A stretch of DNA of 64,000 nt, from NCBI GenBank assembly GCA_965214465.1, contig CBDCBX010000020.1:554363-618362 (forward strand), read 5' to 3'. Position numbers and translations under genes: made by a program. The stretch's first letter is position 1. Each line of letters begins with the position of its first letter. The stretch comes from Acidobacteriota bacterium. Lineage in GTDB: Bacteria > Acidobacteriota > UBA6911 > RPQK01 > CBDAPI01. This document shows, one piece after another, positions 1 through 64,000 of the stretch. The notes below the pieces were generated by a model. The model did no database searches. It saw only the letters and a program-made list of their open reading frames with translations, and was not told the DNA's origin.

Positions 1-1
1 T

Positions 2-196
2 CGGAGGGTCCTGGCGGATTGGCCGGAGGCTGCCAGGCAGTTTGTTCAAGTGATGCCGACCGAGTACAAGCAGGTGCTGGCTAAGGCCCGGGAAGAAAAG
101 GGAGAGGATGGGGACGGTCTTTGGACGCCTCCGGCGATGCTGCCCCATGCATCCGAAAACGACCGTGATCCGTCCCGCCCAGACCGGACGGCCTGA
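2..196 (+). CDS. gltB: glutamate synthase large subunit, C-terminal end (partial, runs off the window start)
   Basis: Frame-2 translation ...FVQVMPTEYKQVLAKAREEKGEDGD... matches the conserved GltB C-terminus (FVKVMPKDYKRVL). TGA stop at 194-196 lies 6 nt before the gltD start. Confidence 0.6.
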   Translation, partial: RRVLADWPEAARQFVQVMPTEYKQVLAKAREEKGEDGDGLWTPPAMLPHASENDRDPSRPDRTA

Positions 197-202
197 CCGG
201 AA

Positions 203-1741
203 ATGGACAAACACCGCGGTTTTAAGAAGTACTCCAGGAAAGCGGTTCCCTACCGCCCTGCACCGGTCCGGATTGATGACTTTGAGGAGATCTTCACGGC
301 TCCCGAGGAAGGGCACCTGCGGCAGCAGGGAGCGCGCTGTATGGACTGTGGCGTCCCCTTTTGTCAGTCAGCCAGCGGTTGCCCGATCGACAACCTGATT
401 CCCGAATGGAACGATCTGGTCTATCGAGGCCGCTGGCGCGATGCCTTGGTCCGGCTCCATCAGACCAACAACTTCCCCGAATTCACAGGACGTACCTGTC
501 CGGCGCCCTGCGAAGGAGCCTGTGTCCTGGGCATCATCCAGCCTCCGGTCACTATCAAGAACATTGAGAACGCAATTATTGACAGAGGTTTCGCCGAGGG
601 TTGGGTGAAACCCCGGAGGCCCCGAACCCGAACCGGAAAGAGAGTGGCCATTGTGGGATCAGGGCCGGCGGGACTGGCCGCGGCCGCTCAGTTGAACCAG
701 GCTGGCCACCTCGTCACGGTCTATGAGCGCTCCGACCGAGTCGGAGGCCTGCTCATGTACGGTATTCCCAATATGAAGCTGGGAAAGCATCTGGTGGAGC
801 GCAGAGTGAATCTTCTGGCAGAAGAAGGGATCCGCTTTGTGACCAATACCTGTATCGGGTCAGAGCGGGACCTGCCGGAAGGCCATGTTGTGAGAATCAT
901 GGAAGAGAACGATGTGCCGGTCAGCTATGTGGATCCCAAGCGGCTGCTTGAAGAGCATGACTCGTTGCTTCTGGCCACCGGGGCGACAACCCCCCGGGGC
1001 TTGCCCATCCCCGGGAAAGATCTGAAGGGAATCCACTTCGCCATGGAATTCCTGACTCGGAACACCAAGAGTCTCCTCGACTCCGGCTTCGAGGATCAGG
1101 CTCACATCTCGGCCAAGGACAGGAAGGTCATCGTCATCGGAGGCGGTGACACCGGCACCGACTGTATTGGCACAGCAGTCCGCCACGGTTGTCAGGGCGT
1201 AGTGAACTTCGAACTCCTGGAGCGTCCTCCCGAAGAGCGCGGTCCGGACAACCCCTGGCCCGAATGGCCCAGGATTCTTCGGGTCGATTATGGACATGAA
1301 GAAGTTGTCGCCAAGTTTGGGACCGATCCCAGGGGCTTCTCGATTCTCTCCAAGGAATTTATTGACGACGGCCAGGGGAATGTGTCGGGCATCAAGACAG
1401 TTCAGATCGACTGGTCGGAGCCGGGAGATAAGGCCCTGTTCAGTGAAGTACCCGGAACCGAGAGAGTGTGGGAGGCTGATCTGGTATTGCTGGCCCTCGG
1501 CTTTCTGGGTCCGGAGCACTCCGTCAGCGAGATGCTGGGCCTTGAGTACGATCAACGTTCCAACTACCAGGCCGAGTATGGAGGGTTCGCGACCAGCGTT
1601 CCCAACGTTTTCGCTGCTGGCGACTGCCGCCGGGGTCAGTCACTGGTGGTCTGGGCCATCAACGAAGGGCGTGCAGCGGCTCATGCCATCGACAAACACC
1701 TGATGGGGAAAAGCCTGCTGCCCAGACCATCGTATTCTTAG
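203..1741 (+). CDS. gltD: glutamate synthase (NADPH) small subunit
   Basis: 512 aa. CMDCGVPFC Fe-S motif and [14 protein letters not shown] dinucleotide-binding motif. Sits directly after the gltB tail. Confidence 0.85.
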
Positions 1742-1798
1742 GTGGGTTCTGGGGTTTGGGTTCTGGAATCTGAAATTCTCTTGGGGTAAGGTCAGCCC

Positions 1799-4060
1799 GT
1801 GAGACATCTTCCGTTTGGGCTCATTGTCCTGGCCTGTCTTCTGATGCTGAGCCGCCCGCTCCTGTCTCCGGACCTGGTCCTCCTACCGGCCGATCTGCTC
1901 CAACACGCCCTGCCTTTTGTTGGCGAACCTGATCCAGAAGTCCAGAACCGGCGAGTTTCCGACGTCATCGAGCAGTTCTATCCCTACTATTCTTTTGTCC
2001 GGGGAGAATTCCGAAAGGGCCGACTGCCGCTCTGGAATCCCTATGTGCTCAGCGGTACGCCTTTTCTCGCCACGGCGGTCTCGGCGGTGTTGTCGCCGCT
2101 CAATCTCCTCCTTCTTCCCATCTCCCTGGAATCTTCTTATGAGTGGGGAGCTCTCCTGAAGCTGATCGTGGCGGCTGCAGGGGTGTTCCTGTTTCTACGA
2201 AGGATAGGACTTTCTTCCTGGGCAGCGGCGATCGGGGGAGCGGCGTATTCCTTCTCGGGTTACCAGATCTTCTTCCTGCTCTATCCAAACACTGCAGTTT
2301 CCATGTGCATGGGGTGGGGGCTCTGGGCTGTGGAGGGGCTTCTCCAGGGGCCGAGTCGCAGGGGCGTCGCCGTGGTTGGCGTCATTGTTGGTGTTTCCAT
2401 CCTCGGGGGGCAGCCGGAATGCTCTCTGCTGGCCGTGATGGCCTGGACACTCTACGGGTTGTCTCGGAATTGGAGGAGAATTGGGGCGGTGCTGGGTGGT
2501 TCCTTGCTGGGCGTCATGATGGCGGCCCTGGTCCTGCTGCCTTTTGTTGAGCTGGTTGTGGGCGGAGGAACCCTGGAGCTGAGATCGTTGGAGGGCCGGA
2601 ATCCCTGGCACATCGGGCTCTGGGAACTGCCGGCTCTGCTCTATCCATACTTTCTGGGAAGCCCGTCCAGCGAATCGGGATCACGAGATGTCTTCTATGG
2701 TCTCATTTTTGTGGGTCTCATTCCGCTGCTCCTGGCATTCGGCTCTTTTTTCTCGTGGAGGCACAGGCAGGTAGTTCGGTCTTTGTGGGCGGTTGCCGGC
2801 GCTGCCTTTGTGATTCTCTTTGGCGTCTTTCCCTTCTTTGATCTATTCACTTCTTTACCGCTGCTCGAGAGTGCCAACCATCTTCACAGTATCCTGGTTC
2901 TGCAGGTGAGCCTGGCCGCCCTGGCCGGCATCGGCGCGGACCTCTTTTCCAGTAAAAAAGGTTCTGTGGTGCCCCGCCGCCTGGGACTGGGGGTGGGGGT
3001 GGGGGCTCTGACAGGACTGGTGGGGCTGGCACTGTTCGTGCAGCCTGCCTGGAATCCTGACGCCGTCTCGGGATCCTACACTCTGGGCCCCTGGCGTAGC
3101 TCCTGCCCGCTCTATCCTCTCCTCGTTCTGGGTGCACTTCCGGGTCTCTACGTGCTCAAACGACAAGCGTTTTCCTTCGCCGTTCTGGTCCTGATCCTGG
3201 TCAATGGCGTCCTGTTCGGTGTGAGCTTCAACCCGGTTGTTTCACGAACAGCCCTGGAGAGCACCAACTCGATTGTCGAGCAACTTGGCCCTCATACCCA
3301 CGAGCGAATCGCCGCGACAGGTGTCGCGACACTACTTCCCAACTACGGGATGAGCCTTGGATTGCGGGATGTGCGTGGGTACGAATCGCTGGTGGTGAAG
3401 CGAGTGCCCGGCTTCTACAGGCTGCTGACGGGGCAAGAGGCGGATGCCCATCATTTTATTCCGTCCCTGGACGAACAGGGCGTTCGGCTGTTGCGCACGA
3501 TGGGTGTGAGCCGGGTTCTTTCGCCAGATCGCTTCGAACTGGAGGGGCTGACTCTTCTCCGATCCAAGTTTCCTTACATCTACGGGGTGGAGGGTGGCAC
3601 CAGAGTCGAGTTCTCCAGGGAGGTGACGGTCGTTCGCGACGGTCCCTCGGCTCTCCGCCATGTGCTGGGCCGCCAACGAACCCGCGACACCGTGGTGGAA
3701 GCCCCTTCCCGGGATCACCTCACCCTTCCCGGAGCAGGGGACAGGGGATTCGCGCTGGAGCGGGACCGGGTCGAATGGATCAGCGATTTGCCCGATCTCG
3801 TGGTATTCAAGACGACAACCTCTGCACCTGCACTGCTGATCCTCCGGGACACCTATTACCGAGGATGGAGAGCCGTTGTCGACGGGGCCGAAGTTCCCAT
3901 CCTGCGAACGGATTATCTCTTTCGGGGAGTCGAGGTGCCGGCGGGTGAGCACACCGTTCGTTTCGAGTTTCGTCCTCTTAGCTTCAGGATCGGTCTGGTG
4001 ATCTCAGTGCTGGCGTGGCTGGCCGGGATAGGACTTTTTGTGGTCAAGAGGATAGACTAA
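1799..4060 (+). CDS. YfhO-family polytopic membrane protein (putative glycosyl transferase)
   Basis: 753 aa with many TM segments. N-terminal region (EQFYPYY...LPLWNPYVLSGTPFLA...YSFSGYQIFF) resembles the YfhO family. GTG start. Confidence 0.55.
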   Translation: MRHLPFGLIVLACLLMLSRPLLSPDLVLLPADLLQHALPFVGEPDPEVQNRRVSDVIEQFYPYYSFVRGEFRKGRLPLWNPYVLSGTPFLATAVSAVLSPLNLLLLPISLESSYEWGALLKLIVAAAGVFLFLRRIGLSSWAAAIGGAAYSFSGYQIFFLLYPNTAVSMCMGWGLWAVEGLLQGPSRRGVAVVGVIVGVSILGGQPECSLLAVMAWTLYGLSRNWRRIGAVLGGSLLGVMMAALVLLPFVELVVGGGTLELRSLEGRNPWHIGLWELPALLYPYFLGSPSSESGSRDVFYGLIFVGLIPLLLAFGSFFSWRHRQVVRSLWAVAGAAFVILFGVFPFFDLFTSLPLLESANHLHSILVLQVSLAALAGIGADLFSSKKGSVVPRRLGLGVGVGALTGLVGLALFVQPAWNPDAVSGSYTLGPWRSSCPLYPLLVLGALPGLYVLKRQAFSFAVLVLILVNGVLFGVSFNPVVSRTALESTNSIVEQLGPHTHERIAATGVATLLPNYGMSLGLRDVRGYESLVVKRVPGFYRLLTGQEADAHHFIPSLDEQGVRLLRTMGVSRVLSPDRFELEGLTLLRSKFPYIYGVEGGTRVEFSREVTVVRDGPSALRHVLGRQRTRDTVVEAPSRDHLTLPGAGDRGFALERDRVEWISDLPDLVVFKTTTSAPALLILRDTYYRGWRAVVDGAEVPILRTDYLFRGVEVPAGEHTVRFEFRPLSFRIGLVISVLAWLAGIGLFVVKRID

Positions 4061-4082
4061 TCGCAGGAGGGCTCATTTCGCG

Positions 4083-5683
4083 ATGAAGTCCATGTCCGGG
4101 TTGATCAGTCTGCTGCTCCTGACCACGGCCTTCGGCGTCGTGGTTGGAGTCCAGAGCCTGTCTCTCGATTTTCCTCTGACCGACGGCGCCTATTATTTCG
4201 ATCATGCCCAGTCGTTTGCGGTCTCTGGCCTTCGGCCGGATCGAGAGTGGTCTCCTCTGTTCGTGATCGGCTACGGAATTCAGCATTTAATCTTCCCGTC
4301 TGGAGATCCCCTCCTGCTCTACCTGACTCACAGGCTGCTGGTTCTCTATGTGGTCGTTCTCCTGTTCTGGGCACTCTCCCGAAAACTTTTTCCGGAGCCG
4401 CTGGCGCTGCTCCTGTCGCTCGGTTTTCTCGGCCATGGGACCGTTCTTTTCGATTTCACGGTCGTCCACGTTGCTGGAGTGGGAGTGATTCTGGTTTTAC
4501 TGCTGGGAGCTTTCTCCCCACGGACCCCCGGCGTCGTCCCCATTCTTCTGGGGTTGGCTTTTCTGGGCGTCTGGATCCGCCCGGAGTACCTTTTCGTCGT
4601 GGCGCGCTGGGTGCCCTGGTTCTGAGACAAGCCTTCACAAGCCGCCGCCTGCTGGGTGGAATGCAGGCCGGGGCGACACTGGCAATCTGCTTGCTGATTT
4701 CTCTTGCGGTGTCGGCTCTTTCCTCCACACCACCTGGGTCCAATCGCTCCTTCGATGTTTTTTCTCAGAGCTTCACGGGGTCAGAAATCCAGGCTTCGGG
4801 GGGGTTGCCGAAGAGCGGACACCTGGACTACGCCCTGCGAGTCGGGGAGGTGTTTGGAGAGGCAGACAGCATCCCTGGGGCGGTACTGGCGAACCCCCGG
4901 GCTTTTCTGGGGCACGTGGCCGGCAACGTGCCCCGCCTGCTCAAGGAATCTCCCTGGGTTTTTCTGCCCGCCCCTGACCGAAGCCAGTGGGCTCCGGTCC
5001 TCTTCCTGCTACTCCTTCTGGTCCTCCTGCAGCCCGGAACCTCCGTCCCCACCACGCCACTGTTCTGGGTGATTTCCGGGGCAGGGGTGGTGGCGAGCCT
5101 GACGGTAGGCCTGGTACTCGAACCCGTCTCACCTTATCTGCTGCCCGCTACCCCGCTGGTCATGGTGGCCGGGACGCTCCTGCTGAAGAGAGCCAGAGAA
5201 GTTCTCCCGGACTGGAAACCGTTTTCCCGGGCCGGGAGACGGCTGCGTTTCGCCGTCATCGTTGCAGCCTTCGTGACCTTGACCCTTCTTCTCGTCCCGC
5301 GGGATATTCACCTGGAGAAGCAGGTGGTGAAACTATCCGAGGCCCTGCTGGCCGAAACGCCGAATCTGGGTACGATTCGGATCCAGGGTTTTTCCAGTTT
5401 GTCCTACTGTGCATATCTTCGAGCCAAAGGCCATCCCTGCGATCGGGTTCCGATCGCGTTGTCCCGAAACCGCAGCGAATGGTCAGCTTTCCTTCGTGTG
5501 AAGGAGGTCAACGCGGTGGTGGTCGATGACTATCTGCGACAGTTCTACGAGGACTCGAACTCTGCAGTCTTGCGAGAGTTCGAGACCGCACCGCAAGAGT
5601 TCGGATTCGAGGCGAGGCTGGAGACCGAGGGAGGCCTTCTGGGCAAGGCCACGCTCTACGTTCCCCGCGGATCGGGGGATTGA
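4083..5683 (+). pseudogene. polytopic membrane protein split by an apparent frameshift near 4600-4625
   Basis: ORF 4083..4625 (frame 0, hydrophobic) ends ...LFVVARWVPWF*. ORF 4247..5683 (frame 2) reads ...GALGALVLRQAFTSRRLLGG... across the same bases and continues as a membrane protein. One indel would join them. Confidence 0.45.
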
Positions 5684-5693
5684 CCTGCCTTCC

Positions 5694-6767
5694 TCAGAGC
5701 CCCAGCCCGGGGATGATTCGGCGGGCGTTCCCGCTGTAAAACTTCTCCAGCACCGCCCTGGGGAGTTCCAGGCATTCCACTTTTCGCCCGGCCATTTCCA
5801 CCGTTCCCGAACCCGCGTAGTACTGGAAATCCTTTCGGTACTGAGCTTCAGCACGCTGCACAAAGGCGTCGATTTCCTCCTGAGAACGATCACCCTCGCC
5901 GGGTCCGAACCCCAGGTCGTAGCCGTAGAGAATTCGGTCCTGGTACTTGATGAAGAAATTACGAACCTTCTCCCTGGGCTGGCGGGTCAGGTCCTTGGTG
6001 CGGGCGGCAACTTCCACGTGAAAGTTGGGAAAAAGATCCAGTCTTTTAGCGACCTCGTCTACGTCGTGGGAAAGCGAGCCGATGTGAGCGCCGATCACGG
6101 TCAAATCCGGGTGTTTTTCCAGAATGTGGTCGCGGGCAGCGATGATCTGCTCGTGCGAGGGAACGCCCTTTTTCGTGTAGAAGTGCCACTCGGGGTTGTT
6201 GGAGTAATAGCCGTAGTGAGTGTTGTCCGGATGCAGTGGTCGCCAGGCTTCGAGGGGTTCCGCCAGGTGGGCGATGAGCGGCTTTCCCCGCAGCCTCAGA
6301 TGATCGTAGATGGGGTCGAAAACCGGATCGTCCGGCATCAAAAAAGACCCGTCGGGTTGCTTCACCTCCATCCCGATTTCCTTCCAGATCTTGGTCATGA
6401 CCGCTCCGGCTTCGAAGGATCGATCGAGCCACTTCCTGACCTGATCGTGGTAGTCCTCCTCGTCACGGCGGGTGACGTCAAAGGTCGAAGCAAAGGCAAA
6501 CAGATCGGGGAACTTGCGATGGGCGTCCTCCACCAGTGCCTCCGCCCGGGGGAGCCATTGCGGGATCGTGCCCCGGGTGCAGATGTTGATGATCCGGAGG
6601 TTGATCCGCCTCATCATGTCCACGAATTCGGGAACCGGCTCGAAGATGTGAGAGTGCACATCAATCTTGACGATCTCGTCAATCCGGGGCGGCGCCGGCG
6701 CGGGAGGCGCCGCGGCCGCCATGACCTGAATCGACGCCATCACGAATACGAATCTAAGTTTTCTCAT
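5694..6767 (-). CDS. metal-dependent amidohydrolase-family protein, secreted
   Basis: 357 aa. Signal-like N-terminus MRKLRFVFVMASIQVMAAAAP. HSHIFEP metal-binding motif typical of amidohydrolase-2-type TIM-barrel hydrolases. Confidence 0.65.
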   Translation of the reverse strand: MRKLRFVFVMASIQVMAAAAPPAPAPPRIDEIVKIDVHSHIFEPVPEFVDMMRRINLRIINICTRGTIPQWLPRAEALVEDAHRKFPDLFAFASTFDVTRRDEEDYHDQVRKWLDRSFEAGAVMTKIWKEIGMEVKQPDGSFLMPDDPVFDPIYDHLRLRGKPLIAHLAEPLEAWRPLHPDNTHYGYYSNNPEWHFYTKKGVPSHEQIIAARDHILEKHPDLTVIGAHIGSLSHDVDEVAKRLDLFPNFHVEVAARTKDLTRQPREKVRNFFIKYQDRILYGYDLGFGPGEGDRSQEEIDAFVQRAEAQYRKDFQYYAGSGTVEMAGRKVECLELPRAVLEKFYSGNARRIIPGLGL

Positions 6768-7071
6768 CGGGCTTCACCTCGTCTACGAACCGGGAAGATG
6801 GTTTGCCGCCTGGACCGGGTACATGGTGTCCAGATTCAAGGATAGATTCTCCATTGCCCGGGATCAAAGCGGGCTCCAGAATCCTAGTGCACTGTCCGGA
6901 AAGTTCGCGCCGCTACTTCGGGCGTCTTTTCGCCGACAGCTTTGTTGCGCTACCTCGAAAGACTCCCGGCCTGCCTGCGTCGCGCGCCTCACTGACGACG
7001 AAAATCCATCCCGAATTAACACCGCGAACTTCCCGGACAGTACACTAGAGAACCGCGCGCGAAGCAAGCGG

Positions 7072-9399
7072 CTAGAAAAACTTCACAGTATAGGTAACCC
7101 GTACCCCCCGCCCGATCTCCGCAGCCAGGTCCTTGATGAAGGAGGCATGGTTTCGGTAAAGCCGATCCCCCACATTGAACACGTTCACTCCCAGTTGGTG
7201 AACGAAGTGCTGACGGGCGACGGTATAGGACGCAGCCAGGTTGATGACCGTGTAGCCTGCCGTGCGGGTCTCCGTCGAGAATACATCATTGCGCTGGTTC
7301 GCCATGACTACCTCGGGCTTGAAGCTCAGTCCCTGGTGGCGGAGCTCAAAGCCGACGCGACCTCGCAGGGCCGGAATGCGGGGAAGGGATTCGGAAGTCT
7401 TCTGGAGTTCGGCGTCCACGGCATCGAGCCCCAGATTGAGCCAGAACGACTCATGAAGATTCACGTCCAGTCGCAATTCGCTGCCCACGAAACGGCTGGC
7501 GGCCTGCAGGTGCTCGTCTTCGGTGAGACCCTCTCGGATCTCGCCGGTGGGGGCCAGGAACACAAAGTTCTGGATGTCGTAATAGAAGAAACTGGCGCTG
7601 GCGTGAATTTTTTCCCCGTGGTGGCGGAGCGCCAGATCGATCCCCTGACTGCGCTCTCGTTCGAGTTGTTCGTTTCCAATCTCGAAGGCCAGATTCCCCA
7701 GGTGGCGTCCGAAGTTGTAGAGTTCCTCCAGGGCAGGGGCTCGGTAGGAACTCGTAAAGTTCGCGACAAACGCTCCTTTTTCCCAGAGCGAGAAGCGGGC
7801 TCCGGCACCCGCCGAAAAACCCGTGAAGGTACGATCCGGGGGGAGTGTCGGCTCTCTCTCACCACTGCTCCCCAAGCCCCGGGGCTCGTACCCGGTGTGC
7901 TCCATCCTCCCTCCCAGTTGCAGCTTGACCCTCTCAAACTCGATCTCCTGCAGGGTGAAGAGGGCAAAGGCCTGCTTGTCGACCGGAGGGGACAGGGCTT
8001 CTTCGCCCTGCACATCGTAGTCCCGAAACAGGCCCCAGAAACCAAAGCTTCCGGAAAACGGACCGCGCCGCGCCTGCCTGAAATCTCCTCGGTAGACCCA
8101 TTGCAGGTTGTCAAAGGTGGTACCGATTTCGGTCCTGCCTCCGGCCAGCGTCTCCACTTCGCTGTGCTGCCAGTCCGTATAGCTGAGCGACAGGCGAATG
8201 TTGTCGACGAAGCCGTCAAGCTTACGAAAGCCTCCCATCAGGCGAGTGTTATGGCGCCGGAAATCGAGATCAACGGACTCGAGGGCTTCCTCGCCGATCG
8301 GCTCTGCTCCCCCTGCTGTGCCCAGTCGGAGAGGCTCTGTTCCTCTTCCTTCAGGTTGGCCTCCGGCGGCGATCTCGGCAGCAAAGGGGATGCCATAGCG
8401 GCCCTCATTAAAGCGGTAGCCGAAGTTGAGGAAGGTCTTTTCTCCATACCAGCCGAGACCGGTCGTGCCGTTGCTGATTCGGGTGCCGGAGTTCTCCACG
8501 ACTCCGATCGGGGTATGGTAGTCGCCCGTCCTCTGGCCGCCACCACCGCCCCAGAAAAGCCACGGTCCGGTCCCGTATTCAGCCCGGGCACTGGCTCCGC
8601 CCTGGGCGTTGGCGGAACCGGCCACCCCGGTGAACTGTCCTCGCAGGCCCTGGTGGGACTGCTGATGGTCACCCACATGTCCGGTGATGGCATTGACCAC
8701 TCCTCCCACGGCGTTGCTTCCATAGAGAAGTGTGGCCGGACCTTTGAGCACCTCGATTCGTTCCAGATTGGCTGCGTCAATCGGCTCCCCGTGGTCGCCC
8801 GACTGGGAGGCCAGTGAGCCGACTCGAACCCCGTCCTCCATGACCAGAACCCGATCGCCGTCAAAACCGCGCAGGATGGGCCGGGCGCTGCCCGGTCCGA
8901 AGCTGCGCTTGGCCACCCCTGGCTGCCCGTCCAGCAGCTCGCCGATGGATGAGGACATCTTCTGAGCCAGATCGAAGGAATCGAGCGAAGTGACCGACTG
9001 GATCGACTCGAAGGCGGTTTCCTGGGTACCTTTGGCCGTGACCGTCACCTCTTCCTTGATGGTGGAGAGCTTGAGCTTGAGATCGATCCTGGTGATCTCA
9101 CCGGGTCGGACCCGGACCAACGCGGTGAGGGAGTTCAAGGAGCCGCCGTACGCCACCAGATCGTAGACGCCCGGGGGAACACCCGCGAAGGTGTAGGTGC
9201 CGTCCGGAGCCGTCTCGGCCATCTGATTCAACTGTACGAGCAGCACCTCGGCGTTGTGCATGGGAGTCCCGGTCTGCTCGAGCAGGACCTTGCCGGTGAT
9301 CGTGCCAGCCGTCTGGGCGGGCAGCAGGGCGACCGCTGAAATCAGAATCAAACCAGGAACGGAAAGGGGTCCGCCTCCCGGTCTCCTTTTGAGACACAT
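7072..9399 (-). CDS. TonB-dependent outer-membrane receptor with N-terminal carboxypeptidase-regulatory-like domain
   Basis: 775 aa. Signal peptide, plug-domain motif NAVGGVVNAITG, beta-barrel and C-terminal aromatic ...TVKFF. Confidence 0.85.
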   Translation of the reverse strand: MCLKRRPGGGPLSVPGLILISAVALLPAQTAGTITGKVLLEQTGTPMHNAEVLLVQLNQMAETAPDGTYTFAGVPPGVYDLVAYGGSLNSLTALVRVRPGEITRIDLKLKLSTIKEEVTVTAKGTQETAFESIQSVTSLDSFDLAQKMSSSIGELLDGQPGVAKRSFGPGSARPILRGFDGDRVLVMEDGVRVGSLASQSGDHGEPIDAANLERIEVLKGPATLLYGSNAVGGVVNAITGHVGDHQQSHQGLRGQFTGVAGSANAQGGASARAEYGTGPWLFWGGGGGQRTGDYHTPIGVVENSGTRISNGTTGLGWYGEKTFLNFGYRFNEGRYGIPFAAEIAAGGQPEGRGTEPLRLGTAGGAEPIGEEALESVDLDFRRHNTRLMGGFRKLDGFVDNIRLSLSYTDWQHSEVETLAGGRTEIGTTFDNLQWVYRGDFRQARRGPFSGSFGFWGLFRDYDVQGEEALSPPVDKQAFALFTLQEIEFERVKLQLGGRMEHTGYEPRGLGSSGEREPTLPPDRTFTGFSAGAGARFSLWEKGAFVANFTSSYRAPALEELYNFGRHLGNLAFEIGNEQLERERSQGIDLALRHHGEKIHASASFFYYDIQNFVFLAPTGEIREGLTEDEHLQAASRFVGSELRLDVNLHESFWLNLGLDAVDAELQKTSESLPRIPALRGRVGFELRHQGLSFKPEVVMANQRNDVFSTETRTAGYTVINLAASYTVARQHFVHQLGVNVFNVGDRLYRNHASFIKDLAAEIGRGVRVTYTVKFF

Positions 9400-9473
9400 T
9401 CTTGAAGACTCCTCCAGTTTGCGACACTTGAGGCGTTGTTTCCTGAGAGGTTTAGAAAAAGGGAAACAGGGGA

Positions 9474-9806
9474 CTAGCTCAGGTGGGCCGGAGGAGCCCG
9501 AAGAGAGGGCGTGAGGAGTTGCAAGAAGGGAGCAATCGGGGTGGATTCGGCGGGCCGGTCGGCCTGAAAGGAGAGAGAAACGAGAGAAGGAGCGGTCAGT
9601 TCAGGTGCAAGCTTGACCAGGTGCAGACAGAGATGGTCTCCCTGTACATGACTCTCGTGGAAGGTCTGATTCTGGTGGGAATGATGATCCTGCTTGCACT
9701 GCTCCTCGATGGGGTGCAGGACTTCCACCACCTGGCCCACGCTGAAGACCAGCAACAGCAGCACCAGTAACCCGGAACATGCCACTCTTACCAAGGGAAG
9801 GAACAC
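9474..9806 (-). CDS. small secreted His/Cys-rich protein (hypothetical), co-oriented 74 bp upstream of the TonB receptor
   Basis: 110 aa. Signal-like MFLPLVRVACSGLLVLLLLVFS followed by HPIEEQCKQDHHSHQNQTFHESHVQGDHLCLH (8 His and 2 Cys in 32 aa). Composition is plausible. The overlapping + strand ORF 9483..9770 looks less protein-like. Confidence 0.3.
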   Translation of the reverse strand: MFLPLVRVACSGLLVLLLLVFSVGQVVEVLHPIEEQCKQDHHSHQNQTFHESHVQGDHLCLHLVKLAPELTAPSLVSLSFQADRPAESTPIAPFLQLLTPSLRAPPAHLS

Positions 9807-10150
9807 GCAACCAGTCTAACACGGGAGGATTCGAATTCCGGAAGAGTGGGCGGTGCCTCAGTGCGGCGATCCCCGGCCCCAACCCGGCATCTTCGCAAGC
9901 GACTGCGCAGAGGCGTTCAGTCACCGGAATCACCTCGCCGGAGACGGTTTTTGCGAAAGTGTACATTTGTTGTTGCCTTATGTAATCCGGTGTGGGATGA
10001 TCCCCTTCGTACCCGAAAGAGGCTGTTAGTTTACGTCGCTCAGGAGGTTGGCGTGCGTTCGAGAGGCTGGGTGACGAGTCCTTCCATCAACTGCTGATCC
10101 TTGCATAAATCCAGAATTTAGAATCTGCAATCCAGGATTGCAAATAGAGT

Positions 10151-10214
10151 TCCCCACCCCCGCCCCGCAAGGGGCGAACACTAAAGCCGGGGCTTCCCCG
10201 CCCCGGCTTTTTTT
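10151..10214 (+). terminator. two-hairpin intrinsic-terminator-like repeat unit, copy 1
   Basis: CCCCGCCCC-GCAA-GGGGCG hairpin with GNRA loop, then GCCGGGGC-TTCC-GCCCCGGC hairpin (10186-10207) followed by a 7-T run. Nearly identical unit at 11411-11477. Confidence 0.5.
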
Positions 10215-10327
10215 GCCCGGTTCCCCACTCAATCGGCCCGCAAGGCCGCAAGGAACGTCCACCAGGCAATTAAGCCGCAGAGGCAGGAGCTTTAAGCGAC
10301 TGCGTCCGGCCGCAGGCCGCGTTCGGA

Positions 10328-10750
10328 CTATCCTCTCGCTTGCTCTTCGAGCAGCCTGAGCAGATGCGCTGTCGTGTAGCATTGGATCCCACTGATCTGG
10401 AGATCGCGGTCGTTAGACCAGAGAGGCAGGTCAAGAGACCGAGCCAGGGCCAGTGGATGGGCATCGTCGGTGTCGCGTGTTCTCAAGAGCTCAGTGGCCC
10501 AGTCAAAGTGTTCAGCGTAAAAGTCAGCCGGGTGGACATCCACAGGCAGGATGCGCAACTGAAGCCGCACCTCATGTTGGGACAGTTCATACTTTGCAGA
10601 GAGACGCGGCAAATAGCGCTCCACTTCCAGGAGGTTGAACTCCGTGGTGTGAACCTGGAGGGCGTGATCAGTGAACACTCGAAGTGCCGCTTTGCCGATG
10701 ATGGCCGAAAGCAGGACGTTGGCATCAGCGACGACGGCAGCGATGGGCAT
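10328..10750 (-). CDS. vapC: type II toxin, PIN-domain ribonuclease VapC
   Basis: 140 aa. PIN-like acidic residues (VVADANVLL ... D ... D). Overlaps the upstream antitoxin by 26 nt. Confidence 0.75.
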   Translation of the reverse strand: MPIAAVVADANVLLSAIIGKAALRVFTDHALQVHTTEFNLLEVERYLPRLSAKYELSQHEVRLQLRILPVDVHPADFYAEHFDWATELLRTRDTDDAHPLALARSLDLPLWSNDRDLQISGIQCYTTAHLLRLLEEQARG

Positions 10751-10985
10751 CGAAATCCTCTTGGACGTCCTCCTCAGTAACGCCCTTAGATCTGAGTTCC
10801 TGATCTAGATAACGTCCCAGAACCCCCGCCAGCTCCCGCCGCAGGTCGTCCGGGATCCGATTCGGCTGGTCGAGAGGCAAATACAGGCCCGAAATCTTGC
10901 CGTGGCGAGTAATCAAGACGGGCTCGTGGCCTCCAAATAGCGAAGCCATCTGAGATCGGACCTTGCGAATTCCTGCAATCTTCAT
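10725..10985 (-). CDS. vapB: type II antitoxin, Phd/YefM-like (VapB)
   Basis: 86 aa. LFGGHEPVLITRHGKISGLYLP resembles the Phd/YefM antitoxin core. Coupled to the PIN toxin. AT-richer region upstream (10990-11220). Confidence 0.65.
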   Translation of the reverse strand: MKIAGIRKVRSQMASLFGGHEPVLITRHGKISGLYLPLDQPNRIPDDLRRELAGVLGRYLDQELRSKGVTEEDVQEDFDAHRCRRR

Positions 10986-11410
10986 GTCGACATGCCCCTG
11001 CTCTGAGCCTACCTCTGGAAGAGGAATGAGTCAACAACTGTGTACACAGATGCGCTGATTTGCCGTGGAGCTGAGTCTGTGAAAATGCGCGCTTCCTGAT
11101 GATCATTAGCACCAAAATGTCAAGGTCACGGGAATTGCATGGGATCCATGCTTGAGTTTCGCAATCTGTTGTGAAATGATGTGATTGAGGGGTCATTCGA
11201 ACAATTTAGTCGTCAGGTTTTTTACTCGAGCAGCAACCGGCTGCGGATCAGAGAGGCTCCTTTCCCGGGCGTTCCGCCCGTACTCAAAGGAAGCTCATAA
11301 CGAGGGTCGGTCTGTAGCCAGTCCCGCAATTTGTGGAACGGACTCAGGAGGCGTTTGAAAGGGAACCCGAGATGCGCATCAGCGGGGGTTCCCGAGGTTA
11401 GTCCAAGATT

Positions 11411-11477
11411 CCCCAACCCCGCCCCGAAAAAGGGGCGAACACTAAAGCCGGGGCTTCCCCGCCCCGGCTTTTTCTTT
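11411..11477 (+). terminator. two-hairpin terminator-like repeat unit, copy 2 (group II intron insertion site)
   Basis: Same unit as 10151-10214. Hairpin 11447-11468, T-run 11469-11477. The intron 5' end GTGCG starts at 11478. Confidence 0.55.
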
Positions 11478-11530
11478 GTGCGCCCGGCAGGGCGCACCCA
11501 TTTGGAGATGAAAGTTCTCTACGAACCCGA

Positions 11531-11581
<51 letters not shown>

Positions 11582-11886
11582 TGAAGGAAGCCGCAGGCAA
11601 AGCGCTGGCCTGACGAACAGGAATCGCATATGAGGCGGACGTGCTGGATGAGAAGGCAAATATCTTCAAAGTCCAATACCTGTACGGAAAGCACGGACGT
11701 AGATGCGGCGGGCATAAGCGTGAAGGTGGGTGCGCATTACCCGGGGAGGTCTGCCAGTAGGCCATAGTGCTACTGTCGTCGAGAGGCGGCGGGATGAACT
11801 GGTAGAAGTCAGCCGAGGGCATATTACCTCCATCGACCGGAGGGAAGGCCCGAACGCGAAGAAACGGAAAGGAGACTCGAATTTCG

Positions 11887-12599
11887 ATGACGAGAGGAGA
11901 CGCAGACAGGAAGGCTGAGAAGCCTGAAACCTGTCCAGGAGGTAGCCGACGGAAGCGGCGAGGGACTGGGCGAGGTGCGTCAAACGTCACGGTAAAGAGA
12001 GAGAACTCCAGTCCGGAAGCGATGCATCTGATGGAAGCAGTGGTCGAACGCGAGAACATGCTGGTAGCTCTCAAGCGGGTAGAGGCCAACGGCGGCGCTG
12101 CGGGAGTCGATGAGATGACCGTAGAAGAACTGAGGCCCTATCTGAAGGAGCACTGGCCGCGGATCAAAGAGGAACTGCTGGAGGGACGGTACCAGCCACA
12201 GCCTGTGCGAAGGGTGGAAATCCCCAAACCAGGTGGGGGAAAGCGCCAGTTAGGCATTCCCACGGTGGTGGACCGGCTGATTCAGCAGGCGCTGCATCAG
12301 GTTCTGACGCCGATCTTTGACCCGGACTTCTCGGAGTCAAGCTACGGCTTTCGCCCTGGCCGAAGTGCCCACCAGGCCGTGCAGCAAGCACGAGCTTACG
12401 TGGTGCAAAGCAAGCGGTGGGTCGTAGATCTGGACTTGGAGAAGTTCTTCGACCGAGTCAACCACGACATTTTAATGTCGCGGGTAGCGAGGAAGGTCAA
12501 GGATAAGCGGATTCTCAGACTGATTCGCCGCTATCTGCAGGCCGGCATGATGACCGGTGGCGTGGTATCGGCGCGCCGCGAGGGGATGCTGCGTATTCC
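11887..12599 (+). pseudogene. group II intron reverse transcriptase-maturase, N-terminal part (split by IS21 insertion)
   Basis: [30 protein letters not shown] ... RWVVDLDLEKFFDRVNHD (RT domains 0-2). Reading frame is broken at 12599/12600 by the IS. Confidence 0.8.
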
Positions 12600-12810
12600 G
12601 GGCCAAACCGGCCACTGATTCCGATTGAAACCGGCCACCTGTTCCGGGCCAATCCGGCCGGTGATTCCGGGGCAAAGTAGGCCACTTTGCCGGGCTTTTC
12701 CGGAATCGGTGGTCAGGTTAGCGGAAAGTTCCTGCCCTCAGGAGTTTGCGACGCTGGGCAACGCGGACTATCGTTGCTCCTTTTTCACTTAGAGAGGAAG
12801 AGGAGAACAG

Positions 12811-14373
12811 ATGGCCAATCGGAGGCTGCCCATGCGCAAGATCAAGGAGATTCTCAGACTACATTTTCAGGCCCACTTGTCAGCTCGCCAGATCGCTCGC
12901 AGCTGCTCGGTGTCTCGGGCTACCGTGGGTGATTACCTGAGCCGGACCCGGGCCGCCCAGCTCGACTGGAAACAGGTGGCCCAGATGAGCGAGGTCGAGC
13001 TGGAAGGACAGCTTTTTTCTCCTCCGGCTCCTCGGGGCCGCCACCGCTCTCCACCGGACTTTGCCTACGTTCACCGAGAGCTGCGGGCCAAGTCAGTCAC
13101 GCTGCAGTTGCTCTGGCAGGAGTACAAACAGGGTCATCCGGACGGCTACCAGTACTCGCAGTTTTGCGATCTGTACAACCGCTGGAGAGGAAAGCTCGAC
13201 GTGGTGCTGCGGCAAAACCACCGGGCCGGCGAGAAGATGTTCGTCGACTATGCCGGCCAGACGGTCGAGATTGTCGATCCCAAGACCGGTGAGATGCGTC
13301 AAGCCAACATCTTCGTGGCCGTCTTGGCGGCCAGTAACTACACCTATGCCGAAGCTACCGAAAGCCAGGATCTTGAATCCTGGATCGGAGCTCACGTGCG
13401 GGCCGTGGAGTTTTACGGTGGCACTACCCGGGTGGTGATCCCGGATAACACCCGCACGGCTGTCTCTCAGGCTTGCTTTTACGAGCCACAGATCAACCCC
13501 AGCTACGCCGAGTGGGCAGCCCATTATTCAGTGGCAGTCATCCCGGCCCGGGTGCGGGCTCCTCGGGACAAGGGGAAAGTCGAATCGGCCGTTTTGATCG
13601 TCGAGCGCTGGATCCTGGCCGCCCTGCGCAAGCGACGCTTCTTCAGCCTGGGTGAGCTCAATGCAGCCATCCACGAACTGCTTGGAGAACTCAACCGCCG
13701 GCCTTTCCGCAAACTTGAGGGCAATCGCCTCGAGCTCTTCCGGCGTCTGGATCAGCCCGCTCTCAGACCCTTACCCAGGATCCGTTATCAGCTGGCTCGC
13801 TGGAAGAAAGCCCGCGTCAACATCGACTACCACGTCGAGTTCGAGCGCCACTACTACAGCGTCCCCTATGCTCTGGTCCGTCAGCAGGTCGAGATCCGTT
13901 ACACCCAACACATCGTGGAGATCCTGCACCGGGGCCAGCGGGTGGCCTCGCATCGTCGCAACCGCGTGTCAGGAGCCGCCTCTACCTGCTCCGAGCACCG
14001 TCCACAGTGTCACCGCCGTTATCTGGAGTGGTCTCCTTCGCGGCTGATCTCCTGGGCTGCCAAGATCGGACCCCACTGTGGTGATCTGGTCGAGAAGATG
14101 CTCGCCTCTCGCCGCTATCCGGAACAGGCCTACCGCAGCTGCCTGGGACTGTTGCGGTTGGGCAAGACCTTCGGCGAGGATCGCCTGGAGGCCGCCTGCC
14201 GGCGGGCCCTGGCCTTCTCCACCTTCTCCTACCAGAGCGTCAAGTCCATTCTCAAGACAGGTCTGGACTCCCAACCATTACCCGAGACCCAACCACCACA
14301 ACCGGCTCTGGAACACTCGAACCTGCGCGGAGCCGACTACTTCACTTGTGAGGAAAACTTCCATGCTCATTAA
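12811..14373 (+). CDS. istA: IS21-family transposase
   Basis: 520 aa. N-terminal HTH (RQIARSCSVSRATVGDYL) then DDE core. Overlaps istB at the ATGCTCATTAA start/stop. Confidence 0.85.
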   Translation: MANRRLPMRKIKEILRLHFQAHLSARQIARSCSVSRATVGDYLSRTRAAQLDWKQVAQMSEVELEGQLFSPPAPRGRHRSPPDFAYVHRELRAKSVTLQLLWQEYKQGHPDGYQYSQFCDLYNRWRGKLDVVLRQNHRAGEKMFVDYAGQTVEIVDPKTGEMRQANIFVAVLAASNYTYAEATESQDLESWIGAHVRAVEFYGGTTRVVIPDNTRTAVSQACFYEPQINPSYAEWAAHYSVAVIPARVRAPRDKGKVESAVLIVERWILAALRKRRFFSLGELNAAIHELLGELNRRPFRKLEGNRLELFRRLDQPALRPLPRIRYQLARWKKARVNIDYHVEFERHYYSVPYALVRQQVEIRYTQHIVEILHRGQRVASHRRNRVSGAASTCSEHRPQCHRRYLEWSPSRLISWAAKIGPHCGDLVEKMLASRRYPEQAYRSCLGLLRLGKTFGEDRLEAACRRALAFSTFSYQSVKSILKTGLDSQPLPETQPPQPALEHSNLRGADYFTCEENFHAH

Positions 14374-15106
14374 CCAGACTCTCGAAAAACTTCACTCCAT
14401 GCGCCTGACCGGCCTGGCCGAGGCTCTCACCCAGCAACTCGAAGATCCCGACTCCTCCGTTCTCAGCTTCGAGGAGCGTATCGGCTGGCTGATTGATCGA
14501 CACTGGCTCTGGAGAGAGAACCAGGTCCAGGCCCGGCGCCTGAAAAACGCCCATCTCAAGGACAGCCAGGCTTGCCTCGAGGATATCGACTACCGTCCTG
14601 CCAGAGGACTGGATCGATCCCTCGTCCGTTCCCTGGCCACCTGCGACTGGATCACCAGACATCAGAATCTCATCCTGCTTGGCCCCTGCGGTGTGGGTAA
14701 GACCTTTCTGGCCTGTGCCTTCGCCCAACTGGCTATCCGCCAGGGCCACACAGCCTTCTATACCCGCCAGCCTGTACTCTTTCGAGAACTCTCCATAGCT
14801 CGCGCCGACGGGACTCTGCACAAACGCCTGGCAAAACTGGCCCGTGTCGATATCCTCATCGTCGATGACTTCGCCATGACGGCCTTGGCTGAGAGCGAAC
14901 GTCGTGACTTCCTCGAGATCTGCGAGGATCGTTACAACACTCGCTCCACCATCTTGATCAGCCAGATCCCCATTGCCGATTGGCACCAACAGATCGGTGA
15001 TCCGACTCTGGCCGACAGCATCTTAGACCGGCTCGTTCACAACGCCCATCGCCTGCAACTCGCAGGAGGTTCCATGCGAAAGCGTCTGGCGGCTTCTCAG
15101 GACTAA
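14363..15106 (+). CDS. istB: IS21-family ATP-binding helper protein
   Basis: Walker A LLGPCGVGKTFLA and Walker B ILIVDDF. Start ATG at 14363 overlaps the istA stop. The ORF-track start at 14078 is an in-frame upstream extension. Confidence 0.85.
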   Translation: MLINQTLEKLHSMRLTGLAEALTQQLEDPDSSVLSFEERIGWLIDRHWLWRENQVQARRLKNAHLKDSQACLEDIDYRPARGLDRSLVRSLATCDWITRHQNLILLGPCGVGKTFLACAFAQLAIRQGHTAFYTRQPVLFRELSIARADGTLHKRLAKLARVDILIVDDFAMTALAESERRDFLEICEDRYNTRSTILISQIPIADWHQQIGDPTLADSILDRLVHNAHRLQLAGGSMRKRLAASQD

Positions 15107-15421
15107 AGGCAAAAAGGCTATGGAAACTGCCGCCCTGTGCAAACCCATTCAGCGCTTTGCAGATCTGCTCAGGATTCCCGCACGTGGGTTCTCACAGGGC
15201 TTGGAAAACTCCTCGCTGCGCTCGGCAGTTTCCCACAGTTCCCACCGCCTCTACGACTACTTCACACACATCTTTATCGGAGGTTTCTTGAATGCCAATC
15301 GATCCAAGCTACATTGACTCAAAACGGCCACCTGGCACATCATGAAATCCCCAGCGTCGCTTCGCTCCGACCGGGTGGCCACTTTCCCCGGATTGGGTGG
15401 CCGGTTTCACCGGAATACGCA

Positions 15422-16174
15422 GATGCCGCAAGGCGGTCCTCTCTCTCCCGTGCTCTCCAATGTGCTACTGGATGAGCTGGACAAGGAACTGGAGAGGCGA
15501 GAACATGCTTTCTGCCGCTATGCTGATGATTGCAATGTCTATGTGCGGTCGCAGCGAGCCGGTGAGCGTTGGTCTCGTTGACACAGTTTCTGGAGAAGCG
15601 CCTCAAGCTGAGAGTCAACACTGCCAAAAGTGCAGTGGATCGCCCGTGGAGGCGAAAGTTCTTGGGTTATTCGATGACGGCGCACCGGGAAACTCGGCTG
15701 AAAGTGGCCGCTAGCTCAGTGCAACGTCTGAAGAAACGGCTCAAGGTGGCTTTTCGTCAAGGAAGGGGACGCAACCGGCAACGATTCATCGAAGAACTCC
15801 AGCCTCTGCTGCGCGGATGGGTACAATACTTCAAGCTGGCAGAGGTGAAAGGGACCTTTGAGGAATTGGACGGCTGGATTCGGCGGCATTTGCGCTGTCT
15901 GATCTGGCGTCAATGGAAACGAACCTGGACCCGGGCCAAGAACCTGAGGGCGCGGGGCCTGACGGAAAAACGTGCATGGAAGTCCGCGACCAACGGACGG
16001 GGTCCCTGGTGGAATGCCAGAGCCTCCCACATGCACGCAGCTTTTCCCAAGGCCTACTTTGATCGGTTGGGTCTCGTGTCGCTGCTGACGGAGCAGCGTC
16101 GGTTTCAGCGTTTTTCGCGAACCGCCGTGGTACGGAACCGTATGCCCGGTGGTGTGGGAGGACGGCAGGGGTGA
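15422..16174 (+). pseudogene. group II intron reverse transcriptase-maturase, C-terminal part (RT motif YADD plus maturase X domain)
   Basis: ...PQGGPLSPVLSNVLLDELD...FCRYADDCNVYV then a maturase-like region (GWVQYFKLAE...). Splicing out the IS restores ...ARREGMPQGGPLSP.... Confidence 0.8.
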
Positions 16175-16189
16175 CCCTGCCTCCTACCC
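16156..16189 (+). ncRNA. group II intron domain V (34-nt hairpin with GNRA tetraloop)
   Basis: GGGAGGACGGCAGGG-GUGA-CCCUGCCUCCUACCC: 14-bp stem, 3'-strand bulge, GUGA tetraloop. The IEP stop codon TGA (16172-16174) lies in the loop. Confidence 0.45.
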
Positions 16190-16398
16190 GATCCCTTCCA
16201 ACCACCGAATCGGCCCGCAAGGCCGTGAGGAAACAGTACTCGCCAGAGCACAACGCTTGTTTCCGGCCCGGGGTTTCTGTATTACCTTTGGAAGGCGTAA
16301 GCTGACATGGTGACCCATCGCTTCATCCTAAGCTGGAACTCTGAAACCAGGAGGCATGGTTCAAGGGGTGCGATAGGCGTAATCCAGACAGAAAAGGC

Positions 16399-17979
16399 AT
16401 GTTGATACTCGGAATTGGGGGCTGGCTGCATGATGGCTCGGCGGCGCTGGTACTTGACGGAAAGTGCGTTGCCGCCAGCGAGGAAGAAAAGTTGCTGCGG
16501 CAAAGGCACCCTGGTGGTTTTCCCGACCGGGCGGTGACGACCTGTCTGAAGATCGCCGGTGCCCGGCGAAAGGACATCGATATCGTTGCCCTTTCCAAGC
16601 CGCTTGCAGCCGGTAAAGAGGCCAGTGCTCTTTTGCATTTGAAGACACTCTTCCCCAATTCGAAAACGGTTATCGTCGATCACCACACTGCGCACGCTGC
16701 AGCTACCTTTTTCCCCTCCCCATTTGAGAATTCCCAGGTTCTGACGCTGGACCACCATGGTGACGTTTGCTGTGGAGCGACCTGGCAAGGTGCTGGAAAT
16801 CAGTTGCAGGCAATAGATGCAAGCTACTATCCAGACAGCCCCGCAGCTCTCTACAGCAAAGTCACAGAGTTGTTGGGCTTTCAGCCTGACTCCGAAGAGC
16901 ACAAGGTCCAGTGGCTGTCGGTCACTGGAGAGCCGAGGTTCAAGGAGATGTTTCTAGCGATCCTTGGTATGGACCGGAATTCACTCCCGAAGCTTGACCA
17001 TAGCTATCTTGATACCGGACGCACTACCCAGGGTGGCTTCAGCGAGCGTTTCTATCGTGAGCTGGACATCAATTCCGATGAGCTTCCGGGCGAGGGCATC
17101 AAAGCGGACGTGGCGGCGAGCATCCAAACAGCCGTTGCAGAGACCGTTGTGCGCATAGCTGGAGAAGGGAAGAACCTCTGCCTTGGAGGAGGTCTGGCCT
17201 ACAACGCCTTGCTGATCCAGAGCATTGAGGACGCCGGCCATTTTGAGAATGTCTGGGTCCAGCCGGTGACAGGGAACGCCGGGACGTCGCTTGGCAGCGC
17301 CCTGTTCGCACTCCACCAGAGCCAGCCCGACGCCGCAAGGCACGTCTTGCGCAACCTCTTCCTGGGTGAAACGTATGGCAGCGAAGAGATCAAGCGGGTG
17401 CTGGAGAATTGCAAACTGAGGTTCGGCTACCATCAGAGTGAGGGCGAGATGGTGAAAGCTGCAGTGCAGCAACTGACCGACAATAAGATCGTGGCATGGT
17501 TCCAGGGCCGAACTGAGTTCGGTCCTCGCGCACTAGGCAACCGCAGTATTCTGGCCTCACCTCGCAATCCTTATGCGACTCAAAACCTCAACGAGTACAT
17601 CAAACATCGTGAACCTTTTCGCAAGTTTGCGGCCTCGGTTCCAGAAGAGCTGGCCTCTGAGTACTTCGAGGTCAGTGACAATGCCCGGTTTCTGGCGACG
17701 GTAAGCCGCGTCAAGTCGAGTCACCGAGAAACATTCAGTCCGGCTTTGCTCGACGCTGACAGAATTCGGGTCCACGTGGTCTGCAGAGAGGAGAATCGGC
17801 TGTACTGGGAACTCCTGCAGGCGGTAGGGAATGCGAGTGGACTTCCTGTGGTCTACAACACCTCGTTCAACCTTTTCGGAGAGCCATTGGTCTCGGACCC
17901 CCGCTCAGCGGTTCGAAGTTTCTACTCTTCGGGAATCGATACCCTCTTCATCGGGCGCTTTTTCGTAGAGAAAGGGTAA
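16399..17979 (+). CDS. NodU/CmcH-family carbamoyltransferase
   Basis: 526 aa. N-terminus MLILGIGGWLHDGSAALVLDGKCVAASEEEK typical of carbamoyltransferases (NodU/CmcH/HypF-like). Confidence 0.75.
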   Translation: MLILGIGGWLHDGSAALVLDGKCVAASEEEKLLRQRHPGGFPDRAVTTCLKIAGARRKDIDIVALSKPLAAGKEASALLHLKTLFPNSKTVIVDHHTAHAAATFFPSPFENSQVLTLDHHGDVCCGATWQGAGNQLQAIDASYYPDSPAALYSKVTELLGFQPDSEEHKVQWLSVTGEPRFKEMFLAILGMDRNSLPKLDHSYLDTGRTTQGGFSERFYRELDINSDELPGEGIKADVAASIQTAVAETVVRIAGEGKNLCLGGGLAYNALLIQSIEDAGHFENVWVQPVTGNAGTSLGSALFALHQSQPDAARHVLRNLFLGETYGSEEIKRVLENCKLRFGYHQSEGEMVKAAVQQLTDNKIVAWFQGRTEFGPRALGNRSILASPRNPYATQNLNEYIKHREPFRKFAASVPEELASEYFEVSDNARFLATVSRVKSSHRETFSPALLDADRIRVHVVCREENRLYWELLQAVGNASGLPVVYNTSFNLFGEPLVSDPRSAVRSFYSSGIDTLFIGRFFVEKG

Positions 17980-18072
17980 CCCCTCGAGAGAAACGACGGT
18001 CCTGAATCACGGGATGGACTCGATGCTTCTCACCTCTTCAAGGAAGTTTTGGCCATTGTAAACGGGGAGGTC

Positions 18073-19847
18073 TGATTGGCGACAGTTAGAATTTCCCACG
18101 TATTGCCTCACTAAGAATCGAACCCAGTTCCGAACAGCTTATTGGTTCCTTACATCAGAAACAACGGGGCGACCGGAGCCGGACCCGCTTCGCGATCTTC
18201 TGCCGGAGCAACTGGGCGAGATTGGAACCCGATTTCGGAGGCTGTCGGCTCCACGCGAGCGATCTCGGCCTTGTAGAGCTGCTCCCTACGCCAGTCCCTC
18301 ACCCGTCGCTGCAGCGTCCGCAGTTGCCCATCGAAGAACCGACCGGGATAGCGTTGCTGAAGGCGAACGAAAAGCGCTTTGGCGGTTTGAGCGGGATTAA
18401 CTTCCAGTTGGACACGAACCTCTGGCCAGACTTCAGCAAAGGGATCCTTTCGAGTCCTCCATGTCCGGGGCTTTTTCGTCCGCCGATATCTTCTGATCTC
18501 TTTGGGTTCTTGTGAAGCGGTGATCTCGACAAGATACTTCCTGACGATTGCATCCATCTCTCTGGGGGAGTCGTTCCCTTCCAGTTCCCTTTGTCCGTTA
18601 GCAAAGGTCCAAAAATAGTCTTGGCGTCGCTCGAGCTCTTTGAGTAAGATCACCGGATCGAGCTTCCGGTAAAAACGCTCGATTCGCTCCCTCTTTCGCT
18701 TGGTGAGATAACCAGAAGCAATGATGCGCTGGTAAGGAGTTTGAGCTCGATCGTAGCGCTTCTTGACGCGTGCGCCGACGCGCTGCTTTTCGATCAGCTT
18801 CATCGAGGGCTGAAAGAAGTTCACATAGAGGCGTAGAATCTCATAAAGCTGAATCAGGGCCCGCCAGGCCCCCAGTCCCTCGTAGCGATCGTACCCGATC
18901 AGCCTTCTCACGACAGAGCCGTTCTTCTCTTCCACAAAGGCCTGATCGTTCTTTCGATTGACCCGGGAACGAGTGAAAGTGATCTGCTCTCTTTGGCAGT
19001 AGCGAAGCATCTCATAGTTGATGAACTCGCTGCCGTTATCCGTATCCAATCCCAGCAAAGGAACCGGGAGCCGGCCACGCAGGGAGTTCAGGGCGCCGAT
19101 CACGTCGGCTTCGCTGCGCCGCAGCAGGGCCACGCACTCGGTCCAGCCCGTTGCGACGTCCACCAGGACCAGCGTGTGCAGAAAACTACCGGCAGCACTG
19201 ACGCCGCAGTGAGCGACCAGGTCCGCTTCCAGAAACCCGGGTTGAAGATCGTCCCAGTCGGCGAAGGTCCGTACCTTGATCTGCTTTTTGAGTAAGCTTC
19301 CCGGCCGGGTTGTACTCACACCACGCTGATTGATTCTCTCGGTGGCCAGCAATCGATCAGCGGTGGCGGGGCTGATCGTCAGAAGCTTTCCCCGGACATC
19401 AGCGGGTAAGGACAAATGACCGTTCCTCTCCATCACCTCGATCAACTCGGGAAGAAAGGGAACCAGTCGCTTGGCGCAGATCCGGTTGGCCGTGGTCCAA
19501 AGGGTAACCAGTACCTGCTTGACTCGCTCATCGTATCGGGCGCGGCGGGGTCGCGAAGAACTAACGCTACCCGGCGGATTGTTCAACAGGGTAATGGCGT
19601 GTTTGCGACCGTAGCCGGTTGCCGCAACCAACTGATCCACGATCTGGCTCTTGATTCCTTTGCGGGCCGATGCGTAATCCTCCGCAGTGCGTGTCAACAA
19701 CTCTCGGCGCAACTCCAAACTCAACTTCTTCCTCAATTCGTCGCCTCCTCATCAAGTGTTCGGTTCGATTCTTGATGAGGCAACGGTCTCACATTAGTTC
19801 GATTTTGGATGAGTCAATGCGTGGGAAATTCTAACTGTCGCCAATCA
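18073..19847 (-). mobile_element. insertion sequence with DDE (rve) transposase, IS481/ISNCY-like
   Basis: About 46-bp imperfect terminal inverted repeats TGATTGGCGACAGTTAGAATTTCCCACG... at 18073 and the reverse complement at 19847 (TG...CA termini). Single 528-aa transposase ORF. No clear target-site duplication. Confidence 0.7.
18150..19736 (-). CDS. DDE-type integrase/transposase (rve core)
   Basis: 528 aa. N-terminal HTH region, catalytic core ...LGLDTDNGSEFIN.... Bounded by the IRs above. Confidence 0.75.
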   Translation of the reverse strand: MRKKLSLELRRELLTRTAEDYASARKGIKSQIVDQLVAATGYGRKHAITLLNNPPGSVSSSRPRRARYDERVKQVLVTLWTTANRICAKRLVPFLPELIEVMERNGHLSLPADVRGKLLTISPATADRLLATERINQRGVSTTRPGSLLKKQIKVRTFADWDDLQPGFLEADLVAHCGVSAAGSFLHTLVLVDVATGWTECVALLRRSEADVIGALNSLRGRLPVPLLGLDTDNGSEFINYEMLRYCQREQITFTRSRVNRKNDQAFVEEKNGSVVRRLIGYDRYEGLGAWRALIQLYEILRLYVNFFQPSMKLIEKQRVGARVKKRYDRAQTPYQRIIASGYLTKRKRERIERFYRKLDPVILLKELERRQDYFWTFANGQRELEGNDSPREMDAIVRKYLVEITASQEPKEIRRYRRTKKPRTWRTRKDPFAEVWPEVRVQLEVNPAQTAKALFVRLQQRYPGRFFDGQLRTLQRRVRDWRREQLYKAEIARVEPTASEIGFQSRPVAPAEDREAGPAPVAPLFLM

Positions 19848-19923
19848 GGGGGACAGGGTTCTCTCGGGTGGTGGGGCCGGCAGGTGCCAGGAAGGGACGT
19901 CAACTAGCGGAAATGACCCCGTG

Positions 19924-21486
19924 TCAGGATCCGGAGCCTGGCCGCCAGACGGTGAGGCCGCTCAGATCCTTGCCGTGTCGGCTTCCGATCAGAAGGCTGA
20001 CGGAATAGGCCACCCCAAAGAGAAGCAGATTGGCAAACGTGCTCACCCAGAAGTTGTCGGGCAGGGCTGCGGATAGGCAGGGGAAGAGTTCCCTACCAGG
20101 ATGGGTATCCAGAAACAGCCATCCGCCGACTGAGAGAACCGTTACTACTGTAGCAGTGATGGCCGCTCGGCTATCCACCCGGAAGGTGACGACACCCAGC
20201 AAGAACAAGCTGAGGAGACCTCCTCCGAGGATCGACAGAAACATTCTTGATAGATCGTCCAAGGTCTCAGACACTCGGTAAAAGTGGATCGTGCAAGCGG
20301 TGGTAATCATCACCAGGCTGAACAGCAGACTGATCAATCTTCCTACTTTGGCATAGTGACGGGGATCCCGATCCTTGGCCTTGACCCACAACCTTCGGTA
20401 GAAGTCGGTAGTCACGGTCGCTGCAGTGGCGTTGATGCTCGAGTCCAGTGTCGACATGGCGGAGGCGAGCAGTCCCGTCAAGACCAGCCCGGCAAGACCC
20501 GGCGGCAGCTGGGTCAGGATGAATCTCGGAAATACAGCGTCCGCCGCGAGTCCCTCCAGCCCGGTATTTGGTACCACTTTCACAAAGACGTAAAGAGCAG
20601 TACCCAGAAACAAGAAGTACGTCCATATCGGCACCGCCAGGCAGCAGCCGATGATGGCACCCCGGGTGGCGTCTTTGTCGCTCCTGGCGGCGGCGTAGCG
20701 TTGAACGCTCGTCTGGTCTGTACAGGCCAACCGCGCCAAGACCATGAATTCGGCGGCCAGGTAGGCCCAGACTGTCCTTCCCTGCAGAGTGAACTGCGGG
20801 TTGCCCAGGTCGAACTTGTTGTCAGCGGCGGCAATACTGAAAAGTTGAGCAAACCCGCCCGGCAGCTGCGAAACGATGATGGGCAGACACAACAGTCCTC
20901 CCCCGATCAGGGCGATTCCCTGGAAGACGTCCGTCCAGATAACGGCCTGGAGTCCTCCCATGATGGTGTAGGCAGAAACCAGGAATCCAGCGACGATGAT
21001 GATCAACGGCAGCGAGTTCTCGTCCGTCTGCAAGATGGATTGGATCGCTAACGAGACCGCGTAGAGAACAATCCCGGTGCGGAAGAAGTGAAAGAGCACG
21101 AAGCTCGCTGCTGCATAGATCCGCGCCCATAGACCGAATCTGCGTTCCAGGTACTCGTAGGCCGAATTCACGCGGGTCGAGCGGTACAAGGGAATAAACA
21201 AATAGACGGTGATCAAGACCGCTGGAATGTACATGAAGTGGGCAAAGAGGTTGCGCCAATTTGTCTCGCCGAAGGCAAAAGCGGGAATCCCAAGGAAGGT
21301 CATGGAGCTGACGGTAGTTGCCATCAAGGAGAAGCCCACCACCCAGCCGGGCATGGACCTGCCGGCAAAAAAGTAACCCTCATCAGTCTGACTGCGACGG
21401 GAGCAGAGAATCCCGATAAGGAGCAGCAGCAGGAAACCGAGGCCGATAATGATCTGGTCGAGCAATCGGATGTCGAGTCCAGGCAT
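19924..21486 (-). CDS. sodium:solute symporter (SSS) family transporter
   Basis: 520 aa polytopic. SSS-like topology and motifs (GRSMPGWVVGFSLMATTVS). Confidence 0.7.
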   Translation of the reverse strand: MPGLDIRLLDQIIIGLGFLLLLLIGILCSRRSQTDEGYFFAGRSMPGWVVGFSLMATTVSSMTFLGIPAFAFGETNWRNLFAHFMYIPAVLITVYLFIPLYRSTRVNSAYEYLERRFGLWARIYAAASFVLFHFFRTGIVLYAVSLAIQSILQTDENSLPLIIIVAGFLVSAYTIMGGLQAVIWTDVFQGIALIGGGLLCLPIIVSQLPGGFAQLFSIAAADNKFDLGNPQFTLQGRTVWAYLAAEFMVLARLACTDQTSVQRYAAARSDKDATRGAIIGCCLAVPIWTYFLFLGTALYVFVKVVPNTGLEGLAADAVFPRFILTQLPPGLAGLVLTGLLASAMSTLDSSINATAATVTTDFYRRLWVKAKDRDPRHYAKVGRLISLLFSLVMITTACTIHFYRVSETLDDLSRMFLSILGGGLLSLFLLGVVTFRVDSRAAITATVVTVLSVGGWLFLDTHPGRELFPCLSAALPDNFWVSTFANLLLFGVAYSVSLLIGSRHGKDLSGLTVWRPGSGS

Positions 21487-22026
21487 AGTTCTAGGGCGAC
21501 CTTAGCGCCTCAGCTCCGGTGTGGCTTGAGCCACTGCCCTATTTTGCTGGGATGCGGTCTCGATGACGCGCTCCAGTGTACCGGGTTCGAGCCGGTGTCG
21601 GAGACGGCAGGATCCCCGACGAATCCATTGCGAGGACCCAATTCCCCCCGCTGCTCCCGGCAGGAACACGCAGGGTGCGCCGGTGGCCTGCTCTAAGCCG
21701 AGATTCCCCATATCAGCCTCGGATCCGAGTTCCTCTGACCTGCCCATGACGAATACTCAAAACCTATCAGCCCTTCAACCAAGGAACAAGCGTTTTTCCT
21801 CATATTTCGGCCGAAAGTATTTGCGAACCTTCTTCTTCTCGTAGCGAGCCACGATTGGTTCCGCAGCCGCAGTCTACCCAGAATAGGCCCGCGGTCCTAA
21901 CATAGAGAGTGGACTCGGTTGTGGGGGTGGGTCACTCCCTCTGATTAATAAACAAAGTTGACACACCACTAGTCTCGTACGGCCCATTTTGTCGAACGCG
22001 TGCGGCTCAAGGACCGATGCAGGACA

Positions 22027-22167
22027 ATCGCTTTCCTGTAGGTGCCAAGTGTGTTCAAATCCTCGGGCGATGAACGAATCAATCTATCAGTGGGGAGTGG
22101 CTCATGCGAATTGAAGCCGTGGAAATGCTTGTTCAGCGGAGGGATAGAACCGAGAGGACATCCATCC
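22027..22167 (+). repeat. about 140-bp direct repeat, copy 1 (5' UTR plus first 22 codons of the hypothetical gene at 27084, truncated here)
   Basis: About 92% identical to 27008-27151. Encodes MRIEAVEMLVQRRDRTERTSIP then terminates. Confidence 0.7.
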
Positions 22168-22323
22168 CGGTCGTACCCAGGTAAGAAGTACGTAGACCCT
22201 CGTCATTCGTCATTCGGTAGACAGAAGGGCCTCGGCGATGTATAGTCAATGTATATCCGTGAATGATGACCGGGCCAGCGGCTCGGGACCTCTGGAGTTG
22301 CTCTCTCGCAGAGGAGGACCCTG

Positions 22324-22566
22324 ATGCGGACTAAGATTCAGAAATGGGGCAACAGCCTCGGCCTCCGAATTCCAAAGTCCTTTGCTGAAGAAGCCGGGGT
22401 TAGGGCCGGATCCAAGGTCGATCTCTCGGTGGAAGACGGTGAATTGATCGTCCGTCCGGCCCGGGTACCGAGATACAATCTGAAGGACCTGCTGCAAGGC
22501 GTTTCTGCCCGGAATCTCCACAAGGCGGTAGAGACCGGTGAAACTGTCGGTCTGGAAGTCTGGTAA
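22324..22566 (+). CDS. mazE: type II antitoxin MazE (SpoVT/AbrB fold)
   Basis: MRTKIQKWGNSLGLRIPKSFAEEAGV... swapped-hairpin antitoxin signature. GAGGAGG RBS. Start of mazF overlaps the stop. Confidence 0.75.
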   Translation: MRTKIQKWGNSLGLRIPKSFAEEAGVRAGSKVDLSVEDGELIVRPARVPRYNLKDLLQGVSARNLHKAVETGETVGLEVW

Positions 22567-22910
22567 TGGCCAAGGCCTATGTTCCGGATCGCGGCGATAT
22601 CGTGTGGCTCCAATTCGATCCGCAGGCCGGACACGAGCAAGCTGGACGCAGGCCGGCATTCGTCGTGTCGCCACGTGCCTACAACCGTAAGGTCGGCCTG
22701 GCTCTGTTCTGCCCCATCACCTCGCGAGTGAAAGGCTATCCCTTCGAAGTTCTGCTCCCGAAGGGAGGCAAAGCCCGCGGCGCTATCCTTTCCGACCAAT
22801 TGAAGAGCCTTGATTGGCGGGTGCGGGAGGCTGCTCGGTTCGATCGTGCATCCGAGGAAGTCGTTCTCGAGGTCACTGCGCGACTCATTGCGCTGGTGCA
22901 TCCTGAATGA
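22566..22910 (+). CDS. mazF: type II toxin MazF/PemK endoribonuclease
   Basis: PDRGDIVWLQFDPQAGHEQAGRRPAFVVS...CPITS: PemK/MazF signature. Confidence 0.8.
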   Translation: MAKAYVPDRGDIVWLQFDPQAGHEQAGRRPAFVVSPRAYNRKVGLALFCPITSRVKGYPFEVLLPKGGKARGAILSDQLKSLDWRVREAARFDRASEEVVLEVTARLIALVHPE

Positions 22911-23276
22911 AGGATACGGGGGTAGCGCCTGTACCCTGGCGATCGCCGCCCTTGCCTCCGGTTGCGATCAACAGCCCGAAGCGGGCCAGGTCCTTGGCGC
23001 TCATAACCGCCCAACCGGGTCCGCCCCGCACGACTTGTCCGTGACCGAAATTGACAAGAAGGTGGTCGGAGACGGAGCGACGGGAGATCTCACCAGGCGG
23101 CTCATCCAACTCTATGACGAGGAGGTCAAGAAGGGCGAGCCGGTCAATGTGGAATGAGTCTTGGCGGGCTCGCGGGTAGGTCTCGCCGAGCCATACCGCC
23201 GATACCTGACCCGGCTTGCCTTCGCTACCCTCCGGGGCTATTATCGCAACTCAAATCAGCGTACACTCGGGGCGGT

Positions 23277-24068
23277 ATGGCGGGAACAGACAAGACTTCG
23301 GAAAAGTCGAGAAAGTACGTCATCCCCGCGGTGGAAAAGACCTTCGCTATCCTCGAGTTTTTTGCCACCGACGGCGGAGCCCACTCCATCTCGGAGATGA
23401 GCCGTCTCATGAAACTCCCCCTCAGCTCCATCAATACGCTGCTTCGATCGCTCGAGTATTGTGGCTACCTGACTCGCGAGGGCGAGACGAGGGGGGCCTT
23501 TCGACTCTCCGGCAAGATCCTGGCGCTGGCCCACAGAGCGCAAGGTCAGATCAACCTGGCCGCCATCGCCGGGCCCTCTTTAGACTCGGTCCGTGATGAC
23601 ACCGGCCTGACCGCCATCCTGGCGGTTCTGGAAGGGGATCATGTCGTCTATCTTGTCAAGTCCCAGGGTGTGACACAGGTCCAGCTCAACGCCTACGTGG
23701 GAAAAAGCTTGCCCCTGCACTGTTCGACGACAGGGAGGGCGATCCTGGCCTACTTGCCCCCTGCAGAGAGTGATGTCCTCCTCAGGAGCATCAAATTGAG
23801 ACGCATGACCCCCTATACAATCACTTCCAAAGCTGAGCTAAGAGCCGATCTCGAAAGAATCAGGCAAAGAGGTTACGCCGAAGACAAGGAGCAGTACGCG
23901 CGGGGAATTCAGGCGGTCGGTGCTCCTGTTTTCGACCATTCCGGGCACGTCCCCTGTGCGGTCGCCATAGCGGGCGGCATCTTCGATTTCCGGGGTAAGG
24001 GAAGGATCCTCGCCCGCCGGCTCAAGCAGTGCGCCGAGGAGATCTCCAAGCGCCTGGGCAGTCCTTAG
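23277..24068 (+). CDS. IclR-family transcriptional regulator
   Basis: N-terminal wHTH (VEKTFAILEFFA...HSISEMSRLMKLPLSSINTLLRSL) and C-terminal effector domain. ATG chosen at 23277; the ORF-track start at 23154 is an upstream extension. Confidence 0.75.
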   Translation: MAGTDKTSEKSRKYVIPAVEKTFAILEFFATDGGAHSISEMSRLMKLPLSSINTLLRSLEYCGYLTREGETRGAFRLSGKILALAHRAQGQINLAAIAGPSLDSVRDDTGLTAILAVLEGDHVVYLVKSQGVTQVQLNAYVGKSLPLHCSTTGRAILAYLPPAESDVLLRSIKLRRMTPYTITSKAELRADLERIRQRGYAEDKEQYARGIQAVGAPVFDHSGHVPCAVAIAGGIFDFRGKGRILARRLKQCAEEISKRLGSP

Positions 24069-24510
24069 CTTCGATCACCTTTCGATCCGCCACCCGGCCC
24101 AGCGTCTGGCCGAACGTTATCGAAGTAGGACTTCAGATCCACGTCCAGCACCCGGGCTTTGTTCTCCGCAAGCTTCTATCTGCCCGCGTTTCCACTCAAT
24201 CCACGATGGTCTGGATGACTCGGAAAATCCAGTCGCGGTCTCCTTGATATTGAGAACCGAAGTAGGCGGACCCGTGTACCGCTCGTTTGATTTTGGTCAT
24301 TTAGAGGTTCTTGGTTCTCAGTGGTACTTATAAAATCGAGCAACTATTCATAATGTTCTGAGAATCGAGTCAAGTTCTTGTGCCTGCCTGCTGGGCGAGG
24401 CCGGACAACCCTTCTTGACTCCGCAGCGAGCAAGGTTTCAGGTGTTCACTGCTGACAAATCGAGTCATGCATCACAAGCGGTTTGGGCCCGACGGTGGGT
24501 AGTTCTTGCC

Positions 24511-25365
24511 TCAAGACTCGAGACTCTGCGTGAAGCTTCGGATTCCATCCCTTAACAGACTGATTTCGCTGGGACCCTCAAAAAAGCGGACTCCGAGTCT
24601 GCGGAGCTCGACAATGGTTTCCGGGTCAAGCCCATTGGAACCCACAACCACTTCGCTCTCTTGGCAGGCGTTACAAATGCGCTCCATAGCGTGTATCACC
24701 ACAGGGCTATTCAGTTCTCCTGGGGTTCCCAACTCGATGGACAGGTCAAAGGTTCCGACGTAGCACACATCGACTCCGGGGCAGGCGACAATTTCTTCGA
24801 TGTTCTCCAGCCCCGCGCGCGTCTCGACATGAGCGATGATAGCCAACTCCTCATTGAGTTTTTTCATGTGATCTAAGGCATGCAGCGGCACATAATCCGC
24901 ACTTGCCATGCCCGTAACTCCCGCACGCGTCCCCTCGGGTGGATACTTCGAGAGTTCGATGAATCGGGTGACATCCGAGGCGCTCTCTGTTCGAGGGAGT
25001 TGAATTCCAGAGATGCCAGCCTCCAGAATCTTGCCGATCAGGTGACGATAGAGATCTGGAGTCTTCATCACGACCGGGAGACCGTTGTCCCGCGCGCAGA
25101 TGACAAAATCATTTAAGTTGGCGGGATCCATCAAGCCGTGTTCGTACTCGACATAGACGAAATCAAAACCACCTTGCTTGTAGAGTTTGACCAGAGCTGG
25201 CCTCATGTACTCCATCACGGTGGCACCCACGAGCAGGTCTCTTTCTTTCAACAAGCGCTTGAGTGTAACCATACGTACCGCCCCGTCAAATTCCGCGGTG
25301 ATGGACAGGGCCTTCTCGATGGGCTGCGTCAGAGTAAAGCTGATGCGTCCCCCGTCTAAGCACAC
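24511..25365 (-). CDS. HpcH/HpaI-family aldolase (2-keto-3-deoxy-acid aldolase / citrate-lyase-beta-like)
   Basis: 284 aa. TIM-barrel aldolase motifs (FDFVYVEYEHG ... DVCYVGTFDL). Confidence 0.7.
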   Translation of the reverse strand: MCLDGGRISFTLTQPIEKALSITAEFDGAVRMVTLKRLLKERDLLVGATVMEYMRPALVKLYKQGGFDFVYVEYEHGLMDPANLNDFVICARDNGLPVVMKTPDLYRHLIGKILEAGISGIQLPRTESASDVTRFIELSKYPPEGTRAGVTGMASADYVPLHALDHMKKLNEELAIIAHVETRAGLENIEEIVACPGVDVCYVGTFDLSIELGTPGELNSPVVIHAMERICNACQESEVVVGSNGLDPETIVELRRLGVRFFEGPSEISLLRDGIRSFTQSLES

Positions 25366-25481
25366 GGGGATGTTGCCAGAAAACGGGGGGTAAATCCAGT
25401 TAGAATCATTTGTTCGCCCTTCAATCTCGTCCGGCTCGGTGTGACAGACTCCGCAGGCAGCGACTCGTACCAGGCCTTCTC

Positions 25482-26933
25482 CCTAGCAGCCCGTGGTGAA
25501 AGTCGCCTCTCGGTCAGCCATGGCCAATAGACTTGTGCCATGTCGATGGGCAAGCGTAAGAGACAGAGGCAGAGCGAGATGTGGGTGCCGGCAACAGAGC
25601 TGGCCAAAGCGCCGGGACACCCTTTTTACCAACGCCTGAACCGAGTGCTGGGCAAGCACGGTTTCGATGATTTTGTGGAAGCGGAATGCGCCGCTTTCTA
25701 TGCCCCCAGCCGAGGGCGGCCCGGCCTGGCACCGGGCATCTATTTCCGGCTGCTGCTGGTGGGTTACTTCGAAGGGTTGAGCTCGGAGCGAGGCATTGCC
25801 TGGCGAGCCGCTGATTCGCTGGCGCTGCGCGGTTTTCTGGGACTGAATCTGAGTGAGTCACCTCCGGATCATTCGACCATCTCCAGGACCAGGCGACTGA
25901 TCGATGTGGCCACGCATGAGGCGGTTTTCTCCTGGGTGCTGAAGCGGGTAGCCGAGAGCGGGTTATTGAATGGCAAGACGATCGGCATCGATGCCACCAC
26001 GCTGGAAGCCAATGCGGCGCTGCGCAGCATCGTGAGACGAGACTCCGAGCAGGGCTACGAAGAGTTCTTAACGGAGCTGGCAGTAGCCTCCGGCATCCAG
26101 ACGCCTACTCGAGAAGATCTGGCCCTACTGGACCGCAAGCGAACCGGCAAGGGATCGAACCAGCAGTGGAAGCACCCGCAGGATGGGGATGCGCGCATCG
26201 CCAGGATGAAGGATGGGCGGACGCATCTGGCGCACAAGGCAGAGCATGCAGTGGATCTGGAGACGGGAGCCATCGTCTCGGTCACGGTGCAAGGAGCGGA
26301 TCGAGGCGATACGCAAACGATGGTCAAGACACTGATACAGGCGGCCGAGCAGGTGGAACAAGCGCTGCCGAAGGGATCGGGCATCGAAGAGGTGGTGGCC
26401 GACAAGGGATATCACAGCAGCGAGCGGATGGTGGATTTAGAAGCGCTGGGACTGCGCAGCTATGTGAGCGAACCGAAACGAGGGAAAAGACGCTGGAGAG
26501 GAGACACTCAGGCCCGTGATGCGGTCTATGGGAACCGGCGACGAATCCGGGGTCGGCGAGGACGGCAACTTTTACGACAACGAGGTGAGCTACTGGAGAG
26601 ACCGTGTGCTCACCTTTACGAGACCGGCGGGATGAGACGGGTTCACGTTCGGGGCCATGAGAATGTCTTGAAGCGGCTGCTGATTCAGGTGAGCGGATTC
26701 AATCTGGGGCTGCTGATGCGCCAGCAGTTGGGTGTGGGCACGCCGCGGGGGCTGCAGGGGCGGATTTGCCTCGTCTTGCTCCTCATTTTGTCGCTGTGGA
26801 AGCGTCTGAAGGGCCTGTTTGGCTTGATTCCGACCGCCCAGACTCAAAAGTCCCGGTCAACGCTCCCGTCGCTTCTGCCACCGGTCCGCTCGGTCTGAAG
26901 TCTGAAAACCTATTTGCACCACGGGCTGCTAGG
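25482..26933 (+). mobile_element. IS5/IS1182-like insertion sequence
   Basis: Terminal IRs CCTAGCAGCCCGTGGTG (25482-25498) and the reverse complement at 26917-26933. Single transposase ORF. A solo copy of the right end recurs at 43230-43272. Confidence 0.65.
25540..26898 (+). CDS. IS5/IS1182-family DDE transposase
   Basis: 452 aa. N-terminal region (FYQRLNRVLGKHGFDDFVE, InsH-N-like) and DDE_Tnp_1-like core (IGIDATTLEANA ... ADKGYHS). Confidence 0.75.
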   Translation: MSMGKRKRQRQSEMWVPATELAKAPGHPFYQRLNRVLGKHGFDDFVEAECAAFYAPSRGRPGLAPGIYFRLLLVGYFEGLSSERGIAWRAADSLALRGFLGLNLSESPPDHSTISRTRRLIDVATHEAVFSWVLKRVAESGLLNGKTIGIDATTLEANAALRSIVRRDSEQGYEEFLTELAVASGIQTPTREDLALLDRKRTGKGSNQQWKHPQDGDARIARMKDGRTHLAHKAEHAVDLETGAIVSVTVQGADRGDTQTMVKTLIQAAEQVEQALPKGSGIEEVVADKGYHSSERMVDLEALGLRSYVSEPKRGKRRWRGDTQARDAVYGNRRRIRGRRGRQLLRQRGELLERPCAHLYETGGMRRVHVRGHENVLKRLLIQVSGFNLGLLMRQQLGVGTPRGLQGRICLVLLLILSLWKRLKGLFGLIPTAQTQKSRSTLPSLLPPVRSV

Positions 26934-27007
26934 ATCGGGTACCGGCAACCCTGCCAATCCCAAAGGGATCTCGACCTCTTTGAGAGAAACAATCTTCTTG
27001 AGCACCA

Positions 27008-27151
27008 TTGCTTTCTTATAGGCGCCAAGTGTGTTCAAATCCTGGGGCGATGAACGAATCAATCTGTCAGTGGGGAGTGGCTCATGCGAATTGAACCCGT
27101 GGAAATGCTTGTTCAGCGGAAGGACAGAACCGAAAGGACATCCATCCCCAT
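27008..27151 (+). repeat. about 140-bp direct repeat, copy 2 (native 5' region of the gene at 27084)
   Basis: See 22027-22167. Confidence 0.7.
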
Positions 27152-27830
27152 TGGATCTGTGGCAGGAGCGCGATATTCTTCTCGAGACGTGGCCGGCATG
27201 CGCAAGCAAATCGACGCAATGCTGGCCCGCGGCGAGGCTGGAACTAAGACCAATCCGGCGATCTTCCACATCGGTCGCTACCTGCTGACTCAAGCGGTCG
27301 AATTTGAAGTGCAAGGTCCGCTGACCGGTGGAGAGGCTGAAATTGTGGCCATCCGAGACGGGAACGACATCTTTATCTCGGTGGGCAGCGACCAGTGTGA
27401 CCGGGAATTAGATCCCCTCTTTCAAGATAAGCCCAAGCAGATGTGTCCGCATCCCATTGGCTCCACGGCTTGGGTCTACAGCGATGTCCAGGACCACTGG
27501 GATAGCCTGAGAATATCCAGCCAGGTGACGGTTGGAGAACACGTCTTGCCTCTTCAAGACTGCGCCGCCTCTGAGTTGGTTGACCTGGAATATCTTCTGG
27601 CGATGAAGGATGTGCAGTCACTGATCCTTCCATCGTTTCTCTATTGTGGCGCCGTGCCGTTTCTGGACTCGGTAGCCCAGGCCGTCGAGGACTATTCTGT
27701 CCCCGAAGAGACCCGCCACGGCGTCGGCGACGCTTTCCTGGCCCGGTTGCACGACCCCGTGCTGAATCGGACGATCGAACATCGCTACCGGGCTGTTCCG
27801 GTTGGAGATGATTTAGCGGAAAGGCGCTGA
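27084..27830 (+). CDS. hypothetical protein (no family recognised by eye)
   Basis: 248 aa, soluble, reasonable composition. Its first 22 codons and upstream region are duplicated 5 kb upstream. Confidence 0.5.
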   Translation: MRIEPVEMLVQRKDRTERTSIPIGSVAGARYSSRDVAGMRKQIDAMLARGEAGTKTNPAIFHIGRYLLTQAVEFEVQGPLTGGEAEIVAIRDGNDIFISVGSDQCDRELDPLFQDKPKQMCPHPIGSTAWVYSDVQDHWDSLRISSQVTVGEHVLPLQDCAASELVDLEYLLAMKDVQSLILPSFLYCGAVPFLDSVAQAVEDYSVPEETRHGVGDAFLARLHDPVLNRTIEHRYRAVPVGDDLAERR

Positions 27831-27869
27831 CTCAAGAATCTCGGGCCAACCTGGGCACGCGCCCCCCAA

Positions 27870-28514
27870 TTAGTTCAACTTCCGGGTCGGAAGTTCACGT
27901 GAAACGGACCACTTGATGCGCGCATCGGGAAGAGGGACAGACGTGAAGAGATCACGCGCTATCCCCTGGATGGCTCCCTCAGCTGGCGAGATGGAGAAGT
28001 CCTGCTCCACAACGCCGGGCTCGGCGAGGTTGATTTGTTCTTCGATGGCTGTGTAGCCGGCTTTGAATGCCACAGCCCAACCTCGGAGATGCGCTTCCGA
28101 GTGAAGTCTGTAGTACCCCTGCAGGTTTGATGAGGCTTCCAGTACTACTTCCTCAAATTCCTCCGTCACTGGGTCCCTGGAGTCGTAGAAGCAAACCGTC
28201 GCCCCGGCAAGGGGCTCCTCATGTCCGGCGGACAGAATGTGGCCCTCGATCACGAAATCCTGGAACGGAGAAGACCATCTCCTCAGGTCTTGTAGCTTTC
28301 GTCGAAAGACCGGATCAAGCCTCGAAGCGGGTGACCCTGCTTCCGTCGTCCCTTTACTTTCAAGATGGTCTCTTGGATCAACCCTGGTCTGGTGGGGCCC
28401 CGCGGGCTGGAGCTTCGTGCCAAGCCCCCAATCCGGACCAATGAAGAGCACTCCAATGACCAGAAGGAGACAGGTCACGAGCGCGATCACCAGATATCTA
28501 CTCATGGTCTCCAA
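27870..28514 (-). CDS. membrane-anchored hypothetical protein with carboxypeptidase-regulatory-like beta-sandwich
   Basis: N-terminal TM (YLVIALVTCLLLVIGVLFI). ...ATVCFYDSRDPVTEEFEEVVLEASSNLQGYYRL resembles CarboxypepD_reg folds. Confidence 0.4.
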   Translation of the reverse strand: METMSRYLVIALVTCLLLVIGVLFIGPDWGLGTKLQPAGPHQTRVDPRDHLESKGTTEAGSPASRLDPVFRRKLQDLRRWSSPFQDFVIEGHILSAGHEEPLAGATVCFYDSRDPVTEEFEEVVLEASSNLQGYYRLHSEAHLRGWAVAFKAGYTAIEEQINLAEPGVVEQDFSISPAEGAIQGIARDLFTSVPLPDARIKWSVSRELPTRKLN

Positions 28515-28873
28515 TGCTCTGACCGTTGGCCGGGTGGAGACAAGCGATCAATCGCGCCCGTACGCTGACAGCACTGATTGCCCTTTTCGAAGATCGTTGC
28601 ATAGGTGCTTTCTTTCCTAGACGCACTTAGGCTGACCGATGTTCCTTCACAGAATCGCCCATGCTTGCATTCTTAGGTGAACATAACGGGGAATAAGATC
28701 CTCTGGTCTGCTGGTAGCCCGAGAAGGGCGGGGAATGTGCTGCTTAAGGTTCTCTGAACACCGGTCGATCTCGCAACCGAGGGAGCAAGGAACTCCACCG
28801 CCCAGTCGAGAAGGAGAAGCCCGCCCACTACACGCAGATACGCTCGCCAGAGTCCCTGAGCTGTAACCCACAG

Positions 28874-29032
28874 GGTGATGCCCACTACGAGAAGGTCCGT
28901 CGCCAGGGCAGCATTCAGGATGTGGCTGTCTTGAAAGCGACCGGCGTGAACTGCTGGGGCAAGCGGGAGGTGATTGGTATCAGCTGCGGCTCATCACCGC
29001 TGTCGTCGAGGAGATTCACGAAGACTGGCTGA
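28874..29032 (+). pseudogene. IS256-family (mutator-type) transposase internal fragment
   Basis: GDAHYEKVRRQGSIQDVAVLKATGVNCWGKREVIGIS matches the IS256 transposase core (DATY.KVR..G.V...AVL.A.GV..DG.REVLG). Frame breaks after it; no start and no ends. Confidence 0.45.
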
Positions 29033-29398
29033 TCGGCAAGCAGTACCTCAGCCTGGTCGATTTCAAACCACAGGAGAATCCCGTCTCGGAACTCTCTCAG
29101 TCAAATTACAGAAAAACAGTTGCGTAGCCTAACCCACCCACCTGGCAATCCATACCCCCTTGACCGGGGTGAGAGGGCAGGACACTCCTCGTCTCCCCTT
29201 CCACCCACGATTAACTCTGGCCCCGTAGGGCGGTAGCGCACTTCGCCCAGAGCAATTGACTGCTCTGGTGATCTCCCATAGTCTCTACTGACAGACTTAA
29301 TCTGGGAATGATCCGAGTTGGTTGCGTTACAGCCCGCCGCTGGTACTCCCTCGGCTGCCCGGGGTGCCCCCGGAAGGATTTGTAAAGGAGAACAAGTC

Positions 29399-30382
29399 AT
29401 GTCGGAGTCAATCATGAAAAAGCACGTTCTGGTACTGGCCAGTCCCGGTCATCCCGACCTTCCGACCCTGGATGTCATCCGTGATCGGGCCCACATTCAG
29501 GTAGCCGATAGTCCTGAGCAGGCCCGGTCAGCCGTCGGCCAGGCGGAGATCGTCTTTGCCTTGCAGTTCGACAAGCACTGGTTGCTCCAGGACATCTGAC
29601 CTGGAGCCAGCTCAGTACGCTGGGTTCAATCTTCCTACGCCGGCGTCGAATCGTTGATGTTTCCGGAGTTGTTGGAAAGCCAGGTCGTCCTGACCAACGC
29701 GCGCGGTCTCTACAGCCGTGTACTGGCCGAGTTCGTGGTTGCAGCCATTCTCTATTTCGCCAAGCGTCTGGATGAACTGCGAAGCAACCAGAGAGCCGGC
29801 ATCTGGTCTCGGCTCCAGGTCGAAGAGGTCTGGGGAGGGACGGTCGGGATCGTAGGCGTGGGAGATGTAGGCCGGGCCTGTGCGGGGCAGGTTCAGGCTC
29901 TGGGCATGCGCCTGCTGGGATGCAAGCGGAATCCGGATACCATGCCCGAAATTCACCCTTTTGAACGGATGGTTTCACCCGACCGACTCCTGGAGATACT
30001 CCCGGAGTGCGACTGGGTCGTGCTGGCGACTCCTCTCACAACAAGAACCCGGGGGATGATTGGGGAACCCGAGCTGCGGGCCATGAAACCAAACAGTGTG
30101 CTCATCAACATCGGCCGGGGTGCCACGATCAGAGAGCCGGCTTTGATTCGGGCGCTGCAGGAGGGTTGGATTCGGGGAGCAGCTCTGGACGTGGTCGACC
30201 CGGAGCCGCTTCCAGCCCACAGCCCTCTGTGGGGAATGGACAATGTACTGCTGACTGCTCACTCTGCAGACCACACCTCCGATGACCTGGTGCAGGCAGG
30301 CCGGCTTTTCGTAGGGAACTTTCGCCGTTACGTCGACGGAAAACCCCTGCTCAACATGGTGAATAAACAAGCCGGGTATTGA
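29399..30382 (+). pseudogene. D-isomer-specific 2-hydroxyacid dehydrogenase interrupted by an in-frame TGA (29597-29599)
   Basis: AAGGAG RBS 8 nt upstream of the ATG. ORFs 29399..29599 and 29654..30382 are in the same frame. Readthrough gives ...DKHWLLQDI*PGASSVRWVQSSYAGVESL..., the conserved catalytic/NAD-domain junction. GxGxxG-like VGIVGVGDVGRA follows. Confidence 0.6.
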
Positions 30383-30399
30383 TTTCGGATACCGGAGCA

Positions 30400-31461
30400 C
30401 TAGCCTCCTGCCCCTAGTATCTCCCGCTTCAAATCCTCGTCCAGATTGGCCCCGCTGACCACGAGGCAGACGGTCCGGTTCCTTATGGATTCCCTGGATT
30501 GCAGCGCACCTGCCAGTGGGGCGGCAGCAGCCCCCTCGACCAGATGCCCGGTAGCCTCGTAGAACAATCTCACAGCTTCCTTCAGGGCCCCTTCCGACAC
30601 CAGGATCATCCGATCCACGACCTCCAGCATCAACTTCACCGCTTTCGGGATGGCAATGCGCACTGCCAAGCCGCTCGCAAAGGTGTCGCATGTGGCGGTA
30701 TCCACCGGCCGGCCAGCCTGAAACGACAGGGCCATGCAGGGAGCCGCTTCGGATTGCACACCCACCACCTCGAGATCAGGATCGTGCTCTTTGAGGATGG
30801 ATCCGATCCCCCCGATCAAGGCACCGTTCCCTACAGGCACAAAGACAACCTCCACCTCCGGCAGTGATTTCGCGATCTCCAGCCCGATCGTGGAGGTGCC
30901 GTCATAAATCTCGGGGGTTGATCCATCCTCGACGAAAAGACTTTCTTTGGAAAGGGCATCTGTTAGAAGCTCCTTGGTCTCGTCGATATCTCGCCCCAGA
31001 AACTCGAGGTTGGCCTCAAACTGGCGAATGAGCCTGACCTTGCTCTGGTCACACCCGACTGGAACGCCGACGGTCAAGGGCACTCCATACTGCTGGCAGG
31101 CAAACGCCATAGCGGCGCCGTGATTGCCGGTAGAGGCCGTGACCAGGTTGGGCAGCGTCGCTGCCGGACCAGCGGTCAGGTGGTGAAGAAGATTCAGCGC
31201 ACCTCGGATCTTGAACGATCTCACAGGATTGTCGAATTCGTAGCGCGCATAGGCACGACATCCCACGAGGTTGCTCAAGACAGCCTCCGCCTTCAGCGCG
31301 GAAGGCTTGAGATGCTTCTCCAGAATCCTGGCTGCCGCCACAGCCCGATCAATGGTGGGACGCAGGTTGGTCACAAATGATGGCTCCAGAGAAAGAATAT
31401 CAGAGCCTCGGCAAGGTGTACATGGCCAACGCCGGTGTCTTCGATGACCTGGACGTGGCAC
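30400..31461 (-). CDS. PLP-dependent threonine/serine dehydratase-family enzyme
   Basis: SFKIRGALNLL lysine motif and glycine-rich PLP loop (GNHGAAMA). The true start is probably internal (N-terminal 60 aa are Arg-rich and atypical). Confidence 0.7.
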   Translation of the reverse strand: MPRPGHRRHRRWPCTPCRGSDILSLEPSFVTNLRPTIDRAVAAARILEKHLKPSALKAEAVLSNLVGCRAYARYEFDNPVRSFKIRGALNLLHHLTAGPAATLPNLVTASTGNHGAAMAFACQQYGVPLTVGVPVGCDQSKVRLIRQFEANLEFLGRDIDETKELLTDALSKESLFVEDGSTPEIYDGTSTIGLEIAKSLPEVEVVFVPVGNGALIGGIGSILKEHDPDLEVVGVQSEAAPCMALSFQAGRPVDTATCDTFASGLAVRIAIPKAVKLMLEVVDRMILVSEGALKEAVRLFYEATGHLVEGAAAAPLAGALQSRESIRNRTVCLVVSGANLDEDLKREILGAGG

Positions 31462-32339
31462 TGGACTGGCATCCGGACGTCAAGACCGGAGTCAACAATC
31501 AGGCCGAACAGGCCTTGAACAACTTCACTGTCGAATTTTTCGGCCAGGCGGCCCACGGCGCTTACGATCCCTGGAACGGGCGAAGCGCCCTCGACGCGGT
31601 GGAGCTGATGAACCATGGCATGAACATGATGCGGGAGCATATCGAGCCTACCGCCAGAATCCACTACGTGATTCCTTCCGGTGGGGAGGCTCCCAACGTG
31701 GTTCCGGAGTACGCCAGAGTCTGGTACTTCGTCCGCGATATCAGCCGGGAGAAAGTGGAACGCAACTATGCCTGGGCTCTGGACATTGCCGCCGGAGCAG
31801 CCCGAGCCACGCAAACGGATCACAAGGTCTTTCTAATCACCGGGGTGCACGCCATGCTGCTGAACCGCCCCCTCCAGGAAGCCGCTCAGAAGAATCTCGA
31901 GATCGTAGGAGCTCCCGCTTACACCGAAGAAGAGCAGTCGTTTGCCCGGGAGCTGCAGGGGTTTCTTAAGATTGAACAGAAGGGGCTCTCCACCTCGATC
32001 CGTCCCCTGGCGGGAGAACCGGAACTGGCTGAGGGTGGGTCCACCGACGTGGCAGAGGTCAGCCGCATCACTCCCACCGTCAGCATCACAGTGGCCTCTG
32101 CCGGAGAAGGGCTCCCCTGGCACAGCTGGGCTACCTCCGCTTCCCACGGCATCGCCGGAGCTTCCCGGGCAGCCCAGGTGGCAGCCAGGGCCCTGGCTTT
32201 GAACGGAGTCGATCTCCTGACCGATCCCGACCTCCTGACCCGGGCCCACGCCTTCTTTCTCGAGGAGAAGGGCGAACAGCCGTATCAATCCCCGATACCA
32301 GTCGATCAGAAACCGCCGCTTCCGGAGGGTCGCCAGTAG
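31377..32339 (+). pseudogene. M20D-family amidohydrolase/peptidase (AbgB/hippuricase-like), 5'-truncated fragment
   Basis: Contains the dimerisation-domain and C-terminal catalytic-domain segments (FTVEFFGQAAHGAYDPWNGRSALDA ... IPSGGEAPNVVPE). Lacks the N-terminal roughly 150 aa with metal ligands. Upstream space is occupied by the convergent dehydratase gene. Confidence 0.5.
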
Positions 32340-32417
32340 GAGGACCCTCCGTGGTCCGATCAGATCTTCAGGTTCTGATGACTGCTCGGGGCAAGGACTC
32401 AGAACGTCCCACAATCC

Positions 32418-33062
32418 CTAGGCCAGAAGCTTCTCCACCAGATTGCCGTGGACGTCCGTGAGGCGGTGGTGGCGGCCCTGGTACTTGAAGGTCAGTTTCT
32501 TATGATCGATCCCCAGGCAGTGGAGGACGGTGGCCTGCAGATCGTGGACGTGCACCGGATCCTCCAGGATGTTGTAGGAAAAGTCGTCCGTCTTCCCCAG
32601 CGTGATTCCTGCTTTGACCCCGCCTCCCGCCATCCACATGGTAAAGCAGCGGGGATGGTGATCCCGGCCGTAATTGTCATCCTTCAGGGCACCCTGGCAG
32701 TAGACGGTCCTGCCAAACTCCCCGCCCCAGACCACCAGCGTGTCGTCGAGCAGTCCGCGCTGTTTCAGATCGGTAACAAGCGCGGCTGAAGCCTGGTCGA
32801 CGTCACGGCACTGCAGCCGGATGTCACGGGGTAGATCTTTGTGCTGGTCCCAGCCCCGGTGGTAGAGCTGGATGAAACGGACGTCTTTTTCGAGCAATCG
32901 CCGGGCCAGCAGGCAGTTGGCCGCGTACGTACCCGGCGTCCTGGAGTCCGGACCGTAAAGCTCGAAAGTACTTTCCGGTTCAGTGGACAAATCCGTCAGC
33001 TCGGGTACCGACACCTGCACTGGAAGCCAGAGCGCGGGCCGCTTCGACGAAGGTGGTGTCAT
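32418..33062 (-). pseudogene. DUF1501 (sulfatase-like) protein, C-terminal half only
   Basis: [11 protein letters not shown]...[19 protein letters not shown]... is the DUF1501 C-terminus. The N-terminal roughly 250 aa are absent and the ORF overlaps the upstream DUF1553 gene. Confidence 0.55.
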
Positions 33063-34794
33063 TCAGAAGCACCAGCGGCTGAAGAGGTGTATTGGTTCGG
33101 GATCGGCGAACCGTACAGAACTCGCGATCCGGGGCGTCGAAGGTGCCCAGCAAAGGAGGTGGCACGGTGCGCTTCCAGAAAGTGTAGAGGCTGCGTCTGT
33201 AGAGATCAGAGCCCGTGCTCTGGTGGTAAACCTGAGCCGTGTAGAATGCCCCGAAAGCCATTTCTTTCCAGAGACCGGCAGGCTGGTAAGGAAAACCGCT
33301 GGGGCCCCCGATCTCCAGGTTCAGTAATCCGCCCAGAGCCAGAGCTGAATCCCGAATCATCTCAGCCGGCAATCTCAATCGACTGGCGCGAGACAGCCAT
33401 CTGTTCTCCGGGTCGTGGGCGCCCGACCAGGCATTCATCTTCGAGGACTGGCGATAGGTAGCAGAGGTCACGATAAGTTTCTGCATCGCCTTCACATCCC
33501 AGCCGCTGTCCACAAACTCTCTGGCCATCCAGTCGAGCAACCCCGGGTGACTGGGAGGACTGCCCTGAGAGCCGAAGTCCTCACTGGTCTTGACCAGTCC
33601 GATTCCGAAATAGCCCTGCCAGAAACGATTCATGATCACCCGGGAGGTCAGCGGATGGTCAGCGCTGACCAGCCAGCGGGCCAGGCCCAGCCGGTTATTG
33701 GGAAGTTGCTCAGACATTGCGGGCAAACAGTCGGGTACTCCTGACTGTACTTCCTCGCGCTGATTCCGATAATCTCCCCGCTCCAGTAAGAAAGTCTTAA
33801 GAGGCTCCTCTCTTTCCCGCATCACCATGGTCCCGGCCATGGCAGACCGGATCTCCTTGAGCTCCGTGGCTAGAGCCGTCTGCCGAAGGTGTGCATCGCG
33901 CAGCCCGGCCGGGGCGCGGTGCTCGAGAAAGTAATCTCTCAATTCTTTCTTCTGCCCTGGCTTCAGCTCCTCTGCGTCAACCCGGAGCAAGGCTCTGACA
34001 GGCTCATCCCGGGTGAGTTGCAGGATTTCCTCCCGGCCCAGTTGCCGGCTGTAAAAGCGCAGGTCGTCCAGCAGAGCGGTCGTGCCTCTTCGTTGCTTCA
34101 TGAAAGGAAAGTCGGAGTTGACTCCCAGATAGAGGTTGCGATCGTTCTCGATGGTCCCGTTCAAGGTGTCCGAGTCCACCCTGCCTTCCTGCAACTCTCC
34201 ATCCAGGAAAATCTGCAGACCCGGGGCTTGCATAGATCCGTCGTAGACGATGGCGAGATGCTGCCATTTCTTATTCCGCAGGGGGTCCGGCAGCGAGATA
34301 GTCAGGGCTTGATGCGGCCACTCCCGAATCATTCTGAAGGAAAACGGCGTGCCTGGCTGGCCCGGGACCGACACTACCTGATCGCCCAAAAAGATCCCGA
34401 ACCCCCGCTCACCCTGATCCGGATCCCGTCGCGAGAGCAGATATCCCTCAGCGTTACCTGCCGGGAAAAGCCAGAGTGCAATCGTAAACGGTCTTTCTCC
34501 AGTCAGTTGGGCCGCTGCTCCCAGATCGACAAATGTCTCTCCGTCCAGGTTGATACCCTGCCCGACTCGACCCGCTTGATGCCTCACGAACTCACTGCTG
34601 GGGTGGGCGTGGTGATAGTTCCCACTGGTGTCGGCAAAATGACCGTCGAATTCATAGTGGGCGAGCAGGCTGTCATGGGAGGGGACCGGAAACTGGCCGA
34701 GAGCAAGGATCGAAGCTGGAGAGCCCCGTGGAATCCGCGGCAGGATCACAGGAAGACGAACACTGAATAGTGATAAAGTGAGGTGTTTTGGCAA
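32980..34794 (-). CDS. secreted LamG-like plus DUF1553 (PSD1) domain protein, apparently C-terminally truncated
   Basis: Signal peptide, concanavalin/LamG-like region, then DUF1553-like segment ending ...[21 protein letters not shown]. No DUF1549/PSCyt N-terminal portion. Confidence 0.55.
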
Positions 34795-36293
34795 ATCTGG
34801 CCGAAGAGGAAGTAATGACTACCGGCACCTGGCTCCATCGGAAACTCCTGCTCCGCGGGCTCACCGCCGTTCTGATCCTTTTCCTCCTGGTTTGGACGCC
34901 TGTGTGGGCGCAACAGGCTCCATCGGGAGTCCGCTGGGTGGTCTCGCAGGGTCAGATCCCCCCGGTCGTCTGGGGAATCTACGACCTGGAGTCGCGAACA
35001 TGGGTCAACCGGGCCTCCGGAAGATGGGGCTCGGCCTCGGCGCCGCCTGGCCAGTACAGCGTCTACGTACGCTGGACACCGGAGTCACCCCTGGAGTGGT
35101 GGGCGATGGTTGAAGTCTATGACGGGACATTCACACCCCTGCAGTCTCGCCAGCCTCTCGCCCTTTTCAGCGGAATCGCACAGTTGGTCCAGAATGCCTA
35201 TGTGGAACCTCCGCGGATGGAGCAGGCTCTGGATGGGGCCCTGGTGGCCATGATCGAGTCACTGGATCCTTATTCGAGCTATGTCAACGCTGCTACCTTC
35301 AAGGCTTTGGACCATGGGCATCAGGCCTCCCCTGGCCTGATCGTCAACAAACTCTTCGGCTACCTCTATGTGGTCTCTGTCGTGGAGGGGAGTCCGGCGG
35401 AAGAAGAAGGGCTTTACACGGGCACCCTCATTGAATCGATCAACGGAACCACCACTGCTTTTATGAGTCTCTGGGAAGCAGAGCAACGCCTGAAGGGTCC
35501 CCCCGACACCCGAGTCGAGCTTCGAGTCGTGCGCGCCCGCAGCAGCGAGCCGGTTCAACTCCAACTGTTGCGGAGTCTGGCCGACCCTCCTGATGTTGCG
35601 ACCGAGCCACTGGGAGACGGGATCGTGCGGCTGCACCTTCCTCACCTGGGAGCGGGCGTTGCGCTGGCTCTGGAGTCGATCCTCTCCGAGATCGACAATC
35701 CCCAGACCAGTGGATTGGTCCTGGACCTCCGCGGCACCGCCCAGGGCTTGATGAAGGAATCGGTGGCAAGCGCCGACCTCTTTCTGGATGAGGGTGCGAG
35801 CATCATGACTCTTTCAGGGCGGGAAGGGCCCAGCCAAGAGTTCGTGGCAGCAAAGGGAGTCGCACTGGCGGATGTGCCGATGGTAGTTCTGATTGATCGG
35901 GGGACCAGTGGTGCCGCCGAGATTCTGGCCGCGGCCCTTGAGGATCACGGACGGGCGGAAACCCTGGGCGTGAGGAGCATTGGAAACGGAGGAGTCCAGG
36001 AGAGGCAGGATCTGGAGGACGGCGCGATGCTCCTGCTCACCACCCGGAAGGTGGTGCGCTCCACAGGCTTACCCCTGCAATCCAAGGATTTGCGGAAGTC
36101 GGGCATCAAACCCTCCCTGCGCTGGCCGGACCAGAACTGGGAGATGCAATACTACTACGACCACCTCCCGGCGGGAGACGGGTTTGATCTGGAGTCTCAC
36201 CGCGACCTGCGCAAGGCCATTCTGGAGGAGCAGCTTCGAAAGGCCATTGAAAGAATTCATGAAGCCATCCAGACCCGTAAGAAAGCAGCCTGA
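34788..36293 (+). CDS. S41-family C-terminal processing peptidase (PDZ-containing)
   Basis: 501 aa. N-terminal TM/signal, PDZ region, S41 core (VVLIDRGTSGAAEILAAAL). Confidence 0.65.
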   Translation: MANLAEEEVMTTGTWLHRKLLLRGLTAVLILFLLVWTPVWAQQAPSGVRWVVSQGQIPPVVWGIYDLESRTWVNRASGRWGSASAPPGQYSVYVRWTPESPLEWWAMVEVYDGTFTPLQSRQPLALFSGIAQLVQNAYVEPPRMEQALDGALVAMIESLDPYSSYVNAATFKALDHGHQASPGLIVNKLFGYLYVVSVVEGSPAEEEGLYTGTLIESINGTTTAFMSLWEAEQRLKGPPDTRVELRVVRARSSEPVQLQLLRSLADPPDVATEPLGDGIVRLHLPHLGAGVALALESILSEIDNPQTSGLVLDLRGTAQGLMKESVASADLFLDEGASIMTLSGREGPSQEFVAAKGVALADVPMVVLIDRGTSGAAEILAAALEDHGRAETLGVRSIGNGGVQERQDLEDGAMLLLTTRKVVRSTGLPLQSKDLRKSGIKPSLRWPDQNWEMQYYYDHLPAGDGFDLESHRDLRKAILEEQLRKAIERIHEAIQTRKKAA

Positions 36294-36305
36294 TTTGAGA
36301 AACCC

Positions 36306-37967
36306 ATGATGTTTCATTCTGCATCCGTCCCGACCAAGACCCGGAGTGTTTTCAGACCAGGAACTGCAGCTTTCCTGCTGTCCCTGCTGGTGATGGCCGC
36401 AGCCTGGACAGGCTCACGCCCCCTGGAGGCTGCCAATGACAAGGCGGACCCCGATCTACTCAAGGCGCTCCAACAGTTCTCTGGGGTTCTGAGCCGAGTG
36501 GAGAGTAGCTACGCCACCGAGGTCGATTCTGCAGAGCTGGTAGAAAGCGCAGTACGAGGAATGCTGCGGACGCTGGACCCACACAGTTCCTTTTTTGCGG
36601 CCTCCGACTACTCAAAACTCCAAGAAGAGCAGGAAGGCCAGTACTTCGGCCTGGGAATACTGATTCGCCCGGCGGCGCCGGGCTCGGGCAGAGTCGTGGT
36701 GGTGGAGCCTCCCTCCCCTGGAACCCCCGCCTACAAAGTCGGACTTCAGCCTGGCGACGTGATTTTCAGGGTCGACGGAGAACCCATCGACGAGTGGGTT
36801 TACCCCGACGAGGTTATCCCCAGAATCAAGGGACCGAAGGGTACTACGGTCAAGATCAGCGTGCAGCGCCCCGGGGAAGCGTCCCCGCTCGAGCTTGAAG
36901 TGGAGCGCGATGCGATTCCCATCTACACCATCAAGCACGTCTTTCACCTGAAGCCCGAGGTGGGCTACATCCGCATCGAGCGCTTTGGCTCGACAACCGG
37001 GAAGGAGTTGCGTGATGCTCTGGAGGAGCTTGGTGAAAAGGAGCTCGAGGGTCTGGTTCTGGACCTTCGCAACAATCCCGGAGGCTCCCTCCGGGAAGCG
37101 ATTGCCGTTTCCGACCGGTTTCTGAAACGGGACCAGGTGATCGTCAAGACTCGCAACCGGGACGGGGAAACCAAACCCTATCCGGCGCCCGAAGGACGGC
37201 AGCATCTCTACCCGATGGTGGTCCTCATTAATCACTACTCAGCCAGCGGAAGCGAGATCGTGGCGGGTGCCCTGCAGGACCATGACCGGGCGCTGCTGCT
37301 CGGAGCAACGACGTTTGGCAAAGCTCTGGTGCAGACGGTCTTTCCGCTCCCGGGAGAGCGTGGGCTGGCACTGACCACGGGGCGCTACCAGACACCCAGC
37401 GGCCGCCTCATCCAGAGACCCTTTCAGCCCGGTTTCTATGACTACCTCTATGCCAGCCAGGGTGCAGCCCCGGCTCTGGACCAGGCCTTTCTGACCGACT
37501 CCGGAAGACCGGTCTATGGGGGAGGCGGAATCCGCCCCGATGTAGAAGAAGATATCGACCGCTATACTCCATTCGCCGCCAATGTGAATCGAAAGAACTT
37601 CTTCTATAAATTCGCGGGAATGCTGATCCATGGTGAGGTCGAAGGGGAAACGCGCTTCCAGCACTCCCTGGACGAGATTCGGGAGTTGAGCGGGCAGGAG
37701 CTCGACCAACTCAAGCAGGAAGTTGCCGTCTCCGAGGAGGGAGAGACTCTCGGGAGATTCCGACAGTTCTTGGAAGGAGAGGGGCTCGAGTTTTCGGACG
37801 CAGATTTCGATGAGAGCCGCCGCCAGCTAGCCAATCGCCTGCAGCAGGAAGTCTTCCTGGTCCTGTTCGGTGAGACTGAAGGAGTCCGGATTCAGCTTCG
37901 AATCGACAATCAGGTCCAGAAGGCACTGGAGCTGTTACCCCGGGCCCGGGACTTGATGGAACGGTAG
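36306..37967 (+). CDS. S41-family carboxyl-terminal processing protease (CtpA-like)
   Basis: 553 aa. Signal peptide, PDZ, VVLINHYSASGSEIVAGALQDHDRALLLGATTFGKALVQT (Ser-Lys dyad region). Confidence 0.8.
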   Translation: MMFHSASVPTKTRSVFRPGTAAFLLSLLVMAAAWTGSRPLEAANDKADPDLLKALQQFSGVLSRVESSYATEVDSAELVESAVRGMLRTLDPHSSFFAASDYSKLQEEQEGQYFGLGILIRPAAPGSGRVVVVEPPSPGTPAYKVGLQPGDVIFRVDGEPIDEWVYPDEVIPRIKGPKGTTVKISVQRPGEASPLELEVERDAIPIYTIKHVFHLKPEVGYIRIERFGSTTGKELRDALEELGEKELEGLVLDLRNNPGGSLREAIAVSDRFLKRDQVIVKTRNRDGETKPYPAPEGRQHLYPMVVLINHYSASGSEIVAGALQDHDRALLLGATTFGKALVQTVFPLPGERGLALTTGRYQTPSGRLIQRPFQPGFYDYLYASQGAAPALDQAFLTDSGRPVYGGGGIRPDVEEDIDRYTPFAANVNRKNFFYKFAGMLIHGEVEGETRFQHSLDEIRELSGQELDQLKQEVAVSEEGETLGRFRQFLEGEGLEFSDADFDESRRQLANRLQQEVFLVLFGETEGVRIQLRIDNQVQKALELLPRARDLMER

Positions 37968-37981
37968 GGAAACCAGGGGGC

Positions 37982-38046
37982 CCATCGTAGGGGCCGGTCT
38001 TGTGCCGGCCCGTTTGGCGGGCGACAACAAGGGTCGCCCCTACAAA
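37982..38046. repeat. REP-like two-hairpin extragenic element, copy A
   Basis: CGTAGGGGCCGGTCTTGTGCCGGCCCGTTTGGCGGGCGACAACAAGGGTCGCCCCTACAA. Inverted copy at 48423-48487. Both sit just 3' of a gene. Confidence 0.6.
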
Positions 38047-39419
38047 TCGTTCTCCGGGGGCTGGACCGGTCGAAAGCCCACCAGGGTCAGCGTCGCAACG
38101 ACAGCCACAGCGATCCCCTGCCAGGGTGAGAGGAAGGCAATGGCAAAGGCAATCAGCAACGCCGTGCTTCGCTCAATTCGAGTGTGCACAAGTCCAATGG
38201 CCACATAGAAACAGGCAAATCCGGTCAGCATCAGGGTCAAAGCCAGGGCGATCGGCATGAGTGGCTTGAGTAACGTCACAAGGGGCAGGATCATGTAAAG
38301 TAGCGGGGTTCCAAGACCGTAGTAAGACGAGATTCCGCTGAACAATGAATCGATTGCCCGCCGTCCCTCGGTCCAGCGCTGCACAATGATCACGTGCACG
38401 CCCGTCCAGAGTGCGCCCTGGGTCGGAAAGAAAGGTGCAAACAGGGCCATCAGCCCGTTCCTGATCGCCAGAGAATAGTGAGATCGGGTCAAATTGATGT
38501 CGATCTTTTCATCCGGACGGGAGGGAGTCGCCGACTTGAGGACTTCAATCCCGGTGATCAGATCCCCAAACAGAATGACATAGCCCATCAATGCCAGAGG
38601 AATGGTCTGCAGAAACATTTCCAGACCGGGCCACCCGATGCTGAAGGGAGAGGCCTTACTCCACAGATCAAACACAGGCGGGATCAGGATGCCCGACTGG
38701 ATCTCGTATTCCAGTTCGCCCACGAAGGGCCCTACGATTCCCGCCCCCACGAAACCCGGGAGAAGCCCCAGAGAGGCCAGAAAGGCGACCCACCTGTACT
38801 TCTGCTTGAGCCTCTGTACCGGGAGTGAAAAAGTCAGAAGCAGACACAGTCCCAGGGCAACCAGCGTACTCACCGGTTGAATGTCAAGGGCCTCCCCTTC
38901 CACCAGGAACACGCGGTACAAAGCCGCCAGGGCGGCTCCCATGACAATACCCGCTTTGAAGGTGGCAGGGAGCCACTTCATGAACTTCTTGCCCAGCCCC
39001 GTGAAGCCCATGAAAAAGAGAATCACGGTGAAGTTAAGCGAGACCGCCGTCATGAGCTGGAAACGTTCGGTGGGAGTAGGATACACAGCGAGGCCGTCTG
39101 CCCCGGTTGCCAGCACGACACTCAGAACCAGCGGCAGAGCCGGCGTCACCCAGCCGGGAGCAAAAGGCTCCCCAAAAACGATGAAGGAACTGCATACGAG
39201 CAGAGAAAGCAGCGCGATAAAAGCGACGGCCTCCTCGAAGACGAGGCCGAACTCGCCGGTCAGGAGGGGGGCCAGGGCCAGGCCGGTGGCGCCCGCGACC
39301 AGAAATCCCTGCAACAGTTCCGGAACTTCCATGCGGGTGTGATAGATGGGCACCCGACAGGTAAACGGGCCCCATTTCCATCCCGGTTGAACAGCGCCGT
39401 GTGGACGTTGGACTGGCAT
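38040..39419 (-). CDS. polytopic membrane protein (transporter-like, family not recognised)
   Basis: 459 aa, at least 10 TM segments. Confidence 0.5.
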   Translation of the reverse strand: MPVQRPHGAVQPGWKWGPFTCRVPIYHTRMEVPELLQGFLVAGATGLALAPLLTGEFGLVFEEAVAFIALLSLLVCSSFIVFGEPFAPGWVTPALPLVLSVVLATGADGLAVYPTPTERFQLMTAVSLNFTVILFFMGFTGLGKKFMKWLPATFKAGIVMGAALAALYRVFLVEGEALDIQPVSTLVALGLCLLLTFSLPVQRLKQKYRWVAFLASLGLLPGFVGAGIVGPFVGELEYEIQSGILIPPVFDLWSKASPFSIGWPGLEMFLQTIPLALMGYVILFGDLITGIEVLKSATPSRPDEKIDINLTRSHYSLAIRNGLMALFAPFFPTQGALWTGVHVIIVQRWTEGRRAIDSLFSGISSYYGLGTPLLYMILPLVTLLKPLMPIALALTLMLTGFACFYVAIGLVHTRIERSTALLIAFAIAFLSPWQGIAVAVVATLTLVGFRPVQPPENDL

Positions 39420-39515
39420 ATTGGGTCAGGATGGTACCGGAATGAGACCGCTTTCTAAAGGGCCGCGCCAACTTCGAGACCCCTGGCCGGCAGAGGCAGA
39501 TTTTGCGGCCGCAGA

Positions 39516-40886
39516 CTACTCCGTGGAGATGCGGTAGAGACTGCTTCCCCTCAAGTAGATCTCGTCTCCGACAGCCGCCATGGAGGCATCGAAGCCGTCC
39601 TCCAGCGAGTTGGTGGCCAGCACCTCGGGCTCGGATCCTGCCTTGACGACGACGGTCTTGCCTGCTCTGTCGGTAACGTACACCCGGCCGCCCGCCCCCA
39701 CGGGAGAAGCATAGATGTTGCCCAGGCCTTCCAGACGCTGCTGATAATGGCGCTCGCCGGTGGTGGCGTCAAAAGCGGAAAGAATTCCGGTATTTCCCTT
39801 CAGCAAGTAGATGATTCCCCCGTAGAGCAGCGGAGAGGGAACGTAGGGAGTATCGCGATCAAGGCTCCAGAGGATCGCTTCAGAACCCGTAATGTCTCCC
39901 CTGGCCTGGGCCAGACGAACCGCCATCAGGGCGTTCCCACGAAAGCCGCTGGTCAGGTAGACAATCCCATCCTCAGACACGGGCGAGGGAATTGTATTGT
40001 TGGTCATGCCGGTCAATTCCCAGAGCAGCTTCCCGTCGGAAAGATCGTAGGTGCGCACCTTGCGGGTGGCGCTGGTCACCACCTGGGCAACGCCTTCGTG
40101 CTCGACGACCAGGGGCGTAGCCCAGGAGGTAATCTCATCCCGTTCTGCTCGCCACAGTTCCTCACCGGTTTCTTTGTCCAGGGCGACAATGAAAGACTCT
40201 CCCTCGTGGTCCCAGGGGATGACAATGGCCTGATTGTGGAGCACCGGGGAAGCGCCCTCTCCGAAACTGACCTTGATGGTCATCTTCCCAAAGGCCTTCT
40301 TCCATTTGACGTTCCCCTCAGTATCGAGACAGTAGAGCCCGCGGGACCCGAAAAAAGCGTAAATGTGTTCTCCATCCGTGACCGCCGAGCCCCCGGCGAA
40401 GGATCCCGTCTGGTGAATTCCTTCGTGAGGAACAACTTCCTCGACCGTTTTCTCCCACGCGATCTCGCCGGTCTGCCGGTCGATGGCCAGAACAACGAAA
40501 CGCAAATACTCGGTTGGCGGTGTCCTGTTCCTGTGGAATCCCCTTCGGCCGCGCCGGCCCGCCGGCTGGTCCCCCTGAGGTGAAGGTTCGGGTTCGGGCT
40601 GAGGCGGAGCTTCAATCTTGTTGCCGGTCGGAACTGCAGTCGTCAGGTAGATCCGATTCCCCCACAGGACCGGACTGCTGGAACCTTTTCCTGGAATCGC
40701 CACTTTCCAGCGGATGTTCTGATCTTCGCCCCACTCGACCGGAGGGCTTCCGGTGCCGGCGGCGCCGGTCGCATTCGGACCTCTCCACTGTGGCCATTGC
40801 TGATCGGTATCGGCCAGAGGGGGTCCGGCTAGCGCAACTGCTGTCAGCAAAAAGACTGTGGCCAGACACATCCACTTCACGTTCAT
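39516..40886 (-). CDS. secreted PQQ-like beta-propeller repeat protein
   Basis: Signal peptide. Repeated ...G.IY.....G.L.A.D..TG...W blades typical of PQQ/BamB-like propellers. Confidence 0.7.
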   Translation of the reverse strand: MNVKWMCLATVFLLTAVALAGPPLADTDQQWPQWRGPNATGAAGTGSPPVEWGEDQNIRWKVAIPGKGSSSPVLWGNRIYLTTAVPTGNKIEAPPQPEPEPSPQGDQPAGRRGRRGFHRNRTPPTEYLRFVVLAIDRQTGEIAWEKTVEEVVPHEGIHQTGSFAGGSAVTDGEHIYAFFGSRGLYCLDTEGNVKWKKAFGKMTIKVSFGEGASPVLHNQAIVIPWDHEGESFIVALDKETGEELWRAERDEITSWATPLVVEHEGVAQVVTSATRKVRTYDLSDGKLLWELTGMTNNTIPSPVSEDGIVYLTSGFRGNALMAVRLAQARGDITGSEAILWSLDRDTPYVPSPLLYGGIIYLLKGNTGILSAFDATTGERHYQQRLEGLGNIYASPVGAGGRVYVTDRAGKTVVVKAGSEPEVLATNSLEDGFDASMAAVGDEIYLRGSSLYRISTE

Positions 40887-41136
40887 ATAGAAATCTCCCT
40901 GTTGGTCAGTCTAGACATGCGGAATCTATCAGACCATCTTACGCCAGTCTGACCTTCGGGGTTACAGGCTGGTGGACTCGCCAGATCTAATCAGAACCGG
41001 GGGCGTTAGGCCGCGGCTACCACTCGGCCCTCGCTACCACTCGGCCCTCGCTAGCGCTCGGGTTCTGATTCAATGGGAGTGAACGCCCTTTGACACTCTT
41101 GCTGGATTTCGGCACCATTCCAGGCGAGGAGCAGGT

Positions 41137-42192
41137 TTGAATTCACTCAGAGACCCCATAGGTCAGCTTCCGCTTGCCCTGCGGGGACTGTGCCTCGCAA
41201 CCCTGATTCTGCTGGCAGCTCCGGGATCCTCGGGTGCCCAGACCAGACAGGTTGAAGGGTCTCTCTCCTCAGGAGCTCGGCTTTTTCGAGATCACTGCCA
41301 GCGCTGTCACAATCCGGAGCTTCGGAACTCGGGACTGGACCTCTCCTCGAGAGAATCAGCCCTGGTCGGCGGCAAGCAGGGTCCGGCTCTCCATCTCGAC
41401 CAACCAGAAGAAAGCCCTGTCTTCAAGAAAACCGCCTCCGGGGAGATGCCTTTTGATGTCAGACTGCCGGAGACGGAAAAACTGCAGCTTCTGGAGTGGC
41501 TCGCATCCGCTGCACCCTGGCCGCAGTATGCGGCGGATGGACCTGCTCTGCCCGACGACGAAGTGCACCGGAATGTCCGAGAGGGAAATACAACCTCCAG
41601 CCAATTTACGGAAGGCAAAGACGAACAGCACTGGGCGTTTGCCCGGACTGAGAAACCGCGTGTACCCGGAGTCGAGGCTGGGAATACACACCCGATTGAC
41701 GCCTTTCTCCTCACTCAGCAGGAAAAGCTGGGGCTCACACCAGTGGGAGAGGCGGACCGCCAAATACTTGTCCGTGGAGATCCACCCGGATGCCCTGGCC
41801 ACAGCTACGAACCTGGATGTCGCCAGCTGGCCGGCCGACATCGTCGACAACCCGGACACCTGGCGGATTCCACTCTGGTAGTGTGGGGAGGAGAATTTGG
41901 TCGGCTCCCCATCAGCCAGCGTTCGGAGTTCGGGACCCAGGGACGCGACCACAACCCGCGGGGGTTCTGCATGTGGATGGCCGGGGGCGGTATCAAGGGT
42001 GGAGTCAGCTACGGTGCCACCGACGAGATCGGCTGGAAGGCTGTGGAGGGTCGAGTCTCAGTCAATGACCTGCACGCCACGATTCTGCACCTGATGGGGC
42101 TGGATCACGAACGCCTTACCTACAGTCACAACGGGCGGCCCTTCCGCCTGACCGATGTGGCCGGCAGGCTGATCCATCCGATTCTGGCTTAA
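41137..42192 (+). pseudogene. chimeric PSCyt1 (CxxCH) plus DUF1549 N-terminus fused to DUF1501 C-terminus (internal deletion derivative)
   Basis: Signal peptide. CQRCH heme-binding motif. DUF1549-like [12 protein letters not shown]...HPIDAFL. Then abruptly the DUF1501 C-terminus [11 protein letters not shown]...[14 protein letters not shown].... Confidence 0.5.
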
Positions 42193-42839
42193 CCTCCAAG
42201 ACTCTCGAGCCGCTTTTCAAAGTAACCGCGCCAGCTCGGGGGCAGGGCCTCAGTCTCGATGGCCTTGCGCAGGAGCTCCCGGTTCTCCCGCTCGGTTGTA
42301 TAAAGGCTCGTCACTTCCCGAACTCGAAGATCGGAGTCGGGGCTCTTCTCCAGGAGCTCGATCGTATCTCCTGCCGCTACCCGACCTTCCTCTTCAACGC
42401 CAAAGTAAAAACCGGTCCTCTGACTCTGCAGAAAGCGCTTGATCATCTTGGGATCACCGAAACGGAGCCCCAGCTTGAAACAGGGCATACGCGGTTCGGT
42501 GACGACCAGTTGGGCCGTGCCCACCCGAAACCGATCCCCGATCGAAACCGACTCTTCGTCCAGGCCTTCCGTCGTCAGGTTCTCGCCAAACCGACCCCAC
42601 TCGAATACCGTGCCGGGCAGTTCCCCGCGCCAGAACTCATAGTGCTCGGAAGGATAGGCGTAGACGACCTTGGTGGGACCGCCGTGAACCGTCAGATCAG
42701 CCTGCCGGTCTCCGTCCAGATTGAGCCGGGCAACTCGCACCGGTCCTTCCACGGGCTCCTTGAAGATGCCCGTGGAGATCGTTCGCCCCTGCCAGTAGAC
42801 ATCTCGGGGCAAGCCGACATTGACCGAAACGATACGCAT
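42189..42839 (-). CDS. MOSC-domain protein (YiiM-like)
   Basis: 216 aa. [12 protein letters not shown]...[12 protein letters not shown]...PCFKL motifs. Confidence 0.8.
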
Positions 42840-43229
42840 CGGTATCTATTCTTGGCCATCTCGCCTGGGTGTGCAAACCGCTTGTCGCTACCGCGCAGGC
42901 ATACAGCATCGAAAACCATCGACCAAGGGCTTTTTATTGGGGACTCAGAGGGGATCACGATCACTCCAGATGGAGAGCTGGTCTATGTGCAAACACCAAA
43001 GAATCAGGCTCGGCTCTGCTCGGCGCGCTTGTTGGCTGGGGCGATCTCTTCAGGCTCTGTCCTGGCCGGCGGCAAGGGCGGCAAGCCAGACAAGGGAACA
43101 CCAGCCAGCTTCACCGTCCTCTTCAGCGGCGAGGTCTCGAGCAGCAATCTCCTGGGAGATTGCTCGGGGAACCGCATAACTAACAGATCGAACAAGATCG
43201 GGCAACTTCGTCGACACCGCTCTAGCGGT

Positions 43230-43272
43230 CTGAAGTCTGAAAACCTATTTGCACCACGGGCTGCTAGGCGTG
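43230..43272 (+). repeat. solo copy of the IS5/IS1182-like right terminal sequence
   Basis: CGGTCTGAAGTCTGAAAACCTATTTGCACCACGGGCTGCTAGG is identical to 26891-26933. No transposase adjacent. Confidence 0.55.
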
Positions 43273-43448
43273 GCGAGAGTCGATGGCGCCCCCACTTGCC
43301 CGGACCTCCTCGAGGAAGAAGGATCACCGACACTGAATCCGACCGCGTGGCGGCTGCCAAGCAGTCACTAGCAGTTCGCTCGATTTCACCCCCCCCTTCT
43401 GTCATATAATCCCTCCGAATTATCTATACATGCCTGAGGGATCGATCT

Positions 43449-44756
43449 ATGAACAAGGAATATGACGTCATCATCATTGGAGCCGGTATTATCGGGTGTT
43501 CGACCGCCTTCGAGCTGTCCAAGAAAGGCCACCGGACTCTGAACATCGACAAGAATCCTGTGGCCGGTTACGGGTCCACCAGTAATTCCTGCGCCATTGT
43601 CAGAGCTCACTACTCCACCTACGAAGGTGTGGCCATGGCCTACGAGAACTTCTACTATTGGCAGAACTGGGAGAAGTACCTGGACGCTGAAGATGAGAGC
43701 GGGTACTCCCAGTTCCGTAACACAGGCACCATTCTGCTCAAGACCCGGGGACACGATTTCGAGAAGGTCCTGCGTCGATACAGAGAAGTGGGAGTCGAAT
43801 TCGAGGAGTGGGATCTGGCGGAACTGGAACAGAAGATGCCTCTTTTCGATCACCACTGTTTCTATCCTCCCCGGCGACCCAGTGATCCCAAGTTCTGGAT
43901 CAAGCCCGAGGAGCAGATTGACGGGGCGATCTTTACGCCTGGCTCCGGATACGTGAACGATCCCCAGCTGGCCACTCACAACCTGATGCGCGCCGCCGAA
44001 GCCAAAGGGGGCGAGTTCCTGTTCAACAGTGCGATCACGGCCATTCCGCGCAGCAAGGGCCGAGTGCAGGGCGTTGTGCTTGCCGACGGCACCCGAATTG
44101 AGGCTCCCGTCGTGGTTAATGTGTCCGGACCCCATTCCTTTGTCATCAATCGGATGGCCGGTGTGGAAGAGGGCATGAACATCAAGACCAGAGCGTTGCG
44201 CCACGAGGTTCACCATGTCCATTCTCCCGAGGGCTTTGATTTTCAAAAAGACGGCTATCACACCTCCGACGGCGACACGGCCATCTACTTCCGTCCCGAA
44301 ACCGGCAACTCGATTCTGGTAGGCAGTGAGGATCCGGAATGCGACGAGAAGGTCTGGGTGGAAGACCCGGATGACTTCGATCGGAATGTTAGCCCGGAGC
44401 AGTGGGAAGCTCAGGTGTACCGGCTGGCAAAACGCATTCCCTCGCTACGGATTCCCAACCGGCCCAAGGGACTGGTGGATCTTTACGATGTCTCGGACGA
44501 CTGGATTCCCCTTTACGACAAATCCGACCTGAAGGGCTTTTACATGGCCGTCGGGACCAGCGGTAACCAGTTCAAGAACGCCTCGGTGGTGGGTGTGCTG
44601 ATGAGAGACCTGATCGAGGCCTGCGAAAACGGGCGGGATCACGATGCCGACCCGGTACAGGTGGAGCTGGAGCATACCGGGCTGACCCTCAATTCCGGTT
44701 TTTACTCCCGACTCCGTGAGATCAATCGGGATAGTAGTTTTTCGGTGAACGGGTGA
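43449..44756 (+). CDS. FAD-dependent oxidoreductase (DAO family; sarcosine-oxidase-beta/glycine-oxidase-like)
   Basis: N-terminal DVIIIGAGIIGCSTAFELSKKG Rossmann motif. 435 aa. Confidence 0.75.
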   Translation: MNKEYDVIIIGAGIIGCSTAFELSKKGHRTLNIDKNPVAGYGSTSNSCAIVRAHYSTYEGVAMAYENFYYWQNWEKYLDAEDESGYSQFRNTGTILLKTRGHDFEKVLRRYREVGVEFEEWDLAELEQKMPLFDHHCFYPPRRPSDPKFWIKPEEQIDGAIFTPGSGYVNDPQLATHNLMRAAEAKGGEFLFNSAITAIPRSKGRVQGVVLADGTRIEAPVVVNVSGPHSFVINRMAGVEEGMNIKTRALRHEVHHVHSPEGFDFQKDGYHTSDGDTAIYFRPETGNSILVGSEDPECDEKVWVEDPDDFDRNVSPEQWEAQVYRLAKRIPSLRIPNRPKGLVDLYDVSDDWIPLYDKSDLKGFYMAVGTSGNQFKNASVVGVLMRDLIEACENGRDHDADPVQVELEHTGLTLNSGFYSRLREINRDSSFSVNG

Positions 44757-44762
44757 ATCTTG

Positions 44763-44790
44763 AATTCCAGATTCCAGATTCCAGATTCCA
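44763..44790. repeat. heptanucleotide microsatellite (ATTCCAG)x4, followed by GCTGAC-type repeats to about 44855
   Basis: Direct reading of the intergenic sequence. Confidence 0.6.
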
Positions 44791-45015
44791 AATCGGGGAG
44801 AGAGCCAGGAGCTGACGGGCTGACGGCTGACAAACTGAGCTGACACCTATCTGGAAGAACCGGGGCTGCCAGGCCGGGGCGGGGAGTGTGGAGTCAGGCT
44901 ACCCGGGCCGCCCGGGAGGCGGGGGGACCTTGGAACCTGGAATCTCCCCACGATCCCGGGTATAAACAACCTGTCCCTTTCTTCAATCAGTAATGTCTTG
45001 GAAAGTGAGGAAGTG

Positions 45016-48000
45016 ATGAACCTCAAGAGTTGGTTCTTCCGTGTGGGAAAGCTTCTGCCTGCCGGGGCAGTTCTTTCCCTTGTCACCACGGCACCGACCT
45101 CGGCCCAGCAGGCGAAGTATCTGGACCATCGGGTCGATCCGACCTGGGATGTCACCCGGGCCCGCGGGGAGACGTACGACCTCGACTTCACGACGGAAGA
45201 GGGAACCTGGATGTCAGTCGACATCTCTCCGGACGGAAACTGGGTGGTCTTCGATCTGCTGGGTCACATCTATCGAGTCCCAGCCGGTGGAGGGAACGCT
45301 GAAACCCTGACTGAGGGTAGCGGCATCGCTCTCAATTTCCACCCCCGCTACTCTCCCAACGGACTCCAAATCGCTTTCATCTCGGATCGGACCGGTCAGA
45401 ACAACCTGTGGACGATGGATGCTGACGGGTCCAATCCCGAGCCGGTATTTCTGGATCCGGTCAGCCGTCTCACCGGTCCTGTCTGGATGCCCGATGGAAA
45501 ATCGATCATTGCGGTTCGCGAATTTCCCACCTACGCACTGCATCGGCGATCAGCACGGATCTGGCGCTTCCCGGTGAAGAGCCGCAGCCTCGATCCTGAA
45601 GCTCTGCTGGGTGAGCCCTCCGGAACCCAGGCCTACTGGCCGACCGTATCCCCCGACGGCTCGGCTATCTATTTCCAGTCCAACACCTTCGCGGAACCTG
45701 TACACGGGATGATGCGGTATCAGCACATCCGCCGCCTCGATCTCGGGACTCGTACCGTCGTCAGCACAACTGCGGGTGCAGGAGCCCAGGTGTACCGTGC
45801 CGAGGGAAGCACGGAGATGGCACCCGAGATCTCGCCGGACGGACGGCTGCTGGCCTTTGCTCGCAGAATTCCAGGCGGCCTCCTCGAGTACCGGGGACAT
45901 CGGCACCGCGGGCGAACGGCCCTGTGGCTGCTCGATCTGGAGACGGGCAGGCAGCGGATTCTGATGGATCCGATCACCTTCGACATGCAGAACGCCCACG
46001 GTATGAAAAACCTGCGGGTTCTCCCTGGCTACGCCTGGTCCAAAGATTCGCAGTCGCTGGTGCTCTCCCAGGGCGGCAAGCTGCGGCGCGTGTGGCTGGA
46101 TGGTCGCGTGGAGACGATTCCCTTCCGGGCCCGGGTACATCGCACTTTGACAGAGCAGACCCGCTCCCGCCACGACATTTCCGATGAGCCTTTCCGTTCC
46201 CGCCACATCCGCTGGCCTGCCGTGACACCCGACGGCAAGACGGCTGTCTTTGAGGCCGTGGGTTGGATCTGGCGGATGGAACTGCCATCGGGCACGCCCC
46301 GGAAACTGGCCGATCAGGGGGAGAACCTGTTTCAGTTCATGCCCGAAATATCCCCCGACGGACAACACGTCACTTTTGTGTCCTGGAATGACCACACGCT
46401 GGGACACCTCTGGCGAGTCCCCATCGACGGTGGAGTCCCTCAGCACCTGACAGCACAGGCGGCAGAGTATCTGTTTCCGACCTGGACTCCGGACTCTCGA
46501 TCCGTGGTCGTTTTCGGCTCTCAAGAAGTGGATCCGGCTGCGCTGGCGGGAGGAGCTCCGGCGCACTACCGGCGGGTTCTGCTGGACGCGGTGACAGGAG
46601 AGTCCAGGATTCTACAGCAGCGGGCCCGGCCGCAGTCGGCCCGTTTTGGACCCGATGGGAGGATTTATTATCTGGTGAGCTACGGCGCAGGCGATGTCCA
46701 GAGTCCGCTGGCCCAGGGCAAGCCGGTTCCGGATCGGTATTCGGACCTGGTCTCGATTGATGCGAAAAAGGAAGGCGATCCACAGCACCACCTGCGTTTC
46801 CCGGCGGCCCGGGAAGCGGTTGTCTCGCCCGCAGGCGACTGGGTCGCCTATCGGGAGAATTTCGACATCTGGCTGGCGCCTCTGCATCGAACTACGGCGG
46901 TCTATCACTCGGAGACACCACTGGTCTGGGAAGGACCCGAGAAACCCTACGAGACCATTAAGGAAGATCCGCGGGCTGGAATCCGTCGTTTGAGCACCGG
47001 CGGGGGAGCCTATGTCCGCTGGCGGGACGACCACACGGTGCAATTCTCCAGTGCCGATCAGATTCACCTCTACGACACCCGAACCCGGAACACCAGGATT
47101 GTGGACGTGGAGGTCCGGATCCCCCGGCCGGTTCCAGCGGGATCCATCGCTCTGCGGGGCGCCCGGATTGTCACTCTCCACAACCGACAGGTGATCGAGA
47201 ATGGCACGATTGTGGTCAAAGGCGCGCGCATCGAGTGCGTGGGAGCCTGCGACCTCTCGTCGATCGACTACGTTGTGCCCCTGGATGGAAAAACCATCAT
47301 CCCCGGGTTCGTGGACGTCCACGGTCATCAGGGCCTGGGTGGACCACTCCCGATCATTCCTCAGCACCTGCCCTCGACCTCATTCTTTCTGGCCTACGGT
47401 GTCACCACCACACTGGATCCCTCCACCAGCAGCTTTGCCTACTTCCCCGTTGCTGAGCTGGTTCGAGCCGGGCGCATGGTGGGACCAAGGATGTATGCCA
47501 CCGGCGAAGTGCTGCTGCCCCAGGCTCCTCTGACGGGGCCGCCCAATTATGCGGAGGCCGAGCATCTGGTACGCCGGATCGCGACCCAGGGTGGAATCTC
47601 AGTCAAGATCTATCTGACCCCTCGCCGGGATCAGCGGCAGATGATCTCTGAGGCGGCCAGAAAGTTCGGGCTTTCCGTAACCAACGAAGGAGCCGACCTC
47701 TACCACAATGTGGGAGCGATACTGGACGGGAACACCGGCTTCGAGCACCCGCTTCACTACCTGCCCATGTGGGACGATGCGATTCAGTTTTTTGCCCGAA
47801 CCAGAGCCGTTTATTCTCCCACCCTGATCGTGGCCAGCGCGGGGCCCTGGTTGGAAGAGTACTACCAGTCCCGCAGCGATCTGTGGAACGACGAGAAGCA
47901 GCGCCGTTTCATGCCCTGGCGAAATCTGGCCAGACGCATCAATCACGCGGTCAAACCGAAGACGGAATATCCATTCCCCCTCATGATGGAGGCCGTTGCC

Positions 48001-48399
48001 GATCTCCTGCGTGCCGGTGGACAAGCGTCCATCGGAGGGCACGGAGAGCAGTGGGGTCTGGACTCTCACTGGGAAGTGTGGGGCTATGCGGAGGCGCTCG
48101 ACCCCATCGAGGCCCTGGAGATGGCCAGCCTCGGAGGGGCCTACATGGCCGGCCTGGAGGATGACCTGGGGTCCATCGAGACCGGAAAGCTGGCAGACCT
48201 GATCATCCTCAACTCGAATCCACTGGAAGCCATTGCGAATACCATCGATATTGCCTACGTCATGAAGGGCGGGAGACTCTTCAACGACGATACGCTGGAC
48301 GAAGTCTGGCCCAAAACGAGACCCTATGGAGTCCCCCCCTGGCTGGAAGAGGAGGTCTACCGAACCGATACACGATCGGTCAGCCATTGGGATCAATGA
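45016..48399 (+). CDS. large secreted protein: TolB/PD40-like beta-propeller repeats fused to a C-terminal metal-dependent amidohydrolase domain
   Basis: Signal peptide. Repeated ...SPDG...FVS.R.G..NLW... PD40 blades. C-terminal GFVDVHGHQ amidohydrolase metal motif. Start taken at MNLKSW. Confidence 0.7.
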   Translation: MNLKSWFFRVGKLLPAGAVLSLVTTAPTSAQQAKYLDHRVDPTWDVTRARGETYDLDFTTEEGTWMSVDISPDGNWVVFDLLGHIYRVPAGGGNAETLTEGSGIALNFHPRYSPNGLQIAFISDRTGQNNLWTMDADGSNPEPVFLDPVSRLTGPVWMPDGKSIIAVREFPTYALHRRSARIWRFPVKSRSLDPEALLGEPSGTQAYWPTVSPDGSAIYFQSNTFAEPVHGMMRYQHIRRLDLGTRTVVSTTAGAGAQVYRAEGSTEMAPEISPDGRLLAFARRIPGGLLEYRGHRHRGRTALWLLDLETGRQRILMDPITFDMQNAHGMKNLRVLPGYAWSKDSQSLVLSQGGKLRRVWLDGRVETIPFRARVHRTLTEQTRSRHDISDEPFRSRHIRWPAVTPDGKTAVFEAVGWIWRMELPSGTPRKLADQGENLFQFMPEISPDGQHVTFVSWNDHTLGHLWRVPIDGGVPQHLTAQAAEYLFPTWTPDSRSVVVFGSQEVDPAALAGGAPAHYRRVLLDAVTGESRILQQRARPQSARFGPDGRIYYLVSYGAGDVQSPLAQGKPVPDRYSDLVSIDAKKEGDPQHHLRFPAAREAVVSPAGDWVAYRENFDIWLAPLHRTTAVYHSETPLVWEGPEKPYETIKEDPRAGIRRLSTGGGAYVRWRDDHTVQFSSADQIHLYDTRTRNTRIVDVEVRIPRPVPAGSIALRGARIVTLHNRQVIENGTIVVKGARIECVGACDLSSIDYVVPLDGKTIIPGFVDVHGHQGLGGPLPIIPQHLPSTSFFLAYGVTTTLDPSTSSFAYFPVAELVRAGRMVGPRMYATGEVLLPQAPLTGPPNYAEAEHLVRRIATQGGISVKIYLTPRRDQRQMISEAARKFGLSVTNEGADLYHNVGAILDGNTGFEHPLHYLPMWDDAIQFFARTRAVYSPTLIVASAGPWLEEYYQSRSDLWNDEKQRRFMPWRNLARRINHAVKPKTEYPFPLMMEAVADLLRAGGQASIGGHGEQWGLDSHWEVWGYAEALDPIEALEMASLGGAYMAGLEDDLGSIETGKLADLIILNSNPLEAIANTIDIAYVMKGGRLFNDDTLDEVWPKTRPYGVPPWLEEEVYRTDTRSVSHWDQ

Positions 48400-48422
48400 G
48401 AGAGGGTTCTGGGGGAATAAGA

Positions 48423-48487
48423 TTCGTAGGGGCGACCCTCGTGGTCGCCCGCCGAAACGGGCCGGCACAAGACCGGCCCCTACGGTT
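48423..48487. repeat. REP-like two-hairpin extragenic element, copy B (inverted relative to 37982-38046)
   Basis: CGTAGGGGCGACCCTCGTGGTCGCCCGCCGAAACGGGCCGGCACAAGACCGGCCCCTACGG. Confidence 0.6.
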
Positions 48488-48555
48488 CTTGCCGTCCCGG
48501 GCAGACGTCTCGCTCCATACCGTGACCAAGTCCATGATGGAAGAGGGGTGAAAGC

Positions 48556-49851
48556 ATGAGCACAGTTAAACTGATTCAAATCGCCACTTTGATTCTGGCG
48601 CTCAATGTGGGGCTCACCGCAGGCAACTTTCGTGCCTCGGTCGTGAAGGTCGACATTACTCCCGACCCGGACACTCCTCACTGGCTGGCTGGGTACTTTG
48701 CCCGTCAGTCCACCGGTGTGCATGACCGCCTCTACCACCGGATCGTCGTCATGCACGACGGCGAGAAGCCTTTCGTTCTGGTCTCGACCGACGTCGTCGG
48801 ATTCTCTCCGGTCCTGTATGACGAGTTCGCTGAACAGCTAGAGAAGGAAACTGGAGTGGGCAGAGAACAGCTCTGGTGGACCGTGACCCACACTCACTCG
48901 GCACCCGAAGTGGGGCCTCCGGGACTGGGCCGGAGTTTCCTGGGGGAGCGCTACCAGCACGAGTGGGATCGCGAATACCAGAGGTTCCTGAGAGATTCCC
49001 TCTCCGCAGGGATCCGAGAAGCGCTGGCTGATTTAATCCCGGCCCGGCTGGCGGTGGGCTCGGGAATGTCCCTGGCCAACATCAACCGCCGGGCCCCCGG
49101 ACCCGACGGGACCGTCACTCTGGGACTGAATCCGGAAGGAGCCGTGGACCGCAAGATCGGCCTCCTTCGCCTGGAGCGCCCCGACGGGTCCCCAATCGCG
49201 CTGATTGCCAATTACGCGGTACACGGGACCTACTTGAGCGGGCGCAATCTGGAGATCAGCGGAGATGTACAGGGCGTTGTCGCATCCTATGTGGAGGATA
49301 AGCTGGGCGTCCCCATGCTGTTCATCAACGGGGCTGCAGGCAATCTTGCGCCGATTTACACTTTCAATTCTAATTTTGCTTATATCACCAAGTTCAACGT
49401 GTTGCTGGGAGATCGGATCCTGGATGTGAATCGGTCGATTCGTGCGGACGAGAGTGCAGAGATCGACTTCGAATTCGGTGAGATCATCGTCGAAACTCCC
49501 AAGTTCCCGAGCCTGAAATGGCCCGAAGACCATCATCGCTATCTTCGCACGACCGAGGACGGACAGGCACTGGTCCGCCTCCCGGTACGGTTCTTTAAGA
49601 TCAGAAGGGATATCGTTCTGTGGGCCGCGCCCCTGGAAATGTTCTGTGAATACGCCATCAAGATCCGGAATCTGTCGCCCTTTCCCAACACTTTCTATTT
49701 CGGCTATGCCAACGGGTGGCTCGGGTATCTTCCCACAGCCGTGTCCTACGGACAGGGAGGCTACGAGGTTCGAGTCACTCCCTACACGGAACAGGCGGAA
49801 ACCGACTTCACCGAGGCGGTAGTGGGGTATTTGCAGGGGATGCCGAGGTAG
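48556..49851 (+). CDS. neutral/alkaline ceramidase-like hydrolase
   Basis: Signal peptide. N-terminal region WLAGYFARQSTGVHDRLYHRIVVM...HTHSAPE resembles the Ceramidase_alk N-terminal domain. Confidence 0.65.
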   Translation: MSTVKLIQIATLILALNVGLTAGNFRASVVKVDITPDPDTPHWLAGYFARQSTGVHDRLYHRIVVMHDGEKPFVLVSTDVVGFSPVLYDEFAEQLEKETGVGREQLWWTVTHTHSAPEVGPPGLGRSFLGERYQHEWDREYQRFLRDSLSAGIREALADLIPARLAVGSGMSLANINRRAPGPDGTVTLGLNPEGAVDRKIGLLRLERPDGSPIALIANYAVHGTYLSGRNLEISGDVQGVVASYVEDKLGVPMLFINGAAGNLAPIYTFNSNFAYITKFNVLLGDRILDVNRSIRADESAEIDFEFGEIIVETPKFPSLKWPEDHHRYLRTTEDGQALVRLPVRFFKIRRDIVLWAAPLEMFCEYAIKIRNLSPFPNTFYFGYANGWLGYLPTAVSYGQGGYEVRVTPYTEQAETDFTEAVVGYLQGMPR

Positions 49852-49938
49852 GTTCTGGGTTCTGGGTTCTGGAAACTTTAGTTGCCTTCAGCCACCCCGG
49901 TACCCGACAATTGAACCGTCAACCAGGAGGTACTGTCG

Positions 49939-51432
49939 ATGAAATCGGCCGGCAAAATGATCACCACCGCTTTCGCCCTCGCCGGGGCTGCAGCATCGCT
50001 CCCCTCGTGCGCCTCGCCGGACACGCAGGATCATGTCACCACGGTCTCATCGACACCGACGCAGGCTTTGAGTGCCGACGGGCAGTACATCTCCTGGAAA
50101 GAACACTTGATCGACGGCGAGGAACTGGGGGGAGTCCCGATCCAGGGAGGCGATGGTCTGCAGATGGCCGATCTGGACCTGGACGGGTATCTGGACATTG
50201 TTTCTGTCCACGAGTCCGACGTTGTCTACGGACAGAGCACCGAGGGCTATGTTCGAGTCGCTTTCGGATCTGAGAACCCGGACGAATGGGAACTGGTGAC
50301 TCTGGCCGAGGGAAAAGAGGCCGCAGCCGCAGAAGATGCATCCATCGGCGATCTCAACAACGATGGCTATCCCGACATTATTGTCGCCTGCGAACTGGCT
50401 CATCTTCTCTACCTCCAGAATCCGGGAGACGACATCCGGCAGGGAGCGAGGTGGCAGCGCGTCATCCCCGACGTTTCCCGGAACCGGGGCTCTTACATCC
50501 GCGTCTTTTTTGCCGACTTCAACGACGATGGCCGACTCGAGGTGGTGGCGGCGAACAAAGGAGAGCAGAGTCCCAGCCTGCAGAGCGCCCGGCTCTACCC
50601 GATCTCTTTGTTTCAAGCCCCCGACGATCCACTGGACAGTTCCGGCTGGGTCGAACGGGAGCTGACTCACGTACTGACCCCGATCAATTCACGCCCGGTT
50701 GATCTGGACGGGGACGGGGATCTGGACATCCTGGGCGGAAGTCGCTTTGAATCGCGCATGCTCTGGCTCGAGAATTTAGGGACTGGTGAGATCCAGTTTC
50801 GATAACACCGAATTGAAGTAGCAGGCCGGAGCGCCCCCTGGCGGGCGCGGGAAATGCATCTGACCGGAATGAACGTTGCCTTTCTGGATGTCAATCGAGA
50901 TGGCAGGCTCGACATTCTCACCCAGGAGACGTTCTCGAAGCTGATCTGGCTGGAGCAACCTGAAGAGCCTGCGTCACCGTGGCAGATCCACCCCATCGGT
51001 TCCATCTTTCCGGATCACGGTGTCGGTGTCGCCGTGGGAGACCTGAACCAGGACGGGCACTCGGACCTGCTTATCGGCAGCTACAGCCGAGGCCCCCGGG
51101 ATCAGGATGGCCCGGAGATCACCAAGGACCATCCGGTGGCGCGGATCGCCTGGTTTCAAAACCCCGGTTCGGAAACTGAAGCATGGGTCAGACACGACAT
51201 CACCCGGCGCAAACGCGGGATGTATGACCAGTTGATCCTGCTTGATCTGGACGGAGACGGTGACCTCGATTTCACAGGAACGCGTGGGAACAGCGCCCGG
51301 TTTGACGGAGTTTTCTGGGTGGAACAGGTCCGTACTCAAAGCCCCGCCGCCGCCTTTCAGCCGGCCCGACAGCAGGAGAGCGAGGAACTCGCCCTCACCT
51401 CCAACGGACTGGAATGGGAAGAACCGGAATAG
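49939..51432 (+). pseudogene. FG-GAP-repeat lipoprotein interrupted by an in-frame TAA (50803-50805)
   Basis: Lipobox LPSCAS. Repeated DxDxDGxxD FG-GAP units in both ORFs (49939..50805 and 50854..51432, same frame). The 48 nt between them are stop-free and continue the repeat (...EIQFR*HRIEVAGRSAPWRAREMHLTGMNVAFLDVNRDGRLD). Confidence 0.55.
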
Positions 51433-51476
51433 TTGGCGAATTGCGTCGACCCGAGAGATTGAGCTACGCTACGCAC

Positions 51477-52964
51477 ATGCGGCGATTGGCTCTGAACCTC
51501 TTTCTTCCTGTGCTCGCTGTCTCGGGGACAAATCTACTTCGGGCACAGCAGGTGGAGACGACCACGCCGGCTCCACGCCTTGCTCTCCTGTCGACCTGTG
51601 AGACTACGGAGCCCTCCCCCAGAGTTGCAGGACTTCAGCTTCCACCGGACCTGGAAGCGGCCGGGCGTGAGCTGCGGGGTCGGCTTGTGGCCGATCCATC
51701 CGATGTCTCGGTCCAGTTTGACCTGGGAACGCTGTTCGAAGTCCAGAGAGATTTCTCAGGCGCGCTGATTGCCTACCAGGAGGCTTTGAAACTGGACCGG
51801 TCCTGTTCGGACTGTGCCGTATCTCTGTCCTCCCTCCTGCATCACTGCAAGCAGAACGTGGATTCCGTCCGTGTGATGGAAGATTTCCTGGAAGCCAATC
51901 CCAGGTCGGCTCCGGCCGTGACTCATCTGGCCCTGCTTCACATAGAACTGAAGCAGTACAGTGAAGGCCTGCGCCTGGCCCGGCAGGCTCAAAAGCTGGA
52001 GAGCGATTCGGCGGTCGGGTACCACCTCCAGGCTGTGGCCCACCTCGGGCTGGAGCAGAGAGATGAAGCTGAGGCCTATTTCAAGATTGCCGTCGAGAAT
52101 GATGATCCATTGGCCGAATCCCACCTTCAACTGGGGCTTCTCTATGGCAAACAACCGGAGACCTTCGATCAGGCAGCAGTACACTTGCGAAAGGCCCTCG
52201 ATCTGGGGCTCGTACATCCTGAAATCTACAAGGATCTGGGCCGGGTCCTGGTCAATCAGGAGCAGCATCTGGATGCCATTGTGGAGCTGCAGAATGCTCT
52301 GACCCTCAATTCAGACTACGCGGAACCCTACTATTTCCTCTCCAAGTCGTACGAGAAACTGGGGCAGCAGGCCCAGGCTGAAGCTGCAATAGAGCGCTTT
52401 CGGACACTGGATGCCGCCCAGGTCGCACCTTCTGAGACAAGAACCCAGGCCCAGGCTCACTATCTGAGCGGTATGGCGTTGCTGCAGCAACGCAATGCGA
52501 ATGAGGCCTACCCGGCTTTCCTGAGAGCTATTGAAGTCGACGCGACCTTCGACTCCCCCTACTTTCGCCTGGCCCAGCTCAATTCAATGTCCGATCGCCC
52601 GCAACAGGCAGTTGAGCTGGTGCGCAAGGCCATTGCCCTGAATCCGATCCTGCCCGAGTACCATCTGCTTCTCGGTGAGAGCCTCCCCAAAAGCGAAGCC
52701 GAAGCCGCCATTGAGGCCATCCTGGAAGCCATCAAACTGAACCCTTCGGCGGCAACTCCCTACAATTCTCTGGGGAACATCCAGTTCGCCGACGGCCAAT
52801 ACGACCAGGCCCTCCGCGCCTACAGCCAGGCGATCAAGCTCGACGACGAGAACCCGATTTTTCACCTGAATCTTTCCTCCGTGCTCCGCCAGACGGGCGA
52901 CGAGGAAGGGAGCAAGAGGGAGCGCGATCTCTACACGCGTCTTTCGGCCAACCCGAACGACTAG
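51477..52964 (+). CDS. TPR-repeat protein, secreted
   Basis: Signal peptide MRRLALNLFLPVLAV, then multiple 34-aa TPR units (AY..A...D.......LG). Confidence 0.7.
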   Translation: MRRLALNLFLPVLAVSGTNLLRAQQVETTTPAPRLALLSTCETTEPSPRVAGLQLPPDLEAAGRELRGRLVADPSDVSVQFDLGTLFEVQRDFSGALIAYQEALKLDRSCSDCAVSLSSLLHHCKQNVDSVRVMEDFLEANPRSAPAVTHLALLHIELKQYSEGLRLARQAQKLESDSAVGYHLQAVAHLGLEQRDEAEAYFKIAVENDDPLAESHLQLGLLYGKQPETFDQAAVHLRKALDLGLVHPEIYKDLGRVLVNQEQHLDAIVELQNALTLNSDYAEPYYFLSKSYEKLGQQAQAEAAIERFRTLDAAQVAPSETRTQAQAHYLSGMALLQQRNANEAYPAFLRAIEVDATFDSPYFRLAQLNSMSDRPQQAVELVRKAIALNPILPEYHLLLGESLPKSEAEAAIEAILEAIKLNPSAATPYNSLGNIQFADGQYDQALRAYSQAIKLDDENPIFHLNLSSVLRQTGDEEGSKRERDLYTRLSANPND

Positions 52965-52985
52965 TTACGTTCCAAGGTTGGAACG

Positions 52986-54744
52986 TCAATCCCCCGCCAC
53001 CTGGTCCCATCCCCTCCGGGACAGGTCCCAGTAGATGACCACACCCCCCAGTGCCCCGACCAGAAGGAAGAAAAGGCCCAGGGCATAGTGGCCAAAAATC
53101 AGTTTTCCGACGCCAAAAACACCTCCGTAGACGAGAATCGTCCCACACAGCCAGTCTACGAACAGCCACCCAAAACCTGAATCGGGCTGGACGTGGGGAG
53201 CTACCTTGCGCAGTCTGGACCAGCCAATACCTCCCGGACGGACTTTTTCATAAAAGCGAATCAGGTGCTGCTGTTCCACCGGCCTGGTCAGCAGGGTGAC
53301 CGCCAGCCAGGCGACCGTAGTGACCCCAACGATGTAGTAAAGAGAGGTCGGGAAGACGATTTCCGTATAGAGACTCACATAGCCATAGACGAAAAAGGGT
53401 ACGACGGTTGCCACGATCTCACTCCAGGCATTGATCCGCCACCAGTAGAAGCGCAAGATCAGCACCAGCCCGATTCCGGCACCTGCTTCAATAATGAACT
53501 GCCAGGCCCCGGAGATGGTGTGGATAACGAGAGTGACCAGGACCGACGCGACCATCAGAAGGAAGGTGGCCGAGCGGGAGACGAAGATGTAATGCCTGTC
53601 GGAAGCCCCGGCGTTCAGAAAGCGCTTGTAGAAATCGTTGACCAGGTAAGAACTTCCCCAGTTGAACAGCGTTGTAATGGTCGACATGTAGGCCGCCAGG
53701 AAAGTGGCGACCAACAGTCCTTTCAGTCCCGGGGGCAGGAAATCACGCATGGCGTAGATGTACCCCAAGCGCTTCTCGTCGGGACCCAGCTCCGGATAGA
53801 GCACCAACGTTGACAGCCCCACCAGAATCCAGGGCCAGGGCCGCAGGCAATAGTGAGCGAGGGTGAACCACAGGGTTGCTAGCAAGGCGTGCTTCTCGTC
53901 CTTGGCGGAGAGCATCCGCTGGGCAATGAACCCTCCTCCGCCCGGCTCCGATCCCGGATACCAGGAGGCCCACCACTGAATGAAAATGTGAGCCACAAAC
54001 GCACTCACGGTCAGGGCTAGGACCCCTCCAGCAACCGCCTCGCCTCCCCCCACAACGGGAGTGAATCGAAACACCCAGTCCGGGAGCTTGGCCTGCAGAC
54101 CTGAAATCCCTCCCACCTCGGGCCTCCGCAAGACAACGAACATCAGGATGGTCGTTCCGGTCATGGCGATGACAAATTGAATGGCATCATTGAAGGCGAC
54201 TCCCCACAACCCTGCCAGCGCAGAGTAAACGGCCACGAACAGGAGGGCACCAAAAACGTAGTACCGAACTTGAGAAGACGGGATGCCAAACATTCCCTCC
54301 AGGATGGACATCATGGCCAGGTTGACCCAGCCCATCACCACCACATTGATGAAGAGTCCCAGGTAGAGCGCTCGGAACCCTCTCAGAAACGCCCCGGTCT
54401 TACCCGAGTAACGCAGCTCGATGAACTCCACATCGGTGACGACTCCGGTCCTGCGCCACAGGCGGGCAAAGAAAAAGACCGTCAGCATTCCTCCCAGAAT
54501 GAAGTTCCACCATAGCCAGTTTCCGGCAATGCCATTGCGGGCGACCAGTTCGGTGATCGCCAGCGGCGTATCGGTGGCAAAAGTGGTGGCGACCATGGAA
54601 GTTCCAGCAACCCACCAGGGAAGGCTTCGGCCCGAGAGGAAAAACTCCTCCATGTTCTTACCCGCCCGCTTCGAAAAGTAGACCGCCACCGAGAAGCTGA
54701 TCATGAGATAGAGGCCAACAATGATCCAGTCGACTGCATGCATA
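52986..54744 (-). CDS. sodium:solute symporter (SSS) family transporter
   Basis: GRSLPWWVAGTSMVATTFATDTPL SSS signature. About 585 aa from MHAVDW. The ORF-track upstream extension overlaps the next gene. Confidence 0.7.
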
Positions 54745-54839
54745 GGCTTGAATGTTAAAGGTTCAAGGCTAGAATTTGAAGATCGTCCGACCTTGCGTCG
54801 TTTCCATGCACTGGTCCTGTGTGGTAAACAGATGCTGTC

Positions 54840-55559
54840 ATGAGCCACCTCTTTCTGGTCCGGCACGGTCAGGCCACTTTTCCCTATCTGGACCAGGATC
54901 ATCTGACCGGAATTGGGCAGGCTCAGGCCCGGCTGCTTGGTTGTTTCTGGGCAGCTCAGGGAATGGAATTCGACCAGATCTACACGGGACCCGGCGGCCG
55001 TCACCAGGAGACCGCCGCCCTGGCCGGCAAAGTGCTGCTTGATCAGGGTCTGCAGTGGCCGGAGCCAGTCGTTCTCGAGTCACTGGACGAATACCAGGCA
55101 GGAGCGCTTCTCAACCTGGGAGTGGCCCGATTTCGCGAGGTTGACCAGCGCATCGGTGAACTGTGGGATGCTTCCAAGTCGGCTGCCGATCCGGTCGAAA
55201 AAGAAAGAGCCTGGAACCGCATGTTTGAGGCCATCCTCCACGCCTGGGCCCATCAAGAGGTCGAACTGGACGGCGTCGAGCCATGGGGAGATTTCTGTGT
55301 TCGGGTGGAGGGGGGAATCTCCGAGATCGTCAAGCAGGGCGGAAAAGGTCGGCTCGTGGCTGCCTTTACCTCGGGCGGACCCATTGGAGTCGCCGCCCGG
55401 CACGCCCTGCAAACCTCAACCGAGAAGACTCTGCAAATGGCCTGGATGGTTCGCAACACCTCCTTGAGCGAGTTTCTCTTCTCTGATGACCGTTTCACCT
55501 TGAGTACTTTCAATGCCTTCCCACATTTCCGGGAGCCGTCCGTACTGACGTATCGTTAA
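54840..55559 (+). CDS. histidine phosphatase (phosphoglycerate-mutase-like) family protein
   Basis: LFLVRHGQA RHG catalytic motif. Confidence 0.75.
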   Translation: MSHLFLVRHGQATFPYLDQDHLTGIGQAQARLLGCFWAAQGMEFDQIYTGPGGRHQETAALAGKVLLDQGLQWPEPVVLESLDEYQAGALLNLGVARFREVDQRIGELWDASKSAADPVEKERAWNRMFEAILHAWAHQEVELDGVEPWGDFCVRVEGGISEIVKQGGKGRLVAAFTSGGPIGVAARHALQTSTEKTLQMAWMVRNTSLSEFLFSDDRFTLSTFNAFPHFREPSVLTYR

Positions 55560-55581
55560 CGAGCACCAGGAGGAAGCCTTT

Positions 55582-56694
55582 ATGGATTTCAGCATAGACC
55601 CCCAAACACAGGAGCTCCTGGAAAAGATCCAGGACCTCGTCGAGCGGAAACTCTATCCCCTCGAAGCGGACCTGGAAATAAGCGGTATCAAGAGTCTCTT
55701 ACCCAGACTCAGCGAGATTCGAGAAGAGGTAAGAGAACTGGGCTTCTGGTGTCCCCACATCTCCAGGGAACACGGCGGCATGGGCCTCAGCCTGGTGCAG
55801 CACGCACTGGTAAGCGCCGTCCTGGGCCGCTGCCAGCTCGGCCACTATGTGTTCAATTGCCAGGCCCCCGACGCTGGGAACATGGAGATTTTGATCAAGA
55901 ACGGCACCTCAGAACAGAAGCAGACCTTCCTGGAGCCTCTGCTGGAGGGCCGCATTCGAAGTTGCTTTGCCATGACCGAGCCCGAGCGGCCGGGATCGAA
56001 TCCGACCTGGATGGAGACCAGCGCAGTCAAAGATGGCCAGGACTACGTCATCAATGGGCACAAGTGGTTTACCAGCGCAGCCGACGGAGCCAGCTTTGCC
56101 ATTGTGATGGCTGTGACCGACGCCGAGGCCGGTCGCTACGATCGAGCCAGTATGATCCTGGTGCCCACGGACACTCCCGGGTTCCGGCGACTGCGAAACA
56201 TCCCCATCATGGGTCATGTGGGAGAGGACTACTTCAGCCATGCGGAGGTCGTCTTCGAGGACTGTCGGATTCCCCGCGAGAATCTTCTGGGAGCAGAGGG
56301 AGCCGGTTTCAGAATCGCCCAGCAGCGGCTGGGCGCTGGTCGAATCCACCACTGCATGCGCTGGATCGGTATCGGTGAGCGCTCGATCGAGCTGATGTGC
56401 CAGCGGGTCGCAGACCGCGAGCTGGCCCCGGGCCGTCCCCTGGGTTCGAGACAGATCGTGCAGACCTGGATTGCTGACAGCTGGGCGGAGATCCGGGCGG
56501 CGCGCCTCATGGTGCTCGATGCTGCCTGGAAGATGGAGCAAGACGGTCAGCTGGGGGCTCGCAAAGAGATTTCCGCCATCAAGTTTTATGCGGCCAACGT
56601 ACTTCTCAAGGTGCTGGATCGCGCCATCCAGGCCCACGGAGGCTTGGGCGTTACCAGCGATACCCCTCTGGCCCGGATTATGCATGAGATCTGA
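55582..56694 (+). pseudogene. acyl-CoA dehydrogenase, N-terminal 370 aa (gene split by IS1380-like insertion; C-terminal 32 aa at 58341-58439)
   Basis: ACAD fold motifs. ...TPLARIMHEI then stop from inserted DNA. The fragment at 58341-58439 (ERAGRIYDGPDEVHRIVVARELLRPYGVKVTF*) aligns gaplessly with the human MCAD C-terminus ([30 protein letters not shown]). Confidence 0.7.
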
Positions 56695-58340
56695 ATCCGA
56701 GTGAGATTTGGGCCCATAAAAAGAGCCGTAGCTCTCTGATATAAAAGGGTTTACACAAACAAGACTCTAACCAGGAGCTACGGCAATGTTAAGAGCAGTC
56801 TGCCAGAATACCCTGCCATTTCACAGCCACAGAAAGATCACGGCGCGTTTTGATGGGGGAGCCTCACTTCCGACGCAGGATGGTTGTTGTTTGGATCGGT
56901 GGATCGGCAACATCGGCTCTGCGAGGGCTTCAGTTCGTGTATTTCGGAGAGTCGAGACCAACGCTACATTCGTCATGATCTGTTGAAGTTGATCCGACAA
57001 CGAGTCTTGCAGATCGTGGCCGGCTACGAAGACTGTAATGACGCCGATACGCTGCGCTCGGATCCGATGCTCAAAACCGTCTGTGATCAGTTGCCGGAGA
57101 GCGATCCGGATTTGGCCACGCAGCCGACTTTCTCCCGCTTGGAGAACTCCGTCACCAGGAAGGATCTGATGCGTTTGAGCCAGTGGCTGCTAGGCCGTTA
57201 TGTGCGCTCCCTGAAGAAAAGACGTCCCGGTAAGATCATCCTGGATCTGGACAGTACCGACGACCACACCCACGGCCAGCAGGAGTTCTCCTTCTACCAC
57301 GGGTATTACCGAAGCCACATTCTGCATCCTTTGCTGATCTTCGATGCCGACACGGGAGACCTGGTGTGTGCCGTGTTGAGACCTGGCAACAAGGGAGCTG
57401 CCTCTCACATCGTGCCCATTCTGAAGCGAGTCGTGGAGGCTATCCGACAAGGAGTGGGGACGGATGTCGAGATTGAGATTCGGGCCGACAGCGGCTTTGC
57501 CACGCCGCGGCTCTACGAGTTCTGTGAGGCTGAAGAGAATCAACTCCAGTATGTCATTGGGTTAAGTCGAAACCCTCGCCTGCAGCGAGTGGTCGAGCCC
57601 CTGCTGGATTCGACTCGGGAAAGGTTCCTTGAGCTGGAGGAAAAACAGCGTCAGTTTGACGAGTTTCTTTATCGAGCCAACAGCTGGGATCGATCTCGTC
57701 GCGTCATCGTCAAAGTGGAGGTCGATCAGCGCGGGATCAATCGTCGCTTTGTGGTCACCAACCGGGACGATCTCTGCTCCCAATCACTTTATGACCACTA
57801 CACAAACCGAGGACAGACCGAAAACTTCATCAAGGCCTTCAAGAATCATCTGAGCATGGACCGACTCAGCTGTCATCGATTCCTGGCCAATCAGTTTCGA
57901 CTCCTCCTGCATGCCCTGGCTTACCAGATGTTCGTGCGCCTGCGCGACTATCTGCACGGGACCCCCTGGCACAAGCTCGAAATCGAAACCTTACGTCGTC
58001 GTGTCCTCAAGATCGGGGCCCGGATCCGACAAACCACTCGACGCATCTGGGTCCATCTTTCCTCAGCCTTTCCCGAACAACCCCTCTTCCACCTCGTCTT
58101 GAGTCGTCTCAACTCCAGCTAGCCTCTCCCAGCTCCCCGAAAAACCGCTTCCGATACTCACCCAGGCCCAGATCTGTCTGAAATTCACTCCCCAACCACT
58201 TCAAACGCCTCGCCAACCGATATTCTTCGCAAATCCGCCTGTCACACCTGTCCGCTTTCGAGTTGAGCCACTTCTCGAGTCGTTTTTCAACTCCGGACTA
58301 CGGTTCTTGCATAATCCGGGCTGGCGGCCTTCTTTCGAAA
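56695..58340 (+). mobile_element. IS1380-family-like insertion sequence with frameshifted transposase (boundaries approximate)
   Basis: Lies between ACAD codon ...I (56689-56691) and R (58345-58347). Weak terminal IR candidates around 56712-56745 and 58290-58325 (AGARCCGTAG core). No clean target-site duplication found. Confidence 0.55.
56786..58122 (+). pseudogene. IS1380-family DDE transposase with a frameshift near 56880-56990
   Basis: The N-terminal KITARFDGGASLPTQDGCCLDRWI (ORF 56786..56986) is in a different frame from the main body (56884..58122), which carries IAGYEDCNDADTLRSDP and YTNRGQTENFIKAFK motifs. Confidence 0.65.
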
Positions 58341-58439
58341 CGAACGAGCGGGTCGCATTTATGACGGACCTGACGAAGTCCATCGCATCGTGGTGGCCCG
58401 TGAACTGCTCAGGCCGTATGGGGTCAAGGTGACTTTCTA
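58341..58439 (+). pseudogene. acyl-CoA dehydrogenase C-terminal remnant
   Basis: See 55582-56694. Confidence 0.65.
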
Positions 58440-58485
58440 GCTGCTAAGGCCCCCAACCTTCAGGCGCAACTGGAACAGGTAAAAA

Positions 58486-59574
58486 GTGGTTACAAGAGAC
58501 TCCCAGGAGAACAAGTTCCTCGACTTGAGCACCACGGTGCGCCCTGGGGAGGAGTTGGACCTGACCCGGCTGGAACCCTACCTGAGAAATCGGTTCCCCC
58601 GGGAATCCGGTCCACTGATCGTGGAGCAGTTCCCTCAGGGACACTCCAATCTGACCTACCTGGTTCGTCTGGGAGATCGGGAACTCGCACTGAGACGCCC
58701 TCCCTTTGGCAGCAGGGTGAAGACGGCCCATGACATGGGCCGCGAATACCGCGTCCTGTCCAGGCTGCACAAGGCCTATCCCCCGGCCCCGCGCCCCTTC
58801 TTTTACTGTGACGATGAGTCCGTACTGGGAGCCCCCTTCTATGCCATGCAGCGGGTCCGGGGGGTGATCATGCGCAAGGACCTTCCACCCGGACTGGAGA
58901 TCCCGCCCGAGACAGCTCGGCGAATGTCCGAATCTTTCATCGACAACCTGACGGAGTTGCACGGATTGGATTACGAGGCCGTTGGCCTGGGCAACCTGGG
59001 CAAACCGGAGGGGTTTGTGGCCAGACAGATATCCGGCTGGATCAAGCGCTATGAGCGATCCCGAACCCACGAACTGGAAGGAGTGGAGAAAATCTCATTG
59101 TGGCTGACGGAGCAAATGCCGCCGGAAGCCGGAAGCGCCCTGATCCACAACGACTACAAGTACGACAATGTCGTCCTCGACGCGGCTGACCTGACACGGA
59201 TCGTTGGCGTTCTGGACTGGGAAATGTGCACTCTGGGGGATCCGCTGATGGACCTGGGAACGGCCCTGAACTACTGGGTGAATGCTGACGATCCGGACGA
59301 CCTGCAGCAGATTCGGTTTGGCCTCACTACCTTGCCGGGAACTCTCACGCGGAGAGAACTGGCGGATCGATACGCCGAGAAATCCGGCCAGGATATTTCC
59401 AACCTTGCGTATTACTACGCGTTCGGCCTCTTCAAGACAGCCGTCATCTGCCAGCAGATTTACTACCGATACCACCACGGTCTCACCAAGGACGAGCGCT
59501 TTCCCGCGTTTCTCGACGCCGCCCGAATCATGATGAAAACGGCAGTCCGGGTTTCCGAAACCGGAATCGTCTGA
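58486..59574 (+). CDS. phosphotransferase (APH/choline-kinase-like) family protein
   Basis: IHNDYKYDNVVLD catalytic loop and VLDWEMCTLGDP motif. Adjacent to ACAD, as in ACAD10/11-type arrangements. Confidence 0.75.
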   Translation: MVTRDSQENKFLDLSTTVRPGEELDLTRLEPYLRNRFPRESGPLIVEQFPQGHSNLTYLVRLGDRELALRRPPFGSRVKTAHDMGREYRVLSRLHKAYPPAPRPFFYCDDESVLGAPFYAMQRVRGVIMRKDLPPGLEIPPETARRMSESFIDNLTELHGLDYEAVGLGNLGKPEGFVARQISGWIKRYERSRTHELEGVEKISLWLTEQMPPEAGSALIHNDYKYDNVVLDAADLTRIVGVLDWEMCTLGDPLMDLGTALNYWVNADDPDDLQQIRFGLTTLPGTLTRRELADRYAEKSGQDISNLAYYYAFGLFKTAVICQQIYYRYHHGLTKDERFPAFLDAARIMMKTAVRVSETGIV

Positions 59575-59617
59575 TCGGCCGCTGCTCCTAGGTGAACAGG
59601 AACGAGCAACGCACCCC

Positions 59618-60391
59618 CTACCAGGCTGTCATGCCTCCGTCCACGACCAGCACATGCCCGGTCACGTAGTCGGAAGCCCGGGAGGCGAGGAAGACCGCGG
59701 CCCCCTTCAGATCGTCCTTTCCGCCTACCCGGCCCAGAGGGATAGAGGGAAGAATATGGTCTTTGCGGTTCTCGATGATCCAGCCGGACATTTGAGTTGG
59801 AAACCAGCCGGGAGCGATGGCGTTCACCTGAACATTGTGGGGGGCCCAGCCACAGGCCAAATCTTTGGTGAGGGCTGCCACTCCGCCCTTGGATGCGCTG
59901 TAGCCGGAAGCCTGCATGATCTCCGGGCGCCCGCCCCCCAGGGCTGCGGTCGAGGCGATATTGATGATCTTCCCCTGGCGGCGTTCGATCATCGTTCTGG
60001 CTACCGCCTGGGCACAGAGAAAGGTGCCGGTCAGATTGGTCTGAATCACCTGGTTCCACCGCTCCAGCGGCATCTCCTCAGCCGGGGCACCCCAGGCCGT
60101 TCCGGCGTTGTTGACAAGGATGTCAATCTTTCCAAAGCTGTCCATTGTGAAGTCCACGAGAGCCGTAATGTCCTCTGGGATCGTCACGTCACAGCCATGA
60201 GCCAGAGCTCGAATCCCGTGATTCTCGAGTGCAGTGGCAGCCTCCTGACAGCGTTCCTGCTTACGAGCGCTGAGCACCAGGCTGGCGCCCATCTCGGCAA
60301 AACCTTCGGCGATCTGTCTGCCCAGGCCAGTCCCCCCCCCGGTAATGATCGCCACGCGCCCAGAAAGGTCGAACAGCTCCTTTGTATTCAT
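59618..60391 (-). CDS. SDR-family oxidoreductase
   Basis: VAIITGGGTGLGRQIA Rossmann motif and YSASKGG catalytic motif. Confidence 0.8.
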   Translation of the reverse strand: MNTKELFDLSGRVAIITGGGTGLGRQIAEGFAEMGASLVLSARKQERCQEAATALENHGIRALAHGCDVTIPEDITALVDFTMDSFGKIDILVNNAGTAWGAPAEEMPLERWNQVIQTNLTGTFLCAQAVARTMIERRQGKIINIASTAALGGGRPEIMQASGYSASKGGVAALTKDLACGWAPHNVQVNAIAPGWFPTQMSGWIIENRKDHILPSIPLGRVGGKDDLKGAAVFLASRASDYVTGHVLVVDGGMTAW

Positions 60392-61549
60392 TCAGTCTCC
60401 CAGAAGATCCCGGATTCGCGTTCGGCCGGCTGGCTGCCCACCCCGCAGTAGAAGCAGATGGAGGCCGCCACCACCCGTTGACACCCGGCGCAATTCCTCG
60501 AAAAAAGCCAGTGGCTTCAGGCATTCCGGAGCCCAGACGCCGGGCTCAGCGAGGGCCCGGCGAAGCATAAGTAGTACTCCGGCGGCGGCCGGCACGCCGG
60601 TTGCCTCCTCCATCTTCATCTCCGAGCCAGCGGCAAAGCGGTATCCATCCCCATCAATCGTTACGTCGATTTGTAGTCCCGAGCCGTAGCGGACCGCCTC
60701 CACCTGATGGAGTTCCTCGAAAGAACAATATTGGCCGTACAAGGCCGCGTCGACGCCTTCCCGCTGCAGCGTCTTGAGGTCACATTGACGGGCGAGAGCC
60801 CAGCACAGATGAAGATACTCAGGGGGAGAGATCCCACCCTGGTTCGTGATCTGGCCGACACCAGTGAAGCGCGGCAAAGTCAGTGGCTCCGGATGTCCGA
60901 GCGTCAGGATGACTTGCCGCCCGACGGGGTCGGGAAACTGCAGGTGACGCGGCTTCAAATCGTCCCACTCCGGTACCTCCAAGACTCCCGGCAGCGCCGT
61001 CGCAAAGCAATGAATGACGTGGTCAAACGCGGCCCGGGTCATGTCCGCCCGATCCACCGTCCACGCCAATTCAACCGCTGCCCGCCGAGGATCTTCTAGG
61101 GCGTCCAGGGCGGTCCGGATCAGGATGTTGGTGGTGCCGGGAGCTGAGCCCATTCCAATCAGTGCCCGAATTCCCGCGGTGCGGGCTTCGGGCTCCAGAG
61201 CCAGAAGGAGCTCCGTAGTATCCACATCATCACAGATGTCCAGGTAGTCGGCTCCCAACTCGATCGCGAGTTCCAGAGCGGCGGTACCGATCACATAGAA
61301 GGGACCGGCCATGTTCACCAGCAGCGAAACGGTCCCACTTCTTGCCGTCAGCAACTCTCGCTCATCCGAGAGAACGTCCCCCGTTACGACTTCGACTCCG
61401 AGAGTCTCCATTTCCGCACGGACTTCTGGGCCCCAGGACAGGTCCACGGCTGTCAGGCCCGAGAGGTCCAGGGCCCGGGAGAGGTATTTCAGCATGGCCT
61501 GGGCCTGTGACCCGGCAGCACCCACAAGAACGATTCCGTTGGCTTCCAT
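60392..61549 (-). CDS. saccharopine-dehydrogenase-like NAD(P)-binding domain protein
   Basis: N-terminal IVLVGAAGSQAQAMLKYL Rossmann-like. Similar to the Sacchrp_dh_NADP family. 385 aa. Confidence 0.6.
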   Translation of the reverse strand: MEANGIVLVGAAGSQAQAMLKYLSRALDLSGLTAVDLSWGPEVRAEMETLGVEVVTGDVLSDERELLTARSGTVSLLVNMAGPFYVIGTAALELAIELGADYLDICDDVDTTELLLALEPEARTAGIRALIGMGSAPGTTNILIRTALDALEDPRRAAVELAWTVDRADMTRAAFDHVIHCFATALPGVLEVPEWDDLKPRHLQFPDPVGRQVILTLGHPEPLTLPRFTGVGQITNQGGISPPEYLHLCWALARQCDLKTLQREGVDAALYGQYCSFEELHQVEAVRYGSGLQIDVTIDGDGYRFAAGSEMKMEEATGVPAAAGVLLMLRRALAEPGVWAPECLKPLAFFEELRRVSTGGGGLHLLLLRGGQPAGRTRIRDLLGD

Positions 61550-61572
61550 GCTGACCGATCCTAGTAGTAAAA

Positions 61573-61860
61573 GTGAAAAGTCGCAAGCTGGAACTGCACC
61601 GGCTTCCCTCCGACCACTCGAATCCCATGATCTGGATCGCGGGCCACGTTCTGAACAGCCGCGCCGACCTGGCCCGCTACCTGAAAATCGAGGCCCACTG
61701 TCCCTGGAGTGAGTTGTTCGAACGCCACAGCCAGCTTCAGCCCGCTGCTGCCTATCCTGACGTAGAAGAGATTCTGGGGGTGCTGGAATACGACCAACCG
61801 GGCCCTGCGAATTGGGAGCGATCGGTTGAGCCCCGAAGAGTTGTCGGGACCGAGTCCTGA
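61573..61860 (+). CDS. hypothetical small protein
   Basis: 95 aa ORF divergent from 60392..61549. Alternative antisense ORF 61561..62064. Weak support. Confidence 0.25.
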   Translation: MKSRKLELHRLPSDHSNPMIWIAGHVLNSRADLARYLKIEAHCPWSELFERHSQLQPAAAYPDVEEILGVLEYDQPGPANWERSVEPRRVVGTES

Positions 61861-61915
61861 GTAGGTGGCTGGGGTATGAGGGGCTGGTGGGCTGACGCCG
61901 TTCCTCGTTCCGAGT

Positions 61916-63694
61916 TTAGTTGTGAAGTCGGAATTCGGACTCGGAGCTTTCTTTGTAGCCGTAGCGAACGGCCCGCGCCCGCTTTGGACTGCTGTTCGCC
62001 AACTCGATCGGTTCAGTGTAGAGCCTCCAGCGAGGTGTCTCACCCTCCTCGGTCGAGTAGGCAATGGACGCCCCTTCGGTGCGACAGGAGAGTGTGACTT
62101 TCATAGAACGGCCCAGCTCTCCTCCTGACGGGTGGATCGAGGGAGCGGCGGTTGCGGGTTGCTCCCCACCCGGCCACATCTGCTCCATCATCTCGTCCTC
62201 CGGTATGCGACCCATGTCTCCAACCTCGGTCCGCCACGCCTCCAGAGCCTGGCGGAGGCGCGCAAGGGTCTGCTGGTGCCCGGGGTCCTCGGCCAGGTTT
62301 TCGATTTCATGGGGGTCCGAGTACAAATCGTAAAGCTCTTGCGGCGGCTTTTGGGATCGGAACCAGAGCTGCTGCGGCCCTTCCAGACGGCCTTCTTGAT
62401 GCAGGCGCAGCAACTCCTGCATGAGAGGCATACGGTTCCGATAGCGGATGGTCTGGACATAGGGCTTCTCGGGCTGAAAGTGGAGGATATACTTGAAGCG
62501 CTCATCGCGGGCCGCACGCATCCTGTCGTAGGCCTCGTCCATTCGATCCCGGGCCGCGAAAACATACTCCCTGGCAGGACCGGCGGCAGCCCCCAGAAAG
62601 GCTTTGCCCTGTATGTGCTCGGGGATCTCCACCCCGGCCAGAGAGGGGACCGTGGGCGCAAAGTCGACGAAACTGACCAGCCGATCGGTGACGGAGCCCG
62701 GAGCGACTTCGCCGGGCCAGCGGACGAACATGGGAACGTGGAGCCCGGAATCGTACACCCATCTCTTGGCCCGGGGGAGTCCGTCTCCATGGTCGCTGAA
62801 AAAGAAAACGATGGTGTTGCCCGACAGGTCGTCCTCTGCCAGCTGCTCCAGAATTTGTCCCACCCAGATATCGACCCGAGTGATGTTGTCGTAGTGGCGG
62901 GCCAGGTCGGTCCTCACCACCGGAGTGTCCGGGTAGTAGGGGGGCACCTCGACCCGCGCCGGATCCAGGATTGGCTCTTCGTCCGGATTGGGCCAGACCC
63001 GGCTCTCATGGGTACGAGCGGAGTTGAAGACGGCAAAGAAAGGCTGGCCCGGTGCTCGACCACGCCAGTGGGCCGTCCGGCTGGACTCGTCCCAGGCCGT
63101 CAGCGGTGTTCCGAACTGGTAGTCGGTCTTGGCGTTGTTGGTGCAGTAGTATCCGGCCGCCCGAAGAGACTCGGTAAAGGTCTTCACATCCGGAGGGGGA
63201 ACCGCCAGATAGGGGCCCGGAAGACCGGGCCCCTGGTTGCTGGTACGCATGTGGTGGGTGCCAATAGAGATCGGGTAGGTCCCCGTGATCAGGGCCGAGC
63301 GGCTGGGAGCACACACCCCCGAAACGGAAAAAACACGGGTAAAGGTCATCCCTTCCGAAGCCAGCCGGGGGCTTAGATCCTCAACCGTGATCCAGAGGAT
63401 GTTGGGGCGGGTTGCGACGGCGGGGACGGGACCGGTAGTGAACAGGCAGTGAGTGCAAGCGCAAGAAGGTTCCGGCACCTCCGCACCTGTGGCCCGATGG
63501 CTCGTTTGCGGTCCCTCCCACTTTCCGATCTCAGATTGCACCGCCGCTTGCGTTACTGGCGAGACAGCCAGGGAATGATCATGGAGACTTTCTTCCGGTA
63601 GCTGCGCTAGGCCTCGCCGTCGAAGACCACGTGATTGACGAGTCCATAGACTACGGCGAAAACCCTGCCCATTTCCTATCCTTCTGGTTACCAT
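61916..63694 (-). CDS. sulfatase (arylsulfatase/formylglycine-dependent family)
   Basis: RPNILWITVEDL...SGVCAPSRSALITGTYP: the C-x-P-x-R formylglycine motif. The N-terminal roughly 90 aa of the ORF are atypical, so the true start is probably internal (no convincing signal peptide seen). Confidence 0.75.
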   Translation of the reverse strand: MVTRRIGNGQGFRRSLWTRQSRGLRRRGLAQLPEESLHDHSLAVSPVTQAAVQSEIGKWEGPQTSHRATGAEVPEPSCACTHCLFTTGPVPAVATRPNILWITVEDLSPRLASEGMTFTRVFSVSGVCAPSRSALITGTYPISIGTHHMRTSNQGPGLPGPYLAVPPPDVKTFTESLRAAGYYCTNNAKTDYQFGTPLTAWDESSRTAHWRGRAPGQPFFAVFNSARTHESRVWPNPDEEPILDPARVEVPPYYPDTPVVRTDLARHYDNITRVDIWVGQILEQLAEDDLSGNTIVFFFSDHGDGLPRAKRWVYDSGLHVPMFVRWPGEVAPGSVTDRLVSFVDFAPTVPSLAGVEIPEHIQGKAFLGAAAGPAREYVFAARDRMDEAYDRMRAARDERFKYILHFQPEKPYVQTIRYRNRMPLMQELLRLHQEGRLEGPQQLWFRSQKPPQELYDLYSDPHEIENLAEDPGHQQTLARLRQALEAWRTEVGDMGRIPEDEMMEQMWPGGEQPATAAPSIHPSGGELGRSMKVTLSCRTEGASIAYSTEEGETPRWRLYTEPIELANSSPKRARAVRYGYKESSESEFRLHN

Positions 63695-64000
63695 GGGTGA
63701 ACACCGATAAGTCCAAGGAGAAAGGCTCCCGGTCCCCGCAGGAGGTTACTCAGAGGGCAGGACTATGTTGAAAGGGTCACCAACAATTAAGTAATGGAGA
63801 AAGAATAACCCCGGGCGGAGGCTTACGCAACGTCCGATTCACACCATGCTATCGCCTTACATTTTTGAAGACACACTCCCTTCTGGTTTAGAGTTGCCAG
63901 AAACAACACGGGGGAAAACGTTCTGGAGGGCAAGATGCGTAATGGAGCCGGGTGGCCGAAGTACCTGTTGATACCGGCACTGGCCGGTTTATTCTCAACC

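Follow-up and report, generated by a model that had tools for sequence, protein, structure and literature searches.

An IS1380-family insertion in an ACAD10/11-type acyl-CoA dehydrogenase gene of an Acidobacteriota bacterium

Background

Insertion sequences (IS) of the IS1380 family, of which ISEcp1 is the best-known member, are described in ISfinder as elements of about 1.6-2 kb with short terminal inverted repeats (IRs) starting with CC and a target site duplication (TSD) of 4-5 bp. The eukaryotic piggyBac transposons, which are distant relatives of the family, have CCC...GGG termini and duplicate a TTAA target.

The acyl-CoA dehydrogenases (ACADs) ACAD10, ACAD11 and LvaC form a clade marked by a catalytic aspartate at the place where the usual ACADs have a glutamate, together with an Arg/His/Arg helix, and an Asp-to-Asn mutant of the ACAD domain was inactive (PMC12440821). 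ACAD10 is a three-domain protein made up of phosphatase, kinase and ACAD. The lva operon of P. putida encodes the kinase LvaA, the small protein LvaB, the ACAD LvaC, the SDR LvaD and the acyl-CoA synthetase LvaE, and it combines a 4-hydroxyacyl-CoA kinase with a 4-phosphoacyl-CoA-eliminating ACAD, as do mammalian ACAD11 and ACAD10. Catabolism of 4-hydroxyacyl-CoA has been proposed as the role of the bacterial operon (PMC12440821, PMC11342911), and phosphorylation of alkylglycerols is the competing proposal (PMC13596139). Here we describe a locus within a 64 kb stretch of Acidobacteriota DNA, called the window below, in which a gene of this ACAD type is interrupted by an IS.

Results and Discussion

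Boundaries of the inserted element

The element is 1649 bp long and occupies positions 56672..58320 on the + strand; its ends were set by the IRs, the TSD and the limit of homology to loci with an empty site. The left terminal IR, CCCGGATTATGCA (56672..56684, + strand), pairs with a right IR at 58308..58320 (- strand; TGCATAATCCGGG on the + strand). These 13-bp repeats are perfect, 16 of 17 positions are complementary when the pair is extended, and a search for the 13-mer at zero mismatches found only the two element ends in the 64 kb window. Directly outside the repeats lie two matching 4-bp copies of CTGG, at 56668..56671 and 58321..58324, while a single CTGG is present at the empty site in loci L081, L082 and L083. 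The sequence-only reading had placed the ends of the element at about 56695 and 58340 and had seen no obvious TSD, and both points are corrected by the CTGG copies flanking the repeats. Other registers, namely a 5-bp duplication or an IR beginning at G56671 or C56673, were tried and rejected on account of mismatched flanks; the flanks match only for CTGG and an IR start at 56672. Annotation of the element should carry the corrected ends.

No further copies of the element were found in the 64 kb window. A scan for promoters and terminators across the element gave nothing above shuffled expectation, and it is thus uninformative on polarity towards the downstream kinase gene or on an outward promoter; the insertion might or might not affect kinase expression.

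The disrupted acyl-CoA dehydrogenase gene

The 5' part of the ACAD10/11-type gene lies at 55582..56671 (+ strand) and contains codons 1-363 and the first base of codon 364. It hits the Pfam families Acyl-CoA_dh_N, _M and _1, and as far as position 56672 it shares 99.7-99.9% identity with L082 and L083, two conspecific loci. The displaced 3' remnant, read in the same direction, picks up some 1.65 kb further on, at 58325..58440 (+ strand). It opens with the second and third bases of codon 364, followed by AFFRNERAGRIYDGPDEVHRIVVARELLRPYGVKVTF and the stop codon, and it holds the catalytic Asp377. A split gene with a remnant in the same orientation had been recognised from the sequence before, but the split had been put 32 codons before the stop and the gene end at 58439, whereas the break falls inside codon 364, 37 residues are lost and the stop codon ends at 58440.

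As sequenced, the ACAD open reading frame (ORF) runs from 55582 to 56694 and ends prematurely after 370 aa. The product consists of 364 native residues and a tail, RIMHEI, encoded by the left inverted repeat of the element, so that the read-through sequence (A)RIMHEI runs to the stop codon at 56692-56694; these residues had been mistaken for native ACAD sequence. Ala364 is kept by chance, being encoded by GCC in the interrupted copy and by GCG in the native gene. When the element and one copy of CTGG were removed in silico, a 401-aa ACAD ORF was obtained. The restored protein has the three-domain fold, matching Acyl-CoA_dh_N, _M and _1 in Pfam, and its C-terminal Acyl-CoA_dh_1 domain covers profile positions 1-150 of 150; the encoded 370-aa product is without the end of this domain. 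The splice suggested earlier, joining 55582-56691 to 58345-58439, is in frame, of the right length and apparently gapless because both of its junctions are displaced 20 nt rightward, but it puts the IS-encoded ARIMHEI in place of the native AAFFRNE and was rejected; the TSD-defined junction is used instead.

The closest solved structures to the ACAD were 4hr3, human ACAD11 (2wbi) and mouse ACAD11 (8v3u), with E values from 1e-83 to 1e-86 (7e-86 for 2wbi and 1.6e-83 for 8v3u), whereas every other ACAD class gave 1.9e-52 or worse. Residues R249, H257, R260 and D377 align with R626, H634, R637 and D753 of mouse ACAD11, D377 falling on chain index 752 of the 8v3u alignment, which is D753 in the numbering of PMC12440821. 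By these matches the disrupted gene is assigned to the ACAD10/ACAD11/LvaC clade, and conversion of 4-phosphoacyl-CoA to 2-enoyl-CoA is its predicted chemistry. Since the last 37 residues are gone, the catalytic aspartate D377 among them, the truncated enzyme is almost certainly dead. A single pseudogene should be annotated here, combining the 370-aa ACAD call with the short ORF that follows it.

Comparison with uninterrupted loci

The excised window sequence was compared with the ACAD genes of related assemblies. It is identical to that of L083 at 1206/1206 nt and to that of L082 at 1204/1206 nt, and the flanks of these two loci are 99.7-99.9% identical to the window with 0 gaps. The ACAD of L081 (93% amino acid identity) is intact and syntenic. 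The reconstructed empty site reads ...CCCCTCTGGCGGCC.... Because excision gives the conspecific allele base for base and the 13-mer is unique in the window, the insertion is more than a chance arrangement. The uninterrupted gene is present in assemblies of other samples whose flanking sequences match the window at 99.7-99.9% identity, which points to a very recent, strain-specific event.

More than 500 intact-looking relatives or copies of the element were found in six Acidobacteriota MAG assemblies, the majority of them at CTAG sites, and its protein cluster has 1723 members. Such repeats invite misjoins, and an assembly chimera with a repeat copy misplaced inside the ACAD gene has to be considered. 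A misjoin would not yield a precise 4-bp target duplication around complete IRs, however, and the conspecific locus is colinear with the DNA on either side of the element, the two sides joining precisely at the TSD, which makes a chimera very improbable.

Taken as a whole, the locus is very probably explained by insertion of an IS1380-family element into an ACAD10/11-type gene. On this account a 1649-bp element transposed into CTGG within codon 364 of a 401-codon ACAD-family gene, duplicating the tetranucleotide on insertion. The gene hit is the middle one of a conserved histidine phosphatase-ACAD-APH-type kinase operon, and the outcome is a 370-aa product minus D377, with the downstream kinase gene left intact.

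The transposase gene and its apparent frameshift

The transposase gene starts at ATG 56786, and its N-terminal segment, MLRAVCQNTLPFHSHRKITARFDGG (56786..56859, + strand), which ends in ...KITARFDGG, is out of frame with the body, SLTSDAGW...SRLNSS (56860..58122, + strand; stop codon TAG 58120-58122), as the sequence-only reading had noticed. The near-identical intact relatives P0121, P0130 and P0142 begin with the same residues as the window transposase, and P0121 and P0130 read FDGGSLTSDAGW uninterrupted across the frameshift site. No further stop or frameshift was found in the transposase body. The site itself, about 70 nt into the gene, is a run of five G residues at 56855..56859 (+ strand) with a 1-nt deletion. 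All of the other copies compared (81/81) have six nucleotides here, either GGGGGG or GGAGGG, and the four further loci L084, L085, L095 and L096 have G6. A metagenome scan for G5 and G6 variants gave two matches, both G6, and no second G5 copy.

With one G restored, a transposase of 445 aa is obtained that matches the NCBIfam IS1380 model NF033539 at profile positions 2-418 of 419 (381 bits vs a cutoff of 180) and the Pfam model PF13701 (DDE_Tnp_1_4) with 486 bits vs a cutoff of 34.7. These scores confirm the IS1380-like identity claimed from the sequence alone. The single uninterrupted ORF of about 430-460 aa characteristic of the family is missing from the window copy; the family assignment stands, and the copy is defective as sequenced. 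In this form it cannot yield a complete transposase. Should the deletion be real, the copy would be non-autonomous, and sister copies could still mobilise it in trans via its intact ends.

Programmed -1 ribosomal frameshifting or transcriptional slippage, which regulates the transposase in IS1 and IS3, would also account for two overlapping frames, since these meet at the G-rich sequence GAT GGG GGA, where a shift of -1 would connect the two. This explanation is effectively refuted by the 81/81 relatives, in each of which one continuous 445-aa ORF runs through six bases at the site. The NCBIfam and Pfam IS1380 models likewise match a single continuous protein, and G5 followed by AGC is not known as a slippery heptamer of the classical X XXY YYZ type.

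Apart from one missing G, the window copy is essentially the same as its closest relatives. G6 is found in copies with at least 99.7% identity over the shared segments, and the rest of the element is intact, so the lesion should be either a very recent mutation or a mistake of assembly. The earlier statement that the IS is itself decaying was right in that the reading frame is broken, but it was overstated, one G being the sole lesion and the rest of the ORF, the IRs and the TSD being intact. It is possible, though somewhat less likely than not, that the insertion is real and the frameshift a homopolymer consensus error, in which case the element would be intact and autonomous and nothing would be decaying. 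The lesion is exactly one G short of the G6 in those near-identical copies, a loss of the commonest kind among assembly errors, in an otherwise flawless element. Multi-copy repeats are hard to polish, and related assemblies show private indels in their IS copies and are tagged as low coverage in their contig names (2x, 11x and 12x). On the other side, runs of G are also genuine mutational hot spots, and in a comparison of about 38 kb of unique sequence the window and independent conspecific assemblies showed no coding indels, the discrepancies being intergenic except for one single-base gap at an HSP edge (window position 19887) that is unplaced against genes. With the exception of that gap, the comparison suggests that the per-base indel accuracy of the window is high. 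The insertion in the ACAD gene holds under both readings.

Relatives of the element and their targets

In several Acidobacteriota MAGs the lineage has multiplied to dozens of copies in each genome. The 80 highest-scoring loci out of more than 500 yielded 79 full-length relatives. All 79 have termini identical to those of the window element and an intact 445-aa ORF, a count that is biased toward intact copies because the best-scoring loci were taken and is therefore unusable as a decay rate. An exact 4-bp TSD was detected in 61/79 of this best-scoring set, mostly CTAG, CTAA or TTAG, and CTGG in one case. The sharp preference for CTAG makes the lineage a handy marker of strain-level dynamics. 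The nearest named relatives in the PLSDB annotation were of the ISAzs25 and ISAzs3 families from Azospirillum sp. B510. Amino acid identity to these, the closest elements with a name among the plasmids compared, is only about 40%, so the element represents an unnamed IS1380 lineage.

The operon and its neighbours

The first gene of the triad, at 54840..55559 (+ strand), encodes a 239-aa protein of the histidine phosphatase superfamily (Pfam His_Phos_1, E value 2.9e-19). A His_Phos_1 gene is also located immediately upstream of the ACAD gene in L081, L082/L083, L086, L087/L088 and L089/L090. The third gene, at 58486..59574 (+ strand), encodes an apparently intact APH-fold kinase of 362 aa (Pfam APH, E value 5.8e-48). 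The conserved core of the operon is thus His_Phos_1, ACAD and APH.

The kinase matched the structure PDB 9o56 (E value 4e-115) and the ACAD11 kinase domain (E value 3e-47). Its residues R70, E87, H221-N-D223-Y-K225, N228 and D244-W-E246 align to R61, E78, D214, K216, N219, D234 and E236 of 9o56, the residue numbering of which agrees with that of the C. thermarum enzyme, whose catalytic residues have been described (PMC13596139). The HxDxK loop, the Asn and the DWE metal-binding motif are all present, together with an Arg/Glu pair instead of Lys/Glu.

An SDR oxidoreductase gene (257 aa; 59618..60391, - strand; Pfam adh_short, NCBIfam PRK08213 subfamily, 352 bits) is convergent with the kinase gene. 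In the window it is on the opposite strand, and its position differs in each relative examined; the SDR is a neighbour rather than a constant member of the module. The proposal of an ACAD10/11-style module of ACAD, kinase and SDR accordingly holds for the ACAD/APH pair, which is nearest to the ACAD11 domains and carries the signature residues, and fails for the SDR. No AMP-binding, LvaE-type acyl-CoA synthetase gene adjoins the module in the window, while one is found nearby in L087 and L089.

Taken alone, the finding is routine: one strain of an uncultured bacterium rich in IS has had a metabolic gene disrupted by such an element. The main practical use of the finding lies in annotation. A wider reading, which we consider unlikely but worth stating, is that the three-gene operon, found in Acidobacteriota, a Pirellulales genome and other lineages, is a split bacterial counterpart of ACAD10 with a non-homologous phosphatase. 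If this were true, the strain with a dead ACAD and an intact kinase would form, with its intact conspecifics, a natural near-isogenic test pair. Such a pair could reveal a role that the kinase and phosphatase play without the ACAD, such as the alkylglycerol/ether-lipid activity that ACAD10 has recently been claimed to have, as against 4-hydroxyacyl-CoA catabolism alone. The ACAD10/11/LvaC family has recently been de-orphaned, and the histidine phosphatase and kinase context may help to sort the functional proposals.

Comparison with known systems

The element agrees with the IS1380 family in its DDE transposase, which matches both the IS1380 equivalog HMM and DDE_Tnp_1_4, in the single ORF of about 445 aa seen in its relatives, and in its overall size of about 1.65 kb. 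Its 13-bp IRs opening with CC, its length of 1649 bp and its 4-bp duplication of CTGG all lie within the description of the family. It differs from the named IS1380 elements in the strong CTAG/YTAR target preference of its lineage and in the massive expansion of that lineage in a few Acidobacteriota MAGs, and the window copy differs from its IS1380 relatives by the 1-nt deletion in the transposase gene. Like piggyBac, the element has CCC...GGG termini and its lineage duplicates a palindromic 4-bp target, in this case CTAG; the likeness is a lead at most, the window element being a bacterial IS with another target sequence.

The window ACAD shares the catalytic Asp and the clade-specific Arg/His/Arg helix with ACAD11, ACAD10 and LvaC, but differs from ACAD11 and LvaC in being cut short before that Asp. 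The HxDxK and DWE motifs occur in the adjacent kinase, whose nearest match is the ACAD10/11 kinase domain, as they do in ACAD10, ACAD11 and LvaA (PMC13596139). Kinase and ACAD are encoded by separate, unfused genes as in lva, in contrast to mammalian ACAD10/11. The window has homologues of two members of the lva gene set, the kinase and the ACAD, and the adjacent SDR gene, which may or may not correspond to LvaD, is on the opposite strand. The third conserved gene of the window operon encodes a histidine phosphatase, a gene that lva is without, whereas ACAD10 has a HAD domain instead.

Interruption of the acyl-CoA dehydrogenase gene

The acyl-CoA dehydrogenase (ACAD) gene has undergone an ordinary event, a recent insertion in one strain of an unnamed IS1380-family element at CTGG, which cut short an enzyme of the ACAD11/LvaC type ahead of the catalytic Asp. 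A 370-aa ACAD-family ORF (55582-56694) ended in ...DTPLARIMHEI*, and its remnant frame (...AAFFRNERAGRIYDGPDEVHRIVVARELLRPYGVKVTF*, TAG at 58438-58440) was found in the same orientation about 1.65 kb downstream, a split that the sequence-only reading had recognized. A search for inverted repeats (IRs) returned a single pair bracketing the entire insert, 56671-56687 and 58305-58321, complementary at 16 of 17 positions. When read base by base, the perfect IR core was CCCGGATTATGCA at 56672-56684, with its reverse complement at 58308-58320 and CTGG adjoining it on each side (56668-56671 and 58321-58324); no alternative register with matching flanks was present around this core. Without mismatches, the 13-mer occurred nowhere in the 64 kb window beyond these two sites. 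The IR pair, the CTGG flanks and the restriction of the 13-mer to two sites thus set the ends at 56672 and 58320, giving a 1649-bp element bounded by IRs of 13 bp and flanked by a 4-bp target-site duplication (TSD). The sequence-only reading had reported no obvious TSD, missing the CTGG outside the IRs, and had set both junctions 20 nt to the right of their true positions.

Excision of the element with one CTGG (55582-56671 joined to 58325-58440) gave a 1206-nt ORF of 401 codons (...GVTSDTPLAAFFRNERAGRIYDGPDEVH...) that matched all three ACAD domains of Pfam, with the C-terminal domain unbroken over profile positions 1-150 of 150. The break fell within codon 364 (GCG native, GCC interrupted, alanine either way), so the encoded product consists of 364 native residues followed by RIMHEI from the left IR and has lost 37 residues, not the 32 codons first estimated. 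Because both junction shifts were equal, the splice proposed earlier was in frame, of the right length and apparently gapless, but it put the IS-encoded ARIMHEI in place of the native AAFFRNE.

Empty sites in close relatives

The kinase encoded downstream was identical in protein sequence on contigs from other samples. In two close relatives of the locus, L083 (ERZ25074053, a 5.68-Mb contig) and L082 (ERZ28669063), the 401-aa ACAD gene was uninterrupted and the flanks were 99.8-99.9% and 99.7-99.8% identical to the window, respectively, with no gaps. The L083 gene equalled our reconstruction at 1206/1206 nt, and that of L082 at 1204/1206 nt with no amino acid changes. Homology of the window to both loci ended at 56672 and restarted at 58321, with an overlap of 4-5 nt as the TSD predicts. 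In the more distant, syntenic L081 (93% amino acid and 91% nucleotide identity) the gene was also intact and CTGG was single. Since the empty sites are intact in all three loci, the insertion is a recent, strain-level event.

The IS1380-family element and its relatives

Between the ACAD pieces lay a 412-aa transposase body ORF (56884-58122), and just upstream, in another frame, a short ORF from ATG 56786 reading MLRAVCQNTLPFHSHRKITARFDGG..., confirming that the N-terminus and the body are out of frame. Extending the G5 run (56855-56859) by one G fused the pieces into a 445-aa protein. The restored transposase scored 381 bits against the NCBIfam 'IS1380 family transposase' profile (cutoff 180; positions 2-418 of 419), bearing out the IS1380-like identity read from the sequence, and 486 bits against Pfam DDE_Tnp_1_4.

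More than 500 relatives were found in a scan of species-representative genomes. The best 80 of them (L001-L080; 96-97% protein identity) all lay within six Acidobacteriota MAG assemblies, complete chromosomes among them, and 79 of the 80 were full-length in DNA (94-95% identity) with termini likewise CCCGGATTATGCA...TGCATAATCCGGG. Exact 4-bp TSDs flanked 61 of these 79 copies; the targets were overwhelmingly CTAG (41), with CTAA in 9, TTAG in 5 and CTGG in one copy besides that of the window. In the remaining 18 the two 4-bp flanks differed, as where CTAG stood opposite CTAA; either point mutation or recombination between copies could account for this. One protein cluster at 90% identity comprised 1723 member sequences. 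Among the named elements of the plasmid collection, those of the ISAzs25 and ISAzs3 families came closest, with an identity of about 40%, and, judged against that collection, the element is an unnamed lineage of the known IS1380 family.

A near-identical copy at L095:2887-4629 (ERZ25071132 ctg819279_11x_l) showed about 99.8% identity over the shared 3' 1.26 kb, with G6 and TSD CTAG. It carried a 93-bp internal tandem duplication, resulting in a 476-aa transposase, and its neighbours (RepA_C, ParA-like and RelE/HTH genes) formed a plasmid-like context.

The transposase frameshift

Where the window has five G residues, 81 of 81 other copies had six bases (GGGGGG or GGAGGG). G6 was also present in two metagenome matches (L084, L085) and in the near-identical copies L095 and L096, and two near-identical intact transposases (P0121, P0130) matched the restored protein exactly through FDGGSLTSDAGW. 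Judged from these alignments, the lesion appears to be the loss of 1 nt from a homopolymer, private to this copy. Programmed frameshifting was rejected because each relative is a single ORF. The frameshift may be an assembly error, as the site is a homopolymer inside a multi-copy repeat and the coverage of the sister assemblies was modest. However, when about 38 kb of the window's unique sequence was set against independent conspecific assemblies, no coding-sequence indel appeared, only one single-base and one 17-bp indel, both intergenic, and a single-base alignment-edge gap (window 19887) unplaced with respect to genes. We consider that the deletion is probably a real mutation. Over about 22 kb of unique DNA, the sole indel differences from the conspecific contig were of 17 bp and 1 bp, at window 41016 and 28617, both between called genes, the gap at 19887 apart.

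Elsewhere the transposase ORF was free of defects, and IRs and TSD alike were perfect. Description of the element as decaying was correct in that the frame is broken as sequenced, but too strong whether the 1-nt homopolymer deletion is real or an error. The window copy is at most very young and non-autonomous, and sister transposases could still use its intact ends.

Other variation and mobile elements in the window

The region at about 6424-18124 contained an IS21-type pair (rve and IstB), group II intron RT/maturase fragments and a further rve transposase, and was only 97.5-99% identical to the conspecific loci L092, L093 and L094, from which numerous small indels set it apart. To the left of about 12586, L092 had the same context as the window (TonB-dependent receptor, PIN) and L093 and L094 another (MBOAT, GMC oxidoreductase, TIR), which suggests a second strain-level rearrangement beside mobile elements. 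An IS5-like transposase ORF at 25540-26898 (452 aa as listed) corresponded in the conspecific L091-L094 to a 439-aa gene with DUF772 and DDE_Tnp_1. The genome was rich in several IS families. The sulfatase gene, one 592-aa ORF at 61916-63694, was represented in the 93%-related L081 by two genes (243 and 294 aa; L081:13576-15205), either by frameshift or by assembly error in L081.

The truncated enzyme and its gene module

The solved structures closest to the restored ACAD were mycobacterial ACAD 4hr3, human ACAD11 2wbi and mouse ACAD11 8v3u/8v3v (E 1e-83 to 1e-86), while classical ACADs all scored 1e-52 or worse. R626, H634 and R637 on one helix, together with the catalytic D753, are ACAD10/11 features that only LvaC shares, and an Asp-to-Asn mutant lost ACAD activity (PMC12440821). 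In the alignment to 8v3u, whose PDB sequence index is one off from the numbering of that paper, these residues corresponded to R249, H257, R260 and D377 of the window ACAD. As D377 sits in the displaced remnant, the 370-aa product lacks the catalytic base and the terminal helix, and would be expected to have lost its function.

The downstream gene (58486-59574) encodes an APH-fold kinase whose best solved relative was 9o56 (E 4e-115), with the kinase domain of ACAD11 next (E 3e-47). Its R70, E87, D223, K225, N228 and D244-W-E246 aligned with the catalytic set of the C. thermarum ACAD10-type kinase (PMC13596139), and the kinase looks intact. For the family, two activities have been proposed: phosphorylation of 4-hydroxyacyl-CoA with subsequent elimination (PMC12440821, PMC11342911), and phosphorylation of 1-O-alkylglycerol (PMC13596139).

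The ACAD gene adjoined a His_Phos_1 gene and the APH kinase gene, all three in the same orientation, in all relatives examined, namely L081-L083, a Pirellulales genome (L086), two loci carrying P0028 (L087, L088; Candidatus Angelobacter sp., NCBI name) and L089 and L090 of another lineage. The SDR was convergent and downstream in the window, upstream in the same orientation in L086 and several genes off in L087, and the immediate cluster of L089 lacked it. Of the ACAD10/11-style module proposed earlier, the ACAD and kinase therefore stand, whereas the SDR, with its unstable position, gives way to the constant histidine phosphatase. In L089 a second, long (592-aa) ACAD directly 3' of the kinase was split into 249-aa and 394-aa pieces (L089:8310-10767) separated by a small ISL3-like transposase fragment, and was intact at L090:8310-10088; this is an independent disruption associated with an IS in this gene neighbourhood. 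The three-gene arrangement (window 54840-59574), conserved in several lineages, is a parallel to ACAD10 with its phosphatase, kinase and ACAD domains, although the phosphatases are non-homologous.
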